Source: an uncultured virus (IMG/VR IMGVR_UViG_3300027782_000070)
Lineage: Duplodnaviria > Heunggongvirae > Uroviricota > Caudoviricetes
IMG/VR virus record: IMGVR_UViG_3300027782_000070
Length of the DNA stretch: 64,000 nt
Reading direction: 5' to 3' (one strand)
In this document: piece after piece, positions 1-64,000 of the stretch
Layout of the letters: the number at the start of each line of letters is the position of its first letter
Numbering within the stretch: position 1 is the first letter of the stretch
The notes under the pieces: model-generated
Seen by the model: only the letters and a program-made list of their open reading frames with translations
Database searches by the model: none
Told to the model about the DNA's origin: nothing
Position numbers and translations under genes: made by a program

Positions 1-1
1 A

Positions 2-115
2 GTTGAGAAACACGGAACTTTTACAGTCGTCAGTGAATACAAAGGTTGTGATTTAGTTCAGTGGCAATATGGTATGCTTTCTGAATACAAATACTTTCTG
101 CACTGCTCAAAATGA
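2..115 (+). CDS. hypothetical protein, 5'-truncated by the window edge
   Basis: Open frame from base 2 to TGA 113-115, ATGA-overlapping the next ORF. Confidence 0.5.
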   Translation, partial: VEKHGTFTVVSEYKGCDLVQWQYGMLSEYKYFLHCSK

Positions 116-333
116 CTGAATATACTGAATATACTTTTCCTGCTGATTACGATAAATGGAACACATACTTTATCCCACAACCAAAACAATCTAACTGGAC
201 TTGTTATCTTTTCGGTAATCGTCCTGGTGGTATGGGAATGGTTTATACACCAGTAGAAGGACAAGTGCCTAATAGGTTTGTGAGGTTTATGATGAGGATT
301 TGTTTAGGATGCACTTGGGTAAAGAAAAAATGA
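112..333 (+). CDS. hypothetical phage protein
   Basis: 73-aa ORF, ATGA overlaps at both ends. Confidence 0.7.
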   Translation: MTEYTEYTFPADYDKWNTYFIPQPKQSNWTCYLFGNRPGGMGMVYTPVEGQVPNRFVRFMMRICLGCTWVKKK

Positions 334-530
334 AAATCACAGCACACGAACTCGCAGTTATTATTGATACTCTCAACCAGTCCTTGATGACTTCTAATTG
401 GAGTGGTGTTTATACTCACGAGTCAAGGGAGAGGGTAAGGGATTTGATTGCCGACATTATGGGTGAAATGAGTGTAGAGATTATCACAGACAAAGCAAAC
501 TTCACAATTGATGCTGACGCAGGTATTTGA
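330..530 (+). CDS. hypothetical phage protein
   Basis: Start moved to ATG 330 (MKITAHEL), coupled to the upstream stop. Confidence 0.65.
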   Translation: MKITAHELAVIIDTLNQSLMTSNWSGVYTHESRERVRDLIADIMGEMSVEIITDKANFTIDADAGI

Positions 531-531
531 A

Positions 532-768
532 ATGACTGAAATGAAAACCTGCCATAATTGTAAGTATTACAAAGATTATGATGGTGTCTTTGATTGGATA
601 AGTTCTCGTATCTTTGGATTTCCTACTCTACAAAAGTGCTTTCATCCAAATCGTGTGAAGATTGTTGATTATGTGAATGGAACTACCTGTCCTTATACTA
701 CTTGTTCTACTGAAAGGAGTTATGGTAATTGTGGTATAATGAGAAACAACTGGGAGGCAAAAGAATGA
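532..768 (+). CDS. small Cys-rich hypothetical protein (CxxC)
   Basis: MTEMKTCHNCKYY... with further Cys; tight gene packing. Confidence 0.6.
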   Translation: MTEMKTCHNCKYYKDYDGVFDWISSRIFGFPTLQKCFHPNRVKIVDYVNGTTCPYTTCSTERSYGNCGIMRNNWEAKE

Positions 769-998
769 AACTCTTTAATTACTACAAAAGACAAGATTAT
801 GGGATGGAGCACGTATTTACTCTACTCAAAGGTAAAAGAAGGTCTTTTATTCAAGTAAGTTTTGATTGGAATGAGTATCCTGCTGGTCCTTATCTTCAAA
901 TCGCAATGGGAAACAATCGTTTGATTGATATTCTCTTCTGGTGTTGGAAAGTAGGATTTTGTTTTGAACTGCTTGGTATCACTTGGAGCAGTTGGTAA
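765..998 (+). CDS. hypothetical phage protein
   Basis: ATGA-coupled start at 765 (MKLFNYY). Confidence 0.65.
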   Translation: MKLFNYYKRQDYGMEHVFTLLKGKRRSFIQVSFDWNEYPAGPYLQIAMGNNRLIDILFWCWKVGFCFELLGITWSSW

Positions 999-1213
999 TG
1001 ATCGAAAATCCCGATGAAATCGTGCTTGAAAATGTGAAGATGTTTCACTTGGAAAGTATGAATGAACGAGCACTATGGATTGGTTGCTATACTCAAGATG
1101 GTAAGATTTATCATTTGAATATTAGTGGTGACCAACTAAAATACTATTGGAGTGATGAGACAGATTACGAACTGGCACAAGGACACACCAGAACCGACCT
1201 TGATGCCCTATAA
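998..1213 (+). CDS. hypothetical phage protein
   Basis: TAATG-coupled start at 998 (MIENPDEIV). Confidence 0.6.
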   Translation: MIENPDEIVLENVKMFHLESMNERALWIGCYTQDGKIYHLNISGDQLKYYWSDETDYELAQGHTRTDLDAL

Positions 1214-1223
1214 TACATTCATA
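1156..1223 (+). promoter_or_regulatory. diverged copy (0) of the 68-bp early cassette
   Basis: TGAGACAGATTACGAACTGGCACA with TATAAT at 1209-1214, the same offset (positions 54-59) as the -10 in other copies. Confidence 0.6.
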
Positions 1224-1237
1224 CACACAGACGACTG

Positions 1238-1414
1238 ATGACTTACCAAATCACAAAATCAATTTGTCTTCATAACAAAGAAGATGGGTGGAAGTATGTC
1301 TTTACAACTGATGAGTATGGAACTGTGAGTGTAAAAGGTGATAATGGATTAGGCATTCACATTCCCAAAGATTGTATTCAAAACTTTATTCGTGTTCTGG
1401 AACAACTGAAATGA
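1238..1414 (+). CDS. hypothetical protein (58 aa, not in ORF track)
   Basis: ATG 1238 to TGA 1414, follows the promoter and ATGA-overlaps the next gene. Confidence 0.6.
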   Translation: MTYQITKSICLHNKEDGWKYVFTTDEYGTVSVKGDNGLGIHIPKDCIQNFIRVLEQLK

Positions 1415-1587
1415 ACTACCTCTGCCTTGTTGATGGTGTTGTAGAATATGGTAGCACCAGTTTGAGTGATTTTGCTCACTATCAACTGGTGTATGCCGAA
1501 GAACACCAAGATGCTGATGTTCAGTATCTCACACTGACTGATGAAGAGTATGATGCTATGTTTCCTGTGGAGGAGGGTGATTACTAA
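1411..1587 (+). CDS. small acidic hypothetical protein
   Basis: MNYLCLVDGVVEY..., ATGA-coupled start. Confidence 0.65.
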   Translation: MNYLCLVDGVVEYGSTSLSDFAHYQLVYAEEHQDADVQYLTLTDEEYDAMFPVEEGDY

Positions 1588-1766
1588 TGACTAACGAACA
1601 AATACTTGAACTTGCTAAAACCTGTGGATTTGATGATTTCACTGGTGAGAAAGAAAACTTCTGGGAGTGTTGGGAAGAACAACTCTTGAAGTTTGCCCTT
1701 GCAATTCATGAAGATGGATACAATAAGGGTTATGAACAATGTTCTATTGTGAAAACTTATGACTAA
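1587..1766 (+). CDS. hypothetical protein (59 aa, not in ORF track)
   Basis: MTNEQILELAKTCGF..., TAATG-coupled. Confidence 0.6.
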   Translation: MTNEQILELAKTCGFDDFTGEKENFWECWEEQLLKFALAIHEDGYNKGYEQCSIVKTYD

Positions 1767-1926
1767 CAATCTACCAGAAAACGATGATGCTCCGTGGTTA
1801 AATCTATCACAAGAAGAAATCAATCAATTACGATATAATAAGCAAAACCTTACAGAGTATGGTAGGGAGAAAATCCGAGCACTTATGCTAAAATATGATA
1901 ATGCACTACGGAAACTTGCAGAATGA
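1759..1926 (+). CDS. hypothetical protein (55 aa, not in ORF track)
   Basis: MTNNLPENDDAPWLNL..., ends in an ATGA overlap with the next gene. Confidence 0.6.
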   Translation: MTNNLPENDDAPWLNLSQEEINQLRYNKQNLTEYGREKIRALMLKYDNALRKLAE

Positions 1927-2327
1927 CTGAAATTGAAAAAACAGAAGGAGAAATTAAAGTCCTTCAAGCAAAACTGGAACTACTCAAAGAAATGGAGAAC
2001 CACAAATCACCAGCAGAAGAAGCATACAAAAGATTTTTTGGATGTTACCCTGATACTGGTGTTTCTTGGAATAGTGATAAGGAAAACTCCTGGTATTTTT
2101 TCCAGGTAGGTTATAATGCCTCACAAAAAGATTATAAGGTAGAAGAAGAACCAAAACCAAAGAAACTTTTTGATGTAATCAGAAATCTTGGATATTCTGT
2201 GGATATGTGTTATGAGATTGTGGATGCCGTTGAAAACTGCTTGCCTAATAGGTTGAAGTATGATGGTGAAGAGTATCAATTAGGTTGGAATGATGCAATC
2301 ACTACAATTAAGGATGGATTAGGATGA
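1923..2327 (+). CDS. hypothetical phage protein
   Basis: 134-aa ORF, coupled starts and stops. Confidence 0.7.
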   Translation: MTEIEKTEGEIKVLQAKLELLKEMENHKSPAEEAYKRFFGCYPDTGVSWNSDKENSWYFFQVGYNASQKDYKVEEEPKPKKLFDVIRNLGYSVDMCYEIVDAVENCLPNRLKYDGEEYQLGWNDAITTIKDGLG

Positions 2328-2506
2328 CTAAAATATCACAACGAATCTGGGAAACATTCTGTGAGGAACTAATTGTAGAACCCACAGATGATATGAAAGA
2401 AGCACTTGCTACTTCTTTCAGACAAATCGTGGATGAATATAGAGTTGGTGGTATGCTGTATTGTAATGATATTCTTAATCTTGCTGATGAATTGGAGGCA
2501 TTGTGA
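2324..2506 (+). CDS. hypothetical phage protein
   Basis: 60-aa ORF, ATGA-coupled. Confidence 0.6.
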   Translation: MTKISQRIWETFCEELIVEPTDDMKEALATSFRQIVDEYRVGGMLYCNDILNLADELEAL

Positions 2507-2526
2507 ATAAATATCTAAAAAACCTA

Positions 2527-2700
2527 ATGATTACTTTCAAACAGTTTTTAGAAGAAGCAAAGAAGAAAGAAATTGCAAAGATACAAACAAAAGCAGTAAA
2601 TCCAAACAAAACATTGTCTAAAAGTGAAGTGATGAAAGTTCTCAATTCTCAGGGTGGAATTGGAGCAAATGTAGTTAAGAAAGCAAAAGGAATACAATAA
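2527..2700 (+). CDS. small basic protein with capsid-targeting-like N-terminus (candidate internal head protein)
   Basis: MITFKQFLEEA resembles the T4 internal-protein N-terminus (MKTYQEFIAE); late-promoter-like ATAAATA at 2507-2513. Confidence 0.5.
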   Translation: MITFKQFLEEAKKKEIAKIQTKAVNPNKTLSKSEVMKVLNSQGGIGANVVKKAKGIQ

Positions 2701-2712
2701 AAAATATAATGA

Positions 2713-2780
2713 TGTGCCAGTTGTGAAACTGGTCGCTATATTTACCAAAACACCTAAATCCATGCTATCATACTTGTATG
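2713..2780 (+). promoter_or_regulatory. 68-bp early cassette copy 1 (palindrome, extended -10, ATG)
   Basis: TGTGCCAGTTGTGAAACTGGTCGC...TGCTATCATACTTGTATG. Confidence 0.85.
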
Positions 2781-3173
2781 ATTAAAACCACTGAAACAGT
2801 TATTGAGTTCACCAACAAATTGTGTGAAACTCTTCGTGAAAACTACAGGCAATACAGGATTGCATCACACAGGCATTACATTGCCAAAGGTGATAATGTA
2901 GACTACCACAAGGAACAGATTGATGAACTTTGTATGGGTAATGGTGTTCCTGAGTTCACCATTACAAAAGGTAAAAAATACCTAAAAGTTATTATGAAAG
3001 ATTATAATCAAAGTTCTGCACATTTGTTTGTAGACCAAACTAATGGTGATGTATTTAAGCCAGCATCATTTAAAGCACCTGCAAAAGGTGTAAGGTATAA
3101 CTTGCTTGATGATAAATCAAGGCAAGAGATGCTCAAGAGAGCAGATTGGGCAGGTTCTTATCTCTACAAATGA
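2778..3173 (+). CDS. conserved early phage protein of unknown function
   Basis: GKKYLKV...HLFVDQTNGDVFKPASFKAPAKGVRYNL, a motif I recognise from T4-like cyanophage early genes. Confidence 0.75.
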   Translation: MIKTTETVIEFTNKLCETLRENYRQYRIASHRHYIAKGDNVDYHKEQIDELCMGNGVPEFTITKGKKYLKVIMKDYNQSSAHLFVDQTNGDVFKPASFKAPAKGVRYNLLDDKSRQEMLKRADWAGSYLYK

Positions 3174-3280
3174 AATACACAATTTTTGCTATCACTTGCC
3201 TAGTTCTATTAAGTATAATAAATGCAAATGCTGACAATCAAATGAAAAGAGATTTGCAGCATTTGCATTATACTATGTGA
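3170..3280 (+). CDS. tiny protein with hydrophobic N-terminus (36 aa)
   Basis: MKYTIFAITCLVLLSII..., ATGA-coupled; its stop lies inside the next cassette. Confidence 0.45.
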   Translation: MKYTIFAITCLVLLSIINANADNQMKRDLQHLHYTM

Positions 3281-3343
3281 CACTTGTACAACTGGTCGCT
3301 ATATTTACCAAAACACCTAAATCCATGCTATCATACATGTATG
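3276..3343 (+). promoter_or_regulatory. 68-bp early cassette copy 2
   Basis: Near-identical to copy 1, with identity continuing through ATGATTAAAACCACTGAAA. Confidence 0.85.
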
Positions 3344-3583
3344 ATTAAAACCACTGAAATGCCACTCAATAAAGAACAATTTTCCACTTTCGTTGAAACC
3401 TATGTTTCACATATTGTAGAGGGAATGGATGTAGAATCTCTTGAAATGATGGTCTTTGATTTACTTGTTAAAGAGTACAAGACTTATACTGAAGAAGAGA
3501 TTGTTAGTGAGATTGAAGAACTCTATGGTGATGAAGTTGCTGAGGATTTGTTAGAATCAGCAACTACTGTGCCAGTTGTATAA
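3341..3583 (+). CDS. acidic hypothetical protein
   Basis: Start at cassette ATG 3341 (alternative 3359); very Glu/Asp-rich. Confidence 0.7.
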   Translation: MIKTTEMPLNKEQFSTFVETYVSHIVEGMDVESLEMMVFDLLVKEYKTYTEEEIVSEIEELYGDEVAEDLLESATTVPVV

Positions 3584-3635
3584 CCGTCCCTATATGCTTG
3601 ACTTTTTAGTGAATCTATGGTATCATACATGTATG
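3568..3635 (+). promoter_or_regulatory. 68-bp early cassette copy 3 with canonical sigma70 promoter
   Basis: TTGACT (3598-3603), 17 bp, TATCAT (3621-3626) with upstream TG, downstream of TGTGCCAGTT. Confidence 0.85.
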
Positions 3636-3782
3636 AAAGAAAAGTTTATGACTGAATCCTCACTTGATTTATTTTGTGATCACATTGATGCACAACTTGC
3701 TGATGAATATGCTATGGATTTAGAAGCAAAAGCAGCAGAATTGGAGATTACAGTAGACTATTATATTGCTGAGTTCCTTTGA
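3633..3782 (+). CDS. small acidic hypothetical protein
   Basis: ...LEAKAAELEITVDYYIAEFL; starts at the cassette ATG. Confidence 0.65.
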   Translation: MKEKFMTESSLDLFCDHIDAQLADEYAMDLEAKAAELEITVDYYIAEFL

Positions 3783-3805
3783 TTATTAACAACACTAACA
3801 ACAAC

Positions 3806-4492
3806 ATGCTTACCATTTCACAACCATTCCATCATCTTAATCTGCCTAAACTTGCAGACATTCCTACTGAAACTGTGAATGGTTCTCGTAAATATGTGGT
3901 AAATGGTAAACTATTGCCATCCATTACTTCTGTTACATCTTATCAAACTCGTCATAGTATCAATGAATGGCGTGAACGTGTAGGTGCTGAAGTAGCAAAT
4001 AAAATCAGTCAATTTGCTTCAACCAATGGCACAAAGTTTCACAGTATTGTAGAACAATATGTTGACAATTTTATTGACCTTGTAGAGTATGAAGGCAATG
4101 AACAGTATGAAGTTGCTCTCAAACTTTTCAGTCAATTTCAACACTTGCTTGATAGGATTAACAATGTTCATTATCAAGAATGTGCAATGTATTCTGAACA
4201 ACTTGGAATTGCAGGTCGTGTAGATTGTATTGCTGAATTTGATGGTCAGTTGTCTATCATTGACTTCAAGAGTTCTTCTAAACCAAAGTATGAATCTCAG
4301 ATTCTTGGTTATTTTGTGCAGGAGACAGGTTATGCTAAAATGTATGAGGAAATGACTGGTAGGAAAGTTACTCAAATTGTAACCTTGATTTCTTGTCATT
4401 CAGGGGAGACACAAGTTTATGTCAGAAACCCTGATGATTATGTTGACACTCTTAAGCAGTATATTGCTGACTACAATAACAAAGGTAACTGA
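3806..4492 (+). CDS. PD-(D/E)XK-family exonuclease
   Basis: PSITSV, GTKFH, E..., IAGRVDCI and IIDFKSS motifs; start moved to ATG 3806. Confidence 0.85.
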   Translation: MLTISQPFHHLNLPKLADIPTETVNGSRKYVVNGKLLPSITSVTSYQTRHSINEWRERVGAEVANKISQFASTNGTKFHSIVEQYVDNFIDLVEYEGNEQYEVALKLFSQFQHLLDRINNVHYQECAMYSEQLGIAGRVDCIAEFDGQLSIIDFKSSSKPKYESQILGYFVQETGYAKMYEEMTGRKVTQIVTLISCHSGETQVYVRNPDDYVDTLKQYIADYNNKGN

Positions 4493-4494
4493 TT

Positions 4495-4797
4495 ATGGGC
4501 ATTTGGCGTGCAGAATGCTGGTTAGGTTCTGAATCTGGTTATCAAGAATTAGAAGTCAAAGCAAATACCTGGAATGGTGCAAAGACTCAACTTGAAAGGA
4601 TTTATGGTGCAGAACAAATTATCAATCTGCAAGAAGTAAGTTGCGCATTTGATTCTAATGATGGTGCGGAGATTTCAGGTGGTGGCATTCTATTTGTATT
4701 GTTTTTGTTGTTTATATTAGCAGCATGGAAATACATGCTAATTATTGGTGCTATTGCTCTTGTAATTTGGATAATAATGTCGTCATTTAAGGAGTAA
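4495..4797 (+). CDS. hypothetical membrane protein
   Basis: Soluble N-terminus plus two C-terminal hydrophobic segments. Confidence 0.65.
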   Translation: MGIWRAECWLGSESGYQELEVKANTWNGAKTQLERIYGAEQIINLQEVSCAFDSNDGAEISGGGILFVLFLLFILAAWKYMLIIGAIALVIWIIMSSFKE

Positions 4798-4806
4798 TCC
4801 TTTCTT

Positions 4807-4877
4807 GCCCTATAAGCATTGTGGTGATGCAGTAGTTTTGTAAACTACAGAGAACAGTTCAATTCTGTTATAGGGCT
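4807..4877 (+). tRNA. trnT: tRNA-Thr(UGU)
   Basis: Acceptor GCCCTAT/ATAGGGC, D arm GCAT..ATGC, anticodon arm GTAGT-TTTGTAA-ACTAC, T arm AACAG-TTCAATT-CTGTT; CCA not encoded (TCA follows). Confidence 0.9.
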
Positions 4878-4893
4878 TCAGTTAGTTATACCA

Positions 4894-4961
4894 TGTGCCA
4901 GTTGTAGAACTGGTCGCTATATTTACCGAAATGCTGGAATCCATGCTATCATACATGTATG
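4894..4961 (+). promoter_or_regulatory. 68-bp early cassette copy 4
   Basis: Same 68-bp consensus ending in ATG. Confidence 0.85.
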
Positions 4962-5201
4962 ATAAATCAAAAAAGCACTCAAATGGATCAAATCTTCCAC
5001 TACCACACAGATTGGAAGGAAGGTAAAGTTAATCAGATGTGGATTCAACAACTTGGTGATGATGATTGTGGCAACATGTATGTTGCTATTTCATACAATC
5101 CTCACAAAGATATAAGCATGGTGATGTCTACACCACGCACATCCTACTGGGAAACTCTACAATGGGTTCGCAAGTTCTGTGGTTCTTTCTCTATTCTCTG
5201 A
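4959..5201 (+). CDS. hypothetical phage protein
   Basis: 80-aa ORF starting at the cassette ATG. Confidence 0.7.
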   Translation: MINQKSTQMDQIFHYHTDWKEGKVNQMWIQQLGDDDCGNMYVAISYNPHKDISMVMSTPRTSYWETLQWVRKFCGSFSIL

Positions 5202-5205
5202 AATT

Positions 5206-5355
5206 ATGAATACCAAAAACTGGGTTATTAAGATTGAAATTGCTATTGATGAGGATAGTCATCCTCGCAAGTTCATTCCAAATGCTATTGCTGAATGTCT
5301 GAACTTTGGTGATGGAGAAGATATTATTGACTATGAGTTTATTTGCTTAGATTGA
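5206..5355 (+). CDS. small hypothetical protein (49 aa)
   Basis: MNTKNWVIKIEI..., fills the gap between genes. Confidence 0.55.
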   Translation: MNTKNWVIKIEIAIDEDSHPRKFIPNAIAECLNFGDGEDIIDYEFICLD

Positions 5356-5357
5356 TC

Positions 5358-5519
5358 ATGAAAAACTACAAAGTTACAGTTGATACCAATGATGGATGTA
5401 GGACCATTTGGTATGAGAAATCCAGTGCAAAGAAAGCACCTACAATTATATGCAATCGTGTATGTTTGCAACTGCAAGGATTAAATCTTAAAGACGTTAA
5501 TGTTGAAGTTTCTGTATAA
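5358..5519 (+). CDS. small hypothetical protein (53 aa)
   Basis: MKNYKVTVDTNDG..., fills the gap between genes. Confidence 0.55.
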   Translation: MKNYKVTVDTNDGCRTIWYEKSSAKKAPTIICNRVCLQLQGLNLKDVNVEVSV

Positions 5520-5521
5520 CA

Positions 5522-5824
5522 ATGAATCGCACACTAAAACAACTCAAAGAATCTGTAGATCGTCTGATTGAGCAACAAGGTGAAACTGCATCTTGTGCTG
5601 CTCTCATCTTTACCAAAGAGGATGTATTCAATATGGATGATGATGGAAATCCAGTCTATTGTAGTGAGGAAATCACCGACCAAGTTCTTGATGACTTGGA
5701 TGGAACTGATTACCTTATAGAAAAAGCATTTGATTGTATCAATGATTACATTAAAGATTATGAGGTCATTGAAGATAACAGCAACTTTCCGCAGTTGGGT
5801 AATCCTATGGCAGGTGCCTGTTAG
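5522..5824 (+). CDS. acidic hypothetical protein
   Basis: 100-aa ORF. Confidence 0.65.
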   Translation: MNRTLKQLKESVDRLIEQQGETASCAALIFTKEDVFNMDDDGNPVYCSEEITDQVLDDLDGTDYLIEKAFDCINDYIKDYEVIEDNSNFPQLGNPMAGAC

Positions 5825-5832
5825 TTATATCA

Positions 5833-5900
5833 TGTGCCAGTTGTAGAACTGGTCGCTATATTTACCAAAACCCCTCAAACCGTGCTACCATACATGTATG
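5833..5900 (+). promoter_or_regulatory. 68-bp early cassette copy 5
   Basis: Same consensus; -10 TACCAT; ends in ATG 5898. Confidence 0.85.
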
Positions 5901-6371
5901 GAAAAAAACAAAACATTCTCAAAACTTATTTACAACATCTCAAACCCCAAATGTGTAGTGTTTGATTTAGATGCCACATTGTGCCATCATGGTGATCAAT
6001 CAGGGTTTGAAGATTGTGATCAATTTCAACCCATAGATGCAGTTGTAGATGTTGCTAAGCACTGCAAATCGCATGGTTATGATTTAGTCATTGCCACTGC
6101 TCGTCCTGATACTTTTGCAGAGGGCACAGGGTATTGGTTACAGGAACATTTGCCTGAGTTTGATGCACTTTACATGAAGAATGCTGATGATGATGCAACT
6201 GGTTCCACTGCTAAAGGTCATCAACTGATGGACATTCTCAGGTTCTGGGATGACATTGAGTTCTGGGTTGATGATAGTCCATTCAATGCAAAAGTCATTG
6301 AGGACCATGCTGTGCACTGCATTCGTCCCTCTCACAATGATGCCTTCTGGGCAGATTATGGAGATCAGTGA
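5898..6371 (+). CDS. HAD-family phosphatase (like the T4 PseT/PNK 3'-phosphatase domain)
   Basis: VVFDLDATL (DxD), IATAR, K and WVDD HAD motifs. Confidence 0.8.
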   Translation: MEKNKTFSKLIYNISNPKCVVFDLDATLCHHGDQSGFEDCDQFQPIDAVVDVAKHCKSHGYDLVIATARPDTFAEGTGYWLQEHLPEFDALYMKNADDDATGSTAKGHQLMDILRFWDDIEFWVDDSPFNAKVIEDHAVHCIRPSHNDAFWADYGDQ

Positions 6372-6572
6372 TTGCTAACTTGGAATGACAATGTAACACA
6401 ATCTCCTGGTAATGTTGCTTATTTTCTTTATATGCAACAGGCATACAAACCTCATACTGATATACCCAGTAGAGAAGAGTTACTGATAAGAAATCCACAA
6501 TATCTTATCAAGAGGGAGTTAGACAAGGCAGAAAGATCCAAAGGACTAAAAAGATTTTATTTACAAGAATGA
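6372..6572 (+). CDS. hypothetical protein (start uncertain)
   Basis: ORF fills the gap; TTG start, with an alternative ATG at MQQAY. Confidence 0.4.
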   Translation: MLTWNDNVTQSPGNVAYFLYMQQAYKPHTDIPSREELLIRNPQYLIKRELDKAERSKGLKRFYLQE

Positions 6573-6751
6573 TGAACCAAATTACAAAAGACCACTTGAT
6601 CAACATGTTATCGCAGGCACTGAATGTGTGTCAGAATGTTGAATATGGAAATGACGATGTTCATGATCCAGATAAATCTCCATACTATGCAGTTGGATAC
6701 AGTAGGACTGCAATTCAGGGGGCATTGGATGTGCTAACCAGTGACTACTAA
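6569..6751 (+). CDS. hypothetical phage protein
   Basis: 60-aa ORF. Confidence 0.6.
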   Translation: MMNQITKDHLINMLSQALNVCQNVEYGNDDVHDPDKSPYYAVGYSRTAIQGALDVLTSDY

Positions 6752-6760
6752 ATGATAGCA

Positions 6761-6828
6761 TGTGCCAGTTGTAAAACTGGTCGCTATATTTACCGAAATG
6801 CCTGAATCCATGCTATCATACATGTATG
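6761..6828 (+). promoter_or_regulatory. 68-bp early cassette copy 6
   Basis: 6761-6866 matches 7950-8055 at 105 of 106 positions. Confidence 0.85.
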
Positions 6829-7260
6829 ATAAATCAAAAAACCACTTCTGACCAAATGACTAACACCAACTCCGACATTATTATCACTGATTGGAGTGAC
6901 ATTTATGTGATCAATGATGATGATTTGTTCATTGATTTCATGGAAACTTATGGTGCTGAGAATGTAAAGTTCTGGGAAGAATATCAAGAGCAGGTTGAGA
7001 ACCTGGATCAAGAGATTGTTGATACTTTCCTTCAAATCTGGACACTTGATGATCTTTCGCATGTGCAAGATGCCTTCTATGGGCAATATGAAAGTCCTGG
7101 AACATTTGCAGAAGATTATTACACTCAAATCTCAGATACTGTAATCCCTGATGGTATTGTAGTGGATTGGGAAGCAACCTGGAACTATACTCTGGGATAT
7201 GACTTTATATTTGAAGTCAGCACAGGTTACACTGGTTATATTTTTGATCGCAACTGGTAG
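6826..7260 (+). CDS. ArdA-like antirestriction (DNA-mimic) protein
   Basis: Highly acidic; DAFYGQYES...FAEDYY...IVVDWEATW..LGYDF resembles the ArdA C-terminal region. Confidence 0.65.
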   Translation: MINQKTTSDQMTNTNSDIIITDWSDIYVINDDDLFIDFMETYGAENVKFWEEYQEQVENLDQEIVDTFLQIWTLDDLSHVQDAFYGQYESPGTFAEDYYTQISDTVIPDGIVVDWEATWNYTLGYDFIFEVSTGYTGYIFDRNW

Positions 7261-7342
7261 ATTATTGCACTAAATCCTTCTACACAAAATGTAGTGGATT
7301 TTCTGCAATGTTCTAAACATTGTAACATTTAACAAACAACAA

Positions 7343-7519
7343 ATGACTACACTTTCTTTCCCTAAGATCACTGCCCTGGGTATGCTTGCCAAGGCACAAG
7401 ATGGCAACCAACTATTGCAAATCTTGGATGCAGTTGTTGATACCAACGTGGATCAAGTTCCTGTCCCCAGTGATGCTTATGTCATGGAGAATGATTATGA
7501 TGATAGCATGGATGTATGA
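7343..7519 (+). CDS. small hypothetical protein (58 aa, not in ORF track)
   Basis: MTTLSFPKITALGMLAKAQDGNQLLQILD... Confidence 0.6.
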   Translation: MTTLSFPKITALGMLAKAQDGNQLLQILDAVVDTNVDQVPVPSDAYVMENDYDDSMDV

Positions 7520-7535
7520 GGTCTAAGTGATGTGA

Positions 7536-7603
7536 TGTGCCACTAATCAAAGTGGCACAAACATTTACCGAAATGCCTGAATCCATGCTATTGTATGAAT
7601 ACA
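7536..7603 (+). promoter_or_regulatory. 68-bp early cassette copy 7 (perfect palindrome variant)
   Basis: TGTGCCACT-AATCAA-AGTGGCACA; TGCTATTGT at the -10 offset; no ATG at +1. Confidence 0.8.
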
Positions 7604-7620
7604 AACAAAGCAAACACCTA

Positions 7621-7935
7621 ATGCGTAAGATTGAATCACAAATGATTGCAGCAATTAAATCTAATAAAGATTTCAAAGTTGCAAACACTGAGGTCATCTC
7701 CTACACCCATACTTCTGATGTTTATTTGCATGGCAATCTGATCGCCAGGATTGGTGAAACTTGGATTGAGTTGTTTGATGGTGGATGGCAAACTAGCACC
7801 ACTAAATCACGTTTGAATGCAATCCTAAGTGAGTTTGGAATGACTGGAGAATGTGTGTTCCAAAAGAACTTTAATTGGTTTGTAAATTATAATGGTTCAC
7901 CTATTCCTTTCTTCTCAGGTATGCGTCTGGCATGA
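7621..7935 (+). CDS. conserved hypothetical phage protein
   Basis: MRKIESQMIAAI...YLHGNLIA...GGWQTSTTKSRLNAIL; start moved to 7621. Confidence 0.75.
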   Translation: MRKIESQMIAAIKSNKDFKVANTEVISYTHTSDVYLHGNLIARIGETWIELFDGGWQTSTTKSRLNAILSEFGMTGECVFQKNFNWFVNYNGSPIPFFSGMRLA

Positions 7936-7949
7936 GGTAAGGTATACGA

Positions 7950-8017
7950 TGTGCCAGTTGTGAAACTGGTCGCTATATTTACCGAAATGCCTGAATCCAT
8001 GCTATCATACATGTATG
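7950..8017 (+). promoter_or_regulatory. 68-bp early cassette copy 8
   Basis: Same consensus ending in ATG 8015. Confidence 0.85.
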
Positions 8018-8296
8018 ATAAATCAAAAAACCACTTCTGACCAAATGACTAACACTTTCCAAACCAATATCCTGGAAACTGGTTACAATGGTTGGGCAAA
8101 TTATGAGACCTGGAATGTATCACTTTGGATTCAAAATGATGCATCCATTTATGATGCTGAACAAGGTTGTGATTCATACAATGAACTGTGTGAAATGTTC
8201 TATGATTGTGGGGTGAAAGAAACTCCTGATGGAGTATCATTTACTGACCCCAAAGTGAACAAGATTGAAATCAATGAAATGCTCCAAACTCTCTGA
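8015..8296 (+). CDS. conserved hypothetical phage protein
   Basis: YNGWANYETWNVSLWIQND...ETPDGV motif. Confidence 0.75.
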   Translation: MINQKTTSDQMTNTFQTNILETGYNGWANYETWNVSLWIQNDASIYDAEQGCDSYNELCEMFYDCGVKETPDGVSFTDPKVNKIEINEMLQTL

Positions 8297-8305
8297 ACTA
8301 AACTA

Positions 8306-8446
8306 ATGACTATTAAGTACACTTTTGACATCCAGACTAAACAACCTGTGTATGCTGTGTGTCATAATGATAGGTGCATCTTCCTAACCACAAGTATCAC
8401 AACTGCAATCAAGAAAGTACAAAACTATGCAGTACAAAGTAACTGA
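8306..8446 (+). CDS. small hypothetical protein (46 aa)
   Basis: MTIKYTFDIQTKQ..., fills the gap. Confidence 0.5.
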   Translation: MTIKYTFDIQTKQPVYAVCHNDRCIFLTTSITTAIKKVQNYAVQSN

Positions 8447-8447
8447 A

Positions 8448-8579
8448 ATGTATCAAGTTAAGTATCAAGTCCCCTACAATGATTGTGAATGGAGAGTACA
8501 ATCTTTTGACACTAAAGAGGAGGCAGAAAGAATGGTCATCTTCTATCAATCTTGTGGTTCTCCTGCACACTTAGTCTAG
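8448..8579 (+). CDS. small hypothetical protein (43 aa)
   Basis: MYQVKYQVPYNDCEWRVQSFDTKEEAERMV... Confidence 0.55.
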   Translation: MYQVKYQVPYNDCEWRVQSFDTKEEAERMVIFYQSCGSPAHLV

Positions 8580-8586
8580 ACCTAAT

Positions 8587-8805
8587 ATGACACAAACTAA
8601 ACAAAACAAAGTATTCCAAATTGAACTGTGTAAAGAGGATGCAGAGAGAATCCTTGTTGCACTAGAACTCTTGCGGAGTAAGGTATTGCATTTTGCACAA
8701 ACTACTGATCCCAGTTATAGCAAGGAAACTCCCTGGTTAGAGTTTAGTTATGTGTCTGAGTTGCTGAATGATATGGAATGCAAATTAGATATAGATCAGT
8801 GGTGA
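8587..8805 (+). CDS. hypothetical phage protein
   Basis: 72-aa ORF, last gene before the non-coding locus. Confidence 0.6.
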   Translation: MTQTKQNKVFQIELCKEDAERILVALELLRSKVLHFAQTTDPSYSKETPWLEFSYVSELLNDMECKLDIDQW

Positions 8806-8845
8806 AATGTAGTGAAATCAGGATATAACTGAAATCAATTAAATG

Positions 8846-9139
8846 TGTGAATAAATGTATAGTAGTTTTCCACAAGTAAGTGTATATCCTGTGGAAAAAG
8901 TGTGTTAATTGTGTGATACTCAGTAAATGCCTCTGGTTGTTGTGATCTTGGCCCACATTCTATCACAAACTCCCAGAAATGTCAAGACCCCAGAGACACT
9001 GCAAATACTGGCACATGCCCCCTTGACAGTATAGCAAATGACAGTGAATATACCTGTGGAAAACTATTACAAACCTGTGGAAAAACCTGTGGAAAACTAT
9101 AGTAAATTGTGGAAAACTATTTTTCCACAGGTATATTCA
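8846..9139. repeat. cluster of DnaA-box-like 9-mers; candidate replication origin or DnaA-binding locus
   Basis: TTTTCCACA at 8866(+), 8890(-), 9055(-), 9076(-), 9088(-), 9108(-), 9121(+); TTATTCACA at 8846(-); perfect 19-bp inverted repeat 9045-9063/9121-9139. Confidence 0.7.
8948..9015 (-). promoter_or_regulatory. inverted (minus-strand) copy of the 68-bp cassette with a strong sigma70 promoter
   Basis: Minus strand reads TGTGCCAGTA...TTGACA (8985-8980), 17 bp, TAGAAT (8962-8957) with TG extension, at the same offsets as copy 3. Confidence 0.8.
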
Positions 9140-9219
9140 GTGGCACACAGTGGGGTATATTTAACAGTGAATGTGCAGTCCTGTGAGTATTCTTATCAAA
9201 ACACAGTGAGCTATACCTA

Positions 9220-9248
9220 TTGACAAATGTGCAGTCCTGTGTTATAGT
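9220..9248 (+). promoter_or_regulatory. sigma70-type promoter
   Basis: TTGACA, 17 bp, TATAGT with extended TG; spacer AATGTGCAGTCCTGTG duplicated at 9170-9185. Confidence 0.7.
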
Positions 9249-9526
9249 GAATTGGCAGTATGTGGGGGTGTTGGTGTGGGTTATTGTGGGGTAATGCGAA
9301 AAACCACAACTACCCTAACCTACAAACCTTTGAAACAGAGAGAACGATATAAAGATGAATAAAAAAATTTTTTGGGGTAAAAAAAATCCTGTGAGGTTGC
9401 TCTATGAGAGGGGTTATGGAACTACTATAAGTCCATTAGATGAGGTGCGTTATATTGTGAGCTGCCTTAGAGAAACTGTAAATATAGTTGTGACCAATTA
9501 TGTAAAAAAATTTTTGGGGGTAAAAA

Positions 9527-9682
9527 ATGAACTGTAAGTTGACTGCCAGAGATAGGATATTTTGTGAGGGTACTATGGCACAATGCCAGAAGACACTCTC
9601 AGATATTTCCATGATGATGGACATAGTTTCTATAGATTATGAGATAGAAGAGTTTGTGATTAGTATTGAGGATGACGAATGA
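9527..9682 (+). CDS. small hypothetical protein (51 aa)
   Basis: MNCKLTARDRIFCEG..., ATGA overlap with the next ORF. Confidence 0.5.
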   Translation: MNCKLTARDRIFCEGTMAQCQKTLSDISMMMDIVSIDYEIEEFVISIEDDE

Positions 9683-9990
9683 ACTGGTTTGAGTATTGGG
9701 TAGGACACTGTTGGATGCGTGGATGGCAGAGTATTGGAGGTGCCTTTAGGATATGGGGAGATTTAATGGGAGGGAATTATAAGGATTATGATTTGCCTAG
9801 AACAGTAGAAGACCCAGAAGCAGAATGTATTGAATGGTTCTGGTGGTCATTAGGAGAAGATACTGTATATTCAAAAGAATTTCTTGAGTATCTAATGCAG
9901 ATAGCAGAAGATGTAAAGAGTGGTAAGGTAAAGACTTATTCAATGGATGAAGTTATGGAGGATTTAAAAGGAGGTAGCAATGACATTTGA
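9679..9990 (+). CDS. hypothetical phage protein
   Basis: 103-aa Trp-rich ORF with upstream GAGG. Confidence 0.7.
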   Translation: MNWFEYWVGHCWMRGWQSIGGAFRIWGDLMGGNYKDYDLPRTVEDPEAECIEWFWWSLGEDTVYSKEFLEYLMQIAEDVKSGKVKTYSMDEVMEDLKGGSNDI

Positions 9991-10684
9991 TACTGTTTTT
10001 ATTTCTGATGTTCATTTAGGAACAGATAGGTGTAATACTGAGAAATTCTTAAAGTTTCTTAAAGGGATTAAGACTAAGAAACTTGTGATGGTTGGAGATA
10101 TCATAGACATCTATTGTATGGAAAAGTATGGAACACGATGGAAACGTGAACATACTGAATGTGTTCATGCACTTTTAGATTTGTGTAAAAAGGGTACTGA
10201 AGTTGTTTATGTTCTTGGCAATCATGAGGGAGTAGTTAGAAGGTATTGTAATTTTGAGCACAAGAACTTTATGATGTGCGATGAGTATGTTCATAAGGAT
10301 AATCAAGGTAATAAGTATCTTTGCACGCATGGCGATAAGCACTCTGAGTATTCTTCTGGTTCATGGAAGCAATTAATGTTTAACTGGGGATATGAGTTTA
10401 TTACGCCATTGAGTCTTTTTTTAAATCGTTATCTTAGGTTCTCTTTAGTTCATTTTTTAAAGAATACTATGCGTGGTAAAGGATATATTGATAAGTATGA
10501 GAATGATATTGTTGGATATTGCATTCAACAAGATAAGAAGTATGATGGTATTATCTGTGGACACATTCATCATGCAAACATTCGTAAATTTGGTAAGATG
10601 ATGTATATGTGTTGTGGAGATTTTGTCGATACCTGTTCTGCTATTTTAGAAAAGAATGGCGTTTATAGTTTGGAGAAATACTAA
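9980..10684 (+). CDS. calcineurin-like metallophosphoesterase (LpxH-like)
   Basis: SDVHLG, VGDIID, GNHE, THGD and GHIH motifs; AGGAGG ribosome-binding site. Confidence 0.85.
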   Translation: MTFDTVFISDVHLGTDRCNTEKFLKFLKGIKTKKLVMVGDIIDIYCMEKYGTRWKREHTECVHALLDLCKKGTEVVYVLGNHEGVVRRYCNFEHKNFMMCDEYVHKDNQGNKYLCTHGDKHSEYSSGSWKQLMFNWGYEFITPLSLFLNRYLRFSLVHFLKNTMRGKGYIDKYENDIVGYCIQQDKKYDGIICGHIHHANIRKFGKMMYMCCGDFVDTCSAILEKNGVYSLEKY

Positions 10685-10783
10685 TGAGCATTGAAGATCA
10701 GACAACATATACAAAAGAGATTGGTGAGTATCTTATGAAGGATGTATTAGTAAAACAGAATATTGATAGACTTTGCAAATTAC

Positions 10784-10903
10784 TGGTGGAGTCAATATGA
10801 CCCTGTTATGAGTTTACGGCATCTCTCAAATGACGTTGGTGCGGATGGGACTCTCTCCCGCCTGGTTTCCAATTTCCAGTTAAAGAATTGGTGGCGAGCC
10901 TGA
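10784..10903 (+). ncRNA. structured RNA, probably the cyanophage wcaG RNA motif
   Basis: Stems GTCA/TGAC and GGGA/TCCC; crossing pairs CTGG/CCAG and CCAATT/AATTGG (pseudoknot); upstream of nucleotide-sugar genes. Family assignment from memory, not searched. Confidence 0.55.
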
Positions 10904-10912
10904 ATGACCTAG

Positions 10913-10940
10913 AGGAGAGTTGCATAAACTCTCCTTTTTT
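10913..10940 (+). terminator. intrinsic terminator
   Basis: AGGAGAGTT-GCATA-AACTCTCCT followed by a T run. Confidence 0.8.
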
Positions 10941-10948
10941 GGTATAAT
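10920..10948 (+). promoter_or_regulatory. sigma70 promoter overlapping the terminator
   Basis: TTGCAT, 17 bp, TATAAT with extended TG. Confidence 0.6.
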
Positions 10949-10968
10949 AAATTAAAAGTTTTTTTTGT

Positions 10969-11484
10969 ATGAAAATCGGTTTTAATTGCAGTTCATTTGA
11001 TCTTTTCCATGCAGGGCATGTTACAATGCTAAAAATGGAAAAAGAACTGTGTGACTATTTGAAAGTAGCACTTCAAGTTGATCCTTCAATAGATAGACCT
11101 GGAATTAAAAATAAACCAGTACAGTCTGTATATGAAAGATATATACAACTGCAGGGATGTAAATATGTGGATGAAATTCTAGTATATGAGACTGAAGCAG
11201 ATTTACTTAATTTGATTCAAACTCAAACATTTCATATTCGTTTCTTGAGTGAGGAATATAGGCATATTGAAGTGACTGGTAAACAATATTGTATTGATAA
11301 TGGAGTTGAAATTTATTATCATTTGAGAAGACATCAATATTCATCAACAGAGATTAGAAATCGAGTTTATAATCTTGAGCAAAAAAAGAGAGAAGATAAA
11401 GAAGATAGGGCGCAAGAAACTGTGATAGGGCAATATTCTCCAGAAATTTTAGAAAAATATTCAATTAAAAATAACCAATCATGA
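10969..11484 (+). CDS. cytidylyltransferase (TagD/HIGH-type nucleotidyltransferase)
   Basis: FDLFHAGH (HxGH), KPVQSVYER, YVDEI and SSTEIR motifs. Confidence 0.85.
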   Translation: MKIGFNCSSFDLFHAGHVTMLKMEKELCDYLKVALQVDPSIDRPGIKNKPVQSVYERYIQLQGCKYVDEILVYETEADLLNLIQTQTFHIRFLSEEYRHIEVTGKQYCIDNGVEIYYHLRRHQYSSTEIRNRVYNLEQKKREDKEDRAQETVIGQYSPEILEKYSIKNNQS

Positions 11485-11507
11485 CAATCTTAGTTACTGG
11501 GGGGTAA
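11481..11507 (+). pseudogene. N-terminal stub of an NAD-dependent sugar epimerase/dehydratase
   Basis: ATGA-coupled MTILVTGG then stop, matching the start of the Rossmann ILVTGGxGxxG motif. Confidence 0.6.
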
Positions 11508-11566
11508 GGTAGAATATGTAGATTGTCTGGACCCCAGAAAAACTTATAAGAAAATTGTGATTACTT

Positions 11567-11752
11567 ATGCTGAACAAAAACGATAAGATTATCAGAGCAA
11601 AATTATACACGCCCCATGTATCTGATTTTGTATGTGAGCGTATGGATGGCACTCATTATCTGATGATGAATAGACATGAAACAGAATATTATGAATTACT
11701 TCCCAATCCTACAGGTGCCACAGAATGGATCTGGGGGGAGAAAATACAATGA
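11567..11752 (+). CDS. hypothetical protein
   Basis: 61-aa ORF with coupled stop/start. Confidence 0.55.
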   Translation: MLNKNDKIIRAKLYTPHVSDFVCERMDGTHYLMMNRHETEYYELLPNPTGATEWIWGEKIQ

Positions 11753-11904
11753 ATAGATACAAGGTTATTCTTTCAAGTATTGTAGATGGTGCTACAGTAA
11801 GGATTCAGTTTCCTGTGAATAGTGATATGAGTGCTCTGCAATTAAGAACTTACTATCTTCTGAAAGGTGGATTTTCTGTAAGTGATGTTGAGGTGTTTGA
11901 GTGA
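11749..11904 (+). CDS. small hypothetical protein (51 aa)
   Basis: MNRYKVILSSIV..., ATGA-coupled. Confidence 0.5.
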   Translation: MNRYKVILSSIVDGATVRIQFPVNSDMSALQLRTYYLLKGGFSVSDVEVFE

Positions 11905-11949
11905 TTATGAGGATTTATGAGGATTTATGAGGATTTATGAGGATTTATG
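11905..11949. repeat. tandem repeat, 4.5 x TTATGAGGAT
   Basis: Directly visible 10-bp period. Confidence 0.95.
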
Positions 11950-12008
11950 GCGCTTTGTCTCTGGCAGTATCTCTCTCATAAAGAACTAAATAAAAACAAA
12001 AAGATATA

Positions 12009-12674
12009 ATGGGAATAAGTTATAATCCTCGTATAGTCACTGATGGTCTTGTATTTTGTTTTGATGCCAAAAATGTCAAATCATATTCTGGTTCAGGAAC
12101 TTCTTTTACTGATATTGGTGGCGCTTTAGCAAGTAATTCTGGTAGTTTTGCTTCATATAGTTCTACTCCAGGTCACATTTCATTTAATGGATCTAATGGT
12201 TCTGGTATTCAGTTTCCATCTTCATCTATTCACGATACTCAAACTCCTAGTGTAGAGGTTTGGGTTAGAACAAATGCTCTTTCACAATATGGTTTTTGGT
12301 TTGAAAAAGGAACAGTTAATAGTCAGTATTCTTTGTTCCAAGAAGGAACAACTATTGTGTGGAGACACGCTGGGAATTCACAATATACAACTACATCTAC
12401 TTACATGACTACTGGTGTTTGGTATCAAGTAGTGGGAACTTATACTAGTGGTTCTCGTAAAACTTATATAAATGGTTCTTTAGTAACTTCAGATACTGTT
12501 TCTTACAGTGTCAATACTGGAGGATCTGGTATTGGGTTGGGTTCTTTTGGTGGGGGCCAAACTGGATATCAATTTAATGGTGATTTAGCAGTAGTTAAAG
12601 CATACAGTAAAGCACTCTCCGCAGATGAAATATCACAAAACTTTAATGCTCTCCGTTCAAGGTTCTCAATATAA
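12009..12674 (+). CDS. LamG/concanavalin A-like domain virion protein
   Basis: DGLVFCFDA...WYQVVGTY...YINGSL...ALSADEISQNFNA; late-type CTAAATA at 11986-11992. Confidence 0.8.
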   Translation: MGISYNPRIVTDGLVFCFDAKNVKSYSGSGTSFTDIGGALASNSGSFASYSSTPGHISFNGSNGSGIQFPSSSIHDTQTPSVEVWVRTNALSQYGFWFEKGTVNSQYSLFQEGTTIVWRHAGNSQYTTTSTYMTTGVWYQVVGTYTSGSRKTYINGSLVTSDTVSYSVNTGGSGIGLGSFGGGQTGYQFNGDLAVVKAYSKALSADEISQNFNALRSRFSI

Positions 12675-12677
12675 ATA
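12670..12677 (+). promoter_or_regulatory. T4-type late promoter
   Basis: TATAAATA. Confidence 0.7.
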
Positions 12678-12691
12678 CCTAAAAAACTATT

Positions 12692-12943
12692 ATGTACTCT
12701 GATAGAAACTTTCTTATTTTTCCAGTTACTGAACTACCAAAAGTAGATTTCTCCCAGGTGTGTGAGACTTCAAAAGAGACTGTAAGAAAAAGTGTTGATG
12801 AAACCAAGACATTTGTGAAATGGGATGGTGAAGAACCTGCATTTGTTGTTGATATTGAAGATGCAGAAGGTCCTTATACTTATGAGGAGATTTTGGTGAT
12901 TTTAGCAACAGAAGAATGGACTAAACCTATGGAGGAAATGTAA
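12692..12943 (+). CDS. small acidic protein associated with the LamG genes
   Basis: 83-aa ORF after a late promoter. Confidence 0.7.
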   Translation: MYSDRNFLIFPVTELPKVDFSQVCETSKETVRKSVDETKTFVKWDGEEPAFVVDIEDAEGPYTYEEILVILATEEWTKPMEEM

Positions 12944-14053
12944 GTGTTAGCACATAGTCCAAGTATTGTGATGAATGGATTGGTATTAGCACTGGATGCT
13001 GGAAATACCAAAAGTTATGGTGATAATACCGAGAACTTGCTTACTTATAGTGAGCAGTTTGATAATGCTATTTGGGCAAAACAAAATGGATTTAGTATAA
13101 CTTCAAATACTGCTATTGCACCTGATGGAACTCTTACTGCAGATACTGCATCTAGAGTAAATCTGGGTTCAGAATATTTGTATCAATCTACAAGTGCATC
13201 AGGAACATATACATTATCTTGTTGGGTAAGGGCAGTTACTGGAACAACTACATTTAATATGATTTCATATAATGGAGTAGATGGAACTACACAATCCCCA
13301 ACACTTACTGCAACAACTACTTGGCAAAGATTTTCTCTTACTGCAACAGTAACAACTAATAATGGTTGGTATCCTTGTATTCCAGCAGTATCTGGTGCTC
13401 AACTTTATATTTGGGGAGCACAATTAGAAAGAGGTTCATCAGTAGGTCCTTATTATCCAACAACAGCAACCACAAAAACACGAGGAACTACTTGGACTGA
13501 TTTAAGTGGTAATAATAACACTGGAACACTGACAAATGGACCATTATATAGTAGTGCAAATGCTGGGTCTATTGCTTTTGATGGAAGTAATGATTATGTA
13601 AGCACACCCGTATCAAGTCCAGGAAGTTTGCCCATTACTTTTGAGTTTTGGATTAATAGTACAACAAGCACTCCAGTTGGTATATTTGATTCTGCACCAG
13701 GACAAGTAAATGTCCTTAGAAATTATTCACCTGGATATTTGGAATGGTGGCCTAGTAATCCAAATGTAAATATGGGATTGTCTGCAAATACTTGGTATCA
13801 AATAGTTGCTGTATATAGATTTAATACAAATAGGTATATTGATTATTATAGAAATGGAACTTTGATATCAACAGTTATGGGAGACACAAATTCCAGTTTT
13901 ACTTGGACTACATTTACAATAGGTAATATTAATGGAGGTTCTGCTGGTAACTATTCTGGTAACTTGGCAAAATTTGCAATATACAACAGAGCACTCTCCG
14001 CAGCAGAAATCTCACAAAACTTTAATGCCCTTCGTGGTAGGTATTTAATCTAA
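12944..14053 (+). CDS. LamG-domain protein with an inserted carbohydrate-binding-like module
   Basis: Shared LamG N/C termini; insert NLLTYSEQFDNAIW...YIWGAQLE. Confidence 0.8.
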   Translation: MLAHSPSIVMNGLVLALDAGNTKSYGDNTENLLTYSEQFDNAIWAKQNGFSITSNTAIAPDGTLTADTASRVNLGSEYLYQSTSASGTYTLSCWVRAVTGTTTFNMISYNGVDGTTQSPTLTATTTWQRFSLTATVTTNNGWYPCIPAVSGAQLYIWGAQLERGSSVGPYYPTTATTKTRGTTWTDLSGNNNTGTLTNGPLYSSANAGSIAFDGSNDYVSTPVSSPGSLPITFEFWINSTTSTPVGIFDSAPGQVNVLRNYSPGYLEWWPSNPNVNMGLSANTWYQIVAVYRFNTNRYIDYYRNGTLISTVMGDTNSSFTWTTFTIGNINGGSAGNYSGNLAKFAIYNRALSAAEISQNFNALRGRYLI

Positions 14054-15516
14054 TGGCAGTACACGGAGGACCAAAAATAGCAACATCTGGATTAGTTCTT
14101 TCACTTGATGCTGCGAATAGCAGTAAGAGTACTCTGAGTGCCGTTGAAGTTCTTGTAGTTGCTGGTGGTGGAGGAGGAGGTTCTTGGCACGGAGGTGGAG
14201 GAGGTGGTGGAGGACTAATCTATAGTTCTGCAGTTTCTGTTACTCCTGGTTCTGCTGCTACTGTTACTGTTGGTGCTGGTGGTGCTGGTGGTGGAAATAC
14301 TGCTGCAGGAACTTCTCCAAACGGTGGAGGAAATGGTGGAAATTCTGTATTTGGTTCTTTGACTGCTATTGGTGGTGGAGGAGGAGGATCTTATCCAAAT
14401 AATGGTAGTAGTGGAGGTTCTGGGGGAGCAGGAACTAACTGGAGCGTGAGTGCAACTGGTGGTAGTGCAACATCTGGGCAAGGTTTTGCTGGAGGATCAA
14501 ATAATGGAGAAATTAATTATGGAGGAGGTGGTGGAGGTGCTGGAGGAACTGCTAAAGGTTTATCTAATAACTCTGGTGGAGATGGATTGCCTTATAATAT
14601 TTCTGGCACTCAAACTTATTATAGTGGTGGTGGAGGTGCTGGTGTTTATCCTGGATACGCAAATGGCACTTCCTATGGGTATGGTGGATTAGGTGGTGGG
14701 GGAAATGGTGGTGATGGTCCTCATGGTGGTGGAACTACTCCAGGAAATGGTAGTTCAAATACTGGTGGTGGAGGAGGTGGAGTTGCTGACCTCTACAAAA
14801 TTGGTGGTGAAGGTGGTTCCGGTATAGTAATCGTAAGATATCCAGGACCACAAAAAGCAATAGGGGGAGCAGTTACTTCTAGTGGTGGTTATACCATTCA
14901 TACATTTACTTCAGTAGGTTCCACTACATTTACTCCTTTATCTACTTCTAGTGGTTCTGCGATTTCAGGACTTACAGATATATCCAATAATGGTAACTTT
15001 GGAACTCCTGTAAATGGACCGACTTATAGTAGTGCGAATGGGGGGTCTATTGTTTTTGATGGGGTTGATGATTATGTGAATTGCGGAACTCCTTCAATAA
15101 GTGCTGGAAAAATAACAGTAAATGCTTGGGTGAAAATAAATGCTGGTTCATTACTTCAACATATAGTAGATTCTGCATCCAATGCTTGGCATTTGGCAAT
15201 ATTAAACGATAATAGACCTTATTTTTATAATGGTTCAGTATACCATCAAGCTGCTCCAATACTTAATGTTGGTCAATGGTATATGCTTACGGGAGTTCAA
15301 GGAACAACACTGGACATTTATATCAATGGTGTTCTTGGGCAAAGTTTGGCAAGTAACGTAAATGTAACAACAAATAATGTGATTTTGGGTGCATGGCAAT
15401 CTGGATCTAGACCATTAACAGGAAACATAGCACAAGCATCAATATACAACAGAGCACTGACAGCAGATGAAATCTCACAAAACTTTAATGCAACCAGAGG
15501 AAGGTATGGGGTTTAA
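14053..15516 (+). CDS. LamG-domain protein with an inserted glycine-rich domain
   Basis: Shared LamG termini; insert VEVLVVAGGGGGG...GGSGIVIVRY...YTIHTF. Confidence 0.8.
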   Translation: MAVHGGPKIATSGLVLSLDAANSSKSTLSAVEVLVVAGGGGGGSWHGGGGGGGGLIYSSAVSVTPGSAATVTVGAGGAGGGNTAAGTSPNGGGNGGNSVFGSLTAIGGGGGGSYPNNGSSGGSGGAGTNWSVSATGGSATSGQGFAGGSNNGEINYGGGGGGAGGTAKGLSNNSGGDGLPYNISGTQTYYSGGGGAGVYPGYANGTSYGYGGLGGGGNGGDGPHGGGTTPGNGSSNTGGGGGGVADLYKIGGEGGSGIVIVRYPGPQKAIGGAVTSSGGYTIHTFTSVGSTTFTPLSTSSGSAISGLTDISNNGNFGTPVNGPTYSSANGGSIVFDGVDDYVNCGTPSISAGKITVNAWVKINAGSLLQHIVDSASNAWHLAILNDNRPYFYNGSVYHQAAPILNVGQWYMLTGVQGTTLDIYINGVLGQSLASNVNVTTNNVILGAWQSGSRPLTGNIAQASIYNRALTADEISQNFNATRGRYGV

Positions 15517-15522
15517 TCAATA

Positions 15523-15551
15523 TTGACATAGGATAAATAAGGTAGTATCAT
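15523..15551 (+). promoter_or_regulatory. sigma70 promoter
   Basis: TTGACA, 17 bp, TATCAT. Confidence 0.7.
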
Positions 15552-15590
15552 TGAATTGGTACGTACCAATATAAAAAATTGACTTAAGTT

Positions 15591-16346
15591 ATGGCTAAAG
15601 GATTTACTGTAAAAGCAAAAACACCTGAACCAGAAGAACAACCATTGTTTGACATTGAAAGGTGTAAGGAAAATATTAAAGGTAAGAGTATTGTATTTTG
15701 TTTACCTGGAAGGGGAGTATCTTATACCTTCCTAAAGAGTTTTGTGCAACTTTGTTTTGATTTAGTACAATCTGGAGCATCTATTCAGATTTCTCAAGAT
15801 TATAGTTCTATGGTGAACTTTGCACGTTGTAAAGTACTTGGTGCCAATGTACTTGCAGGACCAGATCAAATTCCCTGGCAAGGTAAGTTAACTTATGACT
15901 ATCAACTCTGGATTGATAGTGACATTGTATTCAACACCAATGCCTTCTGGGCTGTCTTTGATATGGATAAGGACATTGCTGCTGGTTGGTATGCTACAGA
16001 GGATGGTAGGACCACCTCAGTTGCACACTGGTTAGAAGAGGATGACTTTAAAAAGAATGGTGGTGTTATGAATCATGAGATGGTAGATACCATTCAGAAT
16101 AGGAAAAAACCATTTACTGTAGATTATACTGGATTTGGTTGGACCTTGATTAAGAAAGGTGTCTTTGAGCATGAAATGATGAAGTATCCTTGGTTTGCTC
16201 CTAAGATGCAAGTATTTGACTCTGGAGAAGTTCAAGATATGTGTGGCGAAGATGTTTCATTCTGTCTTGATGCAAAGAAAGCAGGATTTGAAATTTGGTG
16301 TCATCCACAAGTTCGTGTAGGTCATGAAAAAACAAGAATCATTTAG
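15591..16346 (+). CDS. GT-A fold glycosyltransferase-like protein
   Basis: WIDSD (DxD), TGFGWTLIK, GEDVSFC and VGHEK motifs. Confidence 0.75.
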   Translation: MAKGFTVKAKTPEPEEQPLFDIERCKENIKGKSIVFCLPGRGVSYTFLKSFVQLCFDLVQSGASIQISQDYSSMVNFARCKVLGANVLAGPDQIPWQGKLTYDYQLWIDSDIVFNTNAFWAVFDMDKDIAAGWYATEDGRTTSVAHWLEEDDFKKNGGVMNHEMVDTIQNRKKPFTVDYTGFGWTLIKKGVFEHEMMKYPWFAPKMQVFDSGEVQDMCGEDVSFCLDAKKAGFEIWCHPQVRVGHEKTRII

Positions 16347-16497
16347 AATTCTTTGTAATGGTAGGGTCATCTATCAAAATCTTTCTCAAGATGAGATGTT
16401 TGAAACAATGGATGACCTTTCCCAACAATTTTATGACACGGGGCTTCCCAATCCAGAAGACCTTGTGGTAGAATGTATAGGTGATATTGAGGAATAA
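16324..16497 (+). CDS. small hypothetical protein (57 aa)
   Basis: MKKQESFRILCNGRVIYQNL... Confidence 0.55.
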   Translation: MKKQESFRILCNGRVIYQNLSQDEMFETMDDLSQQFYDTGLPNPEDLVVECIGDIEE

Positions 16498-16502
16498 ACA
16501 CT

Positions 16503-16646
16503 ATGACAAAACGCCCATCACTGACTAATAAAGTAGTTATTGAAAGTAAACCTAAAAAAACACGTCAAGGACGTTCTCAGAATACTAGTCTTTCTGCCAC
16601 TTCAAGCAATGGTCGTAGAAAGCGTTATAGAGGACAAGGAAATTAA
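16503..16646 (+). CDS. small basic protein (47 aa)
   Basis: KPKKTRQG...RKRYRGQG; followed by a terminator. Confidence 0.7.
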   Translation: MTKRPSLTNKVVIESKPKKTRQGRSQNTSLSATSSNGRRKRYRGQGN

Positions 16647-16650
16647 TTTT

Positions 16651-16674
16651 AAGGGACCTTCTAGGTCCTTTTTT
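16651..16674 (+). terminator. intrinsic terminator
   Basis: AGGGACC-TTCTA-GGTCCTT plus T run. Confidence 0.7.
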
Positions 16675-16744
16675 AATGGATATATAGAGTATTAAGGGAT
16701 AGCAACCCCTTTAAAAGTTCTAATTCAAATGAATTAGGAGGCAA

Positions 16745-16990
16745 ATGTCCAATTTACCTGTAGATAGAGACAAAAATTACATGTACCAGATGTGGGGGAC
16801 CACAAATTTGGTGACTGATTATAATGTAAAACTTGAAAAAAAGACAATTCAAGAGATTATGCATGATGATGTTGCAAAAAATAAGCATCATTTAAAGGAA
16901 CAAGCAGAACTTCATGCTATTATTCGTAATGATGAAGATTATGATGATTGGGAATATGGAACAGAACCAGTTTATGGAAAACCTCAATAA
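16745..16990 (+). CDS. conserved hypothetical protein upstream of gp25
   Basis: AGGAGG ribosome-binding site; MWGTTNLVTDY. Confidence 0.7.
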   Translation: MSNLPVDRDKNYMYQMWGTTNLVTDYNVKLEKKTIQEIMHDDVAKNKHHLKEQAELHAIIRNDEDYDDWEYGTEPVYGKPQ

Positions 16991-17018
16991 ATAAAAGTAA
17001 CTTATTAAGTAATTAAAG

Positions 17019-17423
17019 GTGCCTTTAGAGAATATATCAAGAGGATTTAAAGATATCAGCTTGTCTTTTCTAAGGCATCCTGTGACAAATGATATTGGCA
17101 CCCTTACTAATGAAGATGCAATTAAGCGTTCTGTAGTTAATTTGGTGAGAACAAGAGTTGGAGAAAGATTCTTCAACTCTCTTTTAGGGTCTAATGTAGA
17201 AAATTACTTTTTTGAACTTGCAGATAGTGGTATTGTAGACCCATTACAAGAAGAAATTAAAACTGTTATTTCAAACTTTGAACCAAGAGTTACTGTTAGG
17301 GCAGTTGATGTTGCAGTATATCCTGAAGATAATGAACTAGATGTCACTATAACTTATGATATTGTTGGACTTGCAGTTCCAACTCAGGCAATCAATTTCA
17401 TATTACAACCAACTAGATACTAA
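17019..17423 (+). CDS. gp25: baseplate wedge protein gp25
   Basis: FKDISLSF...AIKRSV.NL...GERFF...FEPRV; late promoter AATAAATA 16986-16993. Confidence 0.9.
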   Translation: MPLENISRGFKDISLSFLRHPVTNDIGTLTNEDAIKRSVVNLVRTRVGERFFNSLLGSNVENYFFELADSGIVDPLQEEIKTVISNFEPRVTVRAVDVAVYPEDNELDVTITYDIVGLAVPTQAINFILQPTRY

Positions 17424-19297
17424 TGGCTTTTACACAGTTTACTAATCTAGATTTTGATCAGATTAGAGCATCCATTAAAGATTACCTGAGGGCAAATTCA
17501 ACCTTTACTGACTTTGATTTTGAAGGTTCTAACTTTTCTATTCTTATAGATGTACTTGCATATAATGCCTATCTGACTGCCTATAACACCAATATGGTAG
17601 CCAATGAGGCATTCCTTGATAGTGCCACCTTGAGGGAGAACGTGGTGTCTCTGGCAAGGAATATAGGGTTTGTTCCCTTGTCCAGAAGAGCAGCAAAAGC
17701 AAATATTTCATTTATATTAACTGGTATTGATACTACCAAAAAACAAGCAACTTTAAAGGCAGGTGTTGTTTGTACTGGTAACTTAGATAATACAAGTTAT
17801 ATTTTTTCAATTCCAGAAGATATTACTGTTGGAGTTGCTAATGGAGAGGCAGTTTTCTCCAATATAGACATTTATGAAGGAACTTTACTAACAAAGACCT
17901 TTACTGTAGATTCCTCACAACCAAATCAAAAGTATATTATTCCAAATCCATATGTAGATACCTCTACAATTAGAGTAAATGTGATGAATGGGGGCACTAC
18001 AGAGGAATATTATGCAATAGATAACATTCTCAATATCAATTCCACCTCACAAATTTACTTAGTACAAGAAGTTTCTGATGAGAAATATGAAATTTTCTTT
18101 GGTGATGGCATTTTTGGTAAAAAATTAAGCAATGGTGATCAAGTTGATATCTCATATATTGTCACAAATGGTCCAGCAGGTAATGGAGCATCTAATTTTA
18201 CCTTCTCTGGGAATATTGTAGATGACACTGATGTAAATATCAGTCAAAAAACTAATATTATAGTAACAAATACACCATCTTCTAATGGAGACAATATACA
18301 GTCTACAGAGTCTGTAAGGTACTATGCCCCTAGATTGTATGCTGCACAGTATAGAGCAGTCACTGCAGGGGATTATGAGGCACTTTTACCATCAATTTAC
18401 CCCAACATAGAATCAGTTACTGCTTATGGTGGAGAAGAATTAAGTCCTCCACAATATGGAAAGGTATTTTTAGCAGCAAAACCAAAAAATTCAGATTATT
18501 TGGCAGAATCTACTAAAGAATCTATATTAACATCACTTAAAAAATATAGTATTGCTGGGATTAAAGTAGAATTTGTTGATATTAATGTCCTTTATGTTGA
18601 ATTAGAGTCATCAGTTTACTATAATTCCAATTTAGTCTCTTCAGTAAGTGATTTAAACGCTAAAGTAAACAATTCATTAACAACTTATTCAAATTCCACA
18701 GATTTAAATAAGTTTGGTGGTAGATTTAAGTATAGTAAAGTAACATCAATTATAGATTCTACCAGTAATGCAATAACTTCCAACATTACTAAAGTAAGAA
18801 TTAGAAGAAATGTTGGTGCATTAATTAATAGTCCAACAAATTATAGAGTTTGTTTTGAAAATTCATTCAATGTAACCAATAAAAATTATAATATTAGGTC
18901 AACTGGGTTTACAGTTAATGGTAGTACATCCACACTTTATATTGGAGATTCTCCAAATTCAGATTTATTAACTGGAACTTTATTTTTATTTGCCATAGAA
19001 AATAATGAAGTGGTTATTAAAGTTAGAAGTGTTGGTAAAATTGATTATACCACTGGTGAAATTAATATAGATAATATAAATGTATCTTCTACTATTCTAG
19101 CAAATAATATTATTCAAATAGATGCTATACCATCATCAAATGATGTAATTGCTAAAAAATCAATTTATCTTAAATTGGATGTTGGTAGCAGTAAAATTTC
19201 AATGGTAAAAGATGTTATTTCTTCTGGAGAAAATGCATCTGGTAGTAGATTTACCCCTGAGTCAAGTTATTTCTCTGATACAAAAATAAGAAGTTAA
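17423..19297 (+). CDS. gp6: baseplate wedge protein gp6
   Basis: LDFDQIR...DFEGSNFSILIDVLAYN...NEAFLDSA...RAVTAGDY. Confidence 0.92.
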   Translation: MAFTQFTNLDFDQIRASIKDYLRANSTFTDFDFEGSNFSILIDVLAYNAYLTAYNTNMVANEAFLDSATLRENVVSLARNIGFVPLSRRAAKANISFILTGIDTTKKQATLKAGVVCTGNLDNTSYIFSIPEDITVGVANGEAVFSNIDIYEGTLLTKTFTVDSSQPNQKYIIPNPYVDTSTIRVNVMNGGTTEEYYAIDNILNINSTSQIYLVQEVSDEKYEIFFGDGIFGKKLSNGDQVDISYIVTNGPAGNGASNFTFSGNIVDDTDVNISQKTNIIVTNTPSSNGDNIQSTESVRYYAPRLYAAQYRAVTAGDYEALLPSIYPNIESVTAYGGEELSPPQYGKVFLAAKPKNSDYLAESTKESILTSLKKYSIAGIKVEFVDINVLYVELESSVYYNSNLVSSVSDLNAKVNNSLTTYSNSTDLNKFGGRFKYSKVTSIIDSTSNAITSNITKVRIRRNVGALINSPTNYRVCFENSFNVTNKNYNIRSTGFTVNGSTSTLYIGDSPNSDLLTGTLFLFAIENNEVVIKVRSVGKIDYTTGEINIDNINVSSTILANNIIQIDAIPSSNDVIAKKSIYLKLDVGSSKISMVKDVISSGENASGSRFTPESSYFSDTKIRS

Positions 19298-19298
19298 A

Positions 19299-22200
19299 AT
19301 GGATCAAAATAAAAAAGTAGTTAAAATTAATGATATTGTTGCAAACCAAATACCAGAGTTTATTTTATCAGAGAATCCAAATTTTTCAGAATTTTTAAAA
19401 CAATATTACATTTCACAAGAATTTCAAAGTTCTTCAATAGATCTTGCCGAAAATTTAATAGAATATAAGAATGTAGATACTTTTGATAATACAAATTTAA
19501 TTACCAATACCACTTTAACTTCTGTTGTAGAATTCTTTGATGATGTTATTAATGTAGACTCTACAAATGGATGGCCAAAAGAATATGGTCTTTTAAAAAT
19601 TGATGATGAAATTATTACATATACAGGAATTACTACTAACTCCTTTACTGGATGTATCAGAGGATTTAGTGGAATAGAATCATTATCAACTGATAATAAT
19701 CCAGAATTTTTAAAGTTTTCCCAAACAGATGCTAATGAGCATCTATTAACATCAATTGTCTATAATTTAAGCAATCTTTTCTTACAAGAATTTTTTAGGA
19801 AAATTAAATATCAATTTTCTCCTGGATTTGAAGATGCTATTTTTGACCCACAAATTAACCCACAAAACTTTATTAGTAAGGTAAAGACCTTTTATCAATC
19901 AAAAGGTACAGATGAAGCATACAAAATTTTATTTAAAGTTTTGTATGGAGAAAATGTAGAAGTAATTAAACCTGGAAATTTAACATTTACCAGTTCTGAT
20001 GATAAATGGGTAGTTTGTGAAACTTTTGCTTGTGAATTAATTAGTGGAAATCCTACAAAAATAGATGGACAAACTCTTTATCAAGATGCATCAACTGATG
20101 GATCTATTTTATCTGCAAATGGATCCATCTATAGTGTAGATAGATTTTACTTAGATAATAAAATTTATTACAAATTAAATCTATTTTCAGGGTATTCTAA
20201 TAATTTAAGTTCTAAAGGTTCTATTAGTGGAACTTTTGTAGAAACACCAAAGACTTATGTAGTAGAAACTGTTAATGCTAATGAGTCTACTATTACTGTA
20301 AATTCTACCATAGGTTTCCCAAATACAGGAACTTTGATTATAAATGGCATCACTGTAACATATACAGACAAAACCAATAATCAATTTTTAAATTGTTTAG
20401 GTTTAACTCAAAATATTTTACCAAAATATGAAGTATATGGTTCTAACTATGTTTATGCTTATGATACTGAGTTAAATCAACAAGTAACTTTAAGAATTCT
20501 TCCATTATTATCTGGATTGAAAGAAACTAATGCATTGTATGCTACAGAAAAAGATCCTATTCAAGTAGAAAATCTTGGTAGTTTATCTGATAATGGATTC
20601 ACAAAAACCTTAATTTACAACCATCCACTTACTGTATATTGTGGAAAAGTAAAACAAACTTTAAATTCTGTAGATGTAGAAGGTTTAGGATTATCAAATG
20701 GTATTTGTAGAACTTTATATAATCACAAATTAAAGACTGGAGATTCCATTAGCCTTTATAATTATAACACAGATGAATTAATTGTAGGAAACTCAAATAT
20801 TACAGTAAATGTACTTTCAAAAAAAGAGTTTTCTTTAAGTGTTTCTGGAATTGGAACTGATAGTATTGGTAAAAAAATAGTAGCTAAGAGAGTATTAAAG
20901 AAATCATTATCAATACAGTATCCAGAAATCAATAATAAATTTACATCAAATATACAAGATTCTTATGAAGATGATAATTATAATTACATAACATCTAATG
21001 GATTCCCCAATTTTAGCAATATAACCCCATACAAGAGAGAATTTACATTTACTGGAATTGGAATAACATTAAATGGGTTACATAATTTTAATGACGGGGA
21101 ATTAGTAACACTTATTGATGCTTATAATGTAGGATTTTCTACTGGAGAATCTTTTTATGTCAAAGTTGTAGATACAGACACTATTAATTTGGCATATTCA
21201 GCAGAAAGTGCTCATTTGGGATCATTTGTTACATTACCAGTTGGCATTTCAACATTAATTGATTTTAATTTATACAATAATAACTTTACATCTAGTAAAT
21301 CATTTAAGAAAATACCAAAAATCTTAACTGTTCCTACAGAAGAACAAGTATCTCCACCAGGAAACATTGGTATTTTAGTTAATGGCGTTGAACTACAAAA
21401 TTATAAATCATTTGATAAAATTTATTATGGAAAAATTAATAAAATAAATGTATTAAATGGTGGAATTGATTATGACATTACTAATCCCCCAAGATATGAA
21501 GTAGATTTTGGTAGTGATACAGAAACTGTTTTAGTTTCCAATATGACTGGAACTTTAACTGAACTTATTGTTACAGATTCTGGGTATAATTACAAAACCA
21601 CACCAACAGTTACATTGTCTGGTGGAGGCACTGATGGAACTGTAAAAACTGATGTGAAGATGAAATTAAAATCTAAAATAATAGAATTTAATGCTGGTTC
21701 TACTGCCAATCCTACAATTGTCAATACAATTAATGAAAGATTTGATATTGTTCATGGATTTGTTACTGGAGATGCTGTTATATACCAATCTTTTAATCAA
21801 ACCCCAATTCCTATTGGATTAGTTGATGCTGATGGGTCATTAATTAATAATGGAACTTATTATATAATTAATTTAAATAATGGAAATTCATTTGCTTTAG
21901 CATCTACAAAAAATGATGCTTTACTTGGGAATTCCATTAATTTGAGATCTACAGGAACTGGAATACAAAGATTTGTTGGGGTAGATAAAAAATTAGTAAT
22001 AGATAAAGTCAATATAGTTGGTGGAAATTTAGAATTTAAATATAAGAAATTATTTACATATGAAGAAGGTGTAAATTATTTTGATAATATTTTTATAATT
22101 CAAAATCATGGATTAATAGAAAATGATGAGGTATTCTATTCATTTACTGGCACTGCATTAAATAATCTTTCAACAACTACAAAATATTATGTTAAAAAAC

Positions 22201-25200
22201 TTGATAATAATAAATTTAAATTAAAAACAAGCAAAACATCTACTAGTACTGTAAATTTTGGAGCATCAGATTCTACATCTATTCATTATTTTGAATATTC
22301 TCCAATAACTGTTAATATTTCTGGAGCATTAGAAAAAGATATTTCAAATAACTTTATAGGAACACCAGCTACAATTAAACCAATTGTTTTAGGAAAAGTA
22401 GATACAGTTAATGTAGTAAAATCAAAATCAGGATATGGTAGTGATTCTATAGTTAATTTTAATTATTCTCCAAAAGTTTCAGAATTAGTTGGGTCTGGTG
22501 CATCTATACAAGCATTAATTTTTAATGGAGAAATTAATTCAGTTTTAGTAAAAACTAAAGGTACAAATTATTTTAATTCTATTAAACTCCAAGTAGTTGG
22601 AACAGGATATGGAGCAGTTTTAGAACCCAACATAGTAAATGGAGAAATTGTTTCTGTAAACATAGTAAATCCAGGCGTTGGATATGATAATACCACAAGA
22701 ATTAATATTATTAGTGTAGGGAAAGATTTAAAAGTTTCTTCTGAATTACAATCTTGGACTTTAAATGAAATTGATAAACTTGCACTATCAAATACTATTG
22801 ATGGTGTTTTACTTGGAAAAAATTATAATTTGTTTGGAAATATTTTTGGAATATTCCATTTAACCAATTCCAATTTCTTTACTGAATTTAGAATCCCATC
22901 AGTAACAACTACAAATCCTCCTACAGTCCATTCTAAAATTATTGGATGGGCATATGATGGTTGTCCAATCTATGGACCAGATGGATATAAAAACTCAGAT
23001 GGAACTGGTGGCATAAAAAGATTAACTTCTAGCTATAATTTAAAACAAAATAAAGAAACCCCAAATACATATTCATTTATTGAAGATTATGAATATATTA
23101 ATGGATTAGGAGATTTGGATGAACACAATGGAAGATATTGCATAACTCCAGAATATCCAAATGGGGTTTATGCATATTTCTGCACTATGACCAATAATAG
23201 GATTCCAGTATTTCCATACATTATTGGAGATACTTACAAGTTTGTAATTGAGTCTGATAATTTTAATCTTAAAATTAATCAATCTATCAATTTTAACAAT
23301 TTAGATATTGTAAAACATACTCTTCCATATGGGGTAGAAAATAAAGATAATTATTATGATTATGTAAAATTTAATGCCAACTCATCAGTTAATGATGGTA
23401 TAGTAGTTAATACTTCTTTAGGGTCTGTAGATGATATTTTAGTTTTAAATGGAGGAAAATCTTATTCCATTTTAGATGCAATTAATTTTGATAATACAAA
23501 TACCGATGGATTTGGTGCTTTTGCAGAAGTTTCAGAATTGTCTGGTGTTGGTGTCAATAGTATAACTTCAGTAATAAATCAAATATCAAACTTAACTTTT
23601 ACTTATGATAATAATAAAGTTATTGGAATATCTACACTCCCACATAATTTAATTAATGATACTTATGTTAATATAAGTTCTATATCTGATGCAAATTTTG
23701 TAGAAATTGAAGGATTTAGAAAAATTAATACTTTATCATTTACTACTAATTTAGCAGAATCTTTAGGTAGTCAATCAATAACTGGAACCTTTACATCAAT
23801 AAAAGTAAAATCTTCTATTTTTAATTTTGATATTGATTTTAAAATTCAAATAGAGGATGAAATTTTAACTGTAGTTGGATTAGATTATGAAAATAATGCA
23901 GTCAATGTTCAAAGGGAACTATTTGCTCCAGCACATGCTGCTAATGTAACTGTTACATTATTATCAAACAAAATTTATTTTGATTATCCAAAGATTTTAA
24001 ATTTAAATGAATCTAATGATTCATATTATTTCTTACCATCTAGTTCAGTTTCTATTGGAACAGATAGGTCAGTTGGTATGGGCAACACTTTAACCATTTA
24101 TCCTTTAGGATATGGTGTAAGTGTTACCAAATTTATATCTCCTGGTGAAATCTTATTGCCAAATAATAAATTTAATACTGGGGATAGTATTGTATATCAT
24201 CCAGGACAAAATCCAATTATAGTAAATGGTGGAGCAAGTTTAAATACTTTAGCAAATTTATATGTTATTAAAACTGGAGAAAATACTATTGGATTAGTAA
24301 CAGAAAGAAGTCAACTAAAGTCAACAGATAATTTAATACTTTTTAGTGCATCACAAACATTAGATACTTCTGGATTACACAAGTTTACTACAAATAGAGA
24401 TATAGTTACTGGAAATGTTTTATTCAATCAAGTTACAGTAAATACAACAGAAAATCATAATTTATCAGTTAATGATGAAGTATATTTAAATGTTACTTCT
24501 GGCATTACAACCACGCTAACTGTTACTTATGGTTCAGGATCTGCAAAATTATCAATCAATGGATTAATAAATCCAAAAATTGATTTATATAAAAATGATA
24601 CTGTTATATTTGATTTATCCTCAAGTACTTTATCTAACACAGTTTTTAAACTTTATACTGATAAAAACTTTGTAAATGAATATCTTGGCAATCAGGAAAA
24701 TGGATTAGAAGTTATTAAAGCAGATACTTCACTAACATTGAAAATATCAGAATATACTCCAAGAATACTTTATTATAACATAGAATCTACAATTAAAAAA
24801 GTTTATATTGATGAGACTGTAGATAGATTTAATACTATTTTAACAAATGAAAGTTACTATTCAAATAAACATTTAAATGTGGTATCAACAACAGATACAT
24901 CATTTACATTAAATTATCCTAATGTTTGCGAAAGACCTCAATACACATCAGCATTATCTACATTATTATATAATGTAATCTCATCAAATTATTCTGGTCC
25001 TATTGCAAAAATTAATATTTTATCCAAAGGATGTGAATATAAAAAATTACCTTTAATTAAATCTATTTCTGGAAATGGTTCTGATGCAAACTTATTACCA
25101 ATAAGCAATACTATTGGAAAAATAATAAAATCAAAAATTATTAATAATGAGTTTGTTTTACCTTCAGATAAAACATTAAATCCATTTTCAAATCTTTATT

Positions 25201-27488
25201 CTACAATTTTTGTTTATGATAATTATAAAGTAGGTTCTTTACAAATTATTTCTGGTGGAGCAAATTATCTACAAGCACCAACAGTAAATCTTTATAGTAA
25301 AGCATCAAAGCAAATCATACAAGATTTTGTAACTTCAGTTGTTATGAAAGATGGTTCTATTAATACCATTGATTTAATTGATGGTAGTTCTGGACTAAAA
25401 TCCACAGATACTAAATTAGTTTTTAAAAATAATACAAATGGAGTTCAAATATTAGGAGCATCTTATAATTCATTAGATAAAAAAGTTACTTTAACTTTAA
25501 AAACTCCACCATTAGGATTTACTCTATCTAATAAGTTGCCATTTACTGCTGGTGATACAATTTTTATAGAAAATGTCACACCATCTGGATATAATTCATC
25601 ATCATATGATTATGAATTTTTTGTTATAGATTCTGTTAATCCTGCTTATGGGTCAGTAGATGGAGCTTCAATTACATATATTTCTCCAAGTGATCCTGGA
25701 TTTTTTGCCTTAGATTTATCTCCAAATGCAATAGTTGTCAATTCAAAATATATCCCACAAATAAATGTCACTTTAAAGAAAAATAATTTTTATTCAAAAG
25801 AATCTATATTAAATCATAATTCTATTGTTATTAATAATGATAAGAATGATCCTATATCAGATATTGTTAAAGTTAATACTCCAGATACTATTATTGTTGG
25901 AGATTCTATTATAGGTGCAAGTAGTAATGCCAAAGGAAAAGTTTCTAAAATTGAAACTTATTTTGCAAAATTCTTTAAAGATTCCAGTGTTTCTCAAGAA
26001 TTTGGTTGGAAACAAGATAGAGGAAAACTTTCTAATGTAGTTCAAAAATTGCCAGATAATGATTATTATCAAAATTTTTCATATTCATTAAAAAGTACTG
26101 AACAATTAAGTAATTGGGATTCTATTGTTTCAGATTTATCTCATGTATCTGGATATAAAAAGTTTTCAGATTTAATGGTAGAATCTGTTCCTGAAATACA
26201 ATTATCTGGAATAACAACAACACCAGGATCTTCTTCATCTTTAAATATTTCCTTAGAATCTTATGTTGATATAAACACTAAAAATACTTATGATTTGGTT
26301 ACTGAAAATGTTGAAGATTATAATTTAGTTTCTTCTGATAAAATTACATTCAATAGCAGAATCATTTCTGATTATCTTTTATCTAAGAATAATAGAGTTC
26401 TATCAGTAGATAACATTTCAAATTTATTTAATTTAGATAATGCTCCTGTAGTTTCAATTCTTGTAGATCAAATTCTTTCCAAACTAACATCAAAATATAT
26501 TTTCTTTATTCAATCATCAGAAACATTTTTGGGCAGTTATTTAAATCCAATGTTTTTTGAATTGTATTTAACTAGAAATGGAAATACTATAAATTTAACT
26601 TCTTATGCATATGATGATCCTAAAGGACTTGGAAAAATAACAGCAGATATAGATCCAACTAATAATGAGATTATACTTGTCAATTTTGCTCCCACAAATC
26701 CTTATGTAAGAATTTCTGTAAGAGCAATTAAAGAAGATGCAAATTTAAATGTAGGAATTACTACAAATTCTTATGGATATAATAAAAATATCAATATAAC
26801 TACAACATATGCTGCTGAACTAACACCAACACAGAAAACAATATACTCAATACCTTTATCAGAAACTAATTCTGGAACTTTATTTGTTGGAATTTCATCA
26901 TCAGCAAATAGTATTGAAAAATATTATGAAACTTCTTTCTTATATAATTTTGGAGATTTACAAACTAATATTTACTCTGAAAATATATTATCTGGAATTG
27001 GTACAATTGGCATTTCTACAAGTGGATCTAATTTAATAATTACATATGATGGAGAACCAAATGTTCCAGTAACTGTATATGGCAACTTTAATTTTATAGT
27101 AAATTCATCAACATCTCCACAACAACAAATTGATGGTTTTAGTAGATTAAATAGTAATAGTATTTCTATTGTTGGAGCTACTTCAGGAAACCCAGAACTT
27201 GTGTCTACCATGGATTCTGGGTATTCTGCATCAAAATATATTATTCAAGTAGAAAAAATAGTAGGGGTCACTTCAGAAAAAAGTTTAATCGGTATTGATA
27301 TGGTTAATTATTTTGGAAGTGATTATATGAAAAATATTCAATATGGGGTTTTAGGAAATATTAGTGATTTGAACTTTAGTGTACAATATGATGTCCTTTC
27401 AGATACCTATCAAGTATTTTATATTCCAACAGAAAATGCAGATTACAATATCACGTTCTTTGAAAAAAACATTTCATCAATACTTTAA
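19299..27488 (+). CDS. gp7: giant baseplate wedge initiator (gp7-like) with a YHYH-like domain
   Basis: Follows gp6; FYQSKGT...LFKVLYG, HSKIIGWAYDGCPIYGP, DNDYYQNFSYSLKS. Confidence 0.75.
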   Translation: MDQNKKVVKINDIVANQIPEFILSENPNFSEFLKQYYISQEFQSSSIDLAENLIEYKNVDTFDNTNLITNTTLTSVVEFFDDVINVDSTNGWPKEYGLLKIDDEIITYTGITTNSFTGCIRGFSGIESLSTDNNPEFLKFSQTDANEHLLTSIVYNLSNLFLQEFFRKIKYQFSPGFEDAIFDPQINPQNFISKVKTFYQSKGTDEAYKILFKVLYGENVEVIKPGNLTFTSSDDKWVVCETFACELISGNPTKIDGQTLYQDASTDGSILSANGSIYSVDRFYLDNKIYYKLNLFSGYSNNLSSKGSISGTFVETPKTYVVETVNANESTITVNSTIGFPNTGTLIINGITVTYTDKTNNQFLNCLGLTQNILPKYEVYGSNYVYAYDTELNQQVTLRILPLLSGLKETNALYATEKDPIQVENLGSLSDNGFTKTLIYNHPLTVYCGKVKQTLNSVDVEGLGLSNGICRTLYNHKLKTGDSISLYNYNTDELIVGNSNITVNVLSKKEFSLSVSGIGTDSIGKKIVAKRVLKKSLSIQYPEINNKFTSNIQDSYEDDNYNYITSNGFPNFSNITPYKREFTFTGIGITLNGLHNFNDGELVTLIDAYNVGFSTGESFYVKVVDTDTINLAYSAESAHLGSFVTLPVGISTLIDFNLYNNNFTSSKSFKKIPKILTVPTEEQVSPPGNIGILVNGVELQNYKSFDKIYYGKINKINVLNGGIDYDITNPPRYEVDFGSDTETVLVSNMTGTLTELIVTDSGYNYKTTPTVTLSGGGTDGTVKTDVKMKLKSKIIEFNAGSTANPTIVNTINERFDIVHGFVTGDAVIYQSFNQTPIPIGLVDADGSLINNGTYYIINLNNGNSFALASTKNDALLGNSINLRSTGTGIQRFVGVDKKLVIDKVNIVGGNLEFKYKKLFTYEEGVNYFDNIFIIQNHGLIENDEVFYSFTGTALNNLSTTTKYYVKKLDNNKFKLKTSKTSTSTVNFGASDSTSIHYFEYSPITVNISGALEKDISNNFIGTPATIKPIVLGKVDTVNVVKSKSGYGSDSIVNFNYSPKVSELVGSGASIQALIFNGEINSVLVKTKGTNYFNSIKLQVVGTGYGAVLEPNIVNGEIVSVNIVNPGVGYDNTTRINIISVGKDLKVSSELQSWTLNEIDKLALSNTIDGVLLGKNYNLFGNIFGIFHLTNSNFFTEFRIPSVTTTNPPTVHSKIIGWAYDGCPIYGPDGYKNSDGTGGIKRLTSSYNLKQNKETPNTYSFIEDYEYINGLGDLDEHNGRYCITPEYPNGVYAYFCTMTNNRIPVFPYIIGDTYKFVIESDNFNLKINQSINFNNLDIVKHTLPYGVENKDNYYDYVKFNANSSVNDGIVVNTSLGSVDDILVLNGGKSYSILDAINFDNTNTDGFGAFAEVSELSGVGVNSITSVINQISNLTFTYDNNKVIGISTLPHNLINDTYVNISSISDANFVEIEGFRKINTLSFTTNLAESLGSQSITGTFTSIKVKSSIFNFDIDFKIQIEDEILTVVGLDYENNAVNVQRELFAPAHAANVTVTLLSNKIYFDYPKILNLNESNDSYYFLPSSSVSIGTDRSVGMGNTLTIYPLGYGVSVTKFISPGEILLPNNKFNTGDSIVYHPGQNPIIVNGGASLNTLANLYVIKTGENTIGLVTERSQLKSTDNLILFSASQTLDTSGLHKFTTNRDIVTGNVLFNQVTVNTTENHNLSVNDEVYLNVTSGITTTLTVTYGSGSAKLSINGLINPKIDLYKNDTVIFDLSSSTLSNTVFKLYTDKNFVNEYLGNQENGLEVIKADTSLTLKISEYTPRILYYNIESTIKKVYIDETVDRFNTILTNESYYSNKHLNVVSTTDTSFTLNYPNVCERPQYTSALSTLLYNVISSNYSGPIAKINILSKGCEYKKLPLIKSISGNGSDANLLPISNTIGKIIKSKIINNEFVLPSDKTLNPFSNLYSTIFVYDNYKVGSLQIISGGANYLQAPTVNLYSKASKQIIQDFVTSVVMKDGSINTIDLIDGSSGLKSTDTKLVFKNNTNGVQILGASYNSLDKKVTLTLKTPPLGFTLSNKLPFTAGDTIFIENVTPSGYNSSSYDYEFFVIDSVNPAYGSVDGASITYISPSDPGFFALDLSPNAIVVNSKYIPQINVTLKKNNFYSKESILNHNSIVINNDKNDPISDIVKVNTPDTIIVGDSIIGASSNAKGKVSKIETYFAKFFKDSSVSQEFGWKQDRGKLSNVVQKLPDNDYYQNFSYSLKSTEQLSNWDSIVSDLSHVSGYKKFSDLMVESVPEIQLSGITTTPGSSSSLNISLESYVDINTKNTYDLVTENVEDYNLVSSDKITFNSRIISDYLLSKNNRVLSVDNISNLFNLDNAPVVSILVDQILSKLTSKYIFFIQSSETFLGSYLNPMFFELYLTRNGNTINLTSYAYDDPKGLGKITADIDPTNNEIILVNFAPTNPYVRISVRAIKEDANLNVGITTNSYGYNKNINITTTYAAELTPTQKTIYSIPLSETNSGTLFVGISSSANSIEKYYETSFLYNFGDLQTNIYSENILSGIGTIGISTSGSNLIITYDGEPNVPVTVYGNFNFIVNSSTSPQQQIDGFSRLNSNSISIVGATSGNPELVSTMDSGYSASKYIIQVEKIVGVTSEKSLIGIDMVNYFGSDYMKNIQYGVLGNISDLNFSVQYDVLSDTYQVFYIPTENADYNITFFEKNISSIL

Positions 27489-27495
27489 TTAAAAA

Positions 27496-30234
27496 ATGGC
27501 AAATATAGAAGCAACATATATTCCAAATGTTTTTGGAAGAACAAGTTTTCCACTAGAACATCAAACATATCCCATTTTTTATAAAAGGTTTGATGGTAGT
27601 AGTAGTAATATAGTAGATACTGATAATGATACTATAAAAATTATAAATCATTTTTATAATACTGGAGAACCAATTAAATATCAACCTTCCATAACTGGAT
27701 ATAGTATTGGAATAAATTCATTAAGCCCTGGTGCTAGTGGGATTACTACATTGCCTCCTATAATATATCCCATTGTTGTAAATAAAGATACTATAAGAGT
27801 TGCTCTTGCTGCATCCTTAGCATTAAGTAATTCATATGTGGATATTACAAATGTTGGGGTTGGAACAGACCACACATTTGAAATGTTTAAGCAAAATTCA
27901 AAATCATTAATTACTATTGATAATATAATTCAATCTCCATTATCTGTTGGTTCTACCACAGGATATACAGTTTCTCCCTCCAATAATTCTGTTATTATAG
28001 TAGATTCTTTAGAAAATATTAAACCAGGAACTATTTTAAAATTTAATACAGAATTAGCAAGGGTAATTTCAATTTTAGATTACAATACAAAAAGTGTTAT
28101 TTTATTGAGAAATGCTTCATTTTTAGGAACAAATTTGGAAAATATTAATAATTTTTCAGTAGTTTCTATAATGGAAGGAAATTATAATATTTTAAAAAGT
28201 AATATTTATTTTACTAGTGCTCCACTAGAAGGAAAAGTTATTAATGTTAAAATACCTGCAGAAGATATAATTTATACAGAGTACTCATTTAATTTAGTTG
28301 GAAGTACATTTCAAACTGGAGATCAAGCTGTCATTTATTCAATTAGACCACCAGATGGATTAATTTCTAATAAAAATTATTTTTTAATTAAAAATTTTGA
28401 AAATAATTTTAGTTTTGCATCTTCTTATTTGGATTCACAAAATAATATAAAAATACCAATTTCAAATCCATTTCCAATTTCAGACCCAGTTAAAACTATT
28501 GAGATATTTCAAGTTGAACCAAATAATAATAGTACTTTTAATGGAAGAATATTTTTAAAATCAAATTATGATAATAATTTAGTTTTTGATGATATTTCAG
28601 AACAATTTAATGGAATTACTACATCCTTTACACTAACTTCTTCTGGAATTAATACAGTTGGAATAAAATCAGATAATGGAATTGTATTGATTAATAATAT
28701 TTTTCAATATCCAGAATTTGAAGAATCTTTTATTTTTAATGAAGATACTGTTTCTGGAATTACCAGTATTACCTTTATAGGCAATAATAAAACTGGAATA
28801 TTAACATCTAAAGATTATGATGTTAATATTGCAGGATATCCAAGAGGAGGAATAATAGTTGGTTATGGGTTATCTTCTGGAAATAATTATCAACCTCTAG
28901 TTCAAGCAGAAGCATATGTTTATGCAATTACTCCAGAGGGAACTATAGCAGGAGTAACAATAACCAATCCAGGATCTGGTTATAAAGATGGTACTTATAG
29001 TGTAAGATTTGAAAATCAAAATGAAGAGTTAAGTTCTGCTTTGGCAGAAGCTATTGTGTCTGATGGTCAGGTAGTTGTTATAAATCTTATAGATAATGTT
29101 CCAACTGGAACATATACTCCATCAACTTCCCCATCTGTAATTATAGATCCTCCAATAGCATATGATAATGTTCCTCTTCAAGGGTCTACATTAGGTATAG
29201 GTGCTTCTGTATCATTTAATATTTCCATTAATGGAACAATTAAAGATTTTTATGTTACTAATGCTGGGTATGGATATACAATAGGAGAAGTTCTTTATCC
29301 TACAGGAATAGTTACTGCTTCAGCATATACTGCTTCTGATGCTTTACAATTCACAGTTACAGAAGTTGGGAAGGATGCTTTTGCTGCTTGGAATATAGGA
29401 ATATTGCAAAAATTAGATGATTTAACTCCCTATGTAGATGGAGTTAGAAAAACCTTTACTATTAGAGAAACTATAGACAATGTATCAAATCCACTTAGCT
29501 TAGAATCTGAAGCAGGGTCTGAAATTGATTTGTCATATAATCTATTAGTATTTTTAAATGATGTATTACAAATCCCAGGACAATCTTATAAATTTAATGG
29601 AGGAACACAAATAACTTTTGTAGAAGCACCTCCAGCACTATTGAAAGAAGATGGTACATACGAAAGAAGTACTTTAAAAGTTTATTTTTACAAAGGTACT
29701 TTTGGTGATACTGAACTAGTTGATGTGGAAGAAACTATTAAAAAAGGTGATAATGTACAAATTAAAAAAGATCTTTTTGCAACATCCCCACAAAAACAAC
29801 TTTCTAGGACAGTAAAAGAAATATTGACTTCAGATCAATTAAAAACTGAATTATATAATTTAGAAGGATTATCTTCAAATTCATCACAATTAAGAGCAAT
29901 TGATTGGACTCAACAAAAGAGAGATTTAATTATTGATGGATACATAGTACCAAAATCTAGAATATCTCAAAAATCTAAAGTTGGAATATATACAGGAATA
30001 AGTGTTACTGCAGGAACTTTTACTGGAATAAGTACTGTTGGAATTAACACGTTGGTTGGTGTTGGAATTCAACTTGGAGATTATTTAGAATCTGACTTTA
30101 TAGGATATGGATCTACTGTAGTTTCAATTGGATCATCTTATGTTGGATTATCAACTTATCAAAATTCAGTTGGAATATCTTCAGTTTCAATTTGGAGATA
30201 TATATATGATGCATCTAATAATGTTTGGAATTGA
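27496..30234 (+). CDS. large baseplate/structural protein (possibly the C-terminal part of a split gp7-like protein)
   Basis: Beta-rich GxGY repeats; lies between gp7-like and gp8. Confidence 0.65.
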   Translation: MANIEATYIPNVFGRTSFPLEHQTYPIFYKRFDGSSSNIVDTDNDTIKIINHFYNTGEPIKYQPSITGYSIGINSLSPGASGITTLPPIIYPIVVNKDTIRVALAASLALSNSYVDITNVGVGTDHTFEMFKQNSKSLITIDNIIQSPLSVGSTTGYTVSPSNNSVIIVDSLENIKPGTILKFNTELARVISILDYNTKSVILLRNASFLGTNLENINNFSVVSIMEGNYNILKSNIYFTSAPLEGKVINVKIPAEDIIYTEYSFNLVGSTFQTGDQAVIYSIRPPDGLISNKNYFLIKNFENNFSFASSYLDSQNNIKIPISNPFPISDPVKTIEIFQVEPNNNSTFNGRIFLKSNYDNNLVFDDISEQFNGITTSFTLTSSGINTVGIKSDNGIVLINNIFQYPEFEESFIFNEDTVSGITSITFIGNNKTGILTSKDYDVNIAGYPRGGIIVGYGLSSGNNYQPLVQAEAYVYAITPEGTIAGVTITNPGSGYKDGTYSVRFENQNEELSSALAEAIVSDGQVVVINLIDNVPTGTYTPSTSPSVIIDPPIAYDNVPLQGSTLGIGASVSFNISINGTIKDFYVTNAGYGYTIGEVLYPTGIVTASAYTASDALQFTVTEVGKDAFAAWNIGILQKLDDLTPYVDGVRKTFTIRETIDNVSNPLSLESEAGSEIDLSYNLLVFLNDVLQIPGQSYKFNGGTQITFVEAPPALLKEDGTYERSTLKVYFYKGTFGDTELVDVEETIKKGDNVQIKKDLFATSPQKQLSRTVKEILTSDQLKTELYNLEGLSSNSSQLRAIDWTQQKRDLIIDGYIVPKSRISQKSKVGIYTGISVTAGTFTGISTVGINTLVGVGIQLGDYLESDFIGYGSTVVSIGSSYVGLSTYQNSVGISSVSIWRYIYDASNNVWN

Positions 30235-30260
30235 AATAAATAACATAAAGTGCCACTAAA

Positions 30261-31814
30261 ATGCCAGCAATTATAACAGATAATTTAAGAATACAAAATT
30301 GCACTAATACAATTGATGATATTAGTGCAAATGGAAATTACTATACATTTATAGGTCTTTCCAATTACCAAGAGATTAGAACAGATTGGAATAGTAATAC
30401 TCCAGATCCAATAGATAATTTTAATCATTTAAATGAATATAAAAATACTGTTCTTGGTGTTAAAAAATTAACATCTTCTAATGTAATTAGAGTTATTCCA
30501 AAAATTGTTTGGCAGTCTGGATTAAAATATGATATGTATAGGCATGATTATAGTGCCAACAATTTAACACCAATTACGAATTATACTACATTGTATAGTA
30601 GTAGATATTATGTAATGAATAGTGAATATAAAGTTTATATTTGCATCAACAATGGGGCATCTCCATCCAATAATAATAAGGGTGTAGTATCAGTTAATGA
30701 ACCATTACATACAGACATTCTTTTAGAGTCTGATGGATATACTTGGAAATATTTGTATACTATTTCACCAGCAGATGTATTAAAATTTGATTCTACTAAT
30801 TATATTTCTGTTCCTAATAATTGGGAAACAAGTACAAATACAGAAATTGCTAGAATTAGAGATTCTGCTGTTGATGGAGCAATCCAAACTATTTTAATTG
30901 AATCTGCTACAGAATATTCAACAAGTCAAACAATAATCAATAATGTTGACATTCTTGGTGATGGTACTGGAGGAAAAGCAACAGTAGAATTTGATGAGCA
31001 ATTAAGGCCAAGTAAAGTTACAGTCACTTCATCAGGTTCTGGTTATACATTTGCAACACTTGATTTAGATTCTATTGTAGCACCAAAATTTTCAAAATCA
31101 ATATTTAATGTAATTATTCCCCCACCAGGAGGACATGGAGGTAATATTTACAAAGAACTTGGATGTAATAAATTATTGGCATATACCAGGATAGAAAATA
31201 TTATTGGAAATCCAGACTTTATTGAAGGAAATCAATTTGCTAGAGTTGGAATTTTTAGAAATTTAAAGGCATTTGGAGGAACTACTAATTTTACTGACAC
31301 AACAGGTTCTGGTGTTTATGCTATTAAATTGTTGGGAGATGCATCTGCAGGATTTACTGAGGATTCTAAAATTATTCAAGCAAGTACAGGTGCTGTTGGA
31401 AGTGTAGTCAGTGTCACTTACATTAATTCAACAACATTTGTAGTTAAATATACAAAACCAAAAGAATTTTATACAGATACTTATACTTCAGGAACTACAA
31501 CTTCTTCAGATCCATATTTTGTTGGTACTTCTTTTTCAAACTATACTGAACCTTCTAATGGATACAATTATGCAAATTTTGATGGAAGCAGCGTAGTTAT
31601 AACTGATGGAGTAACTTCATCTACTTATTCAGTAGATACTTCATTTTTTGGAATTAATGTTGGTAATATATATTTTGGTCAAACTTTTGTTGGTGGTCTT
31701 TCCAATCCAGATATAAATACAAAGAGTGGTGATATTGTCTATGTAGATAACAGAGTTTCTGTTACCAGACAATCTCAACAAAGAGAAGATATTAAAATTA
31801 TCATAGAGTTCTAA
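30261..31814 (+). CDS. gp8: baseplate wedge protein gp8
   Basis: YDMYRHDY, YKVYICINN, DGYTWKYLY, QREDIKIIIEF. Confidence 0.9.
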   Translation: MPAIITDNLRIQNCTNTIDDISANGNYYTFIGLSNYQEIRTDWNSNTPDPIDNFNHLNEYKNTVLGVKKLTSSNVIRVIPKIVWQSGLKYDMYRHDYSANNLTPITNYTTLYSSRYYVMNSEYKVYICINNGASPSNNNKGVVSVNEPLHTDILLESDGYTWKYLYTISPADVLKFDSTNYISVPNNWETSTNTEIARIRDSAVDGAIQTILIESATEYSTSQTIINNVDILGDGTGGKATVEFDEQLRPSKVTVTSSGSGYTFATLDLDSIVAPKFSKSIFNVIIPPPGGHGGNIYKELGCNKLLAYTRIENIIGNPDFIEGNQFARVGIFRNLKAFGGTTNFTDTTGSGVYAIKLLGDASAGFTEDSKIIQASTGAVGSVVSVTYINSTTFVVKYTKPKEFYTDTYTSGTTTSSDPYFVGTSFSNYTEPSNGYNYANFDGSSVVITDGVTSSTYSVDTSFFGINVGNIYFGQTFVGGLSNPDINTKSGDIVYVDNRVSVTRQSQQREDIKIIIEF

Positions 31815-31815
31815 A

Positions 31816-34800
31816 ATGCCCCAAAGTACTAATCTCAATAAAAGTCCATATTTTGATGACTTTAGCGAGAGTAATGATTACTACAAGGTTTTATTTAAAC
31901 CTGGAGTAACAGTACAGACTAGAGAATTAACTACGCTCCAATCAATATTACAAAATCAAATTGAAAAATTTGGAAATTCTTTTTTTAATGATGGTGGTGT
32001 AGTAATTCCTGGTGGGTATAAATATGATAATAATTTTACTGCAGTAGAAATAGAAAGTACCTACAATGGTATTGATGTAGAATCATATTATTCTAATTTA
32101 ATTGGAAAAGAAATCCAAGGAAAATTATCAAATATTAAAGCAAAAGTAGTAAAAGTTCTTTCTAAGTTAGATTCAAAAAGAGAATCTACAACACTTTATA
32201 TTAATTATTTAAGTTCATCAAACACTACAGATACTACATCTTTTACAGATCAAGTATTTTTTGATGGGGAAGAATTAATTGTTCTTGAAGACCTTCAAGT
32301 AGGAAATTCATATATTTTTACAAATTCAGAATTTGCAAAAGTTTCTTCTTTTGTAAATAGAGTTTCTACATCAATATCTTCTGCTGCCAAAATAGATTCT
32401 GGTGTTTATTTTGTAAGAGGATATTTTGTAAATGTAAATGAAGATACTATAATTTTAGATCAATATTCAAATACACCTTCTTACAGAGTTGGATTACAAA
32501 TTGTAGAAAGTTTAGTAAATTCTGATGAAGATTCATCATTAAATGATAATGCCCAAGGATTTTCAAACTATGCAGCTCCAGGAGCAGATAGATTAAAAAT
32601 TACTTTAAGTTTAATTAAAAAACCTTTAGATGACTTTAATGATAATGATTTTATAGAACTTTTTAGAGTTACTAATGGTTTATTGCAAACTATTAAAAAG
32701 AATGATAGTTTGAATAGTATTAATGATATCTTAGCAAGAAGAACATTTGAGGAATCTGGAAACTATTATGTTTATCCATATTCAATAGAAGCAACTGAAT
32801 CTTTAAATAATTACCTTGGAAATGGTGGAATATACTTAGATACTCAAAAAACACAAGATGGGTCAACTCCATCTGCAGATCTTGGGTTACTCAAAGTTTC
32901 TCCAGGTAAATCATATGTAAAGGGATATGAGATATCTACAGGGTCTGTATTATTAGATTATCCAAAACCAAGAGAAACAAAAACAGTTAATTCATCATCT
33001 TCATTTTATGGTGGTGATTTAATTAGAATTAATAATGTTTTTAATTCACCAAACATTGGATTATCTACATCAGACACAATATCTTTGATGAATCAAAGAT
33101 TGGAAAATGGCGTTGCTTTAGGAAGCACTATTGGTCTTGCTAGAGTTTATGATTTTGAATCTAATAATACATCTTATTCAAGTCCATCAAGTCAGTTTAA
33201 TTTATATCTATTTGATATTCAAACATATACTAACCTAACATTATCAGGATCTGTTGCATCAATCAATGTTGGGTCTTTTATAAAAGGAAATAATAGTGGT
33301 GCTACTGGATATGTTAAAGTAGTAACAACTGGATCAAATATAAATTTATATCAAGTATCTGGAAAATTCTTTGTTGGAGAATCTTTAACTGTAGATGGTG
33401 TAGAAGTTGTTCAAACCATTCAAACAATAACAGATTATTCTATCAATGATGTTAAATCAGTATATCAACCAATTACAAGTTTTAGAGGAGATTCTGTATT
33501 ATCTAAAGGATACAGTATTATAGGACCATTTACATTTAACATAGATGCTGGTATTACTACAGTCACATCTGATAATGGAAGTTCATTTGCTAGTGCATTG
33601 AATGTAAATGATGTTATTTCATATTCAATCTCAGGAATTAATTCAGCAATTTATGTTGGTGTAACATCAATATATGCATCAAAAAATAAAATTGAAATTG
33701 TTGGATTATCTACAGTAACAAATATTTGTTCTGGAGACATTGGAACAGGAACATATCAAATACAAAATTTAAATTTAATTAGACCAACAATAGTTATTAA
33801 TAAGGAAGAATCTTCCTCTTTATATTCAAAATTAAGCAATTCTAATATTTCTAATGTAGATACATTAAACACCAATATTTACATTAAAAAGCAAAATACA
33901 CTTTCCAGAACAGGAACAACTTTAACATTGCCAACATTAACTGGCAATTATGTTTATACTTCTTTTGATGAAGAAAGATATTTGTTATCAAATTCTGATG
34001 AAACATTAGAAAATCTTTCTAATGCAACTTTTACATATACTAATGGAAATAAAGATTTAACTATTTCTGGATTAACTAACTTTACAGGAACATCTTATAT
34101 TATTTCAACTCAAATTAAATCAAAAGTAACATCTAAATTTAAAAAATTAAACAGATGTTTTGTTTCTACAGTAACAAATACAAAATATACTGAACCAAAA
34201 AATGTTGGGTTGGCAGCAACAACTGTTTATGGCGTAAGAGTTGAAGATAATGAAATTAGCTTGAATGTTGCTGATGCTATTCAAGTTCATGGTATATTTG
34301 AATCATCTACAACATCTGATGCAGCATTGCCCTATATTGCCCTCTCAGGAATATCTGGACCACTTTCAAATACCAATGACCTAATAGTTGGTGAAGTTGC
34401 TGTTGGAGCAGATTCTGGTGCTGTTGCAATCTATGCTCAACAAAAAACAACAACACAAATTTACTTGGTTTATAAAAACAATAAATCATTTATTTCAGGT
34501 GAAATAGTTACATTCCAAGAAAGTGGATATACTGCAACAGTATCATCAGTAACATCTGGAGACAAAAATATTGTTAATGATTTTATCTTTGATAATGGAC
34601 AAAGAAAGCAATATTATGACTTTTCAAGATTAATAAGAAAAGATAATTCTAAAGAACCTTCAGGAAGATTAAAAATTGTATTTGATTATTTCTCATTTGA
34701 ATCAACAGATAATGGAGATATTATTACATCAAATAGTTATCCATCATCAGTAGATAAAAATTTAATTCCAGTATTTGAATCTATAAGAAATACAGATGCA

Positions 34801-37800
34801 ATAGATGTTAGACCCAAAGTACAATCTTATACTTTATCAAATCTTATAAGTCCATTTGATTTTTCTTCAAGAAACTTTAGTAATTATGGAGGAAATGCAG
34901 CACAGATTTTAGCTTCTAATGAAAATTTTGTGTTTGATTATGATTTTTATCTTGGAAGAATTGATAAGATTACTTTAGATAAAATTGGAAATTTCAATTT
35001 AGTATTAGGACAACCAAGTGAGTCTCCAACTGTTCCTACAATTTCAAATGAAGTTCTTGATGTTGCAACTATAGTTGGAAAACCTTATGTTTATAATGTA
35101 CAAACTGATATTATCATTAATCTTACTGACAATAAGAGATATACTATGTCAGATTTAAGAGGCATAGAAAATAGAGTTTCAAACTTAGAATATTATACCT
35201 CATTGTCTTTACTTGAATTATCAGTAAAAGATTTACAAATTGAAGATAAGGATGGATTTAATAGATTTAAATCAGGATTTTTTGTTGATAATTTTGATTC
35301 TTATAATTTTTCAAATACAGAATCTTTAATTTATGATGCTACTATTTCAAATAATACATTATCTTCTCCAATACAAAAAGATAGAGTAGACTTAACACTA
35401 TACAGTGATGATTCTGAAGTTACTTCATCTGAAATTAATTTATCAAATACTAATTCAAATAATTTAAGATTAACTGGAAAATCATTAACATTAAACTATA
35501 GTGAGATAGAGTATGCTTCTCAAAAGTTTGCTAGTAGAGTAATTAATATAAATCCATATAATGTAACTACTTGGTCAGGTAATCTTACATTAAATCCATC
35601 TTCAGATAGATGGGAAGTTCAATTGCAAAAAAGTGAAACTCGTTGGGGACATCATGTTACAGAAAGATATGTAACTTATAGAGAAACACCTAATATTAGG
35701 TCTAGGAATATAGAATTTTCTTCTACAAGATTAAAACCAAATACTAGATTTAAATTATTATTTGATTCTAAAGACATTACTTCTAATTTTAATGGTTCTA
35801 CATATGTATTTCCAAAACTCTTAGAGATAACAGGAGTAAATAAAGCATTTGAAGTTGGAGAAACTGTTGTGGTATATCCACCAGCAGGGTCACCAGAAAA
35901 TACTATTCAATGTCAATTTAGAGTATGTGTTCCAAATCATAAGTCTGGTCCATATAATTCCCCTACATCAACTTATACTATTAATCCATACAATCCATCT
36001 GTAGGTCTTTCTACAATTTATGGACCACAATCTTCCACTATTAATATAGATACTGCTTCTTTACAAGTATCTAATGTATCAAGTTTCTTTGGAAATATTG
36101 AAAAAAATTCAATACTGGTTGGTAGTCAAAGTGGAGCAACAGCTACTGTATCTGATATTAAGTTAGTATCAGATGATAATGGAACATTGATAGGAAGTAT
36201 TTTTATTCCAAATCCATTAACATCTCAGACAAAATTTAATACAGGAATTTCTCCAGTAAGAGTTTTAGAATATCAATCTCAAGGACTTCCTGGAGAAAAA
36301 ATTAGTGAATGTGTATCTAATTTTACTTCAAAAGGAGATGAAATTACATCTGTTACTGTTACATGGGGAGACCCTATAGCACAAAGTTTTATAATTTCAG
36401 AAGAAACTGGTATATTCCCATCTTCAGTTGATATTTTCTTTGCTTCCAAAGATACAACAATTCCAGTATCTTTACAAGTTAGAGAAGTTGTAAATGGTTA
36501 TCCAGGTGGTTCTGATAAAATTGTAGGTAACTTAGAGAAAGTTCTGTTCCCATCACAAATTAATATTAGTCAAGATGCTTCTGTTGCAACAACATTTACA
36601 TTTAATGATTTAACTAGATTGGAAGGTGGAAGAGAGTATGCTTTAGTATTGATTTCAGATTCTAATAATTATACAGTTTGGACTTCTAGAATTGGTGAAG
36701 TTGAAATTACAACAGCAAATAAACCTGAAGTTGAAAAAATTATAATTAACAAACAACCTTCATTGGGGTCACTTTTCAAATCACAAAATTCCACTACATG
36801 GAATGCTGTACAAACTGACGATCTTAAGTTTAATTTAAAGAGATGTGATTTTATAACTTCTGGAGGAACATCTAGATTCTATAATTCTAAGGTAAATGTT
36901 CTTTCTGTTGATAATCTTTTACCACAAAATCCAATAGCAATTACCACAGGATTTTCTGCTCCTAATGATGGCAATTATATGTTAATTAGTCATCCAAATC
37001 ATGGATTAAATTATCCAAATTCTAAAGTTAAGATTTCTGGAATTCAATCAGATATTCTTCCTGTTAAAATAACAGTTGGATATGGATTAACAGATACTGG
37101 TTCAATTAGTGTAGCAAGTACATCCATTTTTTCAACTTTTGAAGGAGCAACAGTTTCTCCAACTAATCCAGGATATATTGTAATTGATGGAGAAATTATA
37201 GAGTATCAAGGAGTTGGTATAAATCAACTTACAACAATTGCAAGGTCTATAGACAGTACTTCTAAAGTAAATCATCCAGTAAATTCATTAGCATATAAGT
37301 ATGAATTTAATGGAGTATCCCTAAGAAGTATTAATACAGAACACTTTGTAGATTCTGGTGCTAATTCTACAATTACATTAGATTCTTATTATATTAATGT
37401 TCCAACTACATTTAAAGATTCTAAATTTGGTGGTGGCAATTCTGTTTATGCTACTAAAAATAAACTTTTTAATACAGTAGAATTAAATCCAAACTTTATT
37501 AATATTTCTAATGGAACAAATGTTGCAGCTTCAGTAAGAACTGTTTTTGGAACAAGTGCCAATGGAACAGAAATTTCTTATACAGATGCAGGATATTCTA
37601 CACTAGATGCAACTGGAAAAACTATTTTTAATACAGTTAGGATGGTAAGTTCTGAAGAAAATGAAAATGTATTTTTAAATGCAACTGAATTTGTTGGAAA
37701 TAAATCTTTAACCTTAGACTTAACTTTTGATACAAATAGCTCAAACATTTCTCCAATTGTTGATATTGACCAGGCATTTTTAACTACTAAAAATTATAGA

Positions 37801-38262
37801 ATTAATCAACCAATTGTTGGAGTTGGTTATACTTCAGATAACAGAGTTTCTTCAAATACTTTAGATCCTCATGCATTTGTTCATATTACTAATCCAATTA
37901 AACTTATTAACCCAGCAAATTCATTAAAAGTTTATGTTGATGTTTATAGACCAAAAGATGCTGATGTTAGAGTTCTTTATAAAATTTTTAGAAATGATAC
38001 CCCAGATGTAGACCAACAATGGGAATTTTTCCCTGGTTATTCAAACCTGGATGTAAATGGAAATGTTATTAATCCTTCATATAATAATGGATTATCAGAT
38101 AGTTTGATGCCTATTAGTAAAGAAAATGAATATCTTGAGTATCAATATACTATTGATAATTTACCAGAATTTACTGGTTTTGAAATAAAAATAATTGGAT
38201 CTAGTTCAAATCAAGCACAATCTCCATTGATTAAGAGATTAAGAACAATTGCTCTGAAATGA
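31816..38262 (+). CDS. VrlC-like / DUF4815 large structural protein
   Basis: PYFDDF...VLFKPG..VQTRELTTLQ, APGADRLKI, RFKSGFFVDNF. Confidence 0.8.
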   Translation: MPQSTNLNKSPYFDDFSESNDYYKVLFKPGVTVQTRELTTLQSILQNQIEKFGNSFFNDGGVVIPGGYKYDNNFTAVEIESTYNGIDVESYYSNLIGKEIQGKLSNIKAKVVKVLSKLDSKRESTTLYINYLSSSNTTDTTSFTDQVFFDGEELIVLEDLQVGNSYIFTNSEFAKVSSFVNRVSTSISSAAKIDSGVYFVRGYFVNVNEDTIILDQYSNTPSYRVGLQIVESLVNSDEDSSLNDNAQGFSNYAAPGADRLKITLSLIKKPLDDFNDNDFIELFRVTNGLLQTIKKNDSLNSINDILARRTFEESGNYYVYPYSIEATESLNNYLGNGGIYLDTQKTQDGSTPSADLGLLKVSPGKSYVKGYEISTGSVLLDYPKPRETKTVNSSSSFYGGDLIRINNVFNSPNIGLSTSDTISLMNQRLENGVALGSTIGLARVYDFESNNTSYSSPSSQFNLYLFDIQTYTNLTLSGSVASINVGSFIKGNNSGATGYVKVVTTGSNINLYQVSGKFFVGESLTVDGVEVVQTIQTITDYSINDVKSVYQPITSFRGDSVLSKGYSIIGPFTFNIDAGITTVTSDNGSSFASALNVNDVISYSISGINSAIYVGVTSIYASKNKIEIVGLSTVTNICSGDIGTGTYQIQNLNLIRPTIVINKEESSSLYSKLSNSNISNVDTLNTNIYIKKQNTLSRTGTTLTLPTLTGNYVYTSFDEERYLLSNSDETLENLSNATFTYTNGNKDLTISGLTNFTGTSYIISTQIKSKVTSKFKKLNRCFVSTVTNTKYTEPKNVGLAATTVYGVRVEDNEISLNVADAIQVHGIFESSTTSDAALPYIALSGISGPLSNTNDLIVGEVAVGADSGAVAIYAQQKTTTQIYLVYKNNKSFISGEIVTFQESGYTATVSSVTSGDKNIVNDFIFDNGQRKQYYDFSRLIRKDNSKEPSGRLKIVFDYFSFESTDNGDIITSNSYPSSVDKNLIPVFESIRNTDAIDVRPKVQSYTLSNLISPFDFSSRNFSNYGGNAAQILASNENFVFDYDFYLGRIDKITLDKIGNFNLVLGQPSESPTVPTISNEVLDVATIVGKPYVYNVQTDIIINLTDNKRYTMSDLRGIENRVSNLEYYTSLSLLELSVKDLQIEDKDGFNRFKSGFFVDNFDSYNFSNTESLIYDATISNNTLSSPIQKDRVDLTLYSDDSEVTSSEINLSNTNSNNLRLTGKSLTLNYSEIEYASQKFASRVININPYNVTTWSGNLTLNPSSDRWEVQLQKSETRWGHHVTERYVTYRETPNIRSRNIEFSSTRLKPNTRFKLLFDSKDITSNFNGSTYVFPKLLEITGVNKAFEVGETVVVYPPAGSPENTIQCQFRVCVPNHKSGPYNSPTSTYTINPYNPSVGLSTIYGPQSSTINIDTASLQVSNVSSFFGNIEKNSILVGSQSGATATVSDIKLVSDDNGTLIGSIFIPNPLTSQTKFNTGISPVRVLEYQSQGLPGEKISECVSNFTSKGDEITSVTVTWGDPIAQSFIISEETGIFPSSVDIFFASKDTTIPVSLQVREVVNGYPGGSDKIVGNLEKVLFPSQINISQDASVATTFTFNDLTRLEGGREYALVLISDSNNYTVWTSRIGEVEITTANKPEVEKIIINKQPSLGSLFKSQNSTTWNAVQTDDLKFNLKRCDFITSGGTSRFYNSKVNVLSVDNLLPQNPIAITTGFSAPNDGNYMLISHPNHGLNYPNSKVKISGIQSDILPVKITVGYGLTDTGSISVASTSIFSTFEGATVSPTNPGYIVIDGEIIEYQGVGINQLTTIARSIDSTSKVNHPVNSLAYKYEFNGVSLRSINTEHFVDSGANSTITLDSYYINVPTTFKDSKFGGGNSVYATKNKLFNTVELNPNFINISNGTNVAASVRTVFGTSANGTEISYTDAGYSTLDATGKTIFNTVRMVSSEENENVFLNATEFVGNKSLTLDLTFDTNSSNISPIVDIDQAFLTTKNYRINQPIVGVGYTSDNRVSSNTLDPHAFVHITNPIKLINPANSLKVYVDVYRPKDADVRVLYKIFRNDTPDVDQQWEFFPGYSNLDVNGNVINPSYNNGLSDSLMPISKENEYLEYQYTIDNLPEFTGFEIKIIGSSSNQAQSPLIKRLRTIALK

Positions 38263-38492
38263 TAGAAGGGGATTATGCAAAGGTGGAAGGACATCCATCT
38301 TTGATTAGAGATATTAAAACAAATGCTATTTTAAATACAGACAGTAATTCTTTATTAAAATATAATTACAACAAAAGTAAATTTTTAAATCAAAAAAATA
38401 AAAATGAAACTTTTGAAAATGATATTAGTGAATTAAAAAAATCTATTGATGAAATTAAATTTATGTTAAAGGAAATTTTAAATGGATCATGA
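38259..38492 (+). CDS. conserved hypothetical protein (coiled-coil C-terminus)
   Basis: KVEGHPSLIRD...NAILN. Confidence 0.7.
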   Translation: MIEGDYAKVEGHPSLIRDIKTNAILNTDSNSLLKYNYNKSKFLNQKNKNETFENDISELKKSIDEIKFMLKEILNGS

Positions 38493-38667
38493 AGATTTAA
38501 AACTTGAAACTATTACCAAATTATTTGAATTTGAAAAAATTTCAAGAGAACTTGATACTTGCACTAATATAGATTTAATGAGAAATCTATGCAAATGTTA
38601 TGTAAAACTTTATATGAAACAACAAGAAACAATATCTACTTTAATGTTAGATGATCTAAATAGTTAA
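38482..38667 (+). CDS. conserved hypothetical protein
   Basis: FEFEKISRELD...YVKLYMKQQE. Confidence 0.7.
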   Translation: MDHEDLKLETITKLFEFEKISRELDTCTNIDLMRNLCKCYVKLYMKQQETISTLMLDDLNS

Positions 38668-38682
38668 AAAAGTAGTGGAATA

Positions 38683-39513
38683 ATGGCAAAGCCCGCATCA
38701 AGACAAGAATTAAAAGATTACACTTTAAGGCAACTTGGTGCTCCTGTTTTAGAAATCAACGTTGCAGATGAGCAACTTGATGATAGGTTAGATGATGCTT
38801 TGCAATATTTTAATGAGAGACATTTTGATGGCGTTGAAAAAATGTTTCTCAAGTATAAATTTACTGATGCTGATATTCAAAGAGGAAGATCTAAAGGTGG
38901 TGGATATAATGTTGGTATAGCAACTACTACTGTAACTTCTCCTACAGGATCATTTAATTGGGAAGAAAATTCAAATTACATTCCAGTTCCAGATAGTGTA
39001 ATTGGTGTAGAAAGAGTATTTAAATTAGATAATAGAACTATTACTTCAAATTTATTTAATGTTAATTATCAATTATTTTTAAATGATATTTATTGGTTTA
39101 GTTCAACTGAACTTTTAAATTACTATGTAACAAAGAGATATCTTGAAGATATTGATTGGATTGTTAATCCACAAAGACAAATTAGATTTAATAAAAGGCA
39201 AGGTAGACTTTATATTGATATGAGCTGGGATTCTATAACTGCAGGAAACTACCTTATTATGGAGTGTTATAGAATACTTGACCCAAATGATTATACAAAA
39301 GTATATAATGATTCTTTCTTAAAAATGTATTTTACTGCTTTAGTTAAGAAGCAGTGGGGGCAAAATTTAATTAAGTTTCAGGGTGTTAAACTTCCAGGTG
39401 GTATTGAATTGAATGGAAGACAAATTTATGATGATGCAGTAAAAGAATTAGAAGCAATTAGATTGAGAATGTTGAGTGAGTATGAAACAGCACCATTCGA
39501 TATGATAGGATAA
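38683..39513 (+). CDS. gp13: neck protein gp13
   Basis: RQLGAPVLEINV...KKQWGQNLIKF.GVKLPGG; CTAAATA at 38656-38662. Confidence 0.92.
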   Translation: MAKPASRQELKDYTLRQLGAPVLEINVADEQLDDRLDDALQYFNERHFDGVEKMFLKYKFTDADIQRGRSKGGGYNVGIATTTVTSPTGSFNWEENSNYIPVPDSVIGVERVFKLDNRTITSNLFNVNYQLFLNDIYWFSSTELLNYYVTKRYLEDIDWIVNPQRQIRFNKRQGRLYIDMSWDSITAGNYLIMECYRILDPNDYTKVYNDSFLKMYFTALVKKQWGQNLIKFQGVKLPGGIELNGRQIYDDAVKELEAIRLRMLSEYETAPFDMIG

Positions 39514-39514
39514 T

Positions 39515-40888
39515 ATGTTAAATCCATTTTTCATACAAGGAACAACAGGAGAACAAAGTCTCGTTCAAGACTTAATTAACGAGCAATTAAAAATGTATGG
39601 CATAGAAGTTTACTATATGCCCAGAGAAATTGTTTCTCAAGGAAAAATAATTAAAGAAGTTCTATATTCAAAATTTAAACATGCATTTCCAATAGAAGCA
39701 TATTTGGTCAACTATGAAGGGTTTGATCCAAATAGCGTTTTAATGTCTAAATTTGGAGTCAAAGTTACTGATGAAATGACATTAATTATTTCAAAAGAAC
39801 GTTTTGAAACTTATATTGGAGAATTGACAAGAACTATTCAAGGCGTAAATGCATTAAGACCAAATGAAGGAGATTTACTTTATATTCCATTAAGTGATAG
39901 TTTAATGGAAATTAAATATGTTGAAAATAGAAAACCATTTTATCAACTTCAAAAAAATTATGTGTATGAATTAAGATGTGAATTATTTGAATTAGAAGAT
40001 GAAGAAATTAATACAAGTATCAATGAAGTTGATAGTGCAATCAAAGCTCTTGGATATGATGCAACAATAACAGTTTCTGGAATTGGTATTACTGCTACTG
40101 CATATACTTCAATAGTTACTGGAGGAATTCAAACAGTAGATATTATCAATGGAGGATATAGATATAGTTCTGCACCAACTATGGTAGTATCTTCTCCAAT
40201 AACTGGAATCAAAGGGACTTTAGTTGGGTTTACTACAAGTAAAAGAAAATTATTGTCTTCCCAAAGTTTGGATCAAGTTTATATTGAAAATCCAGGATCT
40301 GGATATTATTCAAACAAACCACCAATAGTTACTTTTTATGGGGGAGGAGGATATAATACACAAGTTAAAGTTGGAATAGCAACTTCAGGAAGTATTGGTC
40401 CAATAACATTATCATATCCAGGACAAGGTTATGCATTAGAACCTACTGTAACTATTTCTGGACCAGTTGGAAATGGAATTACTGCTATAGCAAAAGCATT
40501 TATAAATTCTAATGGAGGAATTTCTACTATTAGAATTCTAAATGCTGGTTATGGATACACAACAGCACCAACAATTACTATTGGAGCAGGATCTACAGTT
40601 TCATCAGGTAATTTTATTTTCAACGAAGAAGTTACAGGATCTATTTCTGGAGCAAAAGGTTTTGTTAAAACTTGGGATGCTGAAACTAAAAAACTTGTTG
40701 TTGATGGATTTGAAACTGATTTTGTTGTTGGAGATGTAATTGTAGGATCTGCATCAACTGCTACTTATATTATATCTAAATACAATACATATTTAACAAC
40801 TTCAGCATATGATGAAGATGAGGAAATACAACAAGAATCTAATGATATTTTAGTATTTACCGAAGTCAATCCATTTGGTGAAGTTTAA
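39515..40888 (+). CDS. gp14: neck protein gp14
   Basis: EQSLVQDL..EQLKMYG.EVYYMPR...PNEGDL...FTEVNPFG. Confidence 0.9.
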   Translation: MLNPFFIQGTTGEQSLVQDLINEQLKMYGIEVYYMPREIVSQGKIIKEVLYSKFKHAFPIEAYLVNYEGFDPNSVLMSKFGVKVTDEMTLIISKERFETYIGELTRTIQGVNALRPNEGDLLYIPLSDSLMEIKYVENRKPFYQLQKNYVYELRCELFELEDEEINTSINEVDSAIKALGYDATITVSGIGITATAYTSIVTGGIQTVDIINGGYRYSSAPTMVVSSPITGIKGTLVGFTTSKRKLLSSQSLDQVYIENPGSGYYSNKPPIVTFYGGGGYNTQVKVGIATSGSIGPITLSYPGQGYALEPTVTISGPVGNGITAIAKAFINSNGGISTIRILNAGYGYTTAPTITIGAGSTVSSGNFIFNEEVTGSISGAKGFVKTWDAETKKLVVDGFETDFVVGDVIVGSASTATYIISKYNTYLTTSAYDEDEEIQQESNDILVFTEVNPFGEV

Positions 40889-40914
40889 AAAAATAAACTT
40901 TACAAAAAATTAAA

Positions 40915-41763
40915 ATGTTTGGAAGATACTTTTACCATAAAGCGATAAGCAAAACAGTAACTGCTTTTGGAACTTTATTCAATGACATTCAAGTTAGACA
41001 TTATGACGAAACTAATAATCCAGTATCTGCATTAAAGGTTCCCCTTTCTTATGGACCTGTTCAAAAATTCTTAGCAAGAATTGAACAAAGTCCAGCAGGA
41101 GATAGAAAGATTGCATTAACTCTCCCAAGAATGTCATTTGAAATGACTTCAATAGACTATGACCCACAAAGAAAGTCTTCTGTCATCCAAACATTTAAAG
41201 CACCAAAAACATCTGATGGTAAAGTAATAAACAATATCTATTCACCAGTTCCATATAATATTGGGTTTGAACTTAATATTTTAGGAAAACTTCAGGATGA
41301 TGTACTTCAAATTATAGAACAAATTCTTCCTTGCTTCCAACCAGCATTTAATGTAAGTGTTAGATTAATTCCAGAAATTAATGAAGTAAGGGATATTCCT
41401 ATTGTTTTAAATAGAGTTGGATTTAGGGATGATTATGAAGGTGACTATACTACAAGAAGAGTTATTATATACACCTTAAACTTTACTGTAAAAACATATC
41501 TGTTTAATGAGATTCCAGAAGATAGTCAAGGACTTATTAAAAAAGTTCAAGTTGATTATGCAACTGATGCCTTATTAAATGCAAAACGTGAAGTTAGATA
41601 CACAGTAACTCCAAAAGCACTTCAAGATTATAATGAAGATAATGTTATTGATGCATCAGATGATCCACTAATTCCTTATGGGGATGACTTTGGATTTAAT
41701 GATGAAATTACAGATTTCCAAGATTTTAAAGACTTTAGTTCCACACAGGGAACTGATATTTGA
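40915..41763 (+). CDS. gp15: tail sheath stabilizer/completion protein gp15
   Basis: FGTLFN...VPLSYGP.QKFL...LPRMSFE...QIIEQILP. Confidence 0.92.
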   Translation: MFGRYFYHKAISKTVTAFGTLFNDIQVRHYDETNNPVSALKVPLSYGPVQKFLARIEQSPAGDRKIALTLPRMSFEMTSIDYDPQRKSSVIQTFKAPKTSDGKVINNIYSPVPYNIGFELNILGKLQDDVLQIIEQILPCFQPAFNVSVRLIPEINEVRDIPIVLNRVGFRDDYEGDYTTRRVIIYTLNFTVKTYLFNEIPEDSQGLIKKVQVDYATDALLNAKREVRYTVTPKALQDYNEDNVIDASDDPLIPYGDDFGFNDEITDFQDFKDFSSTQGTDI

Positions 41764-41773
41764 TATATAGTGT

Positions 41774-42199
41774 ATGGGAAACAAATTCTCCAAGATAGAA
41801 GAATCACTTAATATAGAGACATCAATTGTTTCTATAGCAGATCCTGTCGAAATTTCTCCAATAGATTCTCCTAATGATCCTCAAAAAGATTATGAATATA
41901 GTAGAGGTCAACTCTATAGTTTAATCTCAAAAGGTCAAGAGGCAGTTGATGGTATATTAGAAATTGCACAAGAATCTGGTCATCCAAGAGCATTTGAAGT
42001 TGCTGGTCAATTAATCAAATCAGTTGCAGATACTACAGATAAATTAATTGACCTTCAAAAGAAAATGAGAGATTTAGATTCTCCTCAAAAGGGTCCAACT
42101 ACAGTAAACAATTCACTTTTTGTTGGTTCAACTGCAGAACTTTCTAAACTTATAAAGCAAGGTCTTCTAAATAATGTAGAGGAAACAGAAGTTAAATGA
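41774..42199 (+). CDS. gp16: terminase small subunit gp16
   Basis: DYEYSR...HPRAFEVAGQL...NNSLFVGST.EL. Confidence 0.92.
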   Translation: MGNKFSKIEESLNIETSIVSIADPVEISPIDSPNDPQKDYEYSRGQLYSLISKGQEAVDGILEIAQESGHPRAFEVAGQLIKSVADTTDKLIDLQKKMRDLDSPQKGPTTVNNSLFVGSTAELSKLIKQGLLNNVEETEVK

Positions 42200-43218
42200 A
42201 AAAGTTTAAATCTTTTGCTGCTGCTATGAAGCACGAGATAGGTGAGAAAGGATATGAAGTAGAAAAGGAAGAGGGACATGGTGATATGAAGGGACACCCT
42301 TCTGTGAAACAGATTGCACATAAACATAATATTACTCCAGAAGAAGTTGTTGCTCAAGTAAAGAAAGGATATAAGTTAGAGAAAGAGCATACCAATAATA
42401 TTGATATGGCTATTGATATTGCCCTTCAACATGTTAATGAGTTTCCAACTTATTATGATGAATTAATTAAGATGGAAACAGGTCTTAAAAAGAACCACAG
42501 TAAGTTTAAAGACAATAAAATTCAAGAAGCACTTGGGGATAGAAAATTCTGTTCATTGTGTGGCAAACACGAATATGAACAAGAATGTTCATATGGTCCA
42601 GAAATGTGGAAAAAGTACAGTATAGCAACAGTACATCCAGCAAATGAAGAAGCAAAACATGGACTTTATTATAATGTAAATCAAAGAAAGAAAAAAGGAT
42701 TACCCCCAAAGAAATCTGGAGAAGAAGGATATCCAACTGCAAAGGCTTGGAAAGATTCTGCTAAAACTGAAGAATATACTTTTAGTGAAAATTTGAAGCA
42801 AGCACAAAAAAATGTTGGTGCAAGTAAGTGTTGGACTGGTAAGAAAGTTGGCAAACCACCAACTAAAATGAAAGGTGGAAAAGAAGTTCCTAATTGTGTT
42901 GCTGCAGAAGATACTTGTATTTCTTTTTCACAGTTTATGCAACTTGCAGAAGCATCTCCTGCTTGGCAAAAAAAAGAAGGTAAGAATCCAGAAGGTGGAT
43001 TAAACAAGAAAGGAATTGCATCTTATAGAAGAGAACATCCAGGTTCACATCTTTCACTTGCTGTTACTACTAAACCATCAAAACTTGATCCAGATAGTAA
43101 ATCTGCAAAAAGAAGAAAATCATTTTGTGCAAGGATGGGTGGAATGCCTGGTCCTATGAAAGATGAAAAAGGAAGACCCACAAGAAAAGCACTTTCATTA
43201 AGAAAGTGGAATTGTTAA
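42196..43218 (+). CDS. basic multi-module protein, probable internal head (poly)protein
   Basis: Modules such as EKEHT...IALQH, KCWTG...VPNCV and KNPEGGLN...RRKSFCARM...LRKWNC, separated by xxE sites. Confidence 0.6.
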   Translation: MKKFKSFAAAMKHEIGEKGYEVEKEEGHGDMKGHPSVKQIAHKHNITPEEVVAQVKKGYKLEKEHTNNIDMAIDIALQHVNEFPTYYDELIKMETGLKKNHSKFKDNKIQEALGDRKFCSLCGKHEYEQECSYGPEMWKKYSIATVHPANEEAKHGLYYNVNQRKKKGLPPKKSGEEGYPTAKAWKDSAKTEEYTFSENLKQAQKNVGASKCWTGKKVGKPPTKMKGGKEVPNCVAAEDTCISFSQFMQLAEASPAWQKKEGKNPEGGLNKKGIASYRREHPGSHLSLAVTTKPSKLDPDSKSAKRRKSFCARMGGMPGPMKDEKGRPTRKALSLRKWNC

Positions 43219-43238
43219 TTTAATAAAAATTTTTTATT

Positions 43239-44885
43239 ATGGACAATAACATTTATCTTGGTAATCCCCTTTTAAAAAAGGCAAATACTCCTATACAATT
43301 TTCACAAGACCAAATTGTTGAATTTGTAAAGTGTAAGAATGATCCTGTATATTTTGCAAAATCATATGTTCAAATTGTAACTTTGGATTATGGACTTCAA
43401 CCATTTAAACCATATGATTTCCAAGAAAAATTAATTAGAAATTTCCACAACAATAGATTTAACATTTGTAAGATGCCTCGTCAGACAGGTAAATCTACAA
43501 CTGTTGTATCTTATTTACTCCATTATGCTATATTTAATGATAATGTAAATATTGCCATTCTTGCTAACAAAGCATCAACTGCAAGAGACCTTCTCAATAG
43601 ATTACAAACTGCATATGAAAATCTACCTAAATGGTTGCAACAAGGTATCTTAGCTTGGAACAAGGGTTCTATGGAACTGGAAAATGGTTCTAAGATTCTT
43701 GCTGCTTCTACATCAGCATCTGCAGTTAGAGGTGGTTCTTATAACATCATCTTCCTTGATGAATTTGCATTCGTTCAAAACCATCTTGCAGATGATTTCT
43801 TTGCATCTGTATATCCTACAATTTCTTCTGGACAATCTACAAAAGTTATTATAGTTTCTACTCCACATGGTATGAACCACTTCTACCGTTTGTGGCATGA
43901 TGCAGAAAGAAGTAAAAATGAGTATGTTCCAACTGAGGTTCATTGGTCAGAAGTTCCTGGAAGAGATGCAAAATGGAAAGAACAAACTATTGCAAACACT
44001 TCAGAACAACAATTTAAAATTGAGTTTGAGTGTGAATTTTTAGGGTCAGTTGATACTCTTATTTCACCAAGTAAACTTAAGAGTTTAGTATATGATACTC
44101 CAATCAAACAAAGTAAAGGATTAGATGTTTATGAAAACTCATTTCCAGATAAAGATTATGTAATTACAGTTGATGTGGCAAGAGGAGTTGGTAGTGATTA
44201 TTCTGCATTTGTTGTATTTGATATAACTACTTTCCCCCACAAAATTGTAGCAAAGTATAGAAATAATGAAATTAAACCTATGTTATTTCCAAACATCATT
44301 TATGATGTAGCAAAAAATTACAATAGTGCATTCATACTTTGTGAAGTTAATGATGTTGGAGACCAAGTAGCAGCAATTATTCAATATGATTTGGAATATC
44401 AAAATCTTCTTATGTGCTCTATGCGAGGTAGAGCTGGGCAAATTGTAGGACAAGGATTTTCAGGAAAGAAAACTCAACTTGGTCTTAAAATGTCTAAGAC
44501 AGTTAAAAAAGTTGGATGTCTAAATCTGAAAACTATGATTGAAGAAGATAAACTTATATTTAATGATTATGAAATCATTAGTGAACTTACCACATTTATT
44601 CAGAAGCACAACTCCTTTGAAGCAGAACAAGGTTGTAATGATGATTTGGCAATGTGCCTTGTAATCTATGCTTGGTTAGTTTCACAAGATTATTTCAAAG
44701 AACTTACTGAGCAGGATGTTAGAAAAAGATTATATGAAGAACAAAAAAATCAAATAGAACAAGATATGGCTCCATTTGGATTTGTTCTTACAGGAATAGA
44801 AGATGAAGCAATAATTGATTCTGATGGAGATGTTTGGAATGTAGATGAGTATGGAGATAAGTCATATATGTGGGAGTACAGGTAA
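43239..44885 (+). CDS. gp17: terminase large subunit gp17
   Basis: PRQTGKST Walker A, IFLDEFAF Walker B, nuclease DVARG and DDLAM. Confidence 0.95.
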   Translation: MDNNIYLGNPLLKKANTPIQFSQDQIVEFVKCKNDPVYFAKSYVQIVTLDYGLQPFKPYDFQEKLIRNFHNNRFNICKMPRQTGKSTTVVSYLLHYAIFNDNVNIAILANKASTARDLLNRLQTAYENLPKWLQQGILAWNKGSMELENGSKILAASTSASAVRGGSYNIIFLDEFAFVQNHLADDFFASVYPTISSGQSTKVIIVSTPHGMNHFYRLWHDAERSKNEYVPTEVHWSEVPGRDAKWKEQTIANTSEQQFKIEFECEFLGSVDTLISPSKLKSLVYDTPIKQSKGLDVYENSFPDKDYVITVDVARGVGSDYSAFVVFDITTFPHKIVAKYRNNEIKPMLFPNIIYDVAKNYNSAFILCEVNDVGDQVAAIIQYDLEYQNLLMCSMRGRAGQIVGQGFSGKKTQLGLKMSKTVKKVGCLNLKTMIEEDKLIFNDYEIISELTTFIQKHNSFEAEQGCNDDLAMCLVIYAWLVSQDYFKELTEQDVRKRLYEEQKNQIEQDMAPFGFVLTGIEDEAIIDSDGDVWNVDEYGDKSYMWEYR

Positions 44886-44896
44886 AAGAATAAATT

Positions 44897-44904
44897 TATA
44901 AATA
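44897..44904 (+). promoter_or_regulatory. T4-type late promoter
   Basis: TATAAATA upstream of gp18. Confidence 0.75.
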
Positions 44905-44941
44905 CTTGTAGAGCAAAAATGAAGCATTTAGAGGAGTCAAA

Positions 44942-47116
44942 ATGGCGCTTAGCTTAGCATCTCCAGGTATTAAAGTAAGAGAAGTAGATTTAACAAGAGG
45001 TGGAATTAGTAATACCACATCTTTGTCAGCTGGAATTGCTGCACCTTTTGCAAAAGGTCCAGTAAATCAAATTGTTACTATTACAAGTGAAAATGAATTA
45101 GTATCAATTTTTGGCAAACCTTCAGTTAATGATTACCATTATGAATCATGGTATTCGGCATCCAACTTTATGGCATATGGTGGAAGCCTAAAAGTTGTTA
45201 GATGTTCTGGAACTAACCTCAGAAATGCAAATGCTGGTGTTTCTGCAGCAGCATTAACAACATTGACTATTGAAAATTATACAGATTATCAAACAGATTA
45301 TTCATCAGACAGTACATTTCATTGGGCAGCAAAGAACCCAGGATATTGGTCAGAAGGGATTAAAGTTTGTGTAATTGATAATTTTGCAGACCAAATTTTA
45401 TCTGGAGTATCAACAGCAAATGTTGCTGTTGGATATGGAGTAACCCAAGCACTTTCAGGAATAGTTGCTGGGGTTGGTCAAACTTCTTCAGCTTCTGGAT
45501 ACCTTAAAGGAATTATTACTGGAGTTGGTTCTTCTAGTATTACTGTTAAGATTGTATCTAAAGTAGTTGCTTCTGTAGAAACTGTTCAAGAATATACAGA
45601 AAATAGCACTTATGCTTTTGCTGCTACTCAAATAGGAATTCATACTGTAGGGGCAACCACAGTTGGAACAGCTTCTACAGTCTTAACTCCATCCTCAACT
45701 GCAGATTGGTATAACAGTCAGTATGTACTTAGCACTGCTAATGGAGACTATACTGATTTATCTTGGAGAAGTATTGCTCCAAAACCAAGAAACAATGCAT
45801 ATGTAACCGAAAGAGGTGGTTCTAATGATGCATTGCATGTTGTTGTTATTGATAGTAAAAAAGCAGCAAACATATCAGGAAATCCACAAACACTCTTAGA
45901 AAAATTTGTAAATCTTTCTAAGGCAAGTGATGCTACTATTTCACCATCACAAAATGTATACTATAAAGAGTATCTTGCATTAAATTCACAATACATTTAT
46001 GCAGGCAAATCACTTGGTGATTCTACAAACGCAATTTGGGGAGTAGACCCAGTACAAGCTAAGTTCTCATCAGCATTTACTCCAGTTTCAGAATCTCTGG
46101 GTCTTTGGGGAGTTGCTTCTGATGCAGTAAACTTTAATGTAATTGGAAACAAATCATTTAGTTTGACTGGTGGAGCAGACTATAGTGGAGTAGATAATAT
46201 TGGAGGATTTGCTGTAACATTAGCAAACCTTTCAAATGCTTATGATTTATTTGCATCAGATACTGCTTCTACTATCAACTTCTTACTCCAAGGAAGTGCT
46301 TCTTTAGGTAAAGAAGATGAACAGGCAAAAGCAAACAAACTAATTAGTCTTGCAGAAACTAGAAAAGATTGTATTGCTTGCATTTCACCATACAGAGCAG
46401 GAGTTGTTAATGTATCTCCAGCAGCAACCCAACTTTCAAATATCTTATCATTCTTCTCACCACTGACTTCTTCATCTTATGCAATCTTTGATAGTGGTTA
46501 TCAATATGTTTATGATAGATATAATCAACAGTTTGTTTACATTCCTTGTTCTGCAGATGTTGCAGGACTTTGTGTAAGAACTGATATTGACCAATTCCCT
46601 TGGTATTCTCCTGCAGGTAAGTCAAGAGGAACTCTTAAGTTCCCAATCAAACTTGCTTATAATCCAGGACAAGATGAAAGAGATAGACTTTATTCACAAA
46701 GAATCAATCCTGTCATTTCATCTCCTGGTTCAGGAATTATTCTCTTTGGAGATAAGACTGCTCTCTCTTATCAGTCTGCTTTTGATAGAATCAATGTTAG
46801 AAGACTCTTTATTACTATTGAGCAAGCAATTAAAGGGGCAGCAGATGCTCAACTCTTTGAATTTAATGATAGTACTACAAGAGCAAACTTCATCAACATT
46901 GTTGAACCATACTTAAGAGATGTTCAAATTAAGAGAGGAATCACTGACTTCCTCTTGGTTTGTGATGAAACAAACAACACCCCTGATGTAATTGATAGAA
47001 ATGAATTTATTGCTGATATCTATGTGAAACCAGCAAGATCAATTAACTTTATTGGTCTCACCTTTGTTGCTACCAGGACTGGGGTTTCATTTGAAACAGT
47101 TGTAGGAACAGTTTAA
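44942..47116 (+). CDS. gp18: tail sheath protein gp18
   Basis: SPGIKVREVDLT...PWYSPAG...FDRINVRRLF...KPARSINFI. Confidence 0.95.
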   Translation: MALSLASPGIKVREVDLTRGGISNTTSLSAGIAAPFAKGPVNQIVTITSENELVSIFGKPSVNDYHYESWYSASNFMAYGGSLKVVRCSGTNLRNANAGVSAAALTTLTIENYTDYQTDYSSDSTFHWAAKNPGYWSEGIKVCVIDNFADQILSGVSTANVAVGYGVTQALSGIVAGVGQTSSASGYLKGIITGVGSSSITVKIVSKVVASVETVQEYTENSTYAFAATQIGIHTVGATTVGTASTVLTPSSTADWYNSQYVLSTANGDYTDLSWRSIAPKPRNNAYVTERGGSNDALHVVVIDSKKAANISGNPQTLLEKFVNLSKASDATISPSQNVYYKEYLALNSQYIYAGKSLGDSTNAIWGVDPVQAKFSSAFTPVSESLGLWGVASDAVNFNVIGNKSFSLTGGADYSGVDNIGGFAVTLANLSNAYDLFASDTASTINFLLQGSASLGKEDEQAKANKLISLAETRKDCIACISPYRAGVVNVSPAATQLSNILSFFSPLTSSSYAIFDSGYQYVYDRYNQQFVYIPCSADVAGLCVRTDIDQFPWYSPAGKSRGTLKFPIKLAYNPGQDERDRLYSQRINPVISSPGSGIILFGDKTALSYQSAFDRINVRRLFITIEQAIKGAADAQLFEFNDSTTRANFINIVEPYLRDVQIKRGITDFLLVCDETNNTPDVIDRNEFIADIYVKPARSINFIGLTFVATRTGVSFETVVGTV

Positions 47117-47136
47117 TTTAATCAGGAGAAACTAAA

Positions 47137-47787
47137 ATGGCTACTTTTCAACAAAGATCTATTGATGCCTTTAAGTCAAAACTTAAAGGAGGTGGTGCTC
47201 GTAGTAACTTATTTGAAGTAAGTTTTGGAGCAGAACAGGGTGGACTTCCAGGTACAACTGCAACATCCACTGGAGCAACAAATTCAATTTTTTCACAATT
47301 GGGTGTTACTTTTGATGAAGGAGACTTAATGCTTATTAAGGCTGCAAGTTTACCAGCATCTACTATTTCAGAAATTCCAGTTCCTTTTAGAGGCAGAACT
47401 TTAAAAATTGCTGGAGATAGAACCTTTGAGGTTTGGACCATCACTGTTATCAATGATACAGATTTCAAATGGAGAAGCTTCTTTGAAAAATGGATGAATT
47501 ATATCATCAAAGTTTCTGATGGAAGTGGTGCTATTAACACAGGTGATTACATGGCAGATATGAATGTAGCACAACTTTCCAGAGGTCCTGGAGTTCTTCC
47601 TAATGTAGTCAATACTCAAGAAATTGACACTTTAAGAAAGTATGTTGTTAAGGGAGTATTCCCAACTAATGTTTCTGCTATTGACCTTTCTTATAATAAT
47701 GAAAATGAAATTGAAGAGTTTACTGTAGACCTCCAAGTTCAATACTGGGAAGCTTATACAGGAACTAATGCTTCTGACATCATCTAA
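47137..47787 (+). CDS. gp19: tail tube protein gp19
   Basis: GGARSNLFEV...FRGRTLKIAGDRTF..WTITV.ND...IEEFTV. Confidence 0.95.
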   Translation: MATFQQRSIDAFKSKLKGGGARSNLFEVSFGAEQGGLPGTTATSTGATNSIFSQLGVTFDEGDLMLIKAASLPASTISEIPVPFRGRTLKIAGDRTFEVWTITVINDTDFKWRSFFEKWMNYIIKVSDGSGAINTGDYMADMNVAQLSRGPGVLPNVVNTQEIDTLRKYVVKGVFPTNVSAIDLSYNNENEIEEFTVDLQVQYWEAYTGTNASDII

Positions 47788-47812
47788 ATAGTACATAGTT
47801 TAAAATTATACG

Positions 47813-49504
47813 ATGGCAAGACTTTTTGGGTTTTCGATTGATGATGAAAGTACTAAATTACCTAAAAGTGCAATATCCCCTGTCCCCGAGAATAACGAGG
47901 ATGGGGCTGATTATTATCTAACTAGTGGATTTTATGGGCAATATGTAGATATTGAAGGTGTATTCAGAAATGAATATGACCTGATTAAAAGATATCGTGA
48001 AATGTCCCTCCATCCAGAATGTGATGCTGCTATTGAAAATGTAGTTAATGAAGCAATTGTTAGTGACTTAAATGATTCTCCAGTTGAAATTGAATTAAGT
48101 AATCTTAATGCCAGTGATGGTTTAAAGAAAATCATCAGGGAAGAGTTTAAGTTTATTAAAGATATGATGGATTTTGATAAAAAAGCCCATGAAATTTTTA
48201 AGAATTGGTATGTTGATGGACGTCTTTTATATCATAAAGTAATTGACCTTAAAAAACCAGAAGAAGGTATTATAGATGTTAGATTTGTAGATGCCCTCAA
48301 AGTTAAATTTATGAGGGTTGAAAAGAAAACTGGCGTAGATGCAAGAAAAGGATTTAATTTAGATCCAAAAGACCCAAATTCTTTTGTAGAACCTGAACTT
48401 GATGAGTATTTTGTTTATTATCCAACATCAAGTATTCAAAAATATGGAGCAAGTAACAAAGGAATTGCAATAGCAAAAGATGCTATGACCTATGTTACTT
48501 CAGGTCTTGTAGATAGAAATAGACAACTTACCTTATCATATCTTCATAAAGCAATAAAAGCACTCAATCAATTAAGAATGATTGAAGATGCTTTGGTCAT
48601 TTATAGAATTTCACGTGCTCCAGAAAGAAGAATTTTCTATATTGATGTGGGCAATCTCCCTAAGGTTAAGGCAGAACAATATCTGCGTGATGTTATGAAC
48701 AGGTATAGAAATAAACTTGTTTATGATGCAGGCACTGGTGAAATGCGTGATGATAAGAAGTTTATGAGTATGATGGAAGACTTCTGGTTACCTAGAAGAG
48801 AAGGTGGTCGTGGTACAGAAATTACTACTCTTCCAGGTGGACAAAATCTTGGAGAACTTGCTGATGTTCAGTATTTCCAAAAGAAACTTTTTAGAGCACT
48901 TAATGTTCCAGAGTCAAGAACTGCATCTGATGGTGGATTTAACTTAGGACGTTCATCAGAAATCTTAAGAGATGAACTGATGTTTGGTAAGTTTGTTGGA
49001 AGATTGAGAAAAAGATTTAGTCAACTTTTTCATGATATTCTTAAGACACAGTTAATTCTTAAGAACATTGTTACCCTAGAAGATTGGGACAGAATGAGTG
49101 ATCATATTCAATATGATTACCTGTATGATGGACATTTTGCAGAACTTAAAGAAACTGAATTGATGAATGAAAGACTCAATTTAGCAGTAGCAGTTCAACC
49201 ATATATTGGAACTTACTATTCTAAAGATTATGTAAGAAGGAAGGTCTTGAGACAAACAGATCAAGAAATTGTAGATCAGGATAAGTTGATTGTTAAAGAA
49301 ATTAAAGAGGGACAATATGCTGATCCAAAAGAAAATCCTCCAATGGGTTCATCAGGATCTCCAATTTTACCTGTTTCTATAGATCAACAAATGCAAATGT
49401 TGGGTCAAATGCCTATGGACCCAGGATTAGAAAGTCAAGGTGCATCAACTAATGCTCAGGCACAAGCAGCAACTAAAATCAACACTAAATCTGCAGAGAT
49501 ATAA
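47813..49504 (+). CDS. gp20: portal protein gp20
   Basis: RAPERRIFYIDVGNLPK.KAEQY...EDFWLPRREGGRGTEI. Confidence 0.96.
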   Translation: MARLFGFSIDDESTKLPKSAISPVPENNEDGADYYLTSGFYGQYVDIEGVFRNEYDLIKRYREMSLHPECDAAIENVVNEAIVSDLNDSPVEIELSNLNASDGLKKIIREEFKFIKDMMDFDKKAHEIFKNWYVDGRLLYHKVIDLKKPEEGIIDVRFVDALKVKFMRVEKKTGVDARKGFNLDPKDPNSFVEPELDEYFVYYPTSSIQKYGASNKGIAIAKDAMTYVTSGLVDRNRQLTLSYLHKAIKALNQLRMIEDALVIYRISRAPERRIFYIDVGNLPKVKAEQYLRDVMNRYRNKLVYDAGTGEMRDDKKFMSMMEDFWLPRREGGRGTEITTLPGGQNLGELADVQYFQKKLFRALNVPESRTASDGGFNLGRSSEILRDELMFGKFVGRLRKRFSQLFHDILKTQLILKNIVTLEDWDRMSDHIQYDYLYDGHFAELKETELMNERLNLAVAVQPYIGTYYSKDYVRRKVLRQTDQEIVDQDKLIVKEIKEGQYADPKENPPMGSSGSPILPVSIDQQMQMLGQMPMDPGLESQGASTNAQAQAATKINTKSAEI

Positions 49505-49532
49505 ATACTTCTATAAAAATTGAGGACTTTTT

Positions 49533-49712
49533 ATGGATCCTAGTTATGATTTATTGGATATTTTAATGACTGATAATTCCGCAGAACATGCTTCTGATAA
49601 AATTAAAGAAATTCTTTATACTAAATCTGCAGAAAAAGTCAACTCATTAAGACCAGTAGTTGCACAATCGATGTTTGGTGATAATCAAGATCAAGAATCA
49701 GAGGAAGGTTGA
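49533..49712 (+). CDS. small acidic prohead-associated protein (59 aa, gp67-like position)
   Basis: Follows TATAAATA 49500-49507 and GAGG; lies between portal and protease. Confidence 0.6.
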   Translation: MDPSYDLLDILMTDNSAEHASDKIKEILYTKSAEKVNSLRPVVAQSMFGDNQDQESEEG

Positions 49713-50269
49713 TGGCATTAAAAATTGTACAAGAAATAGCATCTGTTGCTATTAGTACCACAGGTGTTAGTACTAGTGCTTCTATTGCCTTACAAAGTGG
49801 TTATTTTAGATTGACACCAAATAAAGATTGCCATGTTGCTATTGGAACAAATCCAGGAGCAACATTAAATTCATTATACATTCCTGCAAATAAATCTGAA
49901 ATTATAAAGGAAAAAGTTGTAAGACAAAAAATTTCTGGAATTACAACAGGAACTTCTACATTAATTACTTTTAGTCAAAATTTAGGAAATCCCTTTGTGG
50001 TTGGAGATTATTTAACAATTGAAAATGCATCTCCTTCAGGTATTAATACTATTCATAATCTAATAACAGCAATTTCAGAAAATCCATTTACAGGAACAAG
50101 TACTCTTACAATTCCATTTAATAGTGCTTCTCTTACTAATATTGCAGTTACTAATGCAACTGCTACAAAAAGTATTAAAATAACTGCATTTAGTGATACT
50201 TCTGTAGGAGCATCTGGTGGAAGTGGTGTATTACACATTTCAGAAGTCCAAATAGCATCTCAGGCATAA
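49712..50269 (+). CDS. hypothetical virion protein
   Basis: TGATG-coupled, Thr/Ser-rich. Confidence 0.65.
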   Translation: MALKIVQEIASVAISTTGVSTSASIALQSGYFRLTPNKDCHVAIGTNPGATLNSLYIPANKSEIIKEKVVRQKISGITTGTSTLITFSQNLGNPFVVGDYLTIENASPSGINTIHNLITAISENPFTGTSTLTIPFNSASLTNIAVTNATATKSIKITAFSDTSVGASGGSGVLHISEVQIASQA

Positions 50270-50273
50270 TCAA

Positions 50274-50924
50274 ATGAAACTTATCACAGAAGAGATAGAA
50301 TCAGTAGAAATTATTACTGAGGAAAAAAATGGTAAACAAACCCTGTATATTACAGGACCATTTCTTCAGGCTGAAGTAACTAACAGAAATGGTAGGTGCT
50401 ATCCATTCCAAATCTTGGAAAGGGAAGTCAAGAGATATAATGATGCATTCATTAAGAATGGTCGTGCTCTTGGAGAACTTGGACACCCAGATGGACCTAC
50501 TGTTAATTTAGATCGTGTTTCCCATATGATTACTGATCTTCGTTCAGAAGGTCATAACTTTGTTGGTAAAGCAAAGATTCTTGATACTCCTATGGGTAAT
50601 ATTGCTAAATCTCTTCTTGGTGAGGGTGTAAAACTTGGAGTTTCTTCAAGAGGCATTGGGTCTCTTGTTGAAAAAAATGGTGTTAAATATGTTGCTGATG
50701 ACTTTATGTTAGCTACTGCTGCTGATATTGTAGCAGATCCTTCTGCTCCAGATGCTTTTGTTCATGGTATTATGGAAGGTAAAGAATGGGTTTGGGAAGG
50801 TGGCATTCTTAAAGAGAAAGCTGCAGATCAAACCAAAAAACTTGTAGAAAGATATACAAAACAAAGAAAGTTAAGTGAAATGAAAAAGTTAGACTTGTTA
50901 AATCAGTATTTGTTAAATCTTTAA
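50274..50924 (+). CDS. gp21: prohead protease gp21
   Basis: NRNGR.Y, ALGELGHP, LGVSSRG.GS, DIVADPSAP. Confidence 0.95.
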   Translation: MKLITEEIESVEIITEEKNGKQTLYITGPFLQAEVTNRNGRCYPFQILEREVKRYNDAFIKNGRALGELGHPDGPTVNLDRVSHMITDLRSEGHNFVGKAKILDTPMGNIAKSLLGEGVKLGVSSRGIGSLVEKNGVKYVADDFMLATAADIVADPSAPDAFVHGIMEGKEWVWEGGILKEKAADQTKKLVERYTKQRKLSEMKKLDLLNQYLLNL

Positions 50925-50983
50925 ATTATAAATAAATATAGAATAAATTAAAAAAAACCAAAGATTTTATTCGGAGAATACAA

Positions 50984-52156
50984 ATGAGCGCTGGTAGCAA
51001 TTTACAAGAAATGGAAGTATCTACTAAAAAATCCGTCACTGCTGTTAATAGTGGTGCTAAACCTGCAGAATCAAGACCAAGTTTTGATGCTAAGGTAGAG
51101 GGTCAATCAGCTTCTTGGCAGGACCTTGGTGGTCCTACCCCAACAGGAGAGAATTCACCTCTTGGTGATTCCAACAAACTCAAGACTGGAGCAACCCTCC
51201 AAGCAGTAAGAAATGTAGTCAACAAAGGAGCTAAAGCTGCTGATGCTATGCCTGCTAAGATTGTAGGTAAGCAAGCAAGCTATGGTGAGGAAGTTGAGAA
51301 TGATGAAGAGTTAGTTGAAGAAACTGAAGATGATGTAGTTTCTGAAGAAAAGGAAGCAAAAGAAGGTGGTAAGGCAGATAAGAAAGAAGATAAGAAAGAG
51401 GGTGAAAAGGAAGATGATGAAGAAGAAGATATGGAAGAAGAGTTTGAAATGGACTTTTCTGAAGATGTAACTGCCCTTGTTGGTGGTGAAGATCTTTCAG
51501 AAGAGTTCAAAGGTAGAGCAGCACTTATCTTTGAATCTGCAGTAAGAGCAAAGATTTCAGAAATCAAAGAATCTCTAGAAGTTAAGTTTAATACTGCATT
51601 AGTAGAAGAAGTTGCTGTTATCAAGGAAGAATTGACCTCAAGGGTTGATTCTTACCTTGAGTATGTTGCTGAAGAGTGGGTAGATGAAAACGCTCTTCAA
51701 ATTGAAAGTGGTCTTAAGGGTGAACTCTCTGAGTCATTCATGACTGGCCTTAAGTCACTTTTTGAAGAACATTATGTAGAAATCCCTGAAGATAGATATG
51801 ATGTGTTAGAAAATATGGTCATGAGATTAGATGAAATGGAAGAAAAACTCAACGAACAAATCGAAAGAAATGTTCAGTTAAACCATAGACTTAGTGAAGC
51901 TGTAAGTGATACCATCTTCAATGATGTTACTGAAGGGTTAGCTTTAACTCAGAAGGAAAAACTTGCAGGTCTTGCTGAAAGTGTTGAGTTTGAAAGTGAA
52001 TCAGAATATCGTGGAAAACTGGAAGCTCTGAAGGAATCTTATTTCCCAAGAAATTCAGGTTCTTCAAGAGGAGAAATGCTGTCTGAGCAAGCACAAGAAG
52101 ATTATGGAAATGCTATGAATGCTTACTTGAGAGCAGTGACTAAGTTCTCTAAGTGA
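50984..52156 (+). CDS. gp22: prohead core/scaffold protein gp22
   Basis: Acidic coiled-coil between gp21 and gp23; LSEEFK..A..IFE, VDSYLEYV. Confidence 0.9.
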   Translation: MSAGSNLQEMEVSTKKSVTAVNSGAKPAESRPSFDAKVEGQSASWQDLGGPTPTGENSPLGDSNKLKTGATLQAVRNVVNKGAKAADAMPAKIVGKQASYGEEVENDEELVEETEDDVVSEEKEAKEGGKADKKEDKKEGEKEDDEEEDMEEEFEMDFSEDVTALVGGEDLSEEFKGRAALIFESAVRAKISEIKESLEVKFNTALVEEVAVIKEELTSRVDSYLEYVAEEWVDENALQIESGLKGELSESFMTGLKSLFEEHYVEIPEDRYDVLENMVMRLDEMEEKLNEQIERNVQLNHRLSEAVSDTIFNDVTEGLALTQKEKLAGLAESVEFESESEYRGKLEALKESYFPRNSGSSRGEMLSEQAQEDYGNAMNAYLRAVTKFSK

Positions 52157-52222
52157 AAACTCTTATATAATAAATACATTTAGTTAACAACACTTTAACA
52201 AGACAAACAAGGAGAAAAGCAA

Positions 52223-53656
52223 ATGTTCCTTTCAGAACAATTGCAGAAGAAGTGGGAACCTCTCTTAGAAGCAAGTGGTCTTGATCAAATCACAGACCCT
52301 TATAAGAAAGCTGTTACCGCTGTTCTGCTAGAAAACCAAGAAAGATTTTTAAATGAGGAAAGAGGATTCCTCTCAGAAACCCCAGCTGGATCATATGCTA
52401 GCCAAGGTGGTGCTGGTAGTTATGCAGGTTATGGTGGAGGAGCCCCATCTGCTGGTCCAGTAGCAGGTTTCGATCCAGTTCTGATCTCATTGATCAGACG
52501 TTCAATGCCTAACCTCGTTGCTTATGATTTGGCTGGTGTTCAGCCAATGAATGGTCCTACTGGACTTATTTTTGCAATGAGAAGCAGATATGTAGATCAA
52601 AATGGTAATGAAACCTTCTTCAATGAAGTTGATACTGCATACTCTGGACAAAACTCAGGTTACAATACTACTACTGGTGATTACACTGGTGGTTCTGATG
52701 ATGGTGCATCTGTAGGTTTTGGTACAACTGGATTCTCACAAGGTGGTGCTGCTGCTGGTAGCAATCCTGCTGATCTTAATGCTTCTGGTGCATCTGGAAG
52801 AGAGTATAAGGTTGGCCAAGCAATGGACACCTATGATGCTGAGAATCTTGGTGCTGATGGTTCCCATCAGTTCAACCAGATGGCATTCAGCATTGAGAAA
52901 CTCTCAGTTACTGCAAAGTCTAGAGCACTCAAGGCTGAGTACACCTTAGAACTTGCACAAGACCTCAAGGCTATTCATGGTCTTGATGCTGAAGCTGAGT
53001 TAGCAAACATTCTCTCTTCTGAGATTCTTGCTGAAATTAACAGAGAAGTCATTAGAACCATCTACAAGATTGCTGAGCCTGGTGCTCAAGCTAATGTTGC
53101 TAATGCTGGTTATTTTGACCTTGATGTTGATTCAAATGGTAGATGGTCTGTTGAGAAGTTCAAAGGACTTCTGTTCCAGATTGAGAGAGATGCTAATGCT
53201 ATTGCATTCAGAACTCGTAGAGGAAAGGGTAACACCATCCTCTGCTCATCTGATGTTGCTTCTGCACTCACAATGGCAGGTCTTCTTGACTACACCCCTG
53301 CACTCAATGTCAACTTGAATGTTGATGATACTGGCAATACTTTTGCTGGTGTTCTCAATGGTAAGTTCAAAGTTTATATTGACCCATATTCTGCTAACCT
53401 TTCTGCAACACAATACTATGTTGTTGGTTACAAAGGAACCAATCCTTATGATGCTGGTCTGTTCTATTGCCCTTATGTTCCTCTCCAAATGGTGAGAGCT
53501 GTTGGTCAAGACACCTTCCAGCCTAAAATTGGTTTCAAAACCAGATATGGTATGGTTTCTAACCCATATGCAAATGGTCTTTCACAAGATCTGGGTGCTA
53601 TCAAGCAAAATGCTAACAGATACTACAGAAGAGTTGCTGTTAAGAACCTTATGTGA
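52223..53656 (+). CDS. gp23: major capsid protein gp23
   Basis: GVQPMNGPTGLIFAMR...AKSRALKAEYT.ELAQDLKA.HGLDAE...FQPKIGFKTRYG. Confidence 0.97.
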   Translation: MFLSEQLQKKWEPLLEASGLDQITDPYKKAVTAVLLENQERFLNEERGFLSETPAGSYASQGGAGSYAGYGGGAPSAGPVAGFDPVLISLIRRSMPNLVAYDLAGVQPMNGPTGLIFAMRSRYVDQNGNETFFNEVDTAYSGQNSGYNTTTGDYTGGSDDGASVGFGTTGFSQGGAAAGSNPADLNASGASGREYKVGQAMDTYDAENLGADGSHQFNQMAFSIEKLSVTAKSRALKAEYTLELAQDLKAIHGLDAEAELANILSSEILAEINREVIRTIYKIAEPGAQANVANAGYFDLDVDSNGRWSVEKFKGLLFQIERDANAIAFRTRRGKGNTILCSSDVASALTMAGLLDYTPALNVNLNVDDTGNTFAGVLNGKFKVYIDPYSANLSATQYYVVGYKGTNPYDAGLFYCPYVPLQMVRAVGQDTFQPKIGFKTRYGMVSNPYANGLSQDLGAIKQNANRYYRRVAVKNLM

Positions 53657-53704
53657 GTTTTACTCACATTTTTTCAGGACCTCCAAAAAAGGGGGTCCTT
53701 TTTT
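53651..53704 (+). terminator. tandem hairpins/terminators after gp23
   Basis: ATGTGAG..CTCACAT plus T run, then AGGACCTCC..GGGGGTCCT plus T run. Confidence 0.8.
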
Positions 53705-53726
53705 ATTGGAATAAATAGTTCAAAAA

Positions 53727-54290
53727 ATGGCAACAAGTCCTTGGAGTAAACAACCAACTAATAAGAATTTACTTTCTCCAGTTGGGTTTAAGTTTTCCTT
53801 ACACAAAGCACCTAAAGTAGATTTCTTTTCGAATTTTGCTGGAGTTCCTGCTATTACTTTAGGGTCTGCTATTGAAACTCGTTATGGAAAAAATATTGAT
53901 TTTCCTGGAGATAAAATGAACTTTGAAGATTTTCGTCTCAGATTTCTTGTGGATGAAAATCTTGAAAACTATATGGAAATATGGAATTGGATGACTGGTT
54001 TAGGATTTCCATATAGTTTAGAACAATACCAAGAACTTAAAAATAACTCAGATGACTCCAATCCTTTACAATTAAAAGGAGATTTTTATGAAAGGTCAGA
54101 TGGAACTCTTGAAATTTTAAATAGTGACTTTAATACAAATGCTAAAGTAATTTTTAGTGGATTATATCCAATTTACTTATCTGCATTAGATTTTGATGCT
54201 ACAGCAGAAGATATTAAATACTTTACAGCAGAAGTTACATTTAAATACATTTATTACAAAATTGTTAGTACAACAGGACAGACTTTATGA
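53727..54290 (+). CDS. gp3: tail tube terminator gp3
   Basis: LSPVGFKF...PGDK..F..LRFLVDENLENY. Confidence 0.85.
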   Translation: MATSPWSKQPTNKNLLSPVGFKFSLHKAPKVDFFSNFAGVPAITLGSAIETRYGKNIDFPGDKMNFEDFRLRFLVDENLENYMEIWNWMTGLGFPYSLEQYQELKNNSDDSNPLQLKGDFYERSDGTLEILNSDFNTNAKVIFSGLYPIYLSALDFDATAEDIKYFTAEVTFKYIYYKIVSTTGQTL

Positions 54291-54718
54291 TTTCTCTTGA
54301 TGATATTCAATTAATGTGGAAAAAAGATTCAGAAATTAATATTGATGATTTACATAATGAATCTTTAAAAATTGCATCATTACACTCCAAATATTATGAA
54401 CTTTATAACAATACATCACTCTTAAGGAAAAGAGCAGAACTTCAATACAAAAATAAAAAATTAGAAAGATATAACTTCTATGCTGGTAAAGCAGACCCAG
54501 AAGTTTATAAGGATGAACCATTCCCATATAAAGTAAGGGATAAAGAGGGAATGCAAAGACATATTGAAGCAGATGAGAAACTATCAGAAATGTTTATGAA
54601 AATTGAATATTATGATACAATATTAAAATACCTTGAAGAAATTATAAAAATGATTTCTAATAGAACTTATCAAATTAAAAACTCAATTGATTTTTTGAGA
54701 TTCCAATCTGGAATGTAA
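54287..54718 (+). CDS. uvsY: recombination mediator UvsY
   Basis: W.KDS.I...LHSKY...RTYQIKNSI; precedes uvsW. Confidence 0.88.
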   Translation: MISLDDIQLMWKKDSEINIDDLHNESLKIASLHSKYYELYNNTSLLRKRAELQYKNKKLERYNFYAGKADPEVYKDEPFPYKVRDKEGMQRHIEADEKLSEMFMKIEYYDTILKYLEEIIKMISNRTYQIKNSIDFLRFQSGM

Positions 54719-54719
54719 T

Positions 54720-56183
54720 ATGTCTGATTTAATCATATCTAAGAAGAATGAAATTTATTTAAAAGTTGAATGTGAATCTCACATAATGTACGAATTAAGT
54801 GATCAATTTACATTTGATGTTCCTGGTGCTAAGTTTATGCCTCAATTTAGAAGCAAGCACTGGGATGGAAAAATACGTCTATTCAACACTCAAACTGGTG
54901 AAATTTATATTGGATTATTAGATAAACTTATTTCATTTTGTGATAACCATAATTATAAGTTTGAATTTAAAGAAAACAAATATTATGGTCTTCCTGGTGA
55001 AATGGATAATTCTATTTCTATGGAAGGTGTGAAAGATTATATGAAAAGCATATGCTCTCATGAACCCAGAGATTATCAAATCCAAGGTGTTTATGATGCA
55101 TTAAAATATCAACGTAAACTTTTACTATCTCCTACTGCATCAGGTAAATCTTTAATGATTTATTCTGTAGTCAGATACTTTGTAGAAAGAGGAATGAATG
55201 TGCTTCTTGTAGTCCCCACTACATCCCTTGTAGAGCAGATGTATAAAGACTTTGAGGACTATGGATGGAATGCTGAAGAATACTGCCACAGGGTCTATGG
55301 TGGCAGTGAGAGGGTCTCGGATAAGCATGTGACCATATCTACATGGCAATCTATCTACAAACTGGATAAGATTTATTTTAAAGACTTTAATGTGGTGATT
55401 GGCGATGAAGCTCATCAATTTAAATCTAAATCATTAATTTCTATTATGTCCAAACTACATGATGCAAAATATAGGTTTGGATTTACTGGAACATTAGATG
55501 GTTCTCAAACCCATAAACTTGTTCTTGAGGGATTGTTTGGTCCAACTTACAAATTAATTAAAACTGATGAACTTATTAAAAAAGGATATCTTTCAAAATT
55601 AAACATTAAAGTTCTTCTTCTAAAGCATGAAGGACAAAAGTTTAATGATTATGAAGAAGAAGTTCAGTATTTAATTACCAACAATAGTAGAAATAAGTTT
55701 ATTAAAAATCTAACATTAGATTTAAAAGGTAATACTTTGGTTTTATTTAATAGGGTTAGTACCCATGGTGAACCTCTTTATGAACTTATAAATAAGGATA
55801 AGGGTGAAAATAGAAAAGTCTTTTTTATCCATGGTGGAGTGGACACTGAAGAAAGAGAATTAGTCCGAAAAATTACAGAAGAAGAATCTGATGCAATTAT
55901 AGTAGCTTCCTATGGAACTTTTAGCACTGGTATCAATATTAGAAATTTGCATAATATTGTGTTTGCTAGTCCAAGTAAATCAAGAATAAGGAATCTTCAA
56001 TCAATAGGTAGAGTTTTAAGAAAAGGTAAAGAAAAAGTATCAGCTACTTTATATGATATTGCTGATGATATTACCTCTAATAGTAAAAGAAATTACACCC
56101 TTAACCACTTAGTAGAAAGAATTAAAATCTATAATGAAGAAAATTTTGATTATGAAATTATTACAATTAACTTAAAAAAATAA
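54720..56183 (+). CDS. uvsW: UvsW helicase
   Basis: PTASGKS, DEAH, TGT and QSIGRVLR SF2 motifs. Confidence 0.95.
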   Translation: MSDLIISKKNEIYLKVECESHIMYELSDQFTFDVPGAKFMPQFRSKHWDGKIRLFNTQTGEIYIGLLDKLISFCDNHNYKFEFKENKYYGLPGEMDNSISMEGVKDYMKSICSHEPRDYQIQGVYDALKYQRKLLLSPTASGKSLMIYSVVRYFVERGMNVLLVVPTTSLVEQMYKDFEDYGWNAEEYCHRVYGGSERVSDKHVTISTWQSIYKLDKIYFKDFNVVIGDEAHQFKSKSLISIMSKLHDAKYRFGFTGTLDGSQTHKLVLEGLFGPTYKLIKTDELIKKGYLSKLNIKVLLLKHEGQKFNDYEEEVQYLITNNSRNKFIKNLTLDLKGNTLVLFNRVSTHGEPLYELINKDKGENRKVFFIHGGVDTEERELVRKITEEESDAIIVASYGTFSTGINIRNLHNIVFASPSKSRIRNLQSIGRVLRKGKEKVSATLYDIADDITSNSKRNYTLNHLVERIKIYNEENFDYEIITINLKK

Positions 56184-56560
56184 TGGAACAAGAATTTTAT
56201 GCATCAGTTAAATTAGTATCAGGTGAGGAAATATTTGCTGTTGTTTGTCCTACTCATGAAGAAAATAGAACATTACTTATATTAGAAAATCCTGTTATTA
56301 TTGATCCTATGGTATCAAGAAATTCTGGTATTGTTGGATATAAAGTAAAATCTTGGATGAAAATTCCTAATGATGATATCTTTATTATTGACATGAATAA
56401 AGTTATTACTATGACAGAAATTCATGATGAACAAATCATAGGAATTTATAAAAAATATTTAAATGATTCTTCTCAAGTTAACTTAGAAAAATCTATGGGA
56501 TTTATTTCTAAGGTTGATGATGCCCGTAAGGTACTTGAAAAACTCTATAATAATAATTAA
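56183..56560 (+). CDS. conserved hypothetical protein
   Basis: KLVSGEEIFA...LENP, syntenic between uvsW and gp55. Confidence 0.75.
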   Translation: MEQEFYASVKLVSGEEIFAVVCPTHEENRTLLILENPVIIDPMVSRNSGIVGYKVKSWMKIPNDDIFIIDMNKVITMTEIHDEQIIGIYKKYLNDSSQVNLEKSMGFISKVDDARKVLEKLYNNN

Positions 56561-56691
56561 GCCTAAACCAATCCTTGAAACCCTACAGAGTTATTTTACT
56601 CAGATATATATAACTTGTCAACTCCTTGATAGGGGTGCTATAATAAGGAAACCTAATCTTATTATAACAAGTAAATTTAATGCAGATATTA

Positions 56692-57165
56692 ATGGCTAAA
56701 GGAAAAAAAAAATCAGAACACTACGTAAATAACAAGGACTTTTATCAGGCACTGGTTGAGTATAGTAAGAAAGTAAATGAGGCAAAGGAGCAGGGTCTTC
56801 CCAAACCAAGAATTACCAACTATCTTGGGGATTGTTTCTTGCGTATTGCTAACCACTTAGCATACAAACCAAATTTTGTAAATTACATGTTTAAGGATGA
56901 TATGATTTGTGATGGTATTGAAAATTGTGTTCAATACATTCATAACTTTGATATTGAAAGGACCAATCCATTTGCATACTTTACCCAGATTGTTTATTAT
57001 GCGTTCCTAAGAAGGATTGCTAAAGAAAAGAAACAGTTGGAAATTAAATCAAAGATTATTGAAAGATGTGGATATGATGAAGTATTTACTGCAGATGTAT
57101 CCAGTATGGGTGAAAGTTATTCTAATATGAATGGTATTAAAGATGGTATTAATTATAGATTTTAA
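56692..57165 (+). CDS. gp55: late transcription sigma factor gp55
   Basis: HYVNNKDF...PNFVNY...DMI.DGIENC...NPFAYFTQI..YAFLRRI.KEK. Confidence 0.93.
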   Translation: MAKGKKKSEHYVNNKDFYQALVEYSKKVNEAKEQGLPKPRITNYLGDCFLRIANHLAYKPNFVNYMFKDDMICDGIENCVQYIHNFDIERTNPFAYFTQIVYYAFLRRIAKEKKQLEIKSKIIERCGYDEVFTADVSSMGESYSNMNGIKDGINYRF

Positions 57166-57167
57166 CA

Positions 57168-58202
57168 ATGCAAGTTGCTATCATTACTGATACTCATTAC
57201 AATTTTAAAAAAGGAAATAAAGTTTTCCATGAGTATTTTGAAAAGTTTTACAAAGAAGTATTTTTTCCAACTTTAAGAAAATACAAGATTGATACAGTCA
57301 TCCATATGGGTGATATGTTTGATAATAGAAAATCTACTGATTATTGGAGTATTGATTGGACTAAAAGAGTTATTCTTGAACCTTTAAAAAAATATAAAGT
57401 TCATGTAATCTTAGGTAATCACGATATTTTTTATAAGAATACTACAAAACTCAACAGTCCTATGCTTCTGTTGAATGATTATAAGAACATCAAGGTGTAC
57501 GATAAACCATCTACTGTACAAGTTGGTGGACAAGATTTATTTTTTATTCCCTGGATTACTCCAGAGAGTGAACAGGAAACCCTTGATTCAATTAGAAACA
57601 CCCCTGCAAGGGTTGCTATGGGACATTTAGAACTAAGTGGGTTCTATGTTAATCAAAGCACCATACAGCAGCATGGAATGGACAAGGGAGCATTAAATAA
57701 ATTTGATAAGGTATTCTCTGGACACTATCATATGAGAAATGATGATGGTAAAATCTTTTATCTTGGAAATCCTTATCAACTATATTGGTCTGATTATAAT
57801 GATAAAAGAGGATTTACTATCTTTGATACAGATACATATGAACTAACAAAGATTGATAATCCATATGAAATGTTTAAAATTTGTTACTATGATGAAAATA
57901 ATGTAGAAGAAGATTTATCTGCTTATGCAGGATGTATTGTAAAGTTAATAGTTAAAAATAAAACAGACCATAAAAAGTATGAAAAGTTTTTAGATAATCT
58001 TAATAAAATAGAACCATATGAACTGAAAATTATTGAAAATATACAAATTAATTCTGACTTTGATGCTGATGATGCAGTTGAAAATGAGGATACATTAACG
58101 TTACTAAAAAGATATGTTGATGAATCTGAAATTAAGTTAAATAAGAGTAGGATTAAAGATTTGATTCAATCCATTTATAAAGAGTCATTTCAATTACAAT
58201 AA
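57168..58202 (+). CDS. gp47: recombination endonuclease subunit gp47 (SbcD/Mre11-like)
   Basis: TDTH, GDMFD, GNHD, GHLE and SGHYH motifs. Confidence 0.93.
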   Translation: MQVAIITDTHYNFKKGNKVFHEYFEKFYKEVFFPTLRKYKIDTVIHMGDMFDNRKSTDYWSIDWTKRVILEPLKKYKVHVILGNHDIFYKNTTKLNSPMLLLNDYKNIKVYDKPSTVQVGGQDLFFIPWITPESEQETLDSIRNTPARVAMGHLELSGFYVNQSTIQQHGMDKGALNKFDKVFSGHYHMRNDDGKIFYLGNPYQLYWSDYNDKRGFTIFDTDTYELTKIDNPYEMFKICYYDENNVEEDLSAYAGCIVKLIVKNKTDHKKYEKFLDNLNKIEPYELKIIENIQINSDFDADDAVENEDTLTLLKRYVDESEIKLNKSRIKDLIQSIYKESFQLQ

Positions 58203-58468
58203 TGTATATACTAACAGTTGCAGAATATGAGTCTGAAGGAGCATATGCAGTAGAGAATAAATACGGCGAAAAAGTTCTTTATATTTTTGAAGAGGAAGAT
58301 GATGCAGTCAGATACCTCAATATGTTGGAAGAGCTTGATTACCCTGATATGGAAGTAACTGAAGTTGATTCTAAAGTTGCTTTTATGGCTTGTGAGCATT
58401 TAAACTACCAATATGCTATAATTACCCAAGATGATATTGTAATTCCACCTGATTATGCTGAAGTTTAA
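58202..58468 (+). CDS. conserved hypothetical protein
   Basis: EGAYAV...FEEEDDA.RY...DDIVIPP between gp47 and gp46. Confidence 0.75.
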   Translation: MYILTVAEYESEGAYAVENKYGEKVLYIFEEEDDAVRYLNMLEELDYPDMEVTEVDSKVAFMACEHLNYQYAIITQDDIVIPPDYAEV

Positions 58469-60173
58469 AACTTTAAGATTTAGAAATTTTTTATCATCTG
58501 GGAATCAGTTTACAGAAATTCAATTAGATAAGGCAACTTCTACCCTTATTGTGGGACATAATGGGTCTGGAAAGAGCACGATGCTTGATGCTCTGACCTT
58601 TGTGTTGTTTAATAAACCCTTTAGAAAGATTAGTAAATCTCAATTAGTCAACAGCATTAATGAAAAAGAATGTGTTGTTGAAATAGAATTTAGTATAGGT
58701 AAAGATAATTGGAAGTTGATTAGGGGAATTAAACCTACTATATTTGAAGTTTATAAAAACAAAACACTATTAGACCAACTTGCTTCTGCTAATGACCAAC
58801 AGAAATGGTTGGAGCAATCTGTATTAAAACTGAATTACAAATCTTTTACCCAAATTGTGGTTCTTGGGTCATCAAACTTTGTACCATTTATGCAACTGTC
58901 TTCTCAACATAGAAGAGAAGTTGTAGAAGATTTGCTTGATATTAAAGTATTTTCTTCTATGAATGATATTTCTAAGTTTAAGATTAGGGAGTTGAAAGAT
59001 GAGATTAAAGAATATTCTTATAAAAAAGAAAATGTAGAGGATAAAATTGAATCCCAAGAAGGTCTTATTAATGAATTAGAAAAAAGAAACTCTGCAGATA
59101 TAAAAGAAAAGGAAGAAAAGAAACTGTCTATTGAAACTACAGTAGATTGTTTAAATGTTGAAAATTTTAGTATCTTAAATTCTGTTGACAATAAACAAAA
59201 AAAATTGGAAACTTTTTCAAATTCTTCAAGTAAATTAAAAAAACTTGAAAATCTAAAAGTAAAATTACTTCAAAAGGTATCCAATATTACAGAAGATCAA
59301 ACTTTCTTTAAAGATAATATGGTTTGCCCTACCTGTACTCAAGACCTTGATGAAAAGTTTAGGTTAAATAAAATTGCAGACATAGATAAAAAATCAACAG
59401 AACTTAAGTCTGCTTGTGATGAACTTGAAGAAACTATTCAAGAAGAACAATATAATGAATCTAAATTTTTAGAAATTACTAAGGAAATTACTAAACTCAA
59501 TAATGAAATCAATAGCAACAATATTAAGGTTTCTGAACTTACAAAACAAGTCAAAAATTTACAAGAAGAAATTCAAGGACTTATCTCAAGAAACAAAAAC
59601 ACAGATACTGAATATGGAAAGTTAATTTCTTTAAGACAAAATTTAGATGATATACAAACAGATATAGCAAAAAGGAAAGAAGAACTTTCAAACTATGAGT
59701 TCATCCATCTCTTATTAAAAGATGATGGAGCAAAAACAAAAATTATTAAAAAATACCTTCCAGTTATTAATCACAATTTAAATAAGTTTCTTGAAATAAT
59801 GGAGTTTCCCGTAAACTTTACATTAGATGAAGAATTTAATGAGAAGTCTTTTAATCCAATTTATGAAGACTTCTCATATTCTTCTTTTAGTGAAGGGGAA
59901 AAAATGAGAATAGACTTATCTCTTTTGTTTACTTGGAGGGAAGTTGCTAAACTTAAGAACTCTATTAATACAAATTTATTAATCTTAGATGAAGTATTTG
60001 ATAGCTCTTTGGATGAATCTGGGACAGACTACTTTACTAAAATTATTAAGTATATTATTAGTGATTCTAATACATTTGTAATTTCACATAAGGTAGATGA
60101 TTTGTTTGATAAATTTGATAGAACTATTAGATTCCAAAAACAAAAAGGATTTGGAGTTATGGTTGACTCTTGA
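58455..60173 (+). CDS. gp46: recombination ATPase gp46 (SbcC/Rad50-like)
   Basis: GHNGSGKST, CPTC hook, FSEGEK, LILDEVFD. Confidence 0.95.
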   Translation: MLKFKTLRFRNFLSSGNQFTEIQLDKATSTLIVGHNGSGKSTMLDALTFVLFNKPFRKISKSQLVNSINEKECVVEIEFSIGKDNWKLIRGIKPTIFEVYKNKTLLDQLASANDQQKWLEQSVLKLNYKSFTQIVVLGSSNFVPFMQLSSQHRREVVEDLLDIKVFSSMNDISKFKIRELKDEIKEYSYKKENVEDKIESQEGLINELEKRNSADIKEKEEKKLSIETTVDCLNVENFSILNSVDNKQKKLETFSNSSSKLKKLENLKVKLLQKVSNITEDQTFFKDNMVCPTCTQDLDEKFRLNKIADIDKKSTELKSACDELEETIQEEQYNESKFLEITKEITKLNNEINSNNIKVSELTKQVKNLQEEIQGLISRNKNTDTEYGKLISLRQNLDDIQTDIAKRKEELSNYEFIHLLLKDDGAKTKIIKKYLPVINHNLNKFLEIMEFPVNFTLDEEFNEKSFNPIYEDFSYSSFSEGEKMRIDLSLLFTWREVAKLKNSINTNLLILDEVFDSSLDESGTDYFTKIIKYIISDSNTFVISHKVDDLFDKFDRTIRFQKQKGFGVMVDS

Positions 60174-60212
60174 TTCTTTAAGTGGTAATATTGAAGGGTA
60201 GAACTGTAATGT

Positions 60213-60554
60213 ATGTTTGAATTTACTATTGATATGACTGACAAAGAAAACCAAAATGGATTTTGGAAGTATGAAGAGGATAAAACTCTAAAAGAACTTG
60301 AGCAATATCTTTCTAGCACATACCATTCCCATTATACATCTGAACAATCTAAAACACAGACGCTTGATTTAATTGAGAGCATTGGAGATGCTGAACCTTT
60401 CACTAGATCTAATGCTATTAAATACCTTTCTCGTTTTGGTAGAAAGGGTGGTAAATCAAAACTTGATATTTTGAAAGCAATTCACTATTGCATTCTTCTT
60501 TATCACTTTGCTGGACTTCATAATGAAACTAAGGGCACCTATGAAACTTTCTGA
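60213..60554 (+). CDS. DUF3310-like conserved protein (alternative start 60234)
   Basis: HY...NAIKYLSRFGRK...DILKAIHY; upstream TTGACT-17-TAATAT at 60163-60191. Confidence 0.7.
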   Translation: MFEFTIDMTDKENQNGFWKYEEDKTLKELEQYLSSTYHSHYTSEQSKTQTLDLIESIGDAEPFTRSNAIKYLSRFGRKGGKSKLDILKAIHYCILLYHFAGLHNETKGTYETF

Positions 60555-61206
60555 AAATACAATTAACATCCTGAAGAACTTTTCTTCTATCAATCAATCT
60601 ATTCTTATTAAGTCTGGTTCTAAAATTAGAACTATTTCTGTAATGAAGAATATCTTTGCTGAGGCAGAAGTAGAAGAACAGTTTCCAAAGGACATCGCAA
60701 TCTATGATTTGAACCAATTCCTTGGTGGTTTAAGTCTTCACAAAGACCCAGATTTGGATTTTGGTCATGATGCTTACATTACAATTAAAGAAGGTAAGCG
60801 TAGGGTAAAATACTTTTATGCAGATCCTGAGGTGATTGTTTCTCCTCCTGATAAGAATATGGACCTTCCTACACAGGATGTTTGTTTCCAATTGGATCAT
60901 TCTCAACTGAGTCAATTGCTCAAAGCATCTGGGGTTTATGGACTTACTGATTTGTCCGTAATTGGAAATGCTGGAGTTATTCGTTTGGTTGTAAGAGACA
61001 AGAATAATGATACATCTAATGAGTATTCACTTGTAGTTGGTGAAACTGATTTGGAGTTTGTTTTTAACTTTAAGGTTGAAAATGTTAAGATTGTTCCTGG
61101 TTCTTATGATGTTGTAATTTCTCAAAAGAATGTTGCAAAATTTACTAATGAAAAGTACAATTTAGTTTACTTTGTTGCTTTGGAACCAGACTCAACCTTT
61201 GGTTGA
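60541..61206 (+). CDS. gp45: sliding clamp gp45
   Basis: MKLSENT..ILKNFSSINQSI...IYDLNQFL...VALE. Confidence 0.93.
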   Translation: MKLSENTINILKNFSSINQSILIKSGSKIRTISVMKNIFAEAEVEEQFPKDIAIYDLNQFLGGLSLHKDPDLDFGHDAYITIKEGKRRVKYFYADPEVIVSPPDKNMDLPTQDVCFQLDHSQLSQLLKASGVYGLTDLSVIGNAGVIRLVVRDKNNDTSNEYSLVVGETDLEFVFNFKVENVKIVPGSYDVVISQKNVAKFTNEKYNLVYFVALEPDSTFG

Positions 61207-61235
61207 TTTTATTATAAACTTGATTGGTTTTAATT

Positions 61236-62180
61236 ATGCGTGATGAATTCTTGTGGGTAGAAAAGTATCGCCCAAAGAAAATTGAAGATTGTATTCTGAC
61301 AGAAAACATTAAGAAAACTTTTAATGATTTTTTAACTAAGGGAGAAATTCCAAACTTGCTTCTTTGTGGTCCTCCAGGAGTTGGAAAGACCACAGTAGCA
61401 AAAGCATTATGTAATGAATTGGGAGTAGATTTTTATGTCATTAATGGATCTGATGAAGGAAGATTTTTGGACACGGTACGGAACCAAGCAAAAAACTTTG
61501 CTTCGACCGTCTCACTTCAAGGAACTGGTAAACATAAAGTCATCATCATTGATGAAGCAGATAACACAGGAAACGACGTACAACTCTTACTACGGGCTAA
61601 TATTGAGACGTTTCATAAGAACTGTAGATTCATTTTTACCTGCAACTACAAAAACAAAATCATTGAACCACTCCACTCCAGATGTGCAGTTGTTGAGTTT
61701 GGAATCAAAGGAAAAGAAAAAGCACAGTTGGCAGGATCCTTCTTCAAGCGTATACAAGACATCTTGGATGCAGAAGGCATCAAATATGATCAGAAGGTCC
61801 TTGCAGAGTTAATTAACAAGCACTTCCCAGATTGGCGTAGAGTTCTTAATGAATGTCAAAGGTACTCTGTAGGTGGTGAGATAGATAGTGGAGTTCTTGC
61901 ATCTTTTTCTGATGTTGCTGTAAATGACCTTATCATTCATCTCAAAAGTAAAAACTTTCCTGAAGTCAGAAAGTGGGTGGTCTCCAACTTGGACAACGAT
62001 CCTGGTGTCGTTCTTCGCAGGGTTTATGACTCCTGCTATAATTGTCTTTCACCCCAAACTATCCCTGCTGCCGTTCTTATTATTGCTAAGTACCAATACC
62101 AAATTGCGTTTGTTGCTGACCAGGAGATTAATATCTTAGCTGCATTAACTGAGATTATGGTGGAGTGTGAGTTCAAATGA
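61236..62180 (+). CDS. gp44: clamp loader ATPase subunit gp44
   Basis: LWVEKYRP, GPPGVGKT, DEAD, SRC, FPDWRR. Confidence 0.95.
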   Translation: MRDEFLWVEKYRPKKIEDCILTENIKKTFNDFLTKGEIPNLLLCGPPGVGKTTVAKALCNELGVDFYVINGSDEGRFLDTVRNQAKNFASTVSLQGTGKHKVIIIDEADNTGNDVQLLLRANIETFHKNCRFIFTCNYKNKIIEPLHSRCAVVEFGIKGKEKAQLAGSFFKRIQDILDAEGIKYDQKVLAELINKHFPDWRRVLNECQRYSVGGEIDSGVLASFSDVAVNDLIIHLKSKNFPEVRKWVVSNLDNDPGVVLRRVYDSCYNCLSPQTIPAAVLIIAKYQYQIAFVADQEINILAALTEIMVECEFK

Positions 62181-62344
62181 GACCTGAAACAAGAGAAGCA
62201 ATGGAGATGCTTTTTACTGCTAAATGGAATCTACCAAAAGCAGCAGAGCATTGCAATCTTACTCATAAAGAATGTAAGATTGTATTTAATGAGTATTGCA
62301 ATTTTCATCCTAAGACTTATGAAAATAACCCCACTACTAAATAG
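62177..62344 (+). CDS. small hypothetical protein (55 aa, not in ORF track)
   Basis: MRPETREAMEMLF.AKWNLPKAAEHCNL..., ATGA-coupled to gp44. Confidence 0.65.
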   Translation: MRPETREAMEMLFTAKWNLPKAAEHCNLTHKECKIVFNEYCNFHPKTYENNPTTK

Positions 62345-62366
62345 AAGTGGAGTAAAGTTAAAGATT

Positions 62367-62765
62367 ATGTCTAAGGGAACTATCTACGAGCATAAAGAAC
62401 CAACAGAAACAGAACTTGCCTGGTTGACTGGTATATGGGAAGGTGAAGGATCTTGGACTTACAAGAAAGGAAGAACAAGAACTTTTTCTAATGGAAAAAC
62501 ATATACAGAGAAAGATTATGTTTCTATGAGTATGTCTATGACTGACCAGGACATTATGGAGCGAGTTGCTACTATAATGGATGGTAGAAAAACAACTTAT
62601 ACTGATGGAGGTCCTGCTCACGTAGCAGCAGGACAAAAACCAGTTTATTGTATAAGTCTTCAGGGAGAGGCAGCAAAAAGGTGGACTGAATTAATGACAC
62701 CTTATCTTGGTAACAGGCGCCGAGAAAAGTATAAAATGATTATGGAGAAATTGAATGCCAATTAG
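62367..62765 (+). CDS. free-standing single-motif LAGLIDADG endonuclease-like protein
   Basis: LAWLTGIWEGEGS matches the LAGLIDADG helix; M.MTD.DI and PYL motifs; CTAAATA at 62337-62343. Confidence 0.7.
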   Translation: MSKGTIYEHKEPTETELAWLTGIWEGEGSWTYKKGRTRTFSNGKTYTEKDYVSMSMSMTDQDIMERVATIMDGRKTTYTDGGPAHVAAGQKPVYCISLQGEAAKRWTELMTPYLGNRRREKYKMIMEKLNAN

Positions 62766-63594
62766 TCAAAAACAACTAAAAACCTGTTTAAGGTATCCTG
62801 GAGGAAAGTCCAGAGCAGTTCCAAAACTGGCACAGTATCTTCCTGAACTTAAAGATTATAATCAGTTTAGGGAACCATTTCTTGGTGGAGGAAGTGTTGC
62901 AATTTATGTTACTAAACAATATCCAAATTTAGATATTTGGGTAAATGACCTTTATGAACCTTTGGTAAATTTCTGGCAGCAACTCCAGATGTTTGGTATT
63001 GATATTACTAATGTTCTTATGTCTCTTAAGAGAACTTGTGACACACCAGATAAAGCAAGACAACTTTTCTTAGTATCTAAGGATAAAATCAACAATAATA
63101 ATCTATCAGATTTTGATCGTGCTGTTGCCTTTTATATTGTCAATAAATGTTCTTTTAGTGGTCTTACTGAGTCATCTTCTTTCTCAGCACAGGCATCTGA
63201 CAATAACTTCAGTATAAGAGGTATAGAGAAACTACCAGAGTATTCTAAACTTATTGGGAAGTGGAGTATAACTAATTATTCCTATGATTATTTGATGGAT
63301 GGAAATGAGGGTGCTTTTTTGTATCTTGATCCTCCTTATGATATTAAGGACAATCTCTATGGCAACAAAGGATCAATGCACAAAGGATTTGATCACGATA
63401 AGTTTGCTGCTGATTGTGACTCTAATTTTATGGATATGATGGTAAGTTATAATTCAACTCAACTTATTAAAGATAGATTTAAAGATTGGAAAGTAATTGA
63501 GTTTGCTCATACTTATACTATGAGGTCAGTTGGGGATTATATGAAAGACCAACATGAACGAAAAGAATTGATTTTGATTAATTATGAGTTATGA
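62755..63594 (+). CDS. dam: D12-class (Dam-like) DNA adenine methyltransferase
   Basis: LRYPGGKS, EPFLGGGSV, ND and LDPPY motifs. Confidence 0.88.
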   Translation: MPISQKQLKTCLRYPGGKSRAVPKLAQYLPELKDYNQFREPFLGGGSVAIYVTKQYPNLDIWVNDLYEPLVNFWQQLQMFGIDITNVLMSLKRTCDTPDKARQLFLVSKDKINNNNLSDFDRAVAFYIVNKCSFSGLTESSSFSAQASDNNFSIRGIEKLPEYSKLIGKWSITNYSYDYLMDGNEGAFLYLDPPYDIKDNLYGNKGSMHKGFDHDKFAADCDSNFMDMMVSYNSTQLIKDRFKDWKVIEFAHTYTMRSVGDYMKDQHERKELILINYEL

Positions 63595-63970
63595 ATTGAA
63601 GGATTGGTTGAACTCAATTAACCAAACCAAAAAGAATATTATGGACGAAGACCCTTCTTCTATAAAAGATTATGCACCCTACATTATTAACAGATGTCTA
63701 TCAGGACATATTGATTGTTTAATGTATTCTAATGAGATGAATAAGTATCCCTCATTAGATAAAAAGTTACAATATGATTTTTTTATAAATATTGTTAGAA
63801 ACAAGAAGAGATACTCTCCTTGGTTGAAACAAGAAAAGATCAAAGACCTTGAAGTAGTTAAATCTTACTATGGATATAGTAATGAGAAAGCAAAGCAAGC
63901 TTTGAGAATTCTGTCTGAAAAACAACTTAATTTTATTAAACAAAAACTTGAAACTGGAGGAAGGAAATGA
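63584..63970 (+). CDS. gp62: clamp loader small subunit gp62
   Basis: L.DWLNSIN..K...YIINRCLS...NEMN...QYDF...YYGYS.EKA..AL. Confidence 0.9.
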   Translation: MSYELKDWLNSINQTKKNIMDEDPSSIKDYAPYIINRCLSGHIDCLMYSNEMNKYPSLDKKLQYDFFINIVRNKKRYSPWLKQEKIKDLEVVKSYYGYSNEKAKQALRILSEKQLNFIKQKLETGGRK

Positions 63971-64000
63971 GTGTTGTTAATGAGCCTGAAGTGAAATGGT
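63967..64000 (+). CDS. regA: probable start of translational repressor RegA (truncated by the window edge)
   Basis: MSVVNEPEVKW, ATGA-coupled to gp62; gp62-regA synteny. Confidence 0.55.
   Translation, partial: MSVVNEPEVKW

Follow-up and report, generated by a model that had tools for sequence, protein, structure and literature searches.

Replication without the host initiator is classically exemplified by T4-like phages. A cluster of sequences resembling cyanobacterial DnaA boxes was noticed in a stretch of 64,000 nucleotides (the window) that belongs to a T4-like cyanomyovirus found in freshwater metagenomes; four sequencing runs labelled as freshwater metagenome contained half or more of the sampled words of the window. 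The question raised by this locus is whether the cluster is genuine, which protein would bind it, and what it would do for a phage of this kind.

A cluster of DnaA-box words in the largest gene-free gap

The original prediction placed seven perfect copies of the 9-mer TTTTCCACA in the largest gene-free stretch of the window. A word search of the window recovered all seven, each at the predicted position and on the predicted strand: 8866 (plus), 8890 (minus), 9055 (minus), 9076 (minus), 9088 (minus), 9108 (minus) and 9121 (plus). The gap that contains them, defined as DNA without a plus-strand open reading frame (ORF) of at least 50 aa, extends from 8806 to 9354. Its 549 bp indeed make it the largest of the window, the runner-up measuring 284 bp, in a count that disregards ORF 9038-9223, a mere translation of the box array.

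Counting the word against expectation had been proposed as a check, and was done within the 64,000-nt window. The window contains 10 copies of TTTTCCACA where 1.61 are expected, and none of 100 dinucleotide-preserving shuffles of the window reached 10 copies. Seven of these copies lie inside 264 bp, against three in the remaining 63.7 kb; at the rate of the rest of the window 0.012 copies would be expected in 264 bp, and the Poisson probability of finding at least seven is about 1e-17. Because of this enrichment relative to the shuffled sequences, a chance origin of the cluster is excluded. Ten public genome records of Kyanoviridae (eight cultured phages and two metagenome-assembled genomes, 168-252 kb) contain two to 10 copies each.

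The boxes fall into two groups. A left convergent pair is formed by 8866-8874 on the plus strand and 8890-8898 on the minus strand, with a start-to-start distance of 24 bp. The main array (9055..9129) consists of four tandem minus-strand boxes at 9055, 9076, 9088 and 9108, spaced by 21, 12 and 20 bp, followed by the inverted plus-strand box 9121-9129. An additional word, TTATTCACA, is present at 8846 on the minus strand as had been reported, but relatives do not retain it as a box, the spot reading TGAGAATAA or TGTTAATAA in them. It was therefore rejected as an eighth box; judged by its conservation, it is part of a conserved AT-rich word and no conserved box.

Two predicted promoters, repeats and a leader surround the boxes

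From left to right the locus is composed of an AT-rich element, the convergent box pair, a leftward promoter, the phased tandem boxes, and a rightward promoter with its leader. The AT-rich tract (8810..8865, without strand) holds the conserved word AAATGTGTGAATAAATGTA at 8841-8859. Columns 8841-8862 are 0.9-1.0 identical among 25 relatives, and a similar word was found in phages P-TIM68 and DSL-LC02. The tract is AT-richer than its neighbours, as claimed, but in a stability profile of this AT-rich window its duplex stability merely places it among the least stable 9-16% of 50-bp windows. It is a weak candidate for a downstream unwinding element, located about 85-140 nt downstream of the predicted start of the leftward promoter.

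This leftward promoter, of the sigma-70 type, lies on the minus strand in block 8940..8990, which is the most conserved block of the region. It is composed of a -35 hexamer TTGACA (8985-8980), a 17 bp spacer and a TG-extended -10 hexamer TAGAAT (8962-8957), and scored 11 of 12 consensus matches in a promoter scan; its columns are 0.9-1.0 identical in the 25 relatives. Transcription is predicted to start near 8950. The block is also present in phage Sf-FS3, and P-TIM68 has a copy that is further diverged. A second conserved TTGACA, within ccccTTGACAGTATAG, is located on the plus strand at 9023..9028. In most relatives it is immediately followed by an additional box, and the window has a deletion at that spot.

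The main array is bracketed by an inverted repeat (9045..9139) whose arms, 9045-9063 and 9121-9139, have the perfect 19-bp core that the original prediction described; complementarity extends over 28 nt at 89%. Further to the right, a 41-nt direct repeat (76%) occupies 9145-9185 and 9201-9241 on the plus strand, with ACAGTG(A) repeats in and around it. Its second copy contains the -35 hexamer of the rightward promoter (9220..9248, plus strand). The latter is also of the sigma-70 type, with TTGACA, a 17 bp spacer and a TG-extended TATAGT (11 of 12 consensus matches in the promoter scan), and both hexamers are 0.9-1.0 identical in the 25 relatives. The rightward transcript would start near 9255 and thus begin with a conserved leader (9255..9392, plus strand) that comprises a G-rich stretch, GGTAATGCGAAAAA (9290-9303), CCCTAACCTACA (9313-9324) and an A7 T6/variable loop/A8 element (9361-9392). 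The leader word CCTAACCTACA also occurs in Sf-FS3, P-SSM2 and S-SSM7, all of them without a box cluster. No Rfam family matched the leader, two chance matches at E values up to 1 being far below the gathering scores, and a tRNA search found none.

Contigs of an approximately 90%-identical relative were present in the one RNA-library run, one of them covering 8594-8991 and 9042-9169 and another 9146-9761. Such contigs give no strand, start or level, and DNA may be present in libraries of this type; they were not counted as evidence of transcription.

Genes flanking the locus

The gap is preceded by a 72-aa plus-strand ORF (8587..8805) of unassigned function, which served as the marker gene of the locus in relatives. 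An alignment of nine homologues showed 16 invariant columns, and the protein was modelled as a two-helix hairpin (pLDDT 83.3). It matched no PHROG family, and its single Pfam match falls under the curated cut-off. The first ORF downstream (9355..9537, plus strand) is listed as 60 aa. Because the conservation of 9355-9390 resembles that of the leader rather than that of coding DNA, translation probably starts later, at the in-frame GTG 9391 or ATG 9403. Homologues of this ORF were found downstream of the box cluster in relatives. More generally, the small genes at 8587, 9355, 9527 and 9679, all with unassigned functions, travel with the cluster, and in five box-less phages they were not found within 6 kb of the marker gene.

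Searches for an initiator encoded by the phage itself gave negative results. A Bac_DnaA_C domain was found neither in the complete box-bearing genomes of DSL-LC03, DSL-LC02 and P-TIM68 nor in G001, a viral record near-identical to the window, and G001 also lacks a Bac_DnaA domain. Among the flanking ORFs no Rep-type initiator gene was recognised.

The box cluster is conserved in related phages

The original prediction had proposed to look for the cluster at the syntenic position in related cyanophages. Relatives were fetched by the upstream 72-aa protein alone, independently of boxes, which yielded 41 loci, 40 of them with downstream DNA. Within 900 bp downstream of the 72-aa gene, three to eight perfect boxes were present in 35 of the 40, one in a single locus and none in four, so that copy number ranges from 0 to 8. 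The 1.6-kb upstream flanks contained no perfect box in any of the 41 loci. The cluster thus recurs at the syntenic position, in relatives whose 72-aa protein is in most cases just 42-55% identical.

Box-poor relatives have TGTGGATAA (that is, TTATCCACA), TTTTCAACA or TGGGGAAAA at the homologous places; these are one-mismatch variants, and substitutions at box sites hence remain inside the DnaA-box family. A footprint test gave a modest result: box columns were 0.70 identical, the remaining columns 0.53, and equal or better scores were obtained with 184 of 5000 random placements (p ~0.04). Together these comparisons support the view that the boxes are a conserved feature under selection. Among the 25 relatives, conservation is higher at the promoters than at the boxes. 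Box units have been gained and lost between close kin, and in P-TIM68 and DSL-LC02 the boxes are displaced with respect to the promoters and to the AT-rich word, which argues against a precise unwinding geometry.

The cassette was also encountered without a box cluster: the leader word in P-SSM2, S-SSM7 and Sf-FS3, and the leftward promoter block, of these three, in Sf-FS3 only (P-SSM2 and S-SSM7 were searched whole, Sf-FS3 by its 5-kb locus). As judged from these genomes, the boxes are a dispensable addition to a cassette built on promoters, which many relatives retain in box-less form.

An alternative bait, the 234-aa gene at 9980-10684, was rejected. With this bait the cluster was seemingly missing in 76 of 80 relatives, but the gene proved to be a mobile cassette that occurs in other contexts; the four relatives that share the local context each have seven boxes.

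Every lineage moreover has a second repeated word: ACAGTGA in the window, and TTCGTTATA, TTCGTG or TCATAAGA in others. These words are 6-8 bp long, occur in 4-8 copies on one strand, and may be iterons. Beyond the family, arrays of the same 9-mer are present in many unrelated viral contigs, including microviruses. When the cluster region of a relative was compared by BLAST with public phage records, Microvirus mar31 was the only match, and it matched via the repeated boxes.

The boxes resemble those of cyanobacterial chromosomes

The 9-mer TTTTCCACA has been termed a 'species-specific' cyanobacterial DnaA box, and binding of DnaA in vitro was reported for cyanobacterial origins with such boxes, according to the available portion of that article (PMC4674748). 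We compared 191 phage boxes, whose extended consensus is C-TGTGGAAAA-C-T, with 35 chromosomal arrays of cyanobacteria. The two sets prefer the same flanking bases, namely C at -1 and at +9 and T at +10. Same-strand spacings in the phages were 11-12 bp in 22 cases and 19-22 bp in 51, 13-18 bp never being observed, and in the chromosomal arrays 11-12 bp in 22 cases and 19-22 bp in 58, both sets having been partly picked with a pattern that permits 11-23 bp only. Neighbouring boxes on opposite strands were 78-79 bp apart in 24 instances and adjacent pairs 23-24 bp apart in 16, counted over 32 distinct relatives; in the loci displayed, the former distance separates a middle box from the array and the latter is the width of the left pair.

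In a sample of 301 genomes from the cyanobacterial phylum, 111 contained tandem box pairs, compared with six genomes for a reversed control pattern. Of 20 small genomes of this phylum, which may not be of the clade of the host, two had six to seven perfect boxes within 1.5 kb upstream of dnaN, four had one and 14 had none. The assignment of the phage words as DnaA boxes of the cyanobacterial type is thus borne out by the consensus given in the available part of the published description (PMC4674748), the conservation in 35 of 40 relatives, the variants within the family, and host-like flanks and spacing. We consider it very probable that host DnaA binds them.

Comparison with known origins and DnaA-box loci

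The proposal that the locus is built like a cyanobacterial oriC holds for the boxes and their spacing. Phage array and oriC share the 9-mer, the flanks (C before, C-T after) and tandem spacings of 11-12 and 19-22 bp. In other respects the likeness fails: the AT-rich tract is a weak one, related phages can do without the boxes, and strong divergent promoters lie on the flanks. Moreover, cyanobacterial oriC arrays adjoin dnaN, whereas the array of this lytic T4-like phage is beside neither dnaA nor dnaN. The basal unwinding system includes DnaA-trios, three or more NAN repeats with consensus 3'-GAT-5' within 16 bp of a box (PMC8287927). Inspection by eye of the DNA beside the boxes gave no convincing run; two TAG triplets directly adjoin box 8866 and lack conservation in relatives, and the pattern as published is permissive enough for AT-rich DNA to satisfy it by chance. 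GC skew, which is uninformative for a T4-like phage, does not change sign at the cluster, being positive on both sides with a steeper slope from 9.0 to 16.5 kb.

Origins of T4 itself provide another comparison. As far as the consulted sections of a review go, oriF and oriG pair a promoter with an A+T-rich unwinding element that lies downstream and measures about 100 bp; oriE relies on an early promoter (PMC3016281). The candidate likeness to oriF (uvsY) and oriG (gene 34) is that of the leftward promoter followed 85-140 nt downstream by the mildly unstable AT-rich word. The promoters of oriF and oriG are MotA-dependent and of the middle mode, whereas that of the phage cassette has the sigma-70 -35 hexamer TTGACA and in this respect is like the early-mode promoter of oriE. 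T4 origins, unlike the cassette, have no DnaA boxes, and the word 'DnaA' is nowhere mentioned in the T4 review (PMC3016281).

T5-like phages provide a precedent among lytic phages, since eight DnaA boxes in their non-coding region are described in the part of a preprint that was available (10.1101/866236). By the same partial account, the iss region of T5 likewise belongs to a lytic phage with its own replication genes, and contains about eight boxes in a large, repeat-rich non-coding early region for which a role has been proposed, namely holding of the DNA at the membrane. The T5 boxes form pairs 3 bp apart inside the IRC/IRD inverted repeats of the terminal repeat, and half of them are off-consensus. 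The boxes studied here are, in contrast, perfect and form phased tandem arrays with gaps of 2-3 or 10-13 bp, at an internal locus with promoters on its flanks. The suggestion that such an array had not been described consequently stands for T4-like phages, for which full-text literature searching found no description, but not for lytic phages in general. In the paper on DSL-LC03 the terms DnaA, origin of replication and intergenic do not appear.

In iteron-type origins, as in plasmids and in phage P1, an AT-rich region is combined with iterons for Rep and with boxes for host DnaA. The phage cassette likewise has DnaA boxes, an AT-rich element and a second repeated word; these second repeats are short, and the cognate Rep of such origins has no counterpart recognised among the flanking ORFs. 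The datA locus of E. coli likewise groups high-affinity boxes at a distance from the chromosomal origin and could lower free DnaA, as far as the portion at hand of its description tells. It works with IHF and promotes hydrolysis of DnaA-ATP, whereas the phage cluster is located on an invading, multiplying genome.

What the boxes may do

Our preferred reading, with a probability of about 0.4, is that the DnaA-box array belongs to an early control cassette and acts as a DnaA-assisted promoter/R-loop origin. That the locus is a replication origin at all is to us a possibility with somewhat less than even odds. Soon after injection, host RNA polymerase would fire both promoters, and host DnaA would then be loaded cooperatively onto the phased boxes. 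The leftward promoter and the AT-rich element 85-140 nt downstream would constitute an origin of the T4 oriF/oriG type, in which an R-loop of the transcript primes DNA synthesis. Bound DnaA would aid the opening of the locus or time its firing, and the first round of phage replication would thereby be tied to a replication-competent host. DnaA would also be soaked up by the boxes, as a by-product, once phage copies build up.

A helper function at an origin is our best guess over two other roles for bound DnaA, each of which we regard as unlikely. The boxes, about seven per genome, could be a decoy comparable to datA, which multiplies with the phage, draws DnaA from the host oriC and so halts new host rounds, with no role at the phage locus itself. 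Perfect sites of the high-affinity type in host-like phased arrays would suit this, as would a copy number that varies freely (0 to 8), with units that come and go among close kin as expected for a dose-type function, and a place within the cassette that is not fixed between lineages. It is moreover established for E. coli that boxes on a plasmid, and likewise datA, titrate DnaA, according to the available part of the source (PMC5835720). A decoy could, however, sit anywhere, whereas the boxes are confined to a single control cassette and are missing from all of the 1.6-kb upstream flanks; their relative distances are conserved (78-79 bp 24 times, 23-24 bp 16 times), and many successful relatives do without boxes. 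Alternatively, DnaA might serve as a transcription factor that represses, activates or blocks the divergent early promoters, so that early expression would read the DnaA state of the host (replication or energy). DnaA is known to regulate promoters through boxes, since titrating it away de-represses dnaA, as the accessible text of the same article states (PMC5835720). The rightward promoter has the array 50-130 bp upstream of it, the left pair falls at about +52 to +84 of the leftward transcript, a box directly follows the TTGACA of ccccTTGACAGTATAG in most relatives, and nothing else in the region is as conserved as the two promoters. A promoter switch nevertheless usually needs fewer sites than five to eight phased boxes, and box-to-promoter positions vary across lineages.

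The two remaining explanations do without DnaA. It is distinctly improbable that a phage protein or another host protein reads the 13-bp word CCTGTGGAAAACT, the likeness to DnaA boxes being coincidence or mimicry. The conserved word does exceed 9 bp, with flanks at -1, -2, +9 and +10, and the cluster travels with the small genes 8587, 9355, 9527 and 9679, which were not found near the marker in five box-less phages; the second repeated word of each lineage suggests that other binders probably act at the locus too. On the other hand, chromosomal arrays of cyanobacteria show the same flanks and spacing, the variants in relatives are other canonical DnaA boxes, the same arrays in unrelated phages including a microvirus fit a universal host protein, and the linked 72-aa protein was modelled as a plain two-helix hairpin. 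Hardly credible is the view that the palindromic pairs act as hairpins or terminators in both RNAs, or that the repeats are neutral products of slippage. A terminator scan did flag palindrome 9108-9129 on the minus strand, a 9-bp stem appears possible for the left pair in the leftward RNA, and close relatives differ by gains and losses of tandem units. Against this, the majority of the boxes are direct rather than inverted and at helical-turn spacing, the stems have only three G-C pairs, and the cluster is kept in 35 of 40 relatives despite a bait protein at 42-55% identity in most.

Implications for cyanomyovirus replication

Returning to the preferred reading of a DnaA-assisted promoter/R-loop origin, we tentatively suggest, with less confidence than in that reading itself, that box-bearing T4-like cyanophages joined the host initiator to such an origin, so that DnaA would gate the first round of replication. 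The cassette of about 450 bp offers a precise place to test. If the reading is correct, it would represent the first case of an origin dependent on host DnaA among T4-like phages, and would mark the replication start of cyanomyoviruses. Phage replication would then start only in hosts with active DnaA. Activity of cyanobacterial DnaA may follow light; if it does, the start of phage replication would be tied to light as well. These abundant viruses of lake picocyanobacteria may borrow DnaA for the start or timing of their replication, may use it to read the state of the host, or may disarm host replication by soaking up DnaA. Finally, the arrays in unrelated viral contigs, including those of microviruses, suggest that capture or use of DnaA may be a widespread and little-studied phage strategy.

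The box cluster in the window

All seven perfect copies of TTTTCCACA, the cyanobacterial-type DnaA box, that the original prediction had placed in the window were present (8866+, 8890-, 9055-, 9076-, 9088-, 9108- and 9121+). The 9-mer occurs ten times in the window against an expectation of 1.61, a number reached by none of 100 shuffled sequences, and seven of the ten copies are packed into 264 bp. The predicted inverted repeat is indeed perfect over 19 bp, and the largest gene-free stretch corresponds to 549 bp without a + strand ORF (8806-9354), the runner-up being 284 bp. An ORF at 9038-9223 was rejected as a gene because it only translates the box array, and its outside matches are confined to the boxes. 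Two further elements of the prediction stood in part. TTATTCACA is present at 8846 but does not qualify as a box, since relatives do not preserve one there; the tract at 8810-8865 is AT-rich, but its low stability ranks just within the top 9-16% of 50-bp windows. The clustering of boxes itself is confirmed.

The window belongs to a T4-like cyanomyovirus. Its genes match PHROG profiles of the gp6 baseplate wedge, the gp18 sheath, the gp23 major head protein and a gp46-like nuclease, and the head protein is ~71% identical to P-SSM2 and many Synechococcus phage homologues. All ORFs of at least 120 aa are on the + strand except one (4019-4399), which is nested within a longer + strand ORF. A near-identical viral record of 44.6 kb (G001) has the same seven boxes with equal spacing, and four sequencing runs, labeled freshwater metagenome, contain at least half of the window's sampled words. 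Within 18000-40000 the G+C content drops to 0.25-0.29 over giant structural genes (19299-27488 and 31816-38262), the early region having 0.35-0.40.

Conservation of the cluster in relatives

Relatives were fetched by alignment of the 72-aa protein encoded directly upstream of the boxes (8587-8805, + strand) alone, which yielded 41 loci, 40 of them with downstream DNA (32 distinct sequences). The expectation that the cluster is kept at the same locus held: three to eight perfect boxes were found within 900 bp downstream in 35 of the 40 loci, a single box in one and none in four, and the 1.6-kb upstream flanks of all 41 loci contained no box. As the 72-aa protein is 42-55% identical to that of the window in most loci, the box cluster is conserved across real divergence. 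At the homologous places box-poor loci carry TGTGGATAA (the classical TTATCCACA box), TTTTCAACA, TGTGGAGAA or TGGGGAAAA; therefore, variation is confined to the DnaA-box family. Among close kin entire box units come and go, and the boxes left over remain perfect. When 28 distinct sequences were aligned and 25 scored, leaving out the three closest to the window, identity was 0.70 in box columns versus 0.53 elsewhere, a value matched by 184 of 5000 random placements. This conservation signal is modest, and the most conserved parts of the region in this alignment are two promoters.

In one lineage (L385-L387) an extra several hundred bases downstream of the 72-aa gene separate the leftward-promoter block from the remains of the array, where the boxes have degenerated into TGTGGAAAT and TGGGGAAAT-like words; the lineage resembles a natural variant in which the array was lost. 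A 234-aa metallophosphoesterase-like gene (9980-10684; 80 relatives, 58-100% identity) was discarded as bait: its relatives are mostly box-less, but the four of 80 that share the window's local gene context all have seven boxes. This gene is a mobile cassette. In addition, 9980-15590 looks like an insertion in the window, because the homologue of 9679-9990 closely precedes that of 15591-16346 in several relatives of the lineage.

Architecture of the cassette

The order of elements around the boxes is fixed among relatives. An AT-rich word (AAATGT...AATAAATGTA; element at 8810-8865) is followed by a convergent box pair and by a block of ~50 bp (8940-8990), 0.9-1.0 conserved, which on the - strand contains TTGACA, 17 bp and a TG-extended -10 (11 of 12 consensus positions in the window). 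Then come ccccTTGACAGTATAG, usually next to a box that is deleted in the window, the tandem box array, a rightward promoter TTGACA-17-TATAGT (9220-9248; 11 of 12 consensus positions) and a leader (9255-9392) with GGTAATGCGAAAAA, CCCTAACCTACA and an A7T6/loop/A8 motif. The leader word occurs without a box cluster in phages P-SSM2, S-SSM7 and Sf-FS3, of which only Sf-FS3 also matched the leftward promoter block, again without boxes. The P-TIM68 cassette has one palindromic pair immediately upstream of the rightward promoter, and in DSL-LC02 the box pair lies on the opposite side of the AT-rich word. These box-less cassettes and shifted pairs indicate that the boxes are an add-on, not fixed in position, to an older promoter-based cassette.

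The non-coding leader, with GGTAATGCGAAAAA, CCCTAACCTACA and an A7T6/variable loop/A7-8 motif, is conserved among distant Kyanoviridae with or without boxes (window 9255-9392 and 9504-9528; P-SSM2, L207 4180-4280; S-SSM7, L208 4140-4230; Sf-FS3, L011 3125-3200), and the motif is present twice in the window. The leader matched no Rfam family; it could function in cis as a regulatory RNA or be an element of bent DNA, and its conservation suggests that the true start of ORF 9355-9537 is later than listed. A second repeated word, ACAGTG(A), lies near the window boxes (9040-9260; four copies versus 0.04 expected). Other lineages have their own words beside the boxes, namely TTCGTTATA in locus L037 (6-8 copies, one strand), TTCGTG in L370 and TCATAAGA/TCTTATGA in DSL-LC03 (L010). 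These words resemble iterons and might be bound by phage proteins specific to each lineage.

Boxes in other phages and in cyanobacteria

Three boxes in tandem were found at no fewer than 114 loci on viral contigs (at least 114), and full flanks were available for only 80 of the 114 listed. Of the latter 114, 31 have one or more of the eight genes that flank the window cluster, four more share other early-region genes, and one matched solely via the spurious array ORF. Counted over ten entire public phage records, TTTTCCACA is scattered in P-SSM2 and S-CAM9 (four copies each), S-SSM7 and S-CAM7 (two each), ACG-2014f and S-SRM01 (three each) and S-SKS1 (five). DSL-LC03 has ten copies, seven of them inside 457 bp, DSL-LC02 has five including one pair, and P-TIM68 has four, including a single palindromic pair located in the corresponding intergenic region. 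DSL-LC02 and DSL-LC03 are described as metagenome-assembled genomes in the available text of PMC10611076.

Among the viral matches listed (L013-L126), at least three tandem TTTTCCACA also occur in many unrelated contigs of 4 kb to 284 kb and GC 0.26-0.66 (for example L024, L044, L054 and L063). One group of ~42-kb contigs (GC 0.54) has 4-6 boxes, near the contig end in some members, and the L054 flank resembles actinobacterial phage terminase genes. Microvirus mar31 (MZ089777.1; 5.2 kb, from marmot faeces) contains 12 head-to-tail 11-bp units CCTGTGGAAAA in non-coding DNA between its capsid and pilot-protein genes (L012 1500-1625), a pure phased array of DnaA boxes carried by an ssDNA phage.

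Across 191 phage boxes, the preferred flanking bases are C on the 5' side of the box and C-T on its 3' side, and same-strand neighbors are spaced 11-12 bp 22 times, 19-22 bp 51 times and 13-18 bp never. The same triple pattern gave at least 123 bacterial loci. Of the 80 listed, 35 were counted as cyanobacterial by title; the others include Saccharibacteria, Clostridia, Streptococcus, Acidobacteriota and Bacteroidota. In the 35 cyanobacterial arrays a spacing of 11-12 bp was counted 22 times and one of 19-22 bp 58 times, and the flank preferences equal those of the phage boxes. As the search patterns admit only 11-23 bp, what the phage and chromosomal arrays have in common is the gap at 13-18 bp and not the range. 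Tandem box pairs were found in 111 of 301 sampled genomes of the cyanobacterial phylum, the reversed control pattern in six. In 20 small genomes of this phylum, which may not be the phage's host clade, the 1.5 kb upstream of dnaN (L339-L358) contained 6-7 perfect boxes in two, one in four and none in 14; locus L348 has nine relaxed boxes and zero perfect ones.

Possible function

Comparative evidence strongly supports the DnaA-box identity of the window array. No DnaA DNA-binding domain is encoded in the three complete box-bearing phage genomes or in G001, and host DnaA is very probably the protein that would bind the array. That some other protein is the binder is improbable, and that the array amounts to RNA hairpins or chance is very improbable.

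The leading reading, to which we assign a probability of roughly 0.4, is that the array would help an origin by bringing host DnaA to a T4-type promoter plus AT-rich element. According to the available text of PMC3016281, T4 oriF and oriG consist of a promoter and a downstream A+T-rich unwinding element within ~100 bp, the transcript serving as R-loop primer, and oriE relies on an early promoter. The conserved leftward promoter of the cassette aims at the box pair (~+52 to +84) and the AT-rich word (~+85 to +140). Iteron-type origins combine repeated words with host DnaA boxes and an AT-rich element, and the second words beside the phage boxes recall this arrangement. However, the boxes are dispensable and mobile within the cassette, the AT-rich tract is weak, GC skew has no switch at the cluster, and no convincing DnaA-trios, as defined in the available text of PMC8287927, were seen. 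The array might instead act as a sponge that draws the host initiator away: the boxes are perfect, vary freely in copy number and reside on a multiplying genome, and extra boxes are known to titrate DnaA in E. coli. A decoy, though, has no need of one cassette or of conserved internal distances, and we consider this unlikely. To the same low degree, DnaA might control phage promoters, as boxes lie upstream of, inside or downstream of three promoter-like elements.

No account of DnaA boxes or a replication origin of this kind in cyanophages or cyanomyoviruses was found in the full-text literature, as covered by titles and abstract starts. Judged by titles, cyanophage together with DnaA box led only to cyanobacterial-genome papers; the matches listed for the 9-mer TTTTCCACA included no phage title, and the sole match for a cyanomyovirus replication origin concerns a siphovirus. 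The terms DnaA, origin of replication and intergenic are all absent from the available text of the DSL-LC03 paper (PMC10611076). In T5-like phages eight DnaA boxes are reported from the non-coding injection-stop region, for which the available text of 10.1101/866236 proposes a membrane-anchoring model. These boxes are the closest lytic-phage precedent for the window array, which would be an instance of a mobile genome that carries host DnaA boxes. The array is of real interest, as T4-like phages are considered to begin replication independently of the host initiator and the locus is small, conserved and easily tested.
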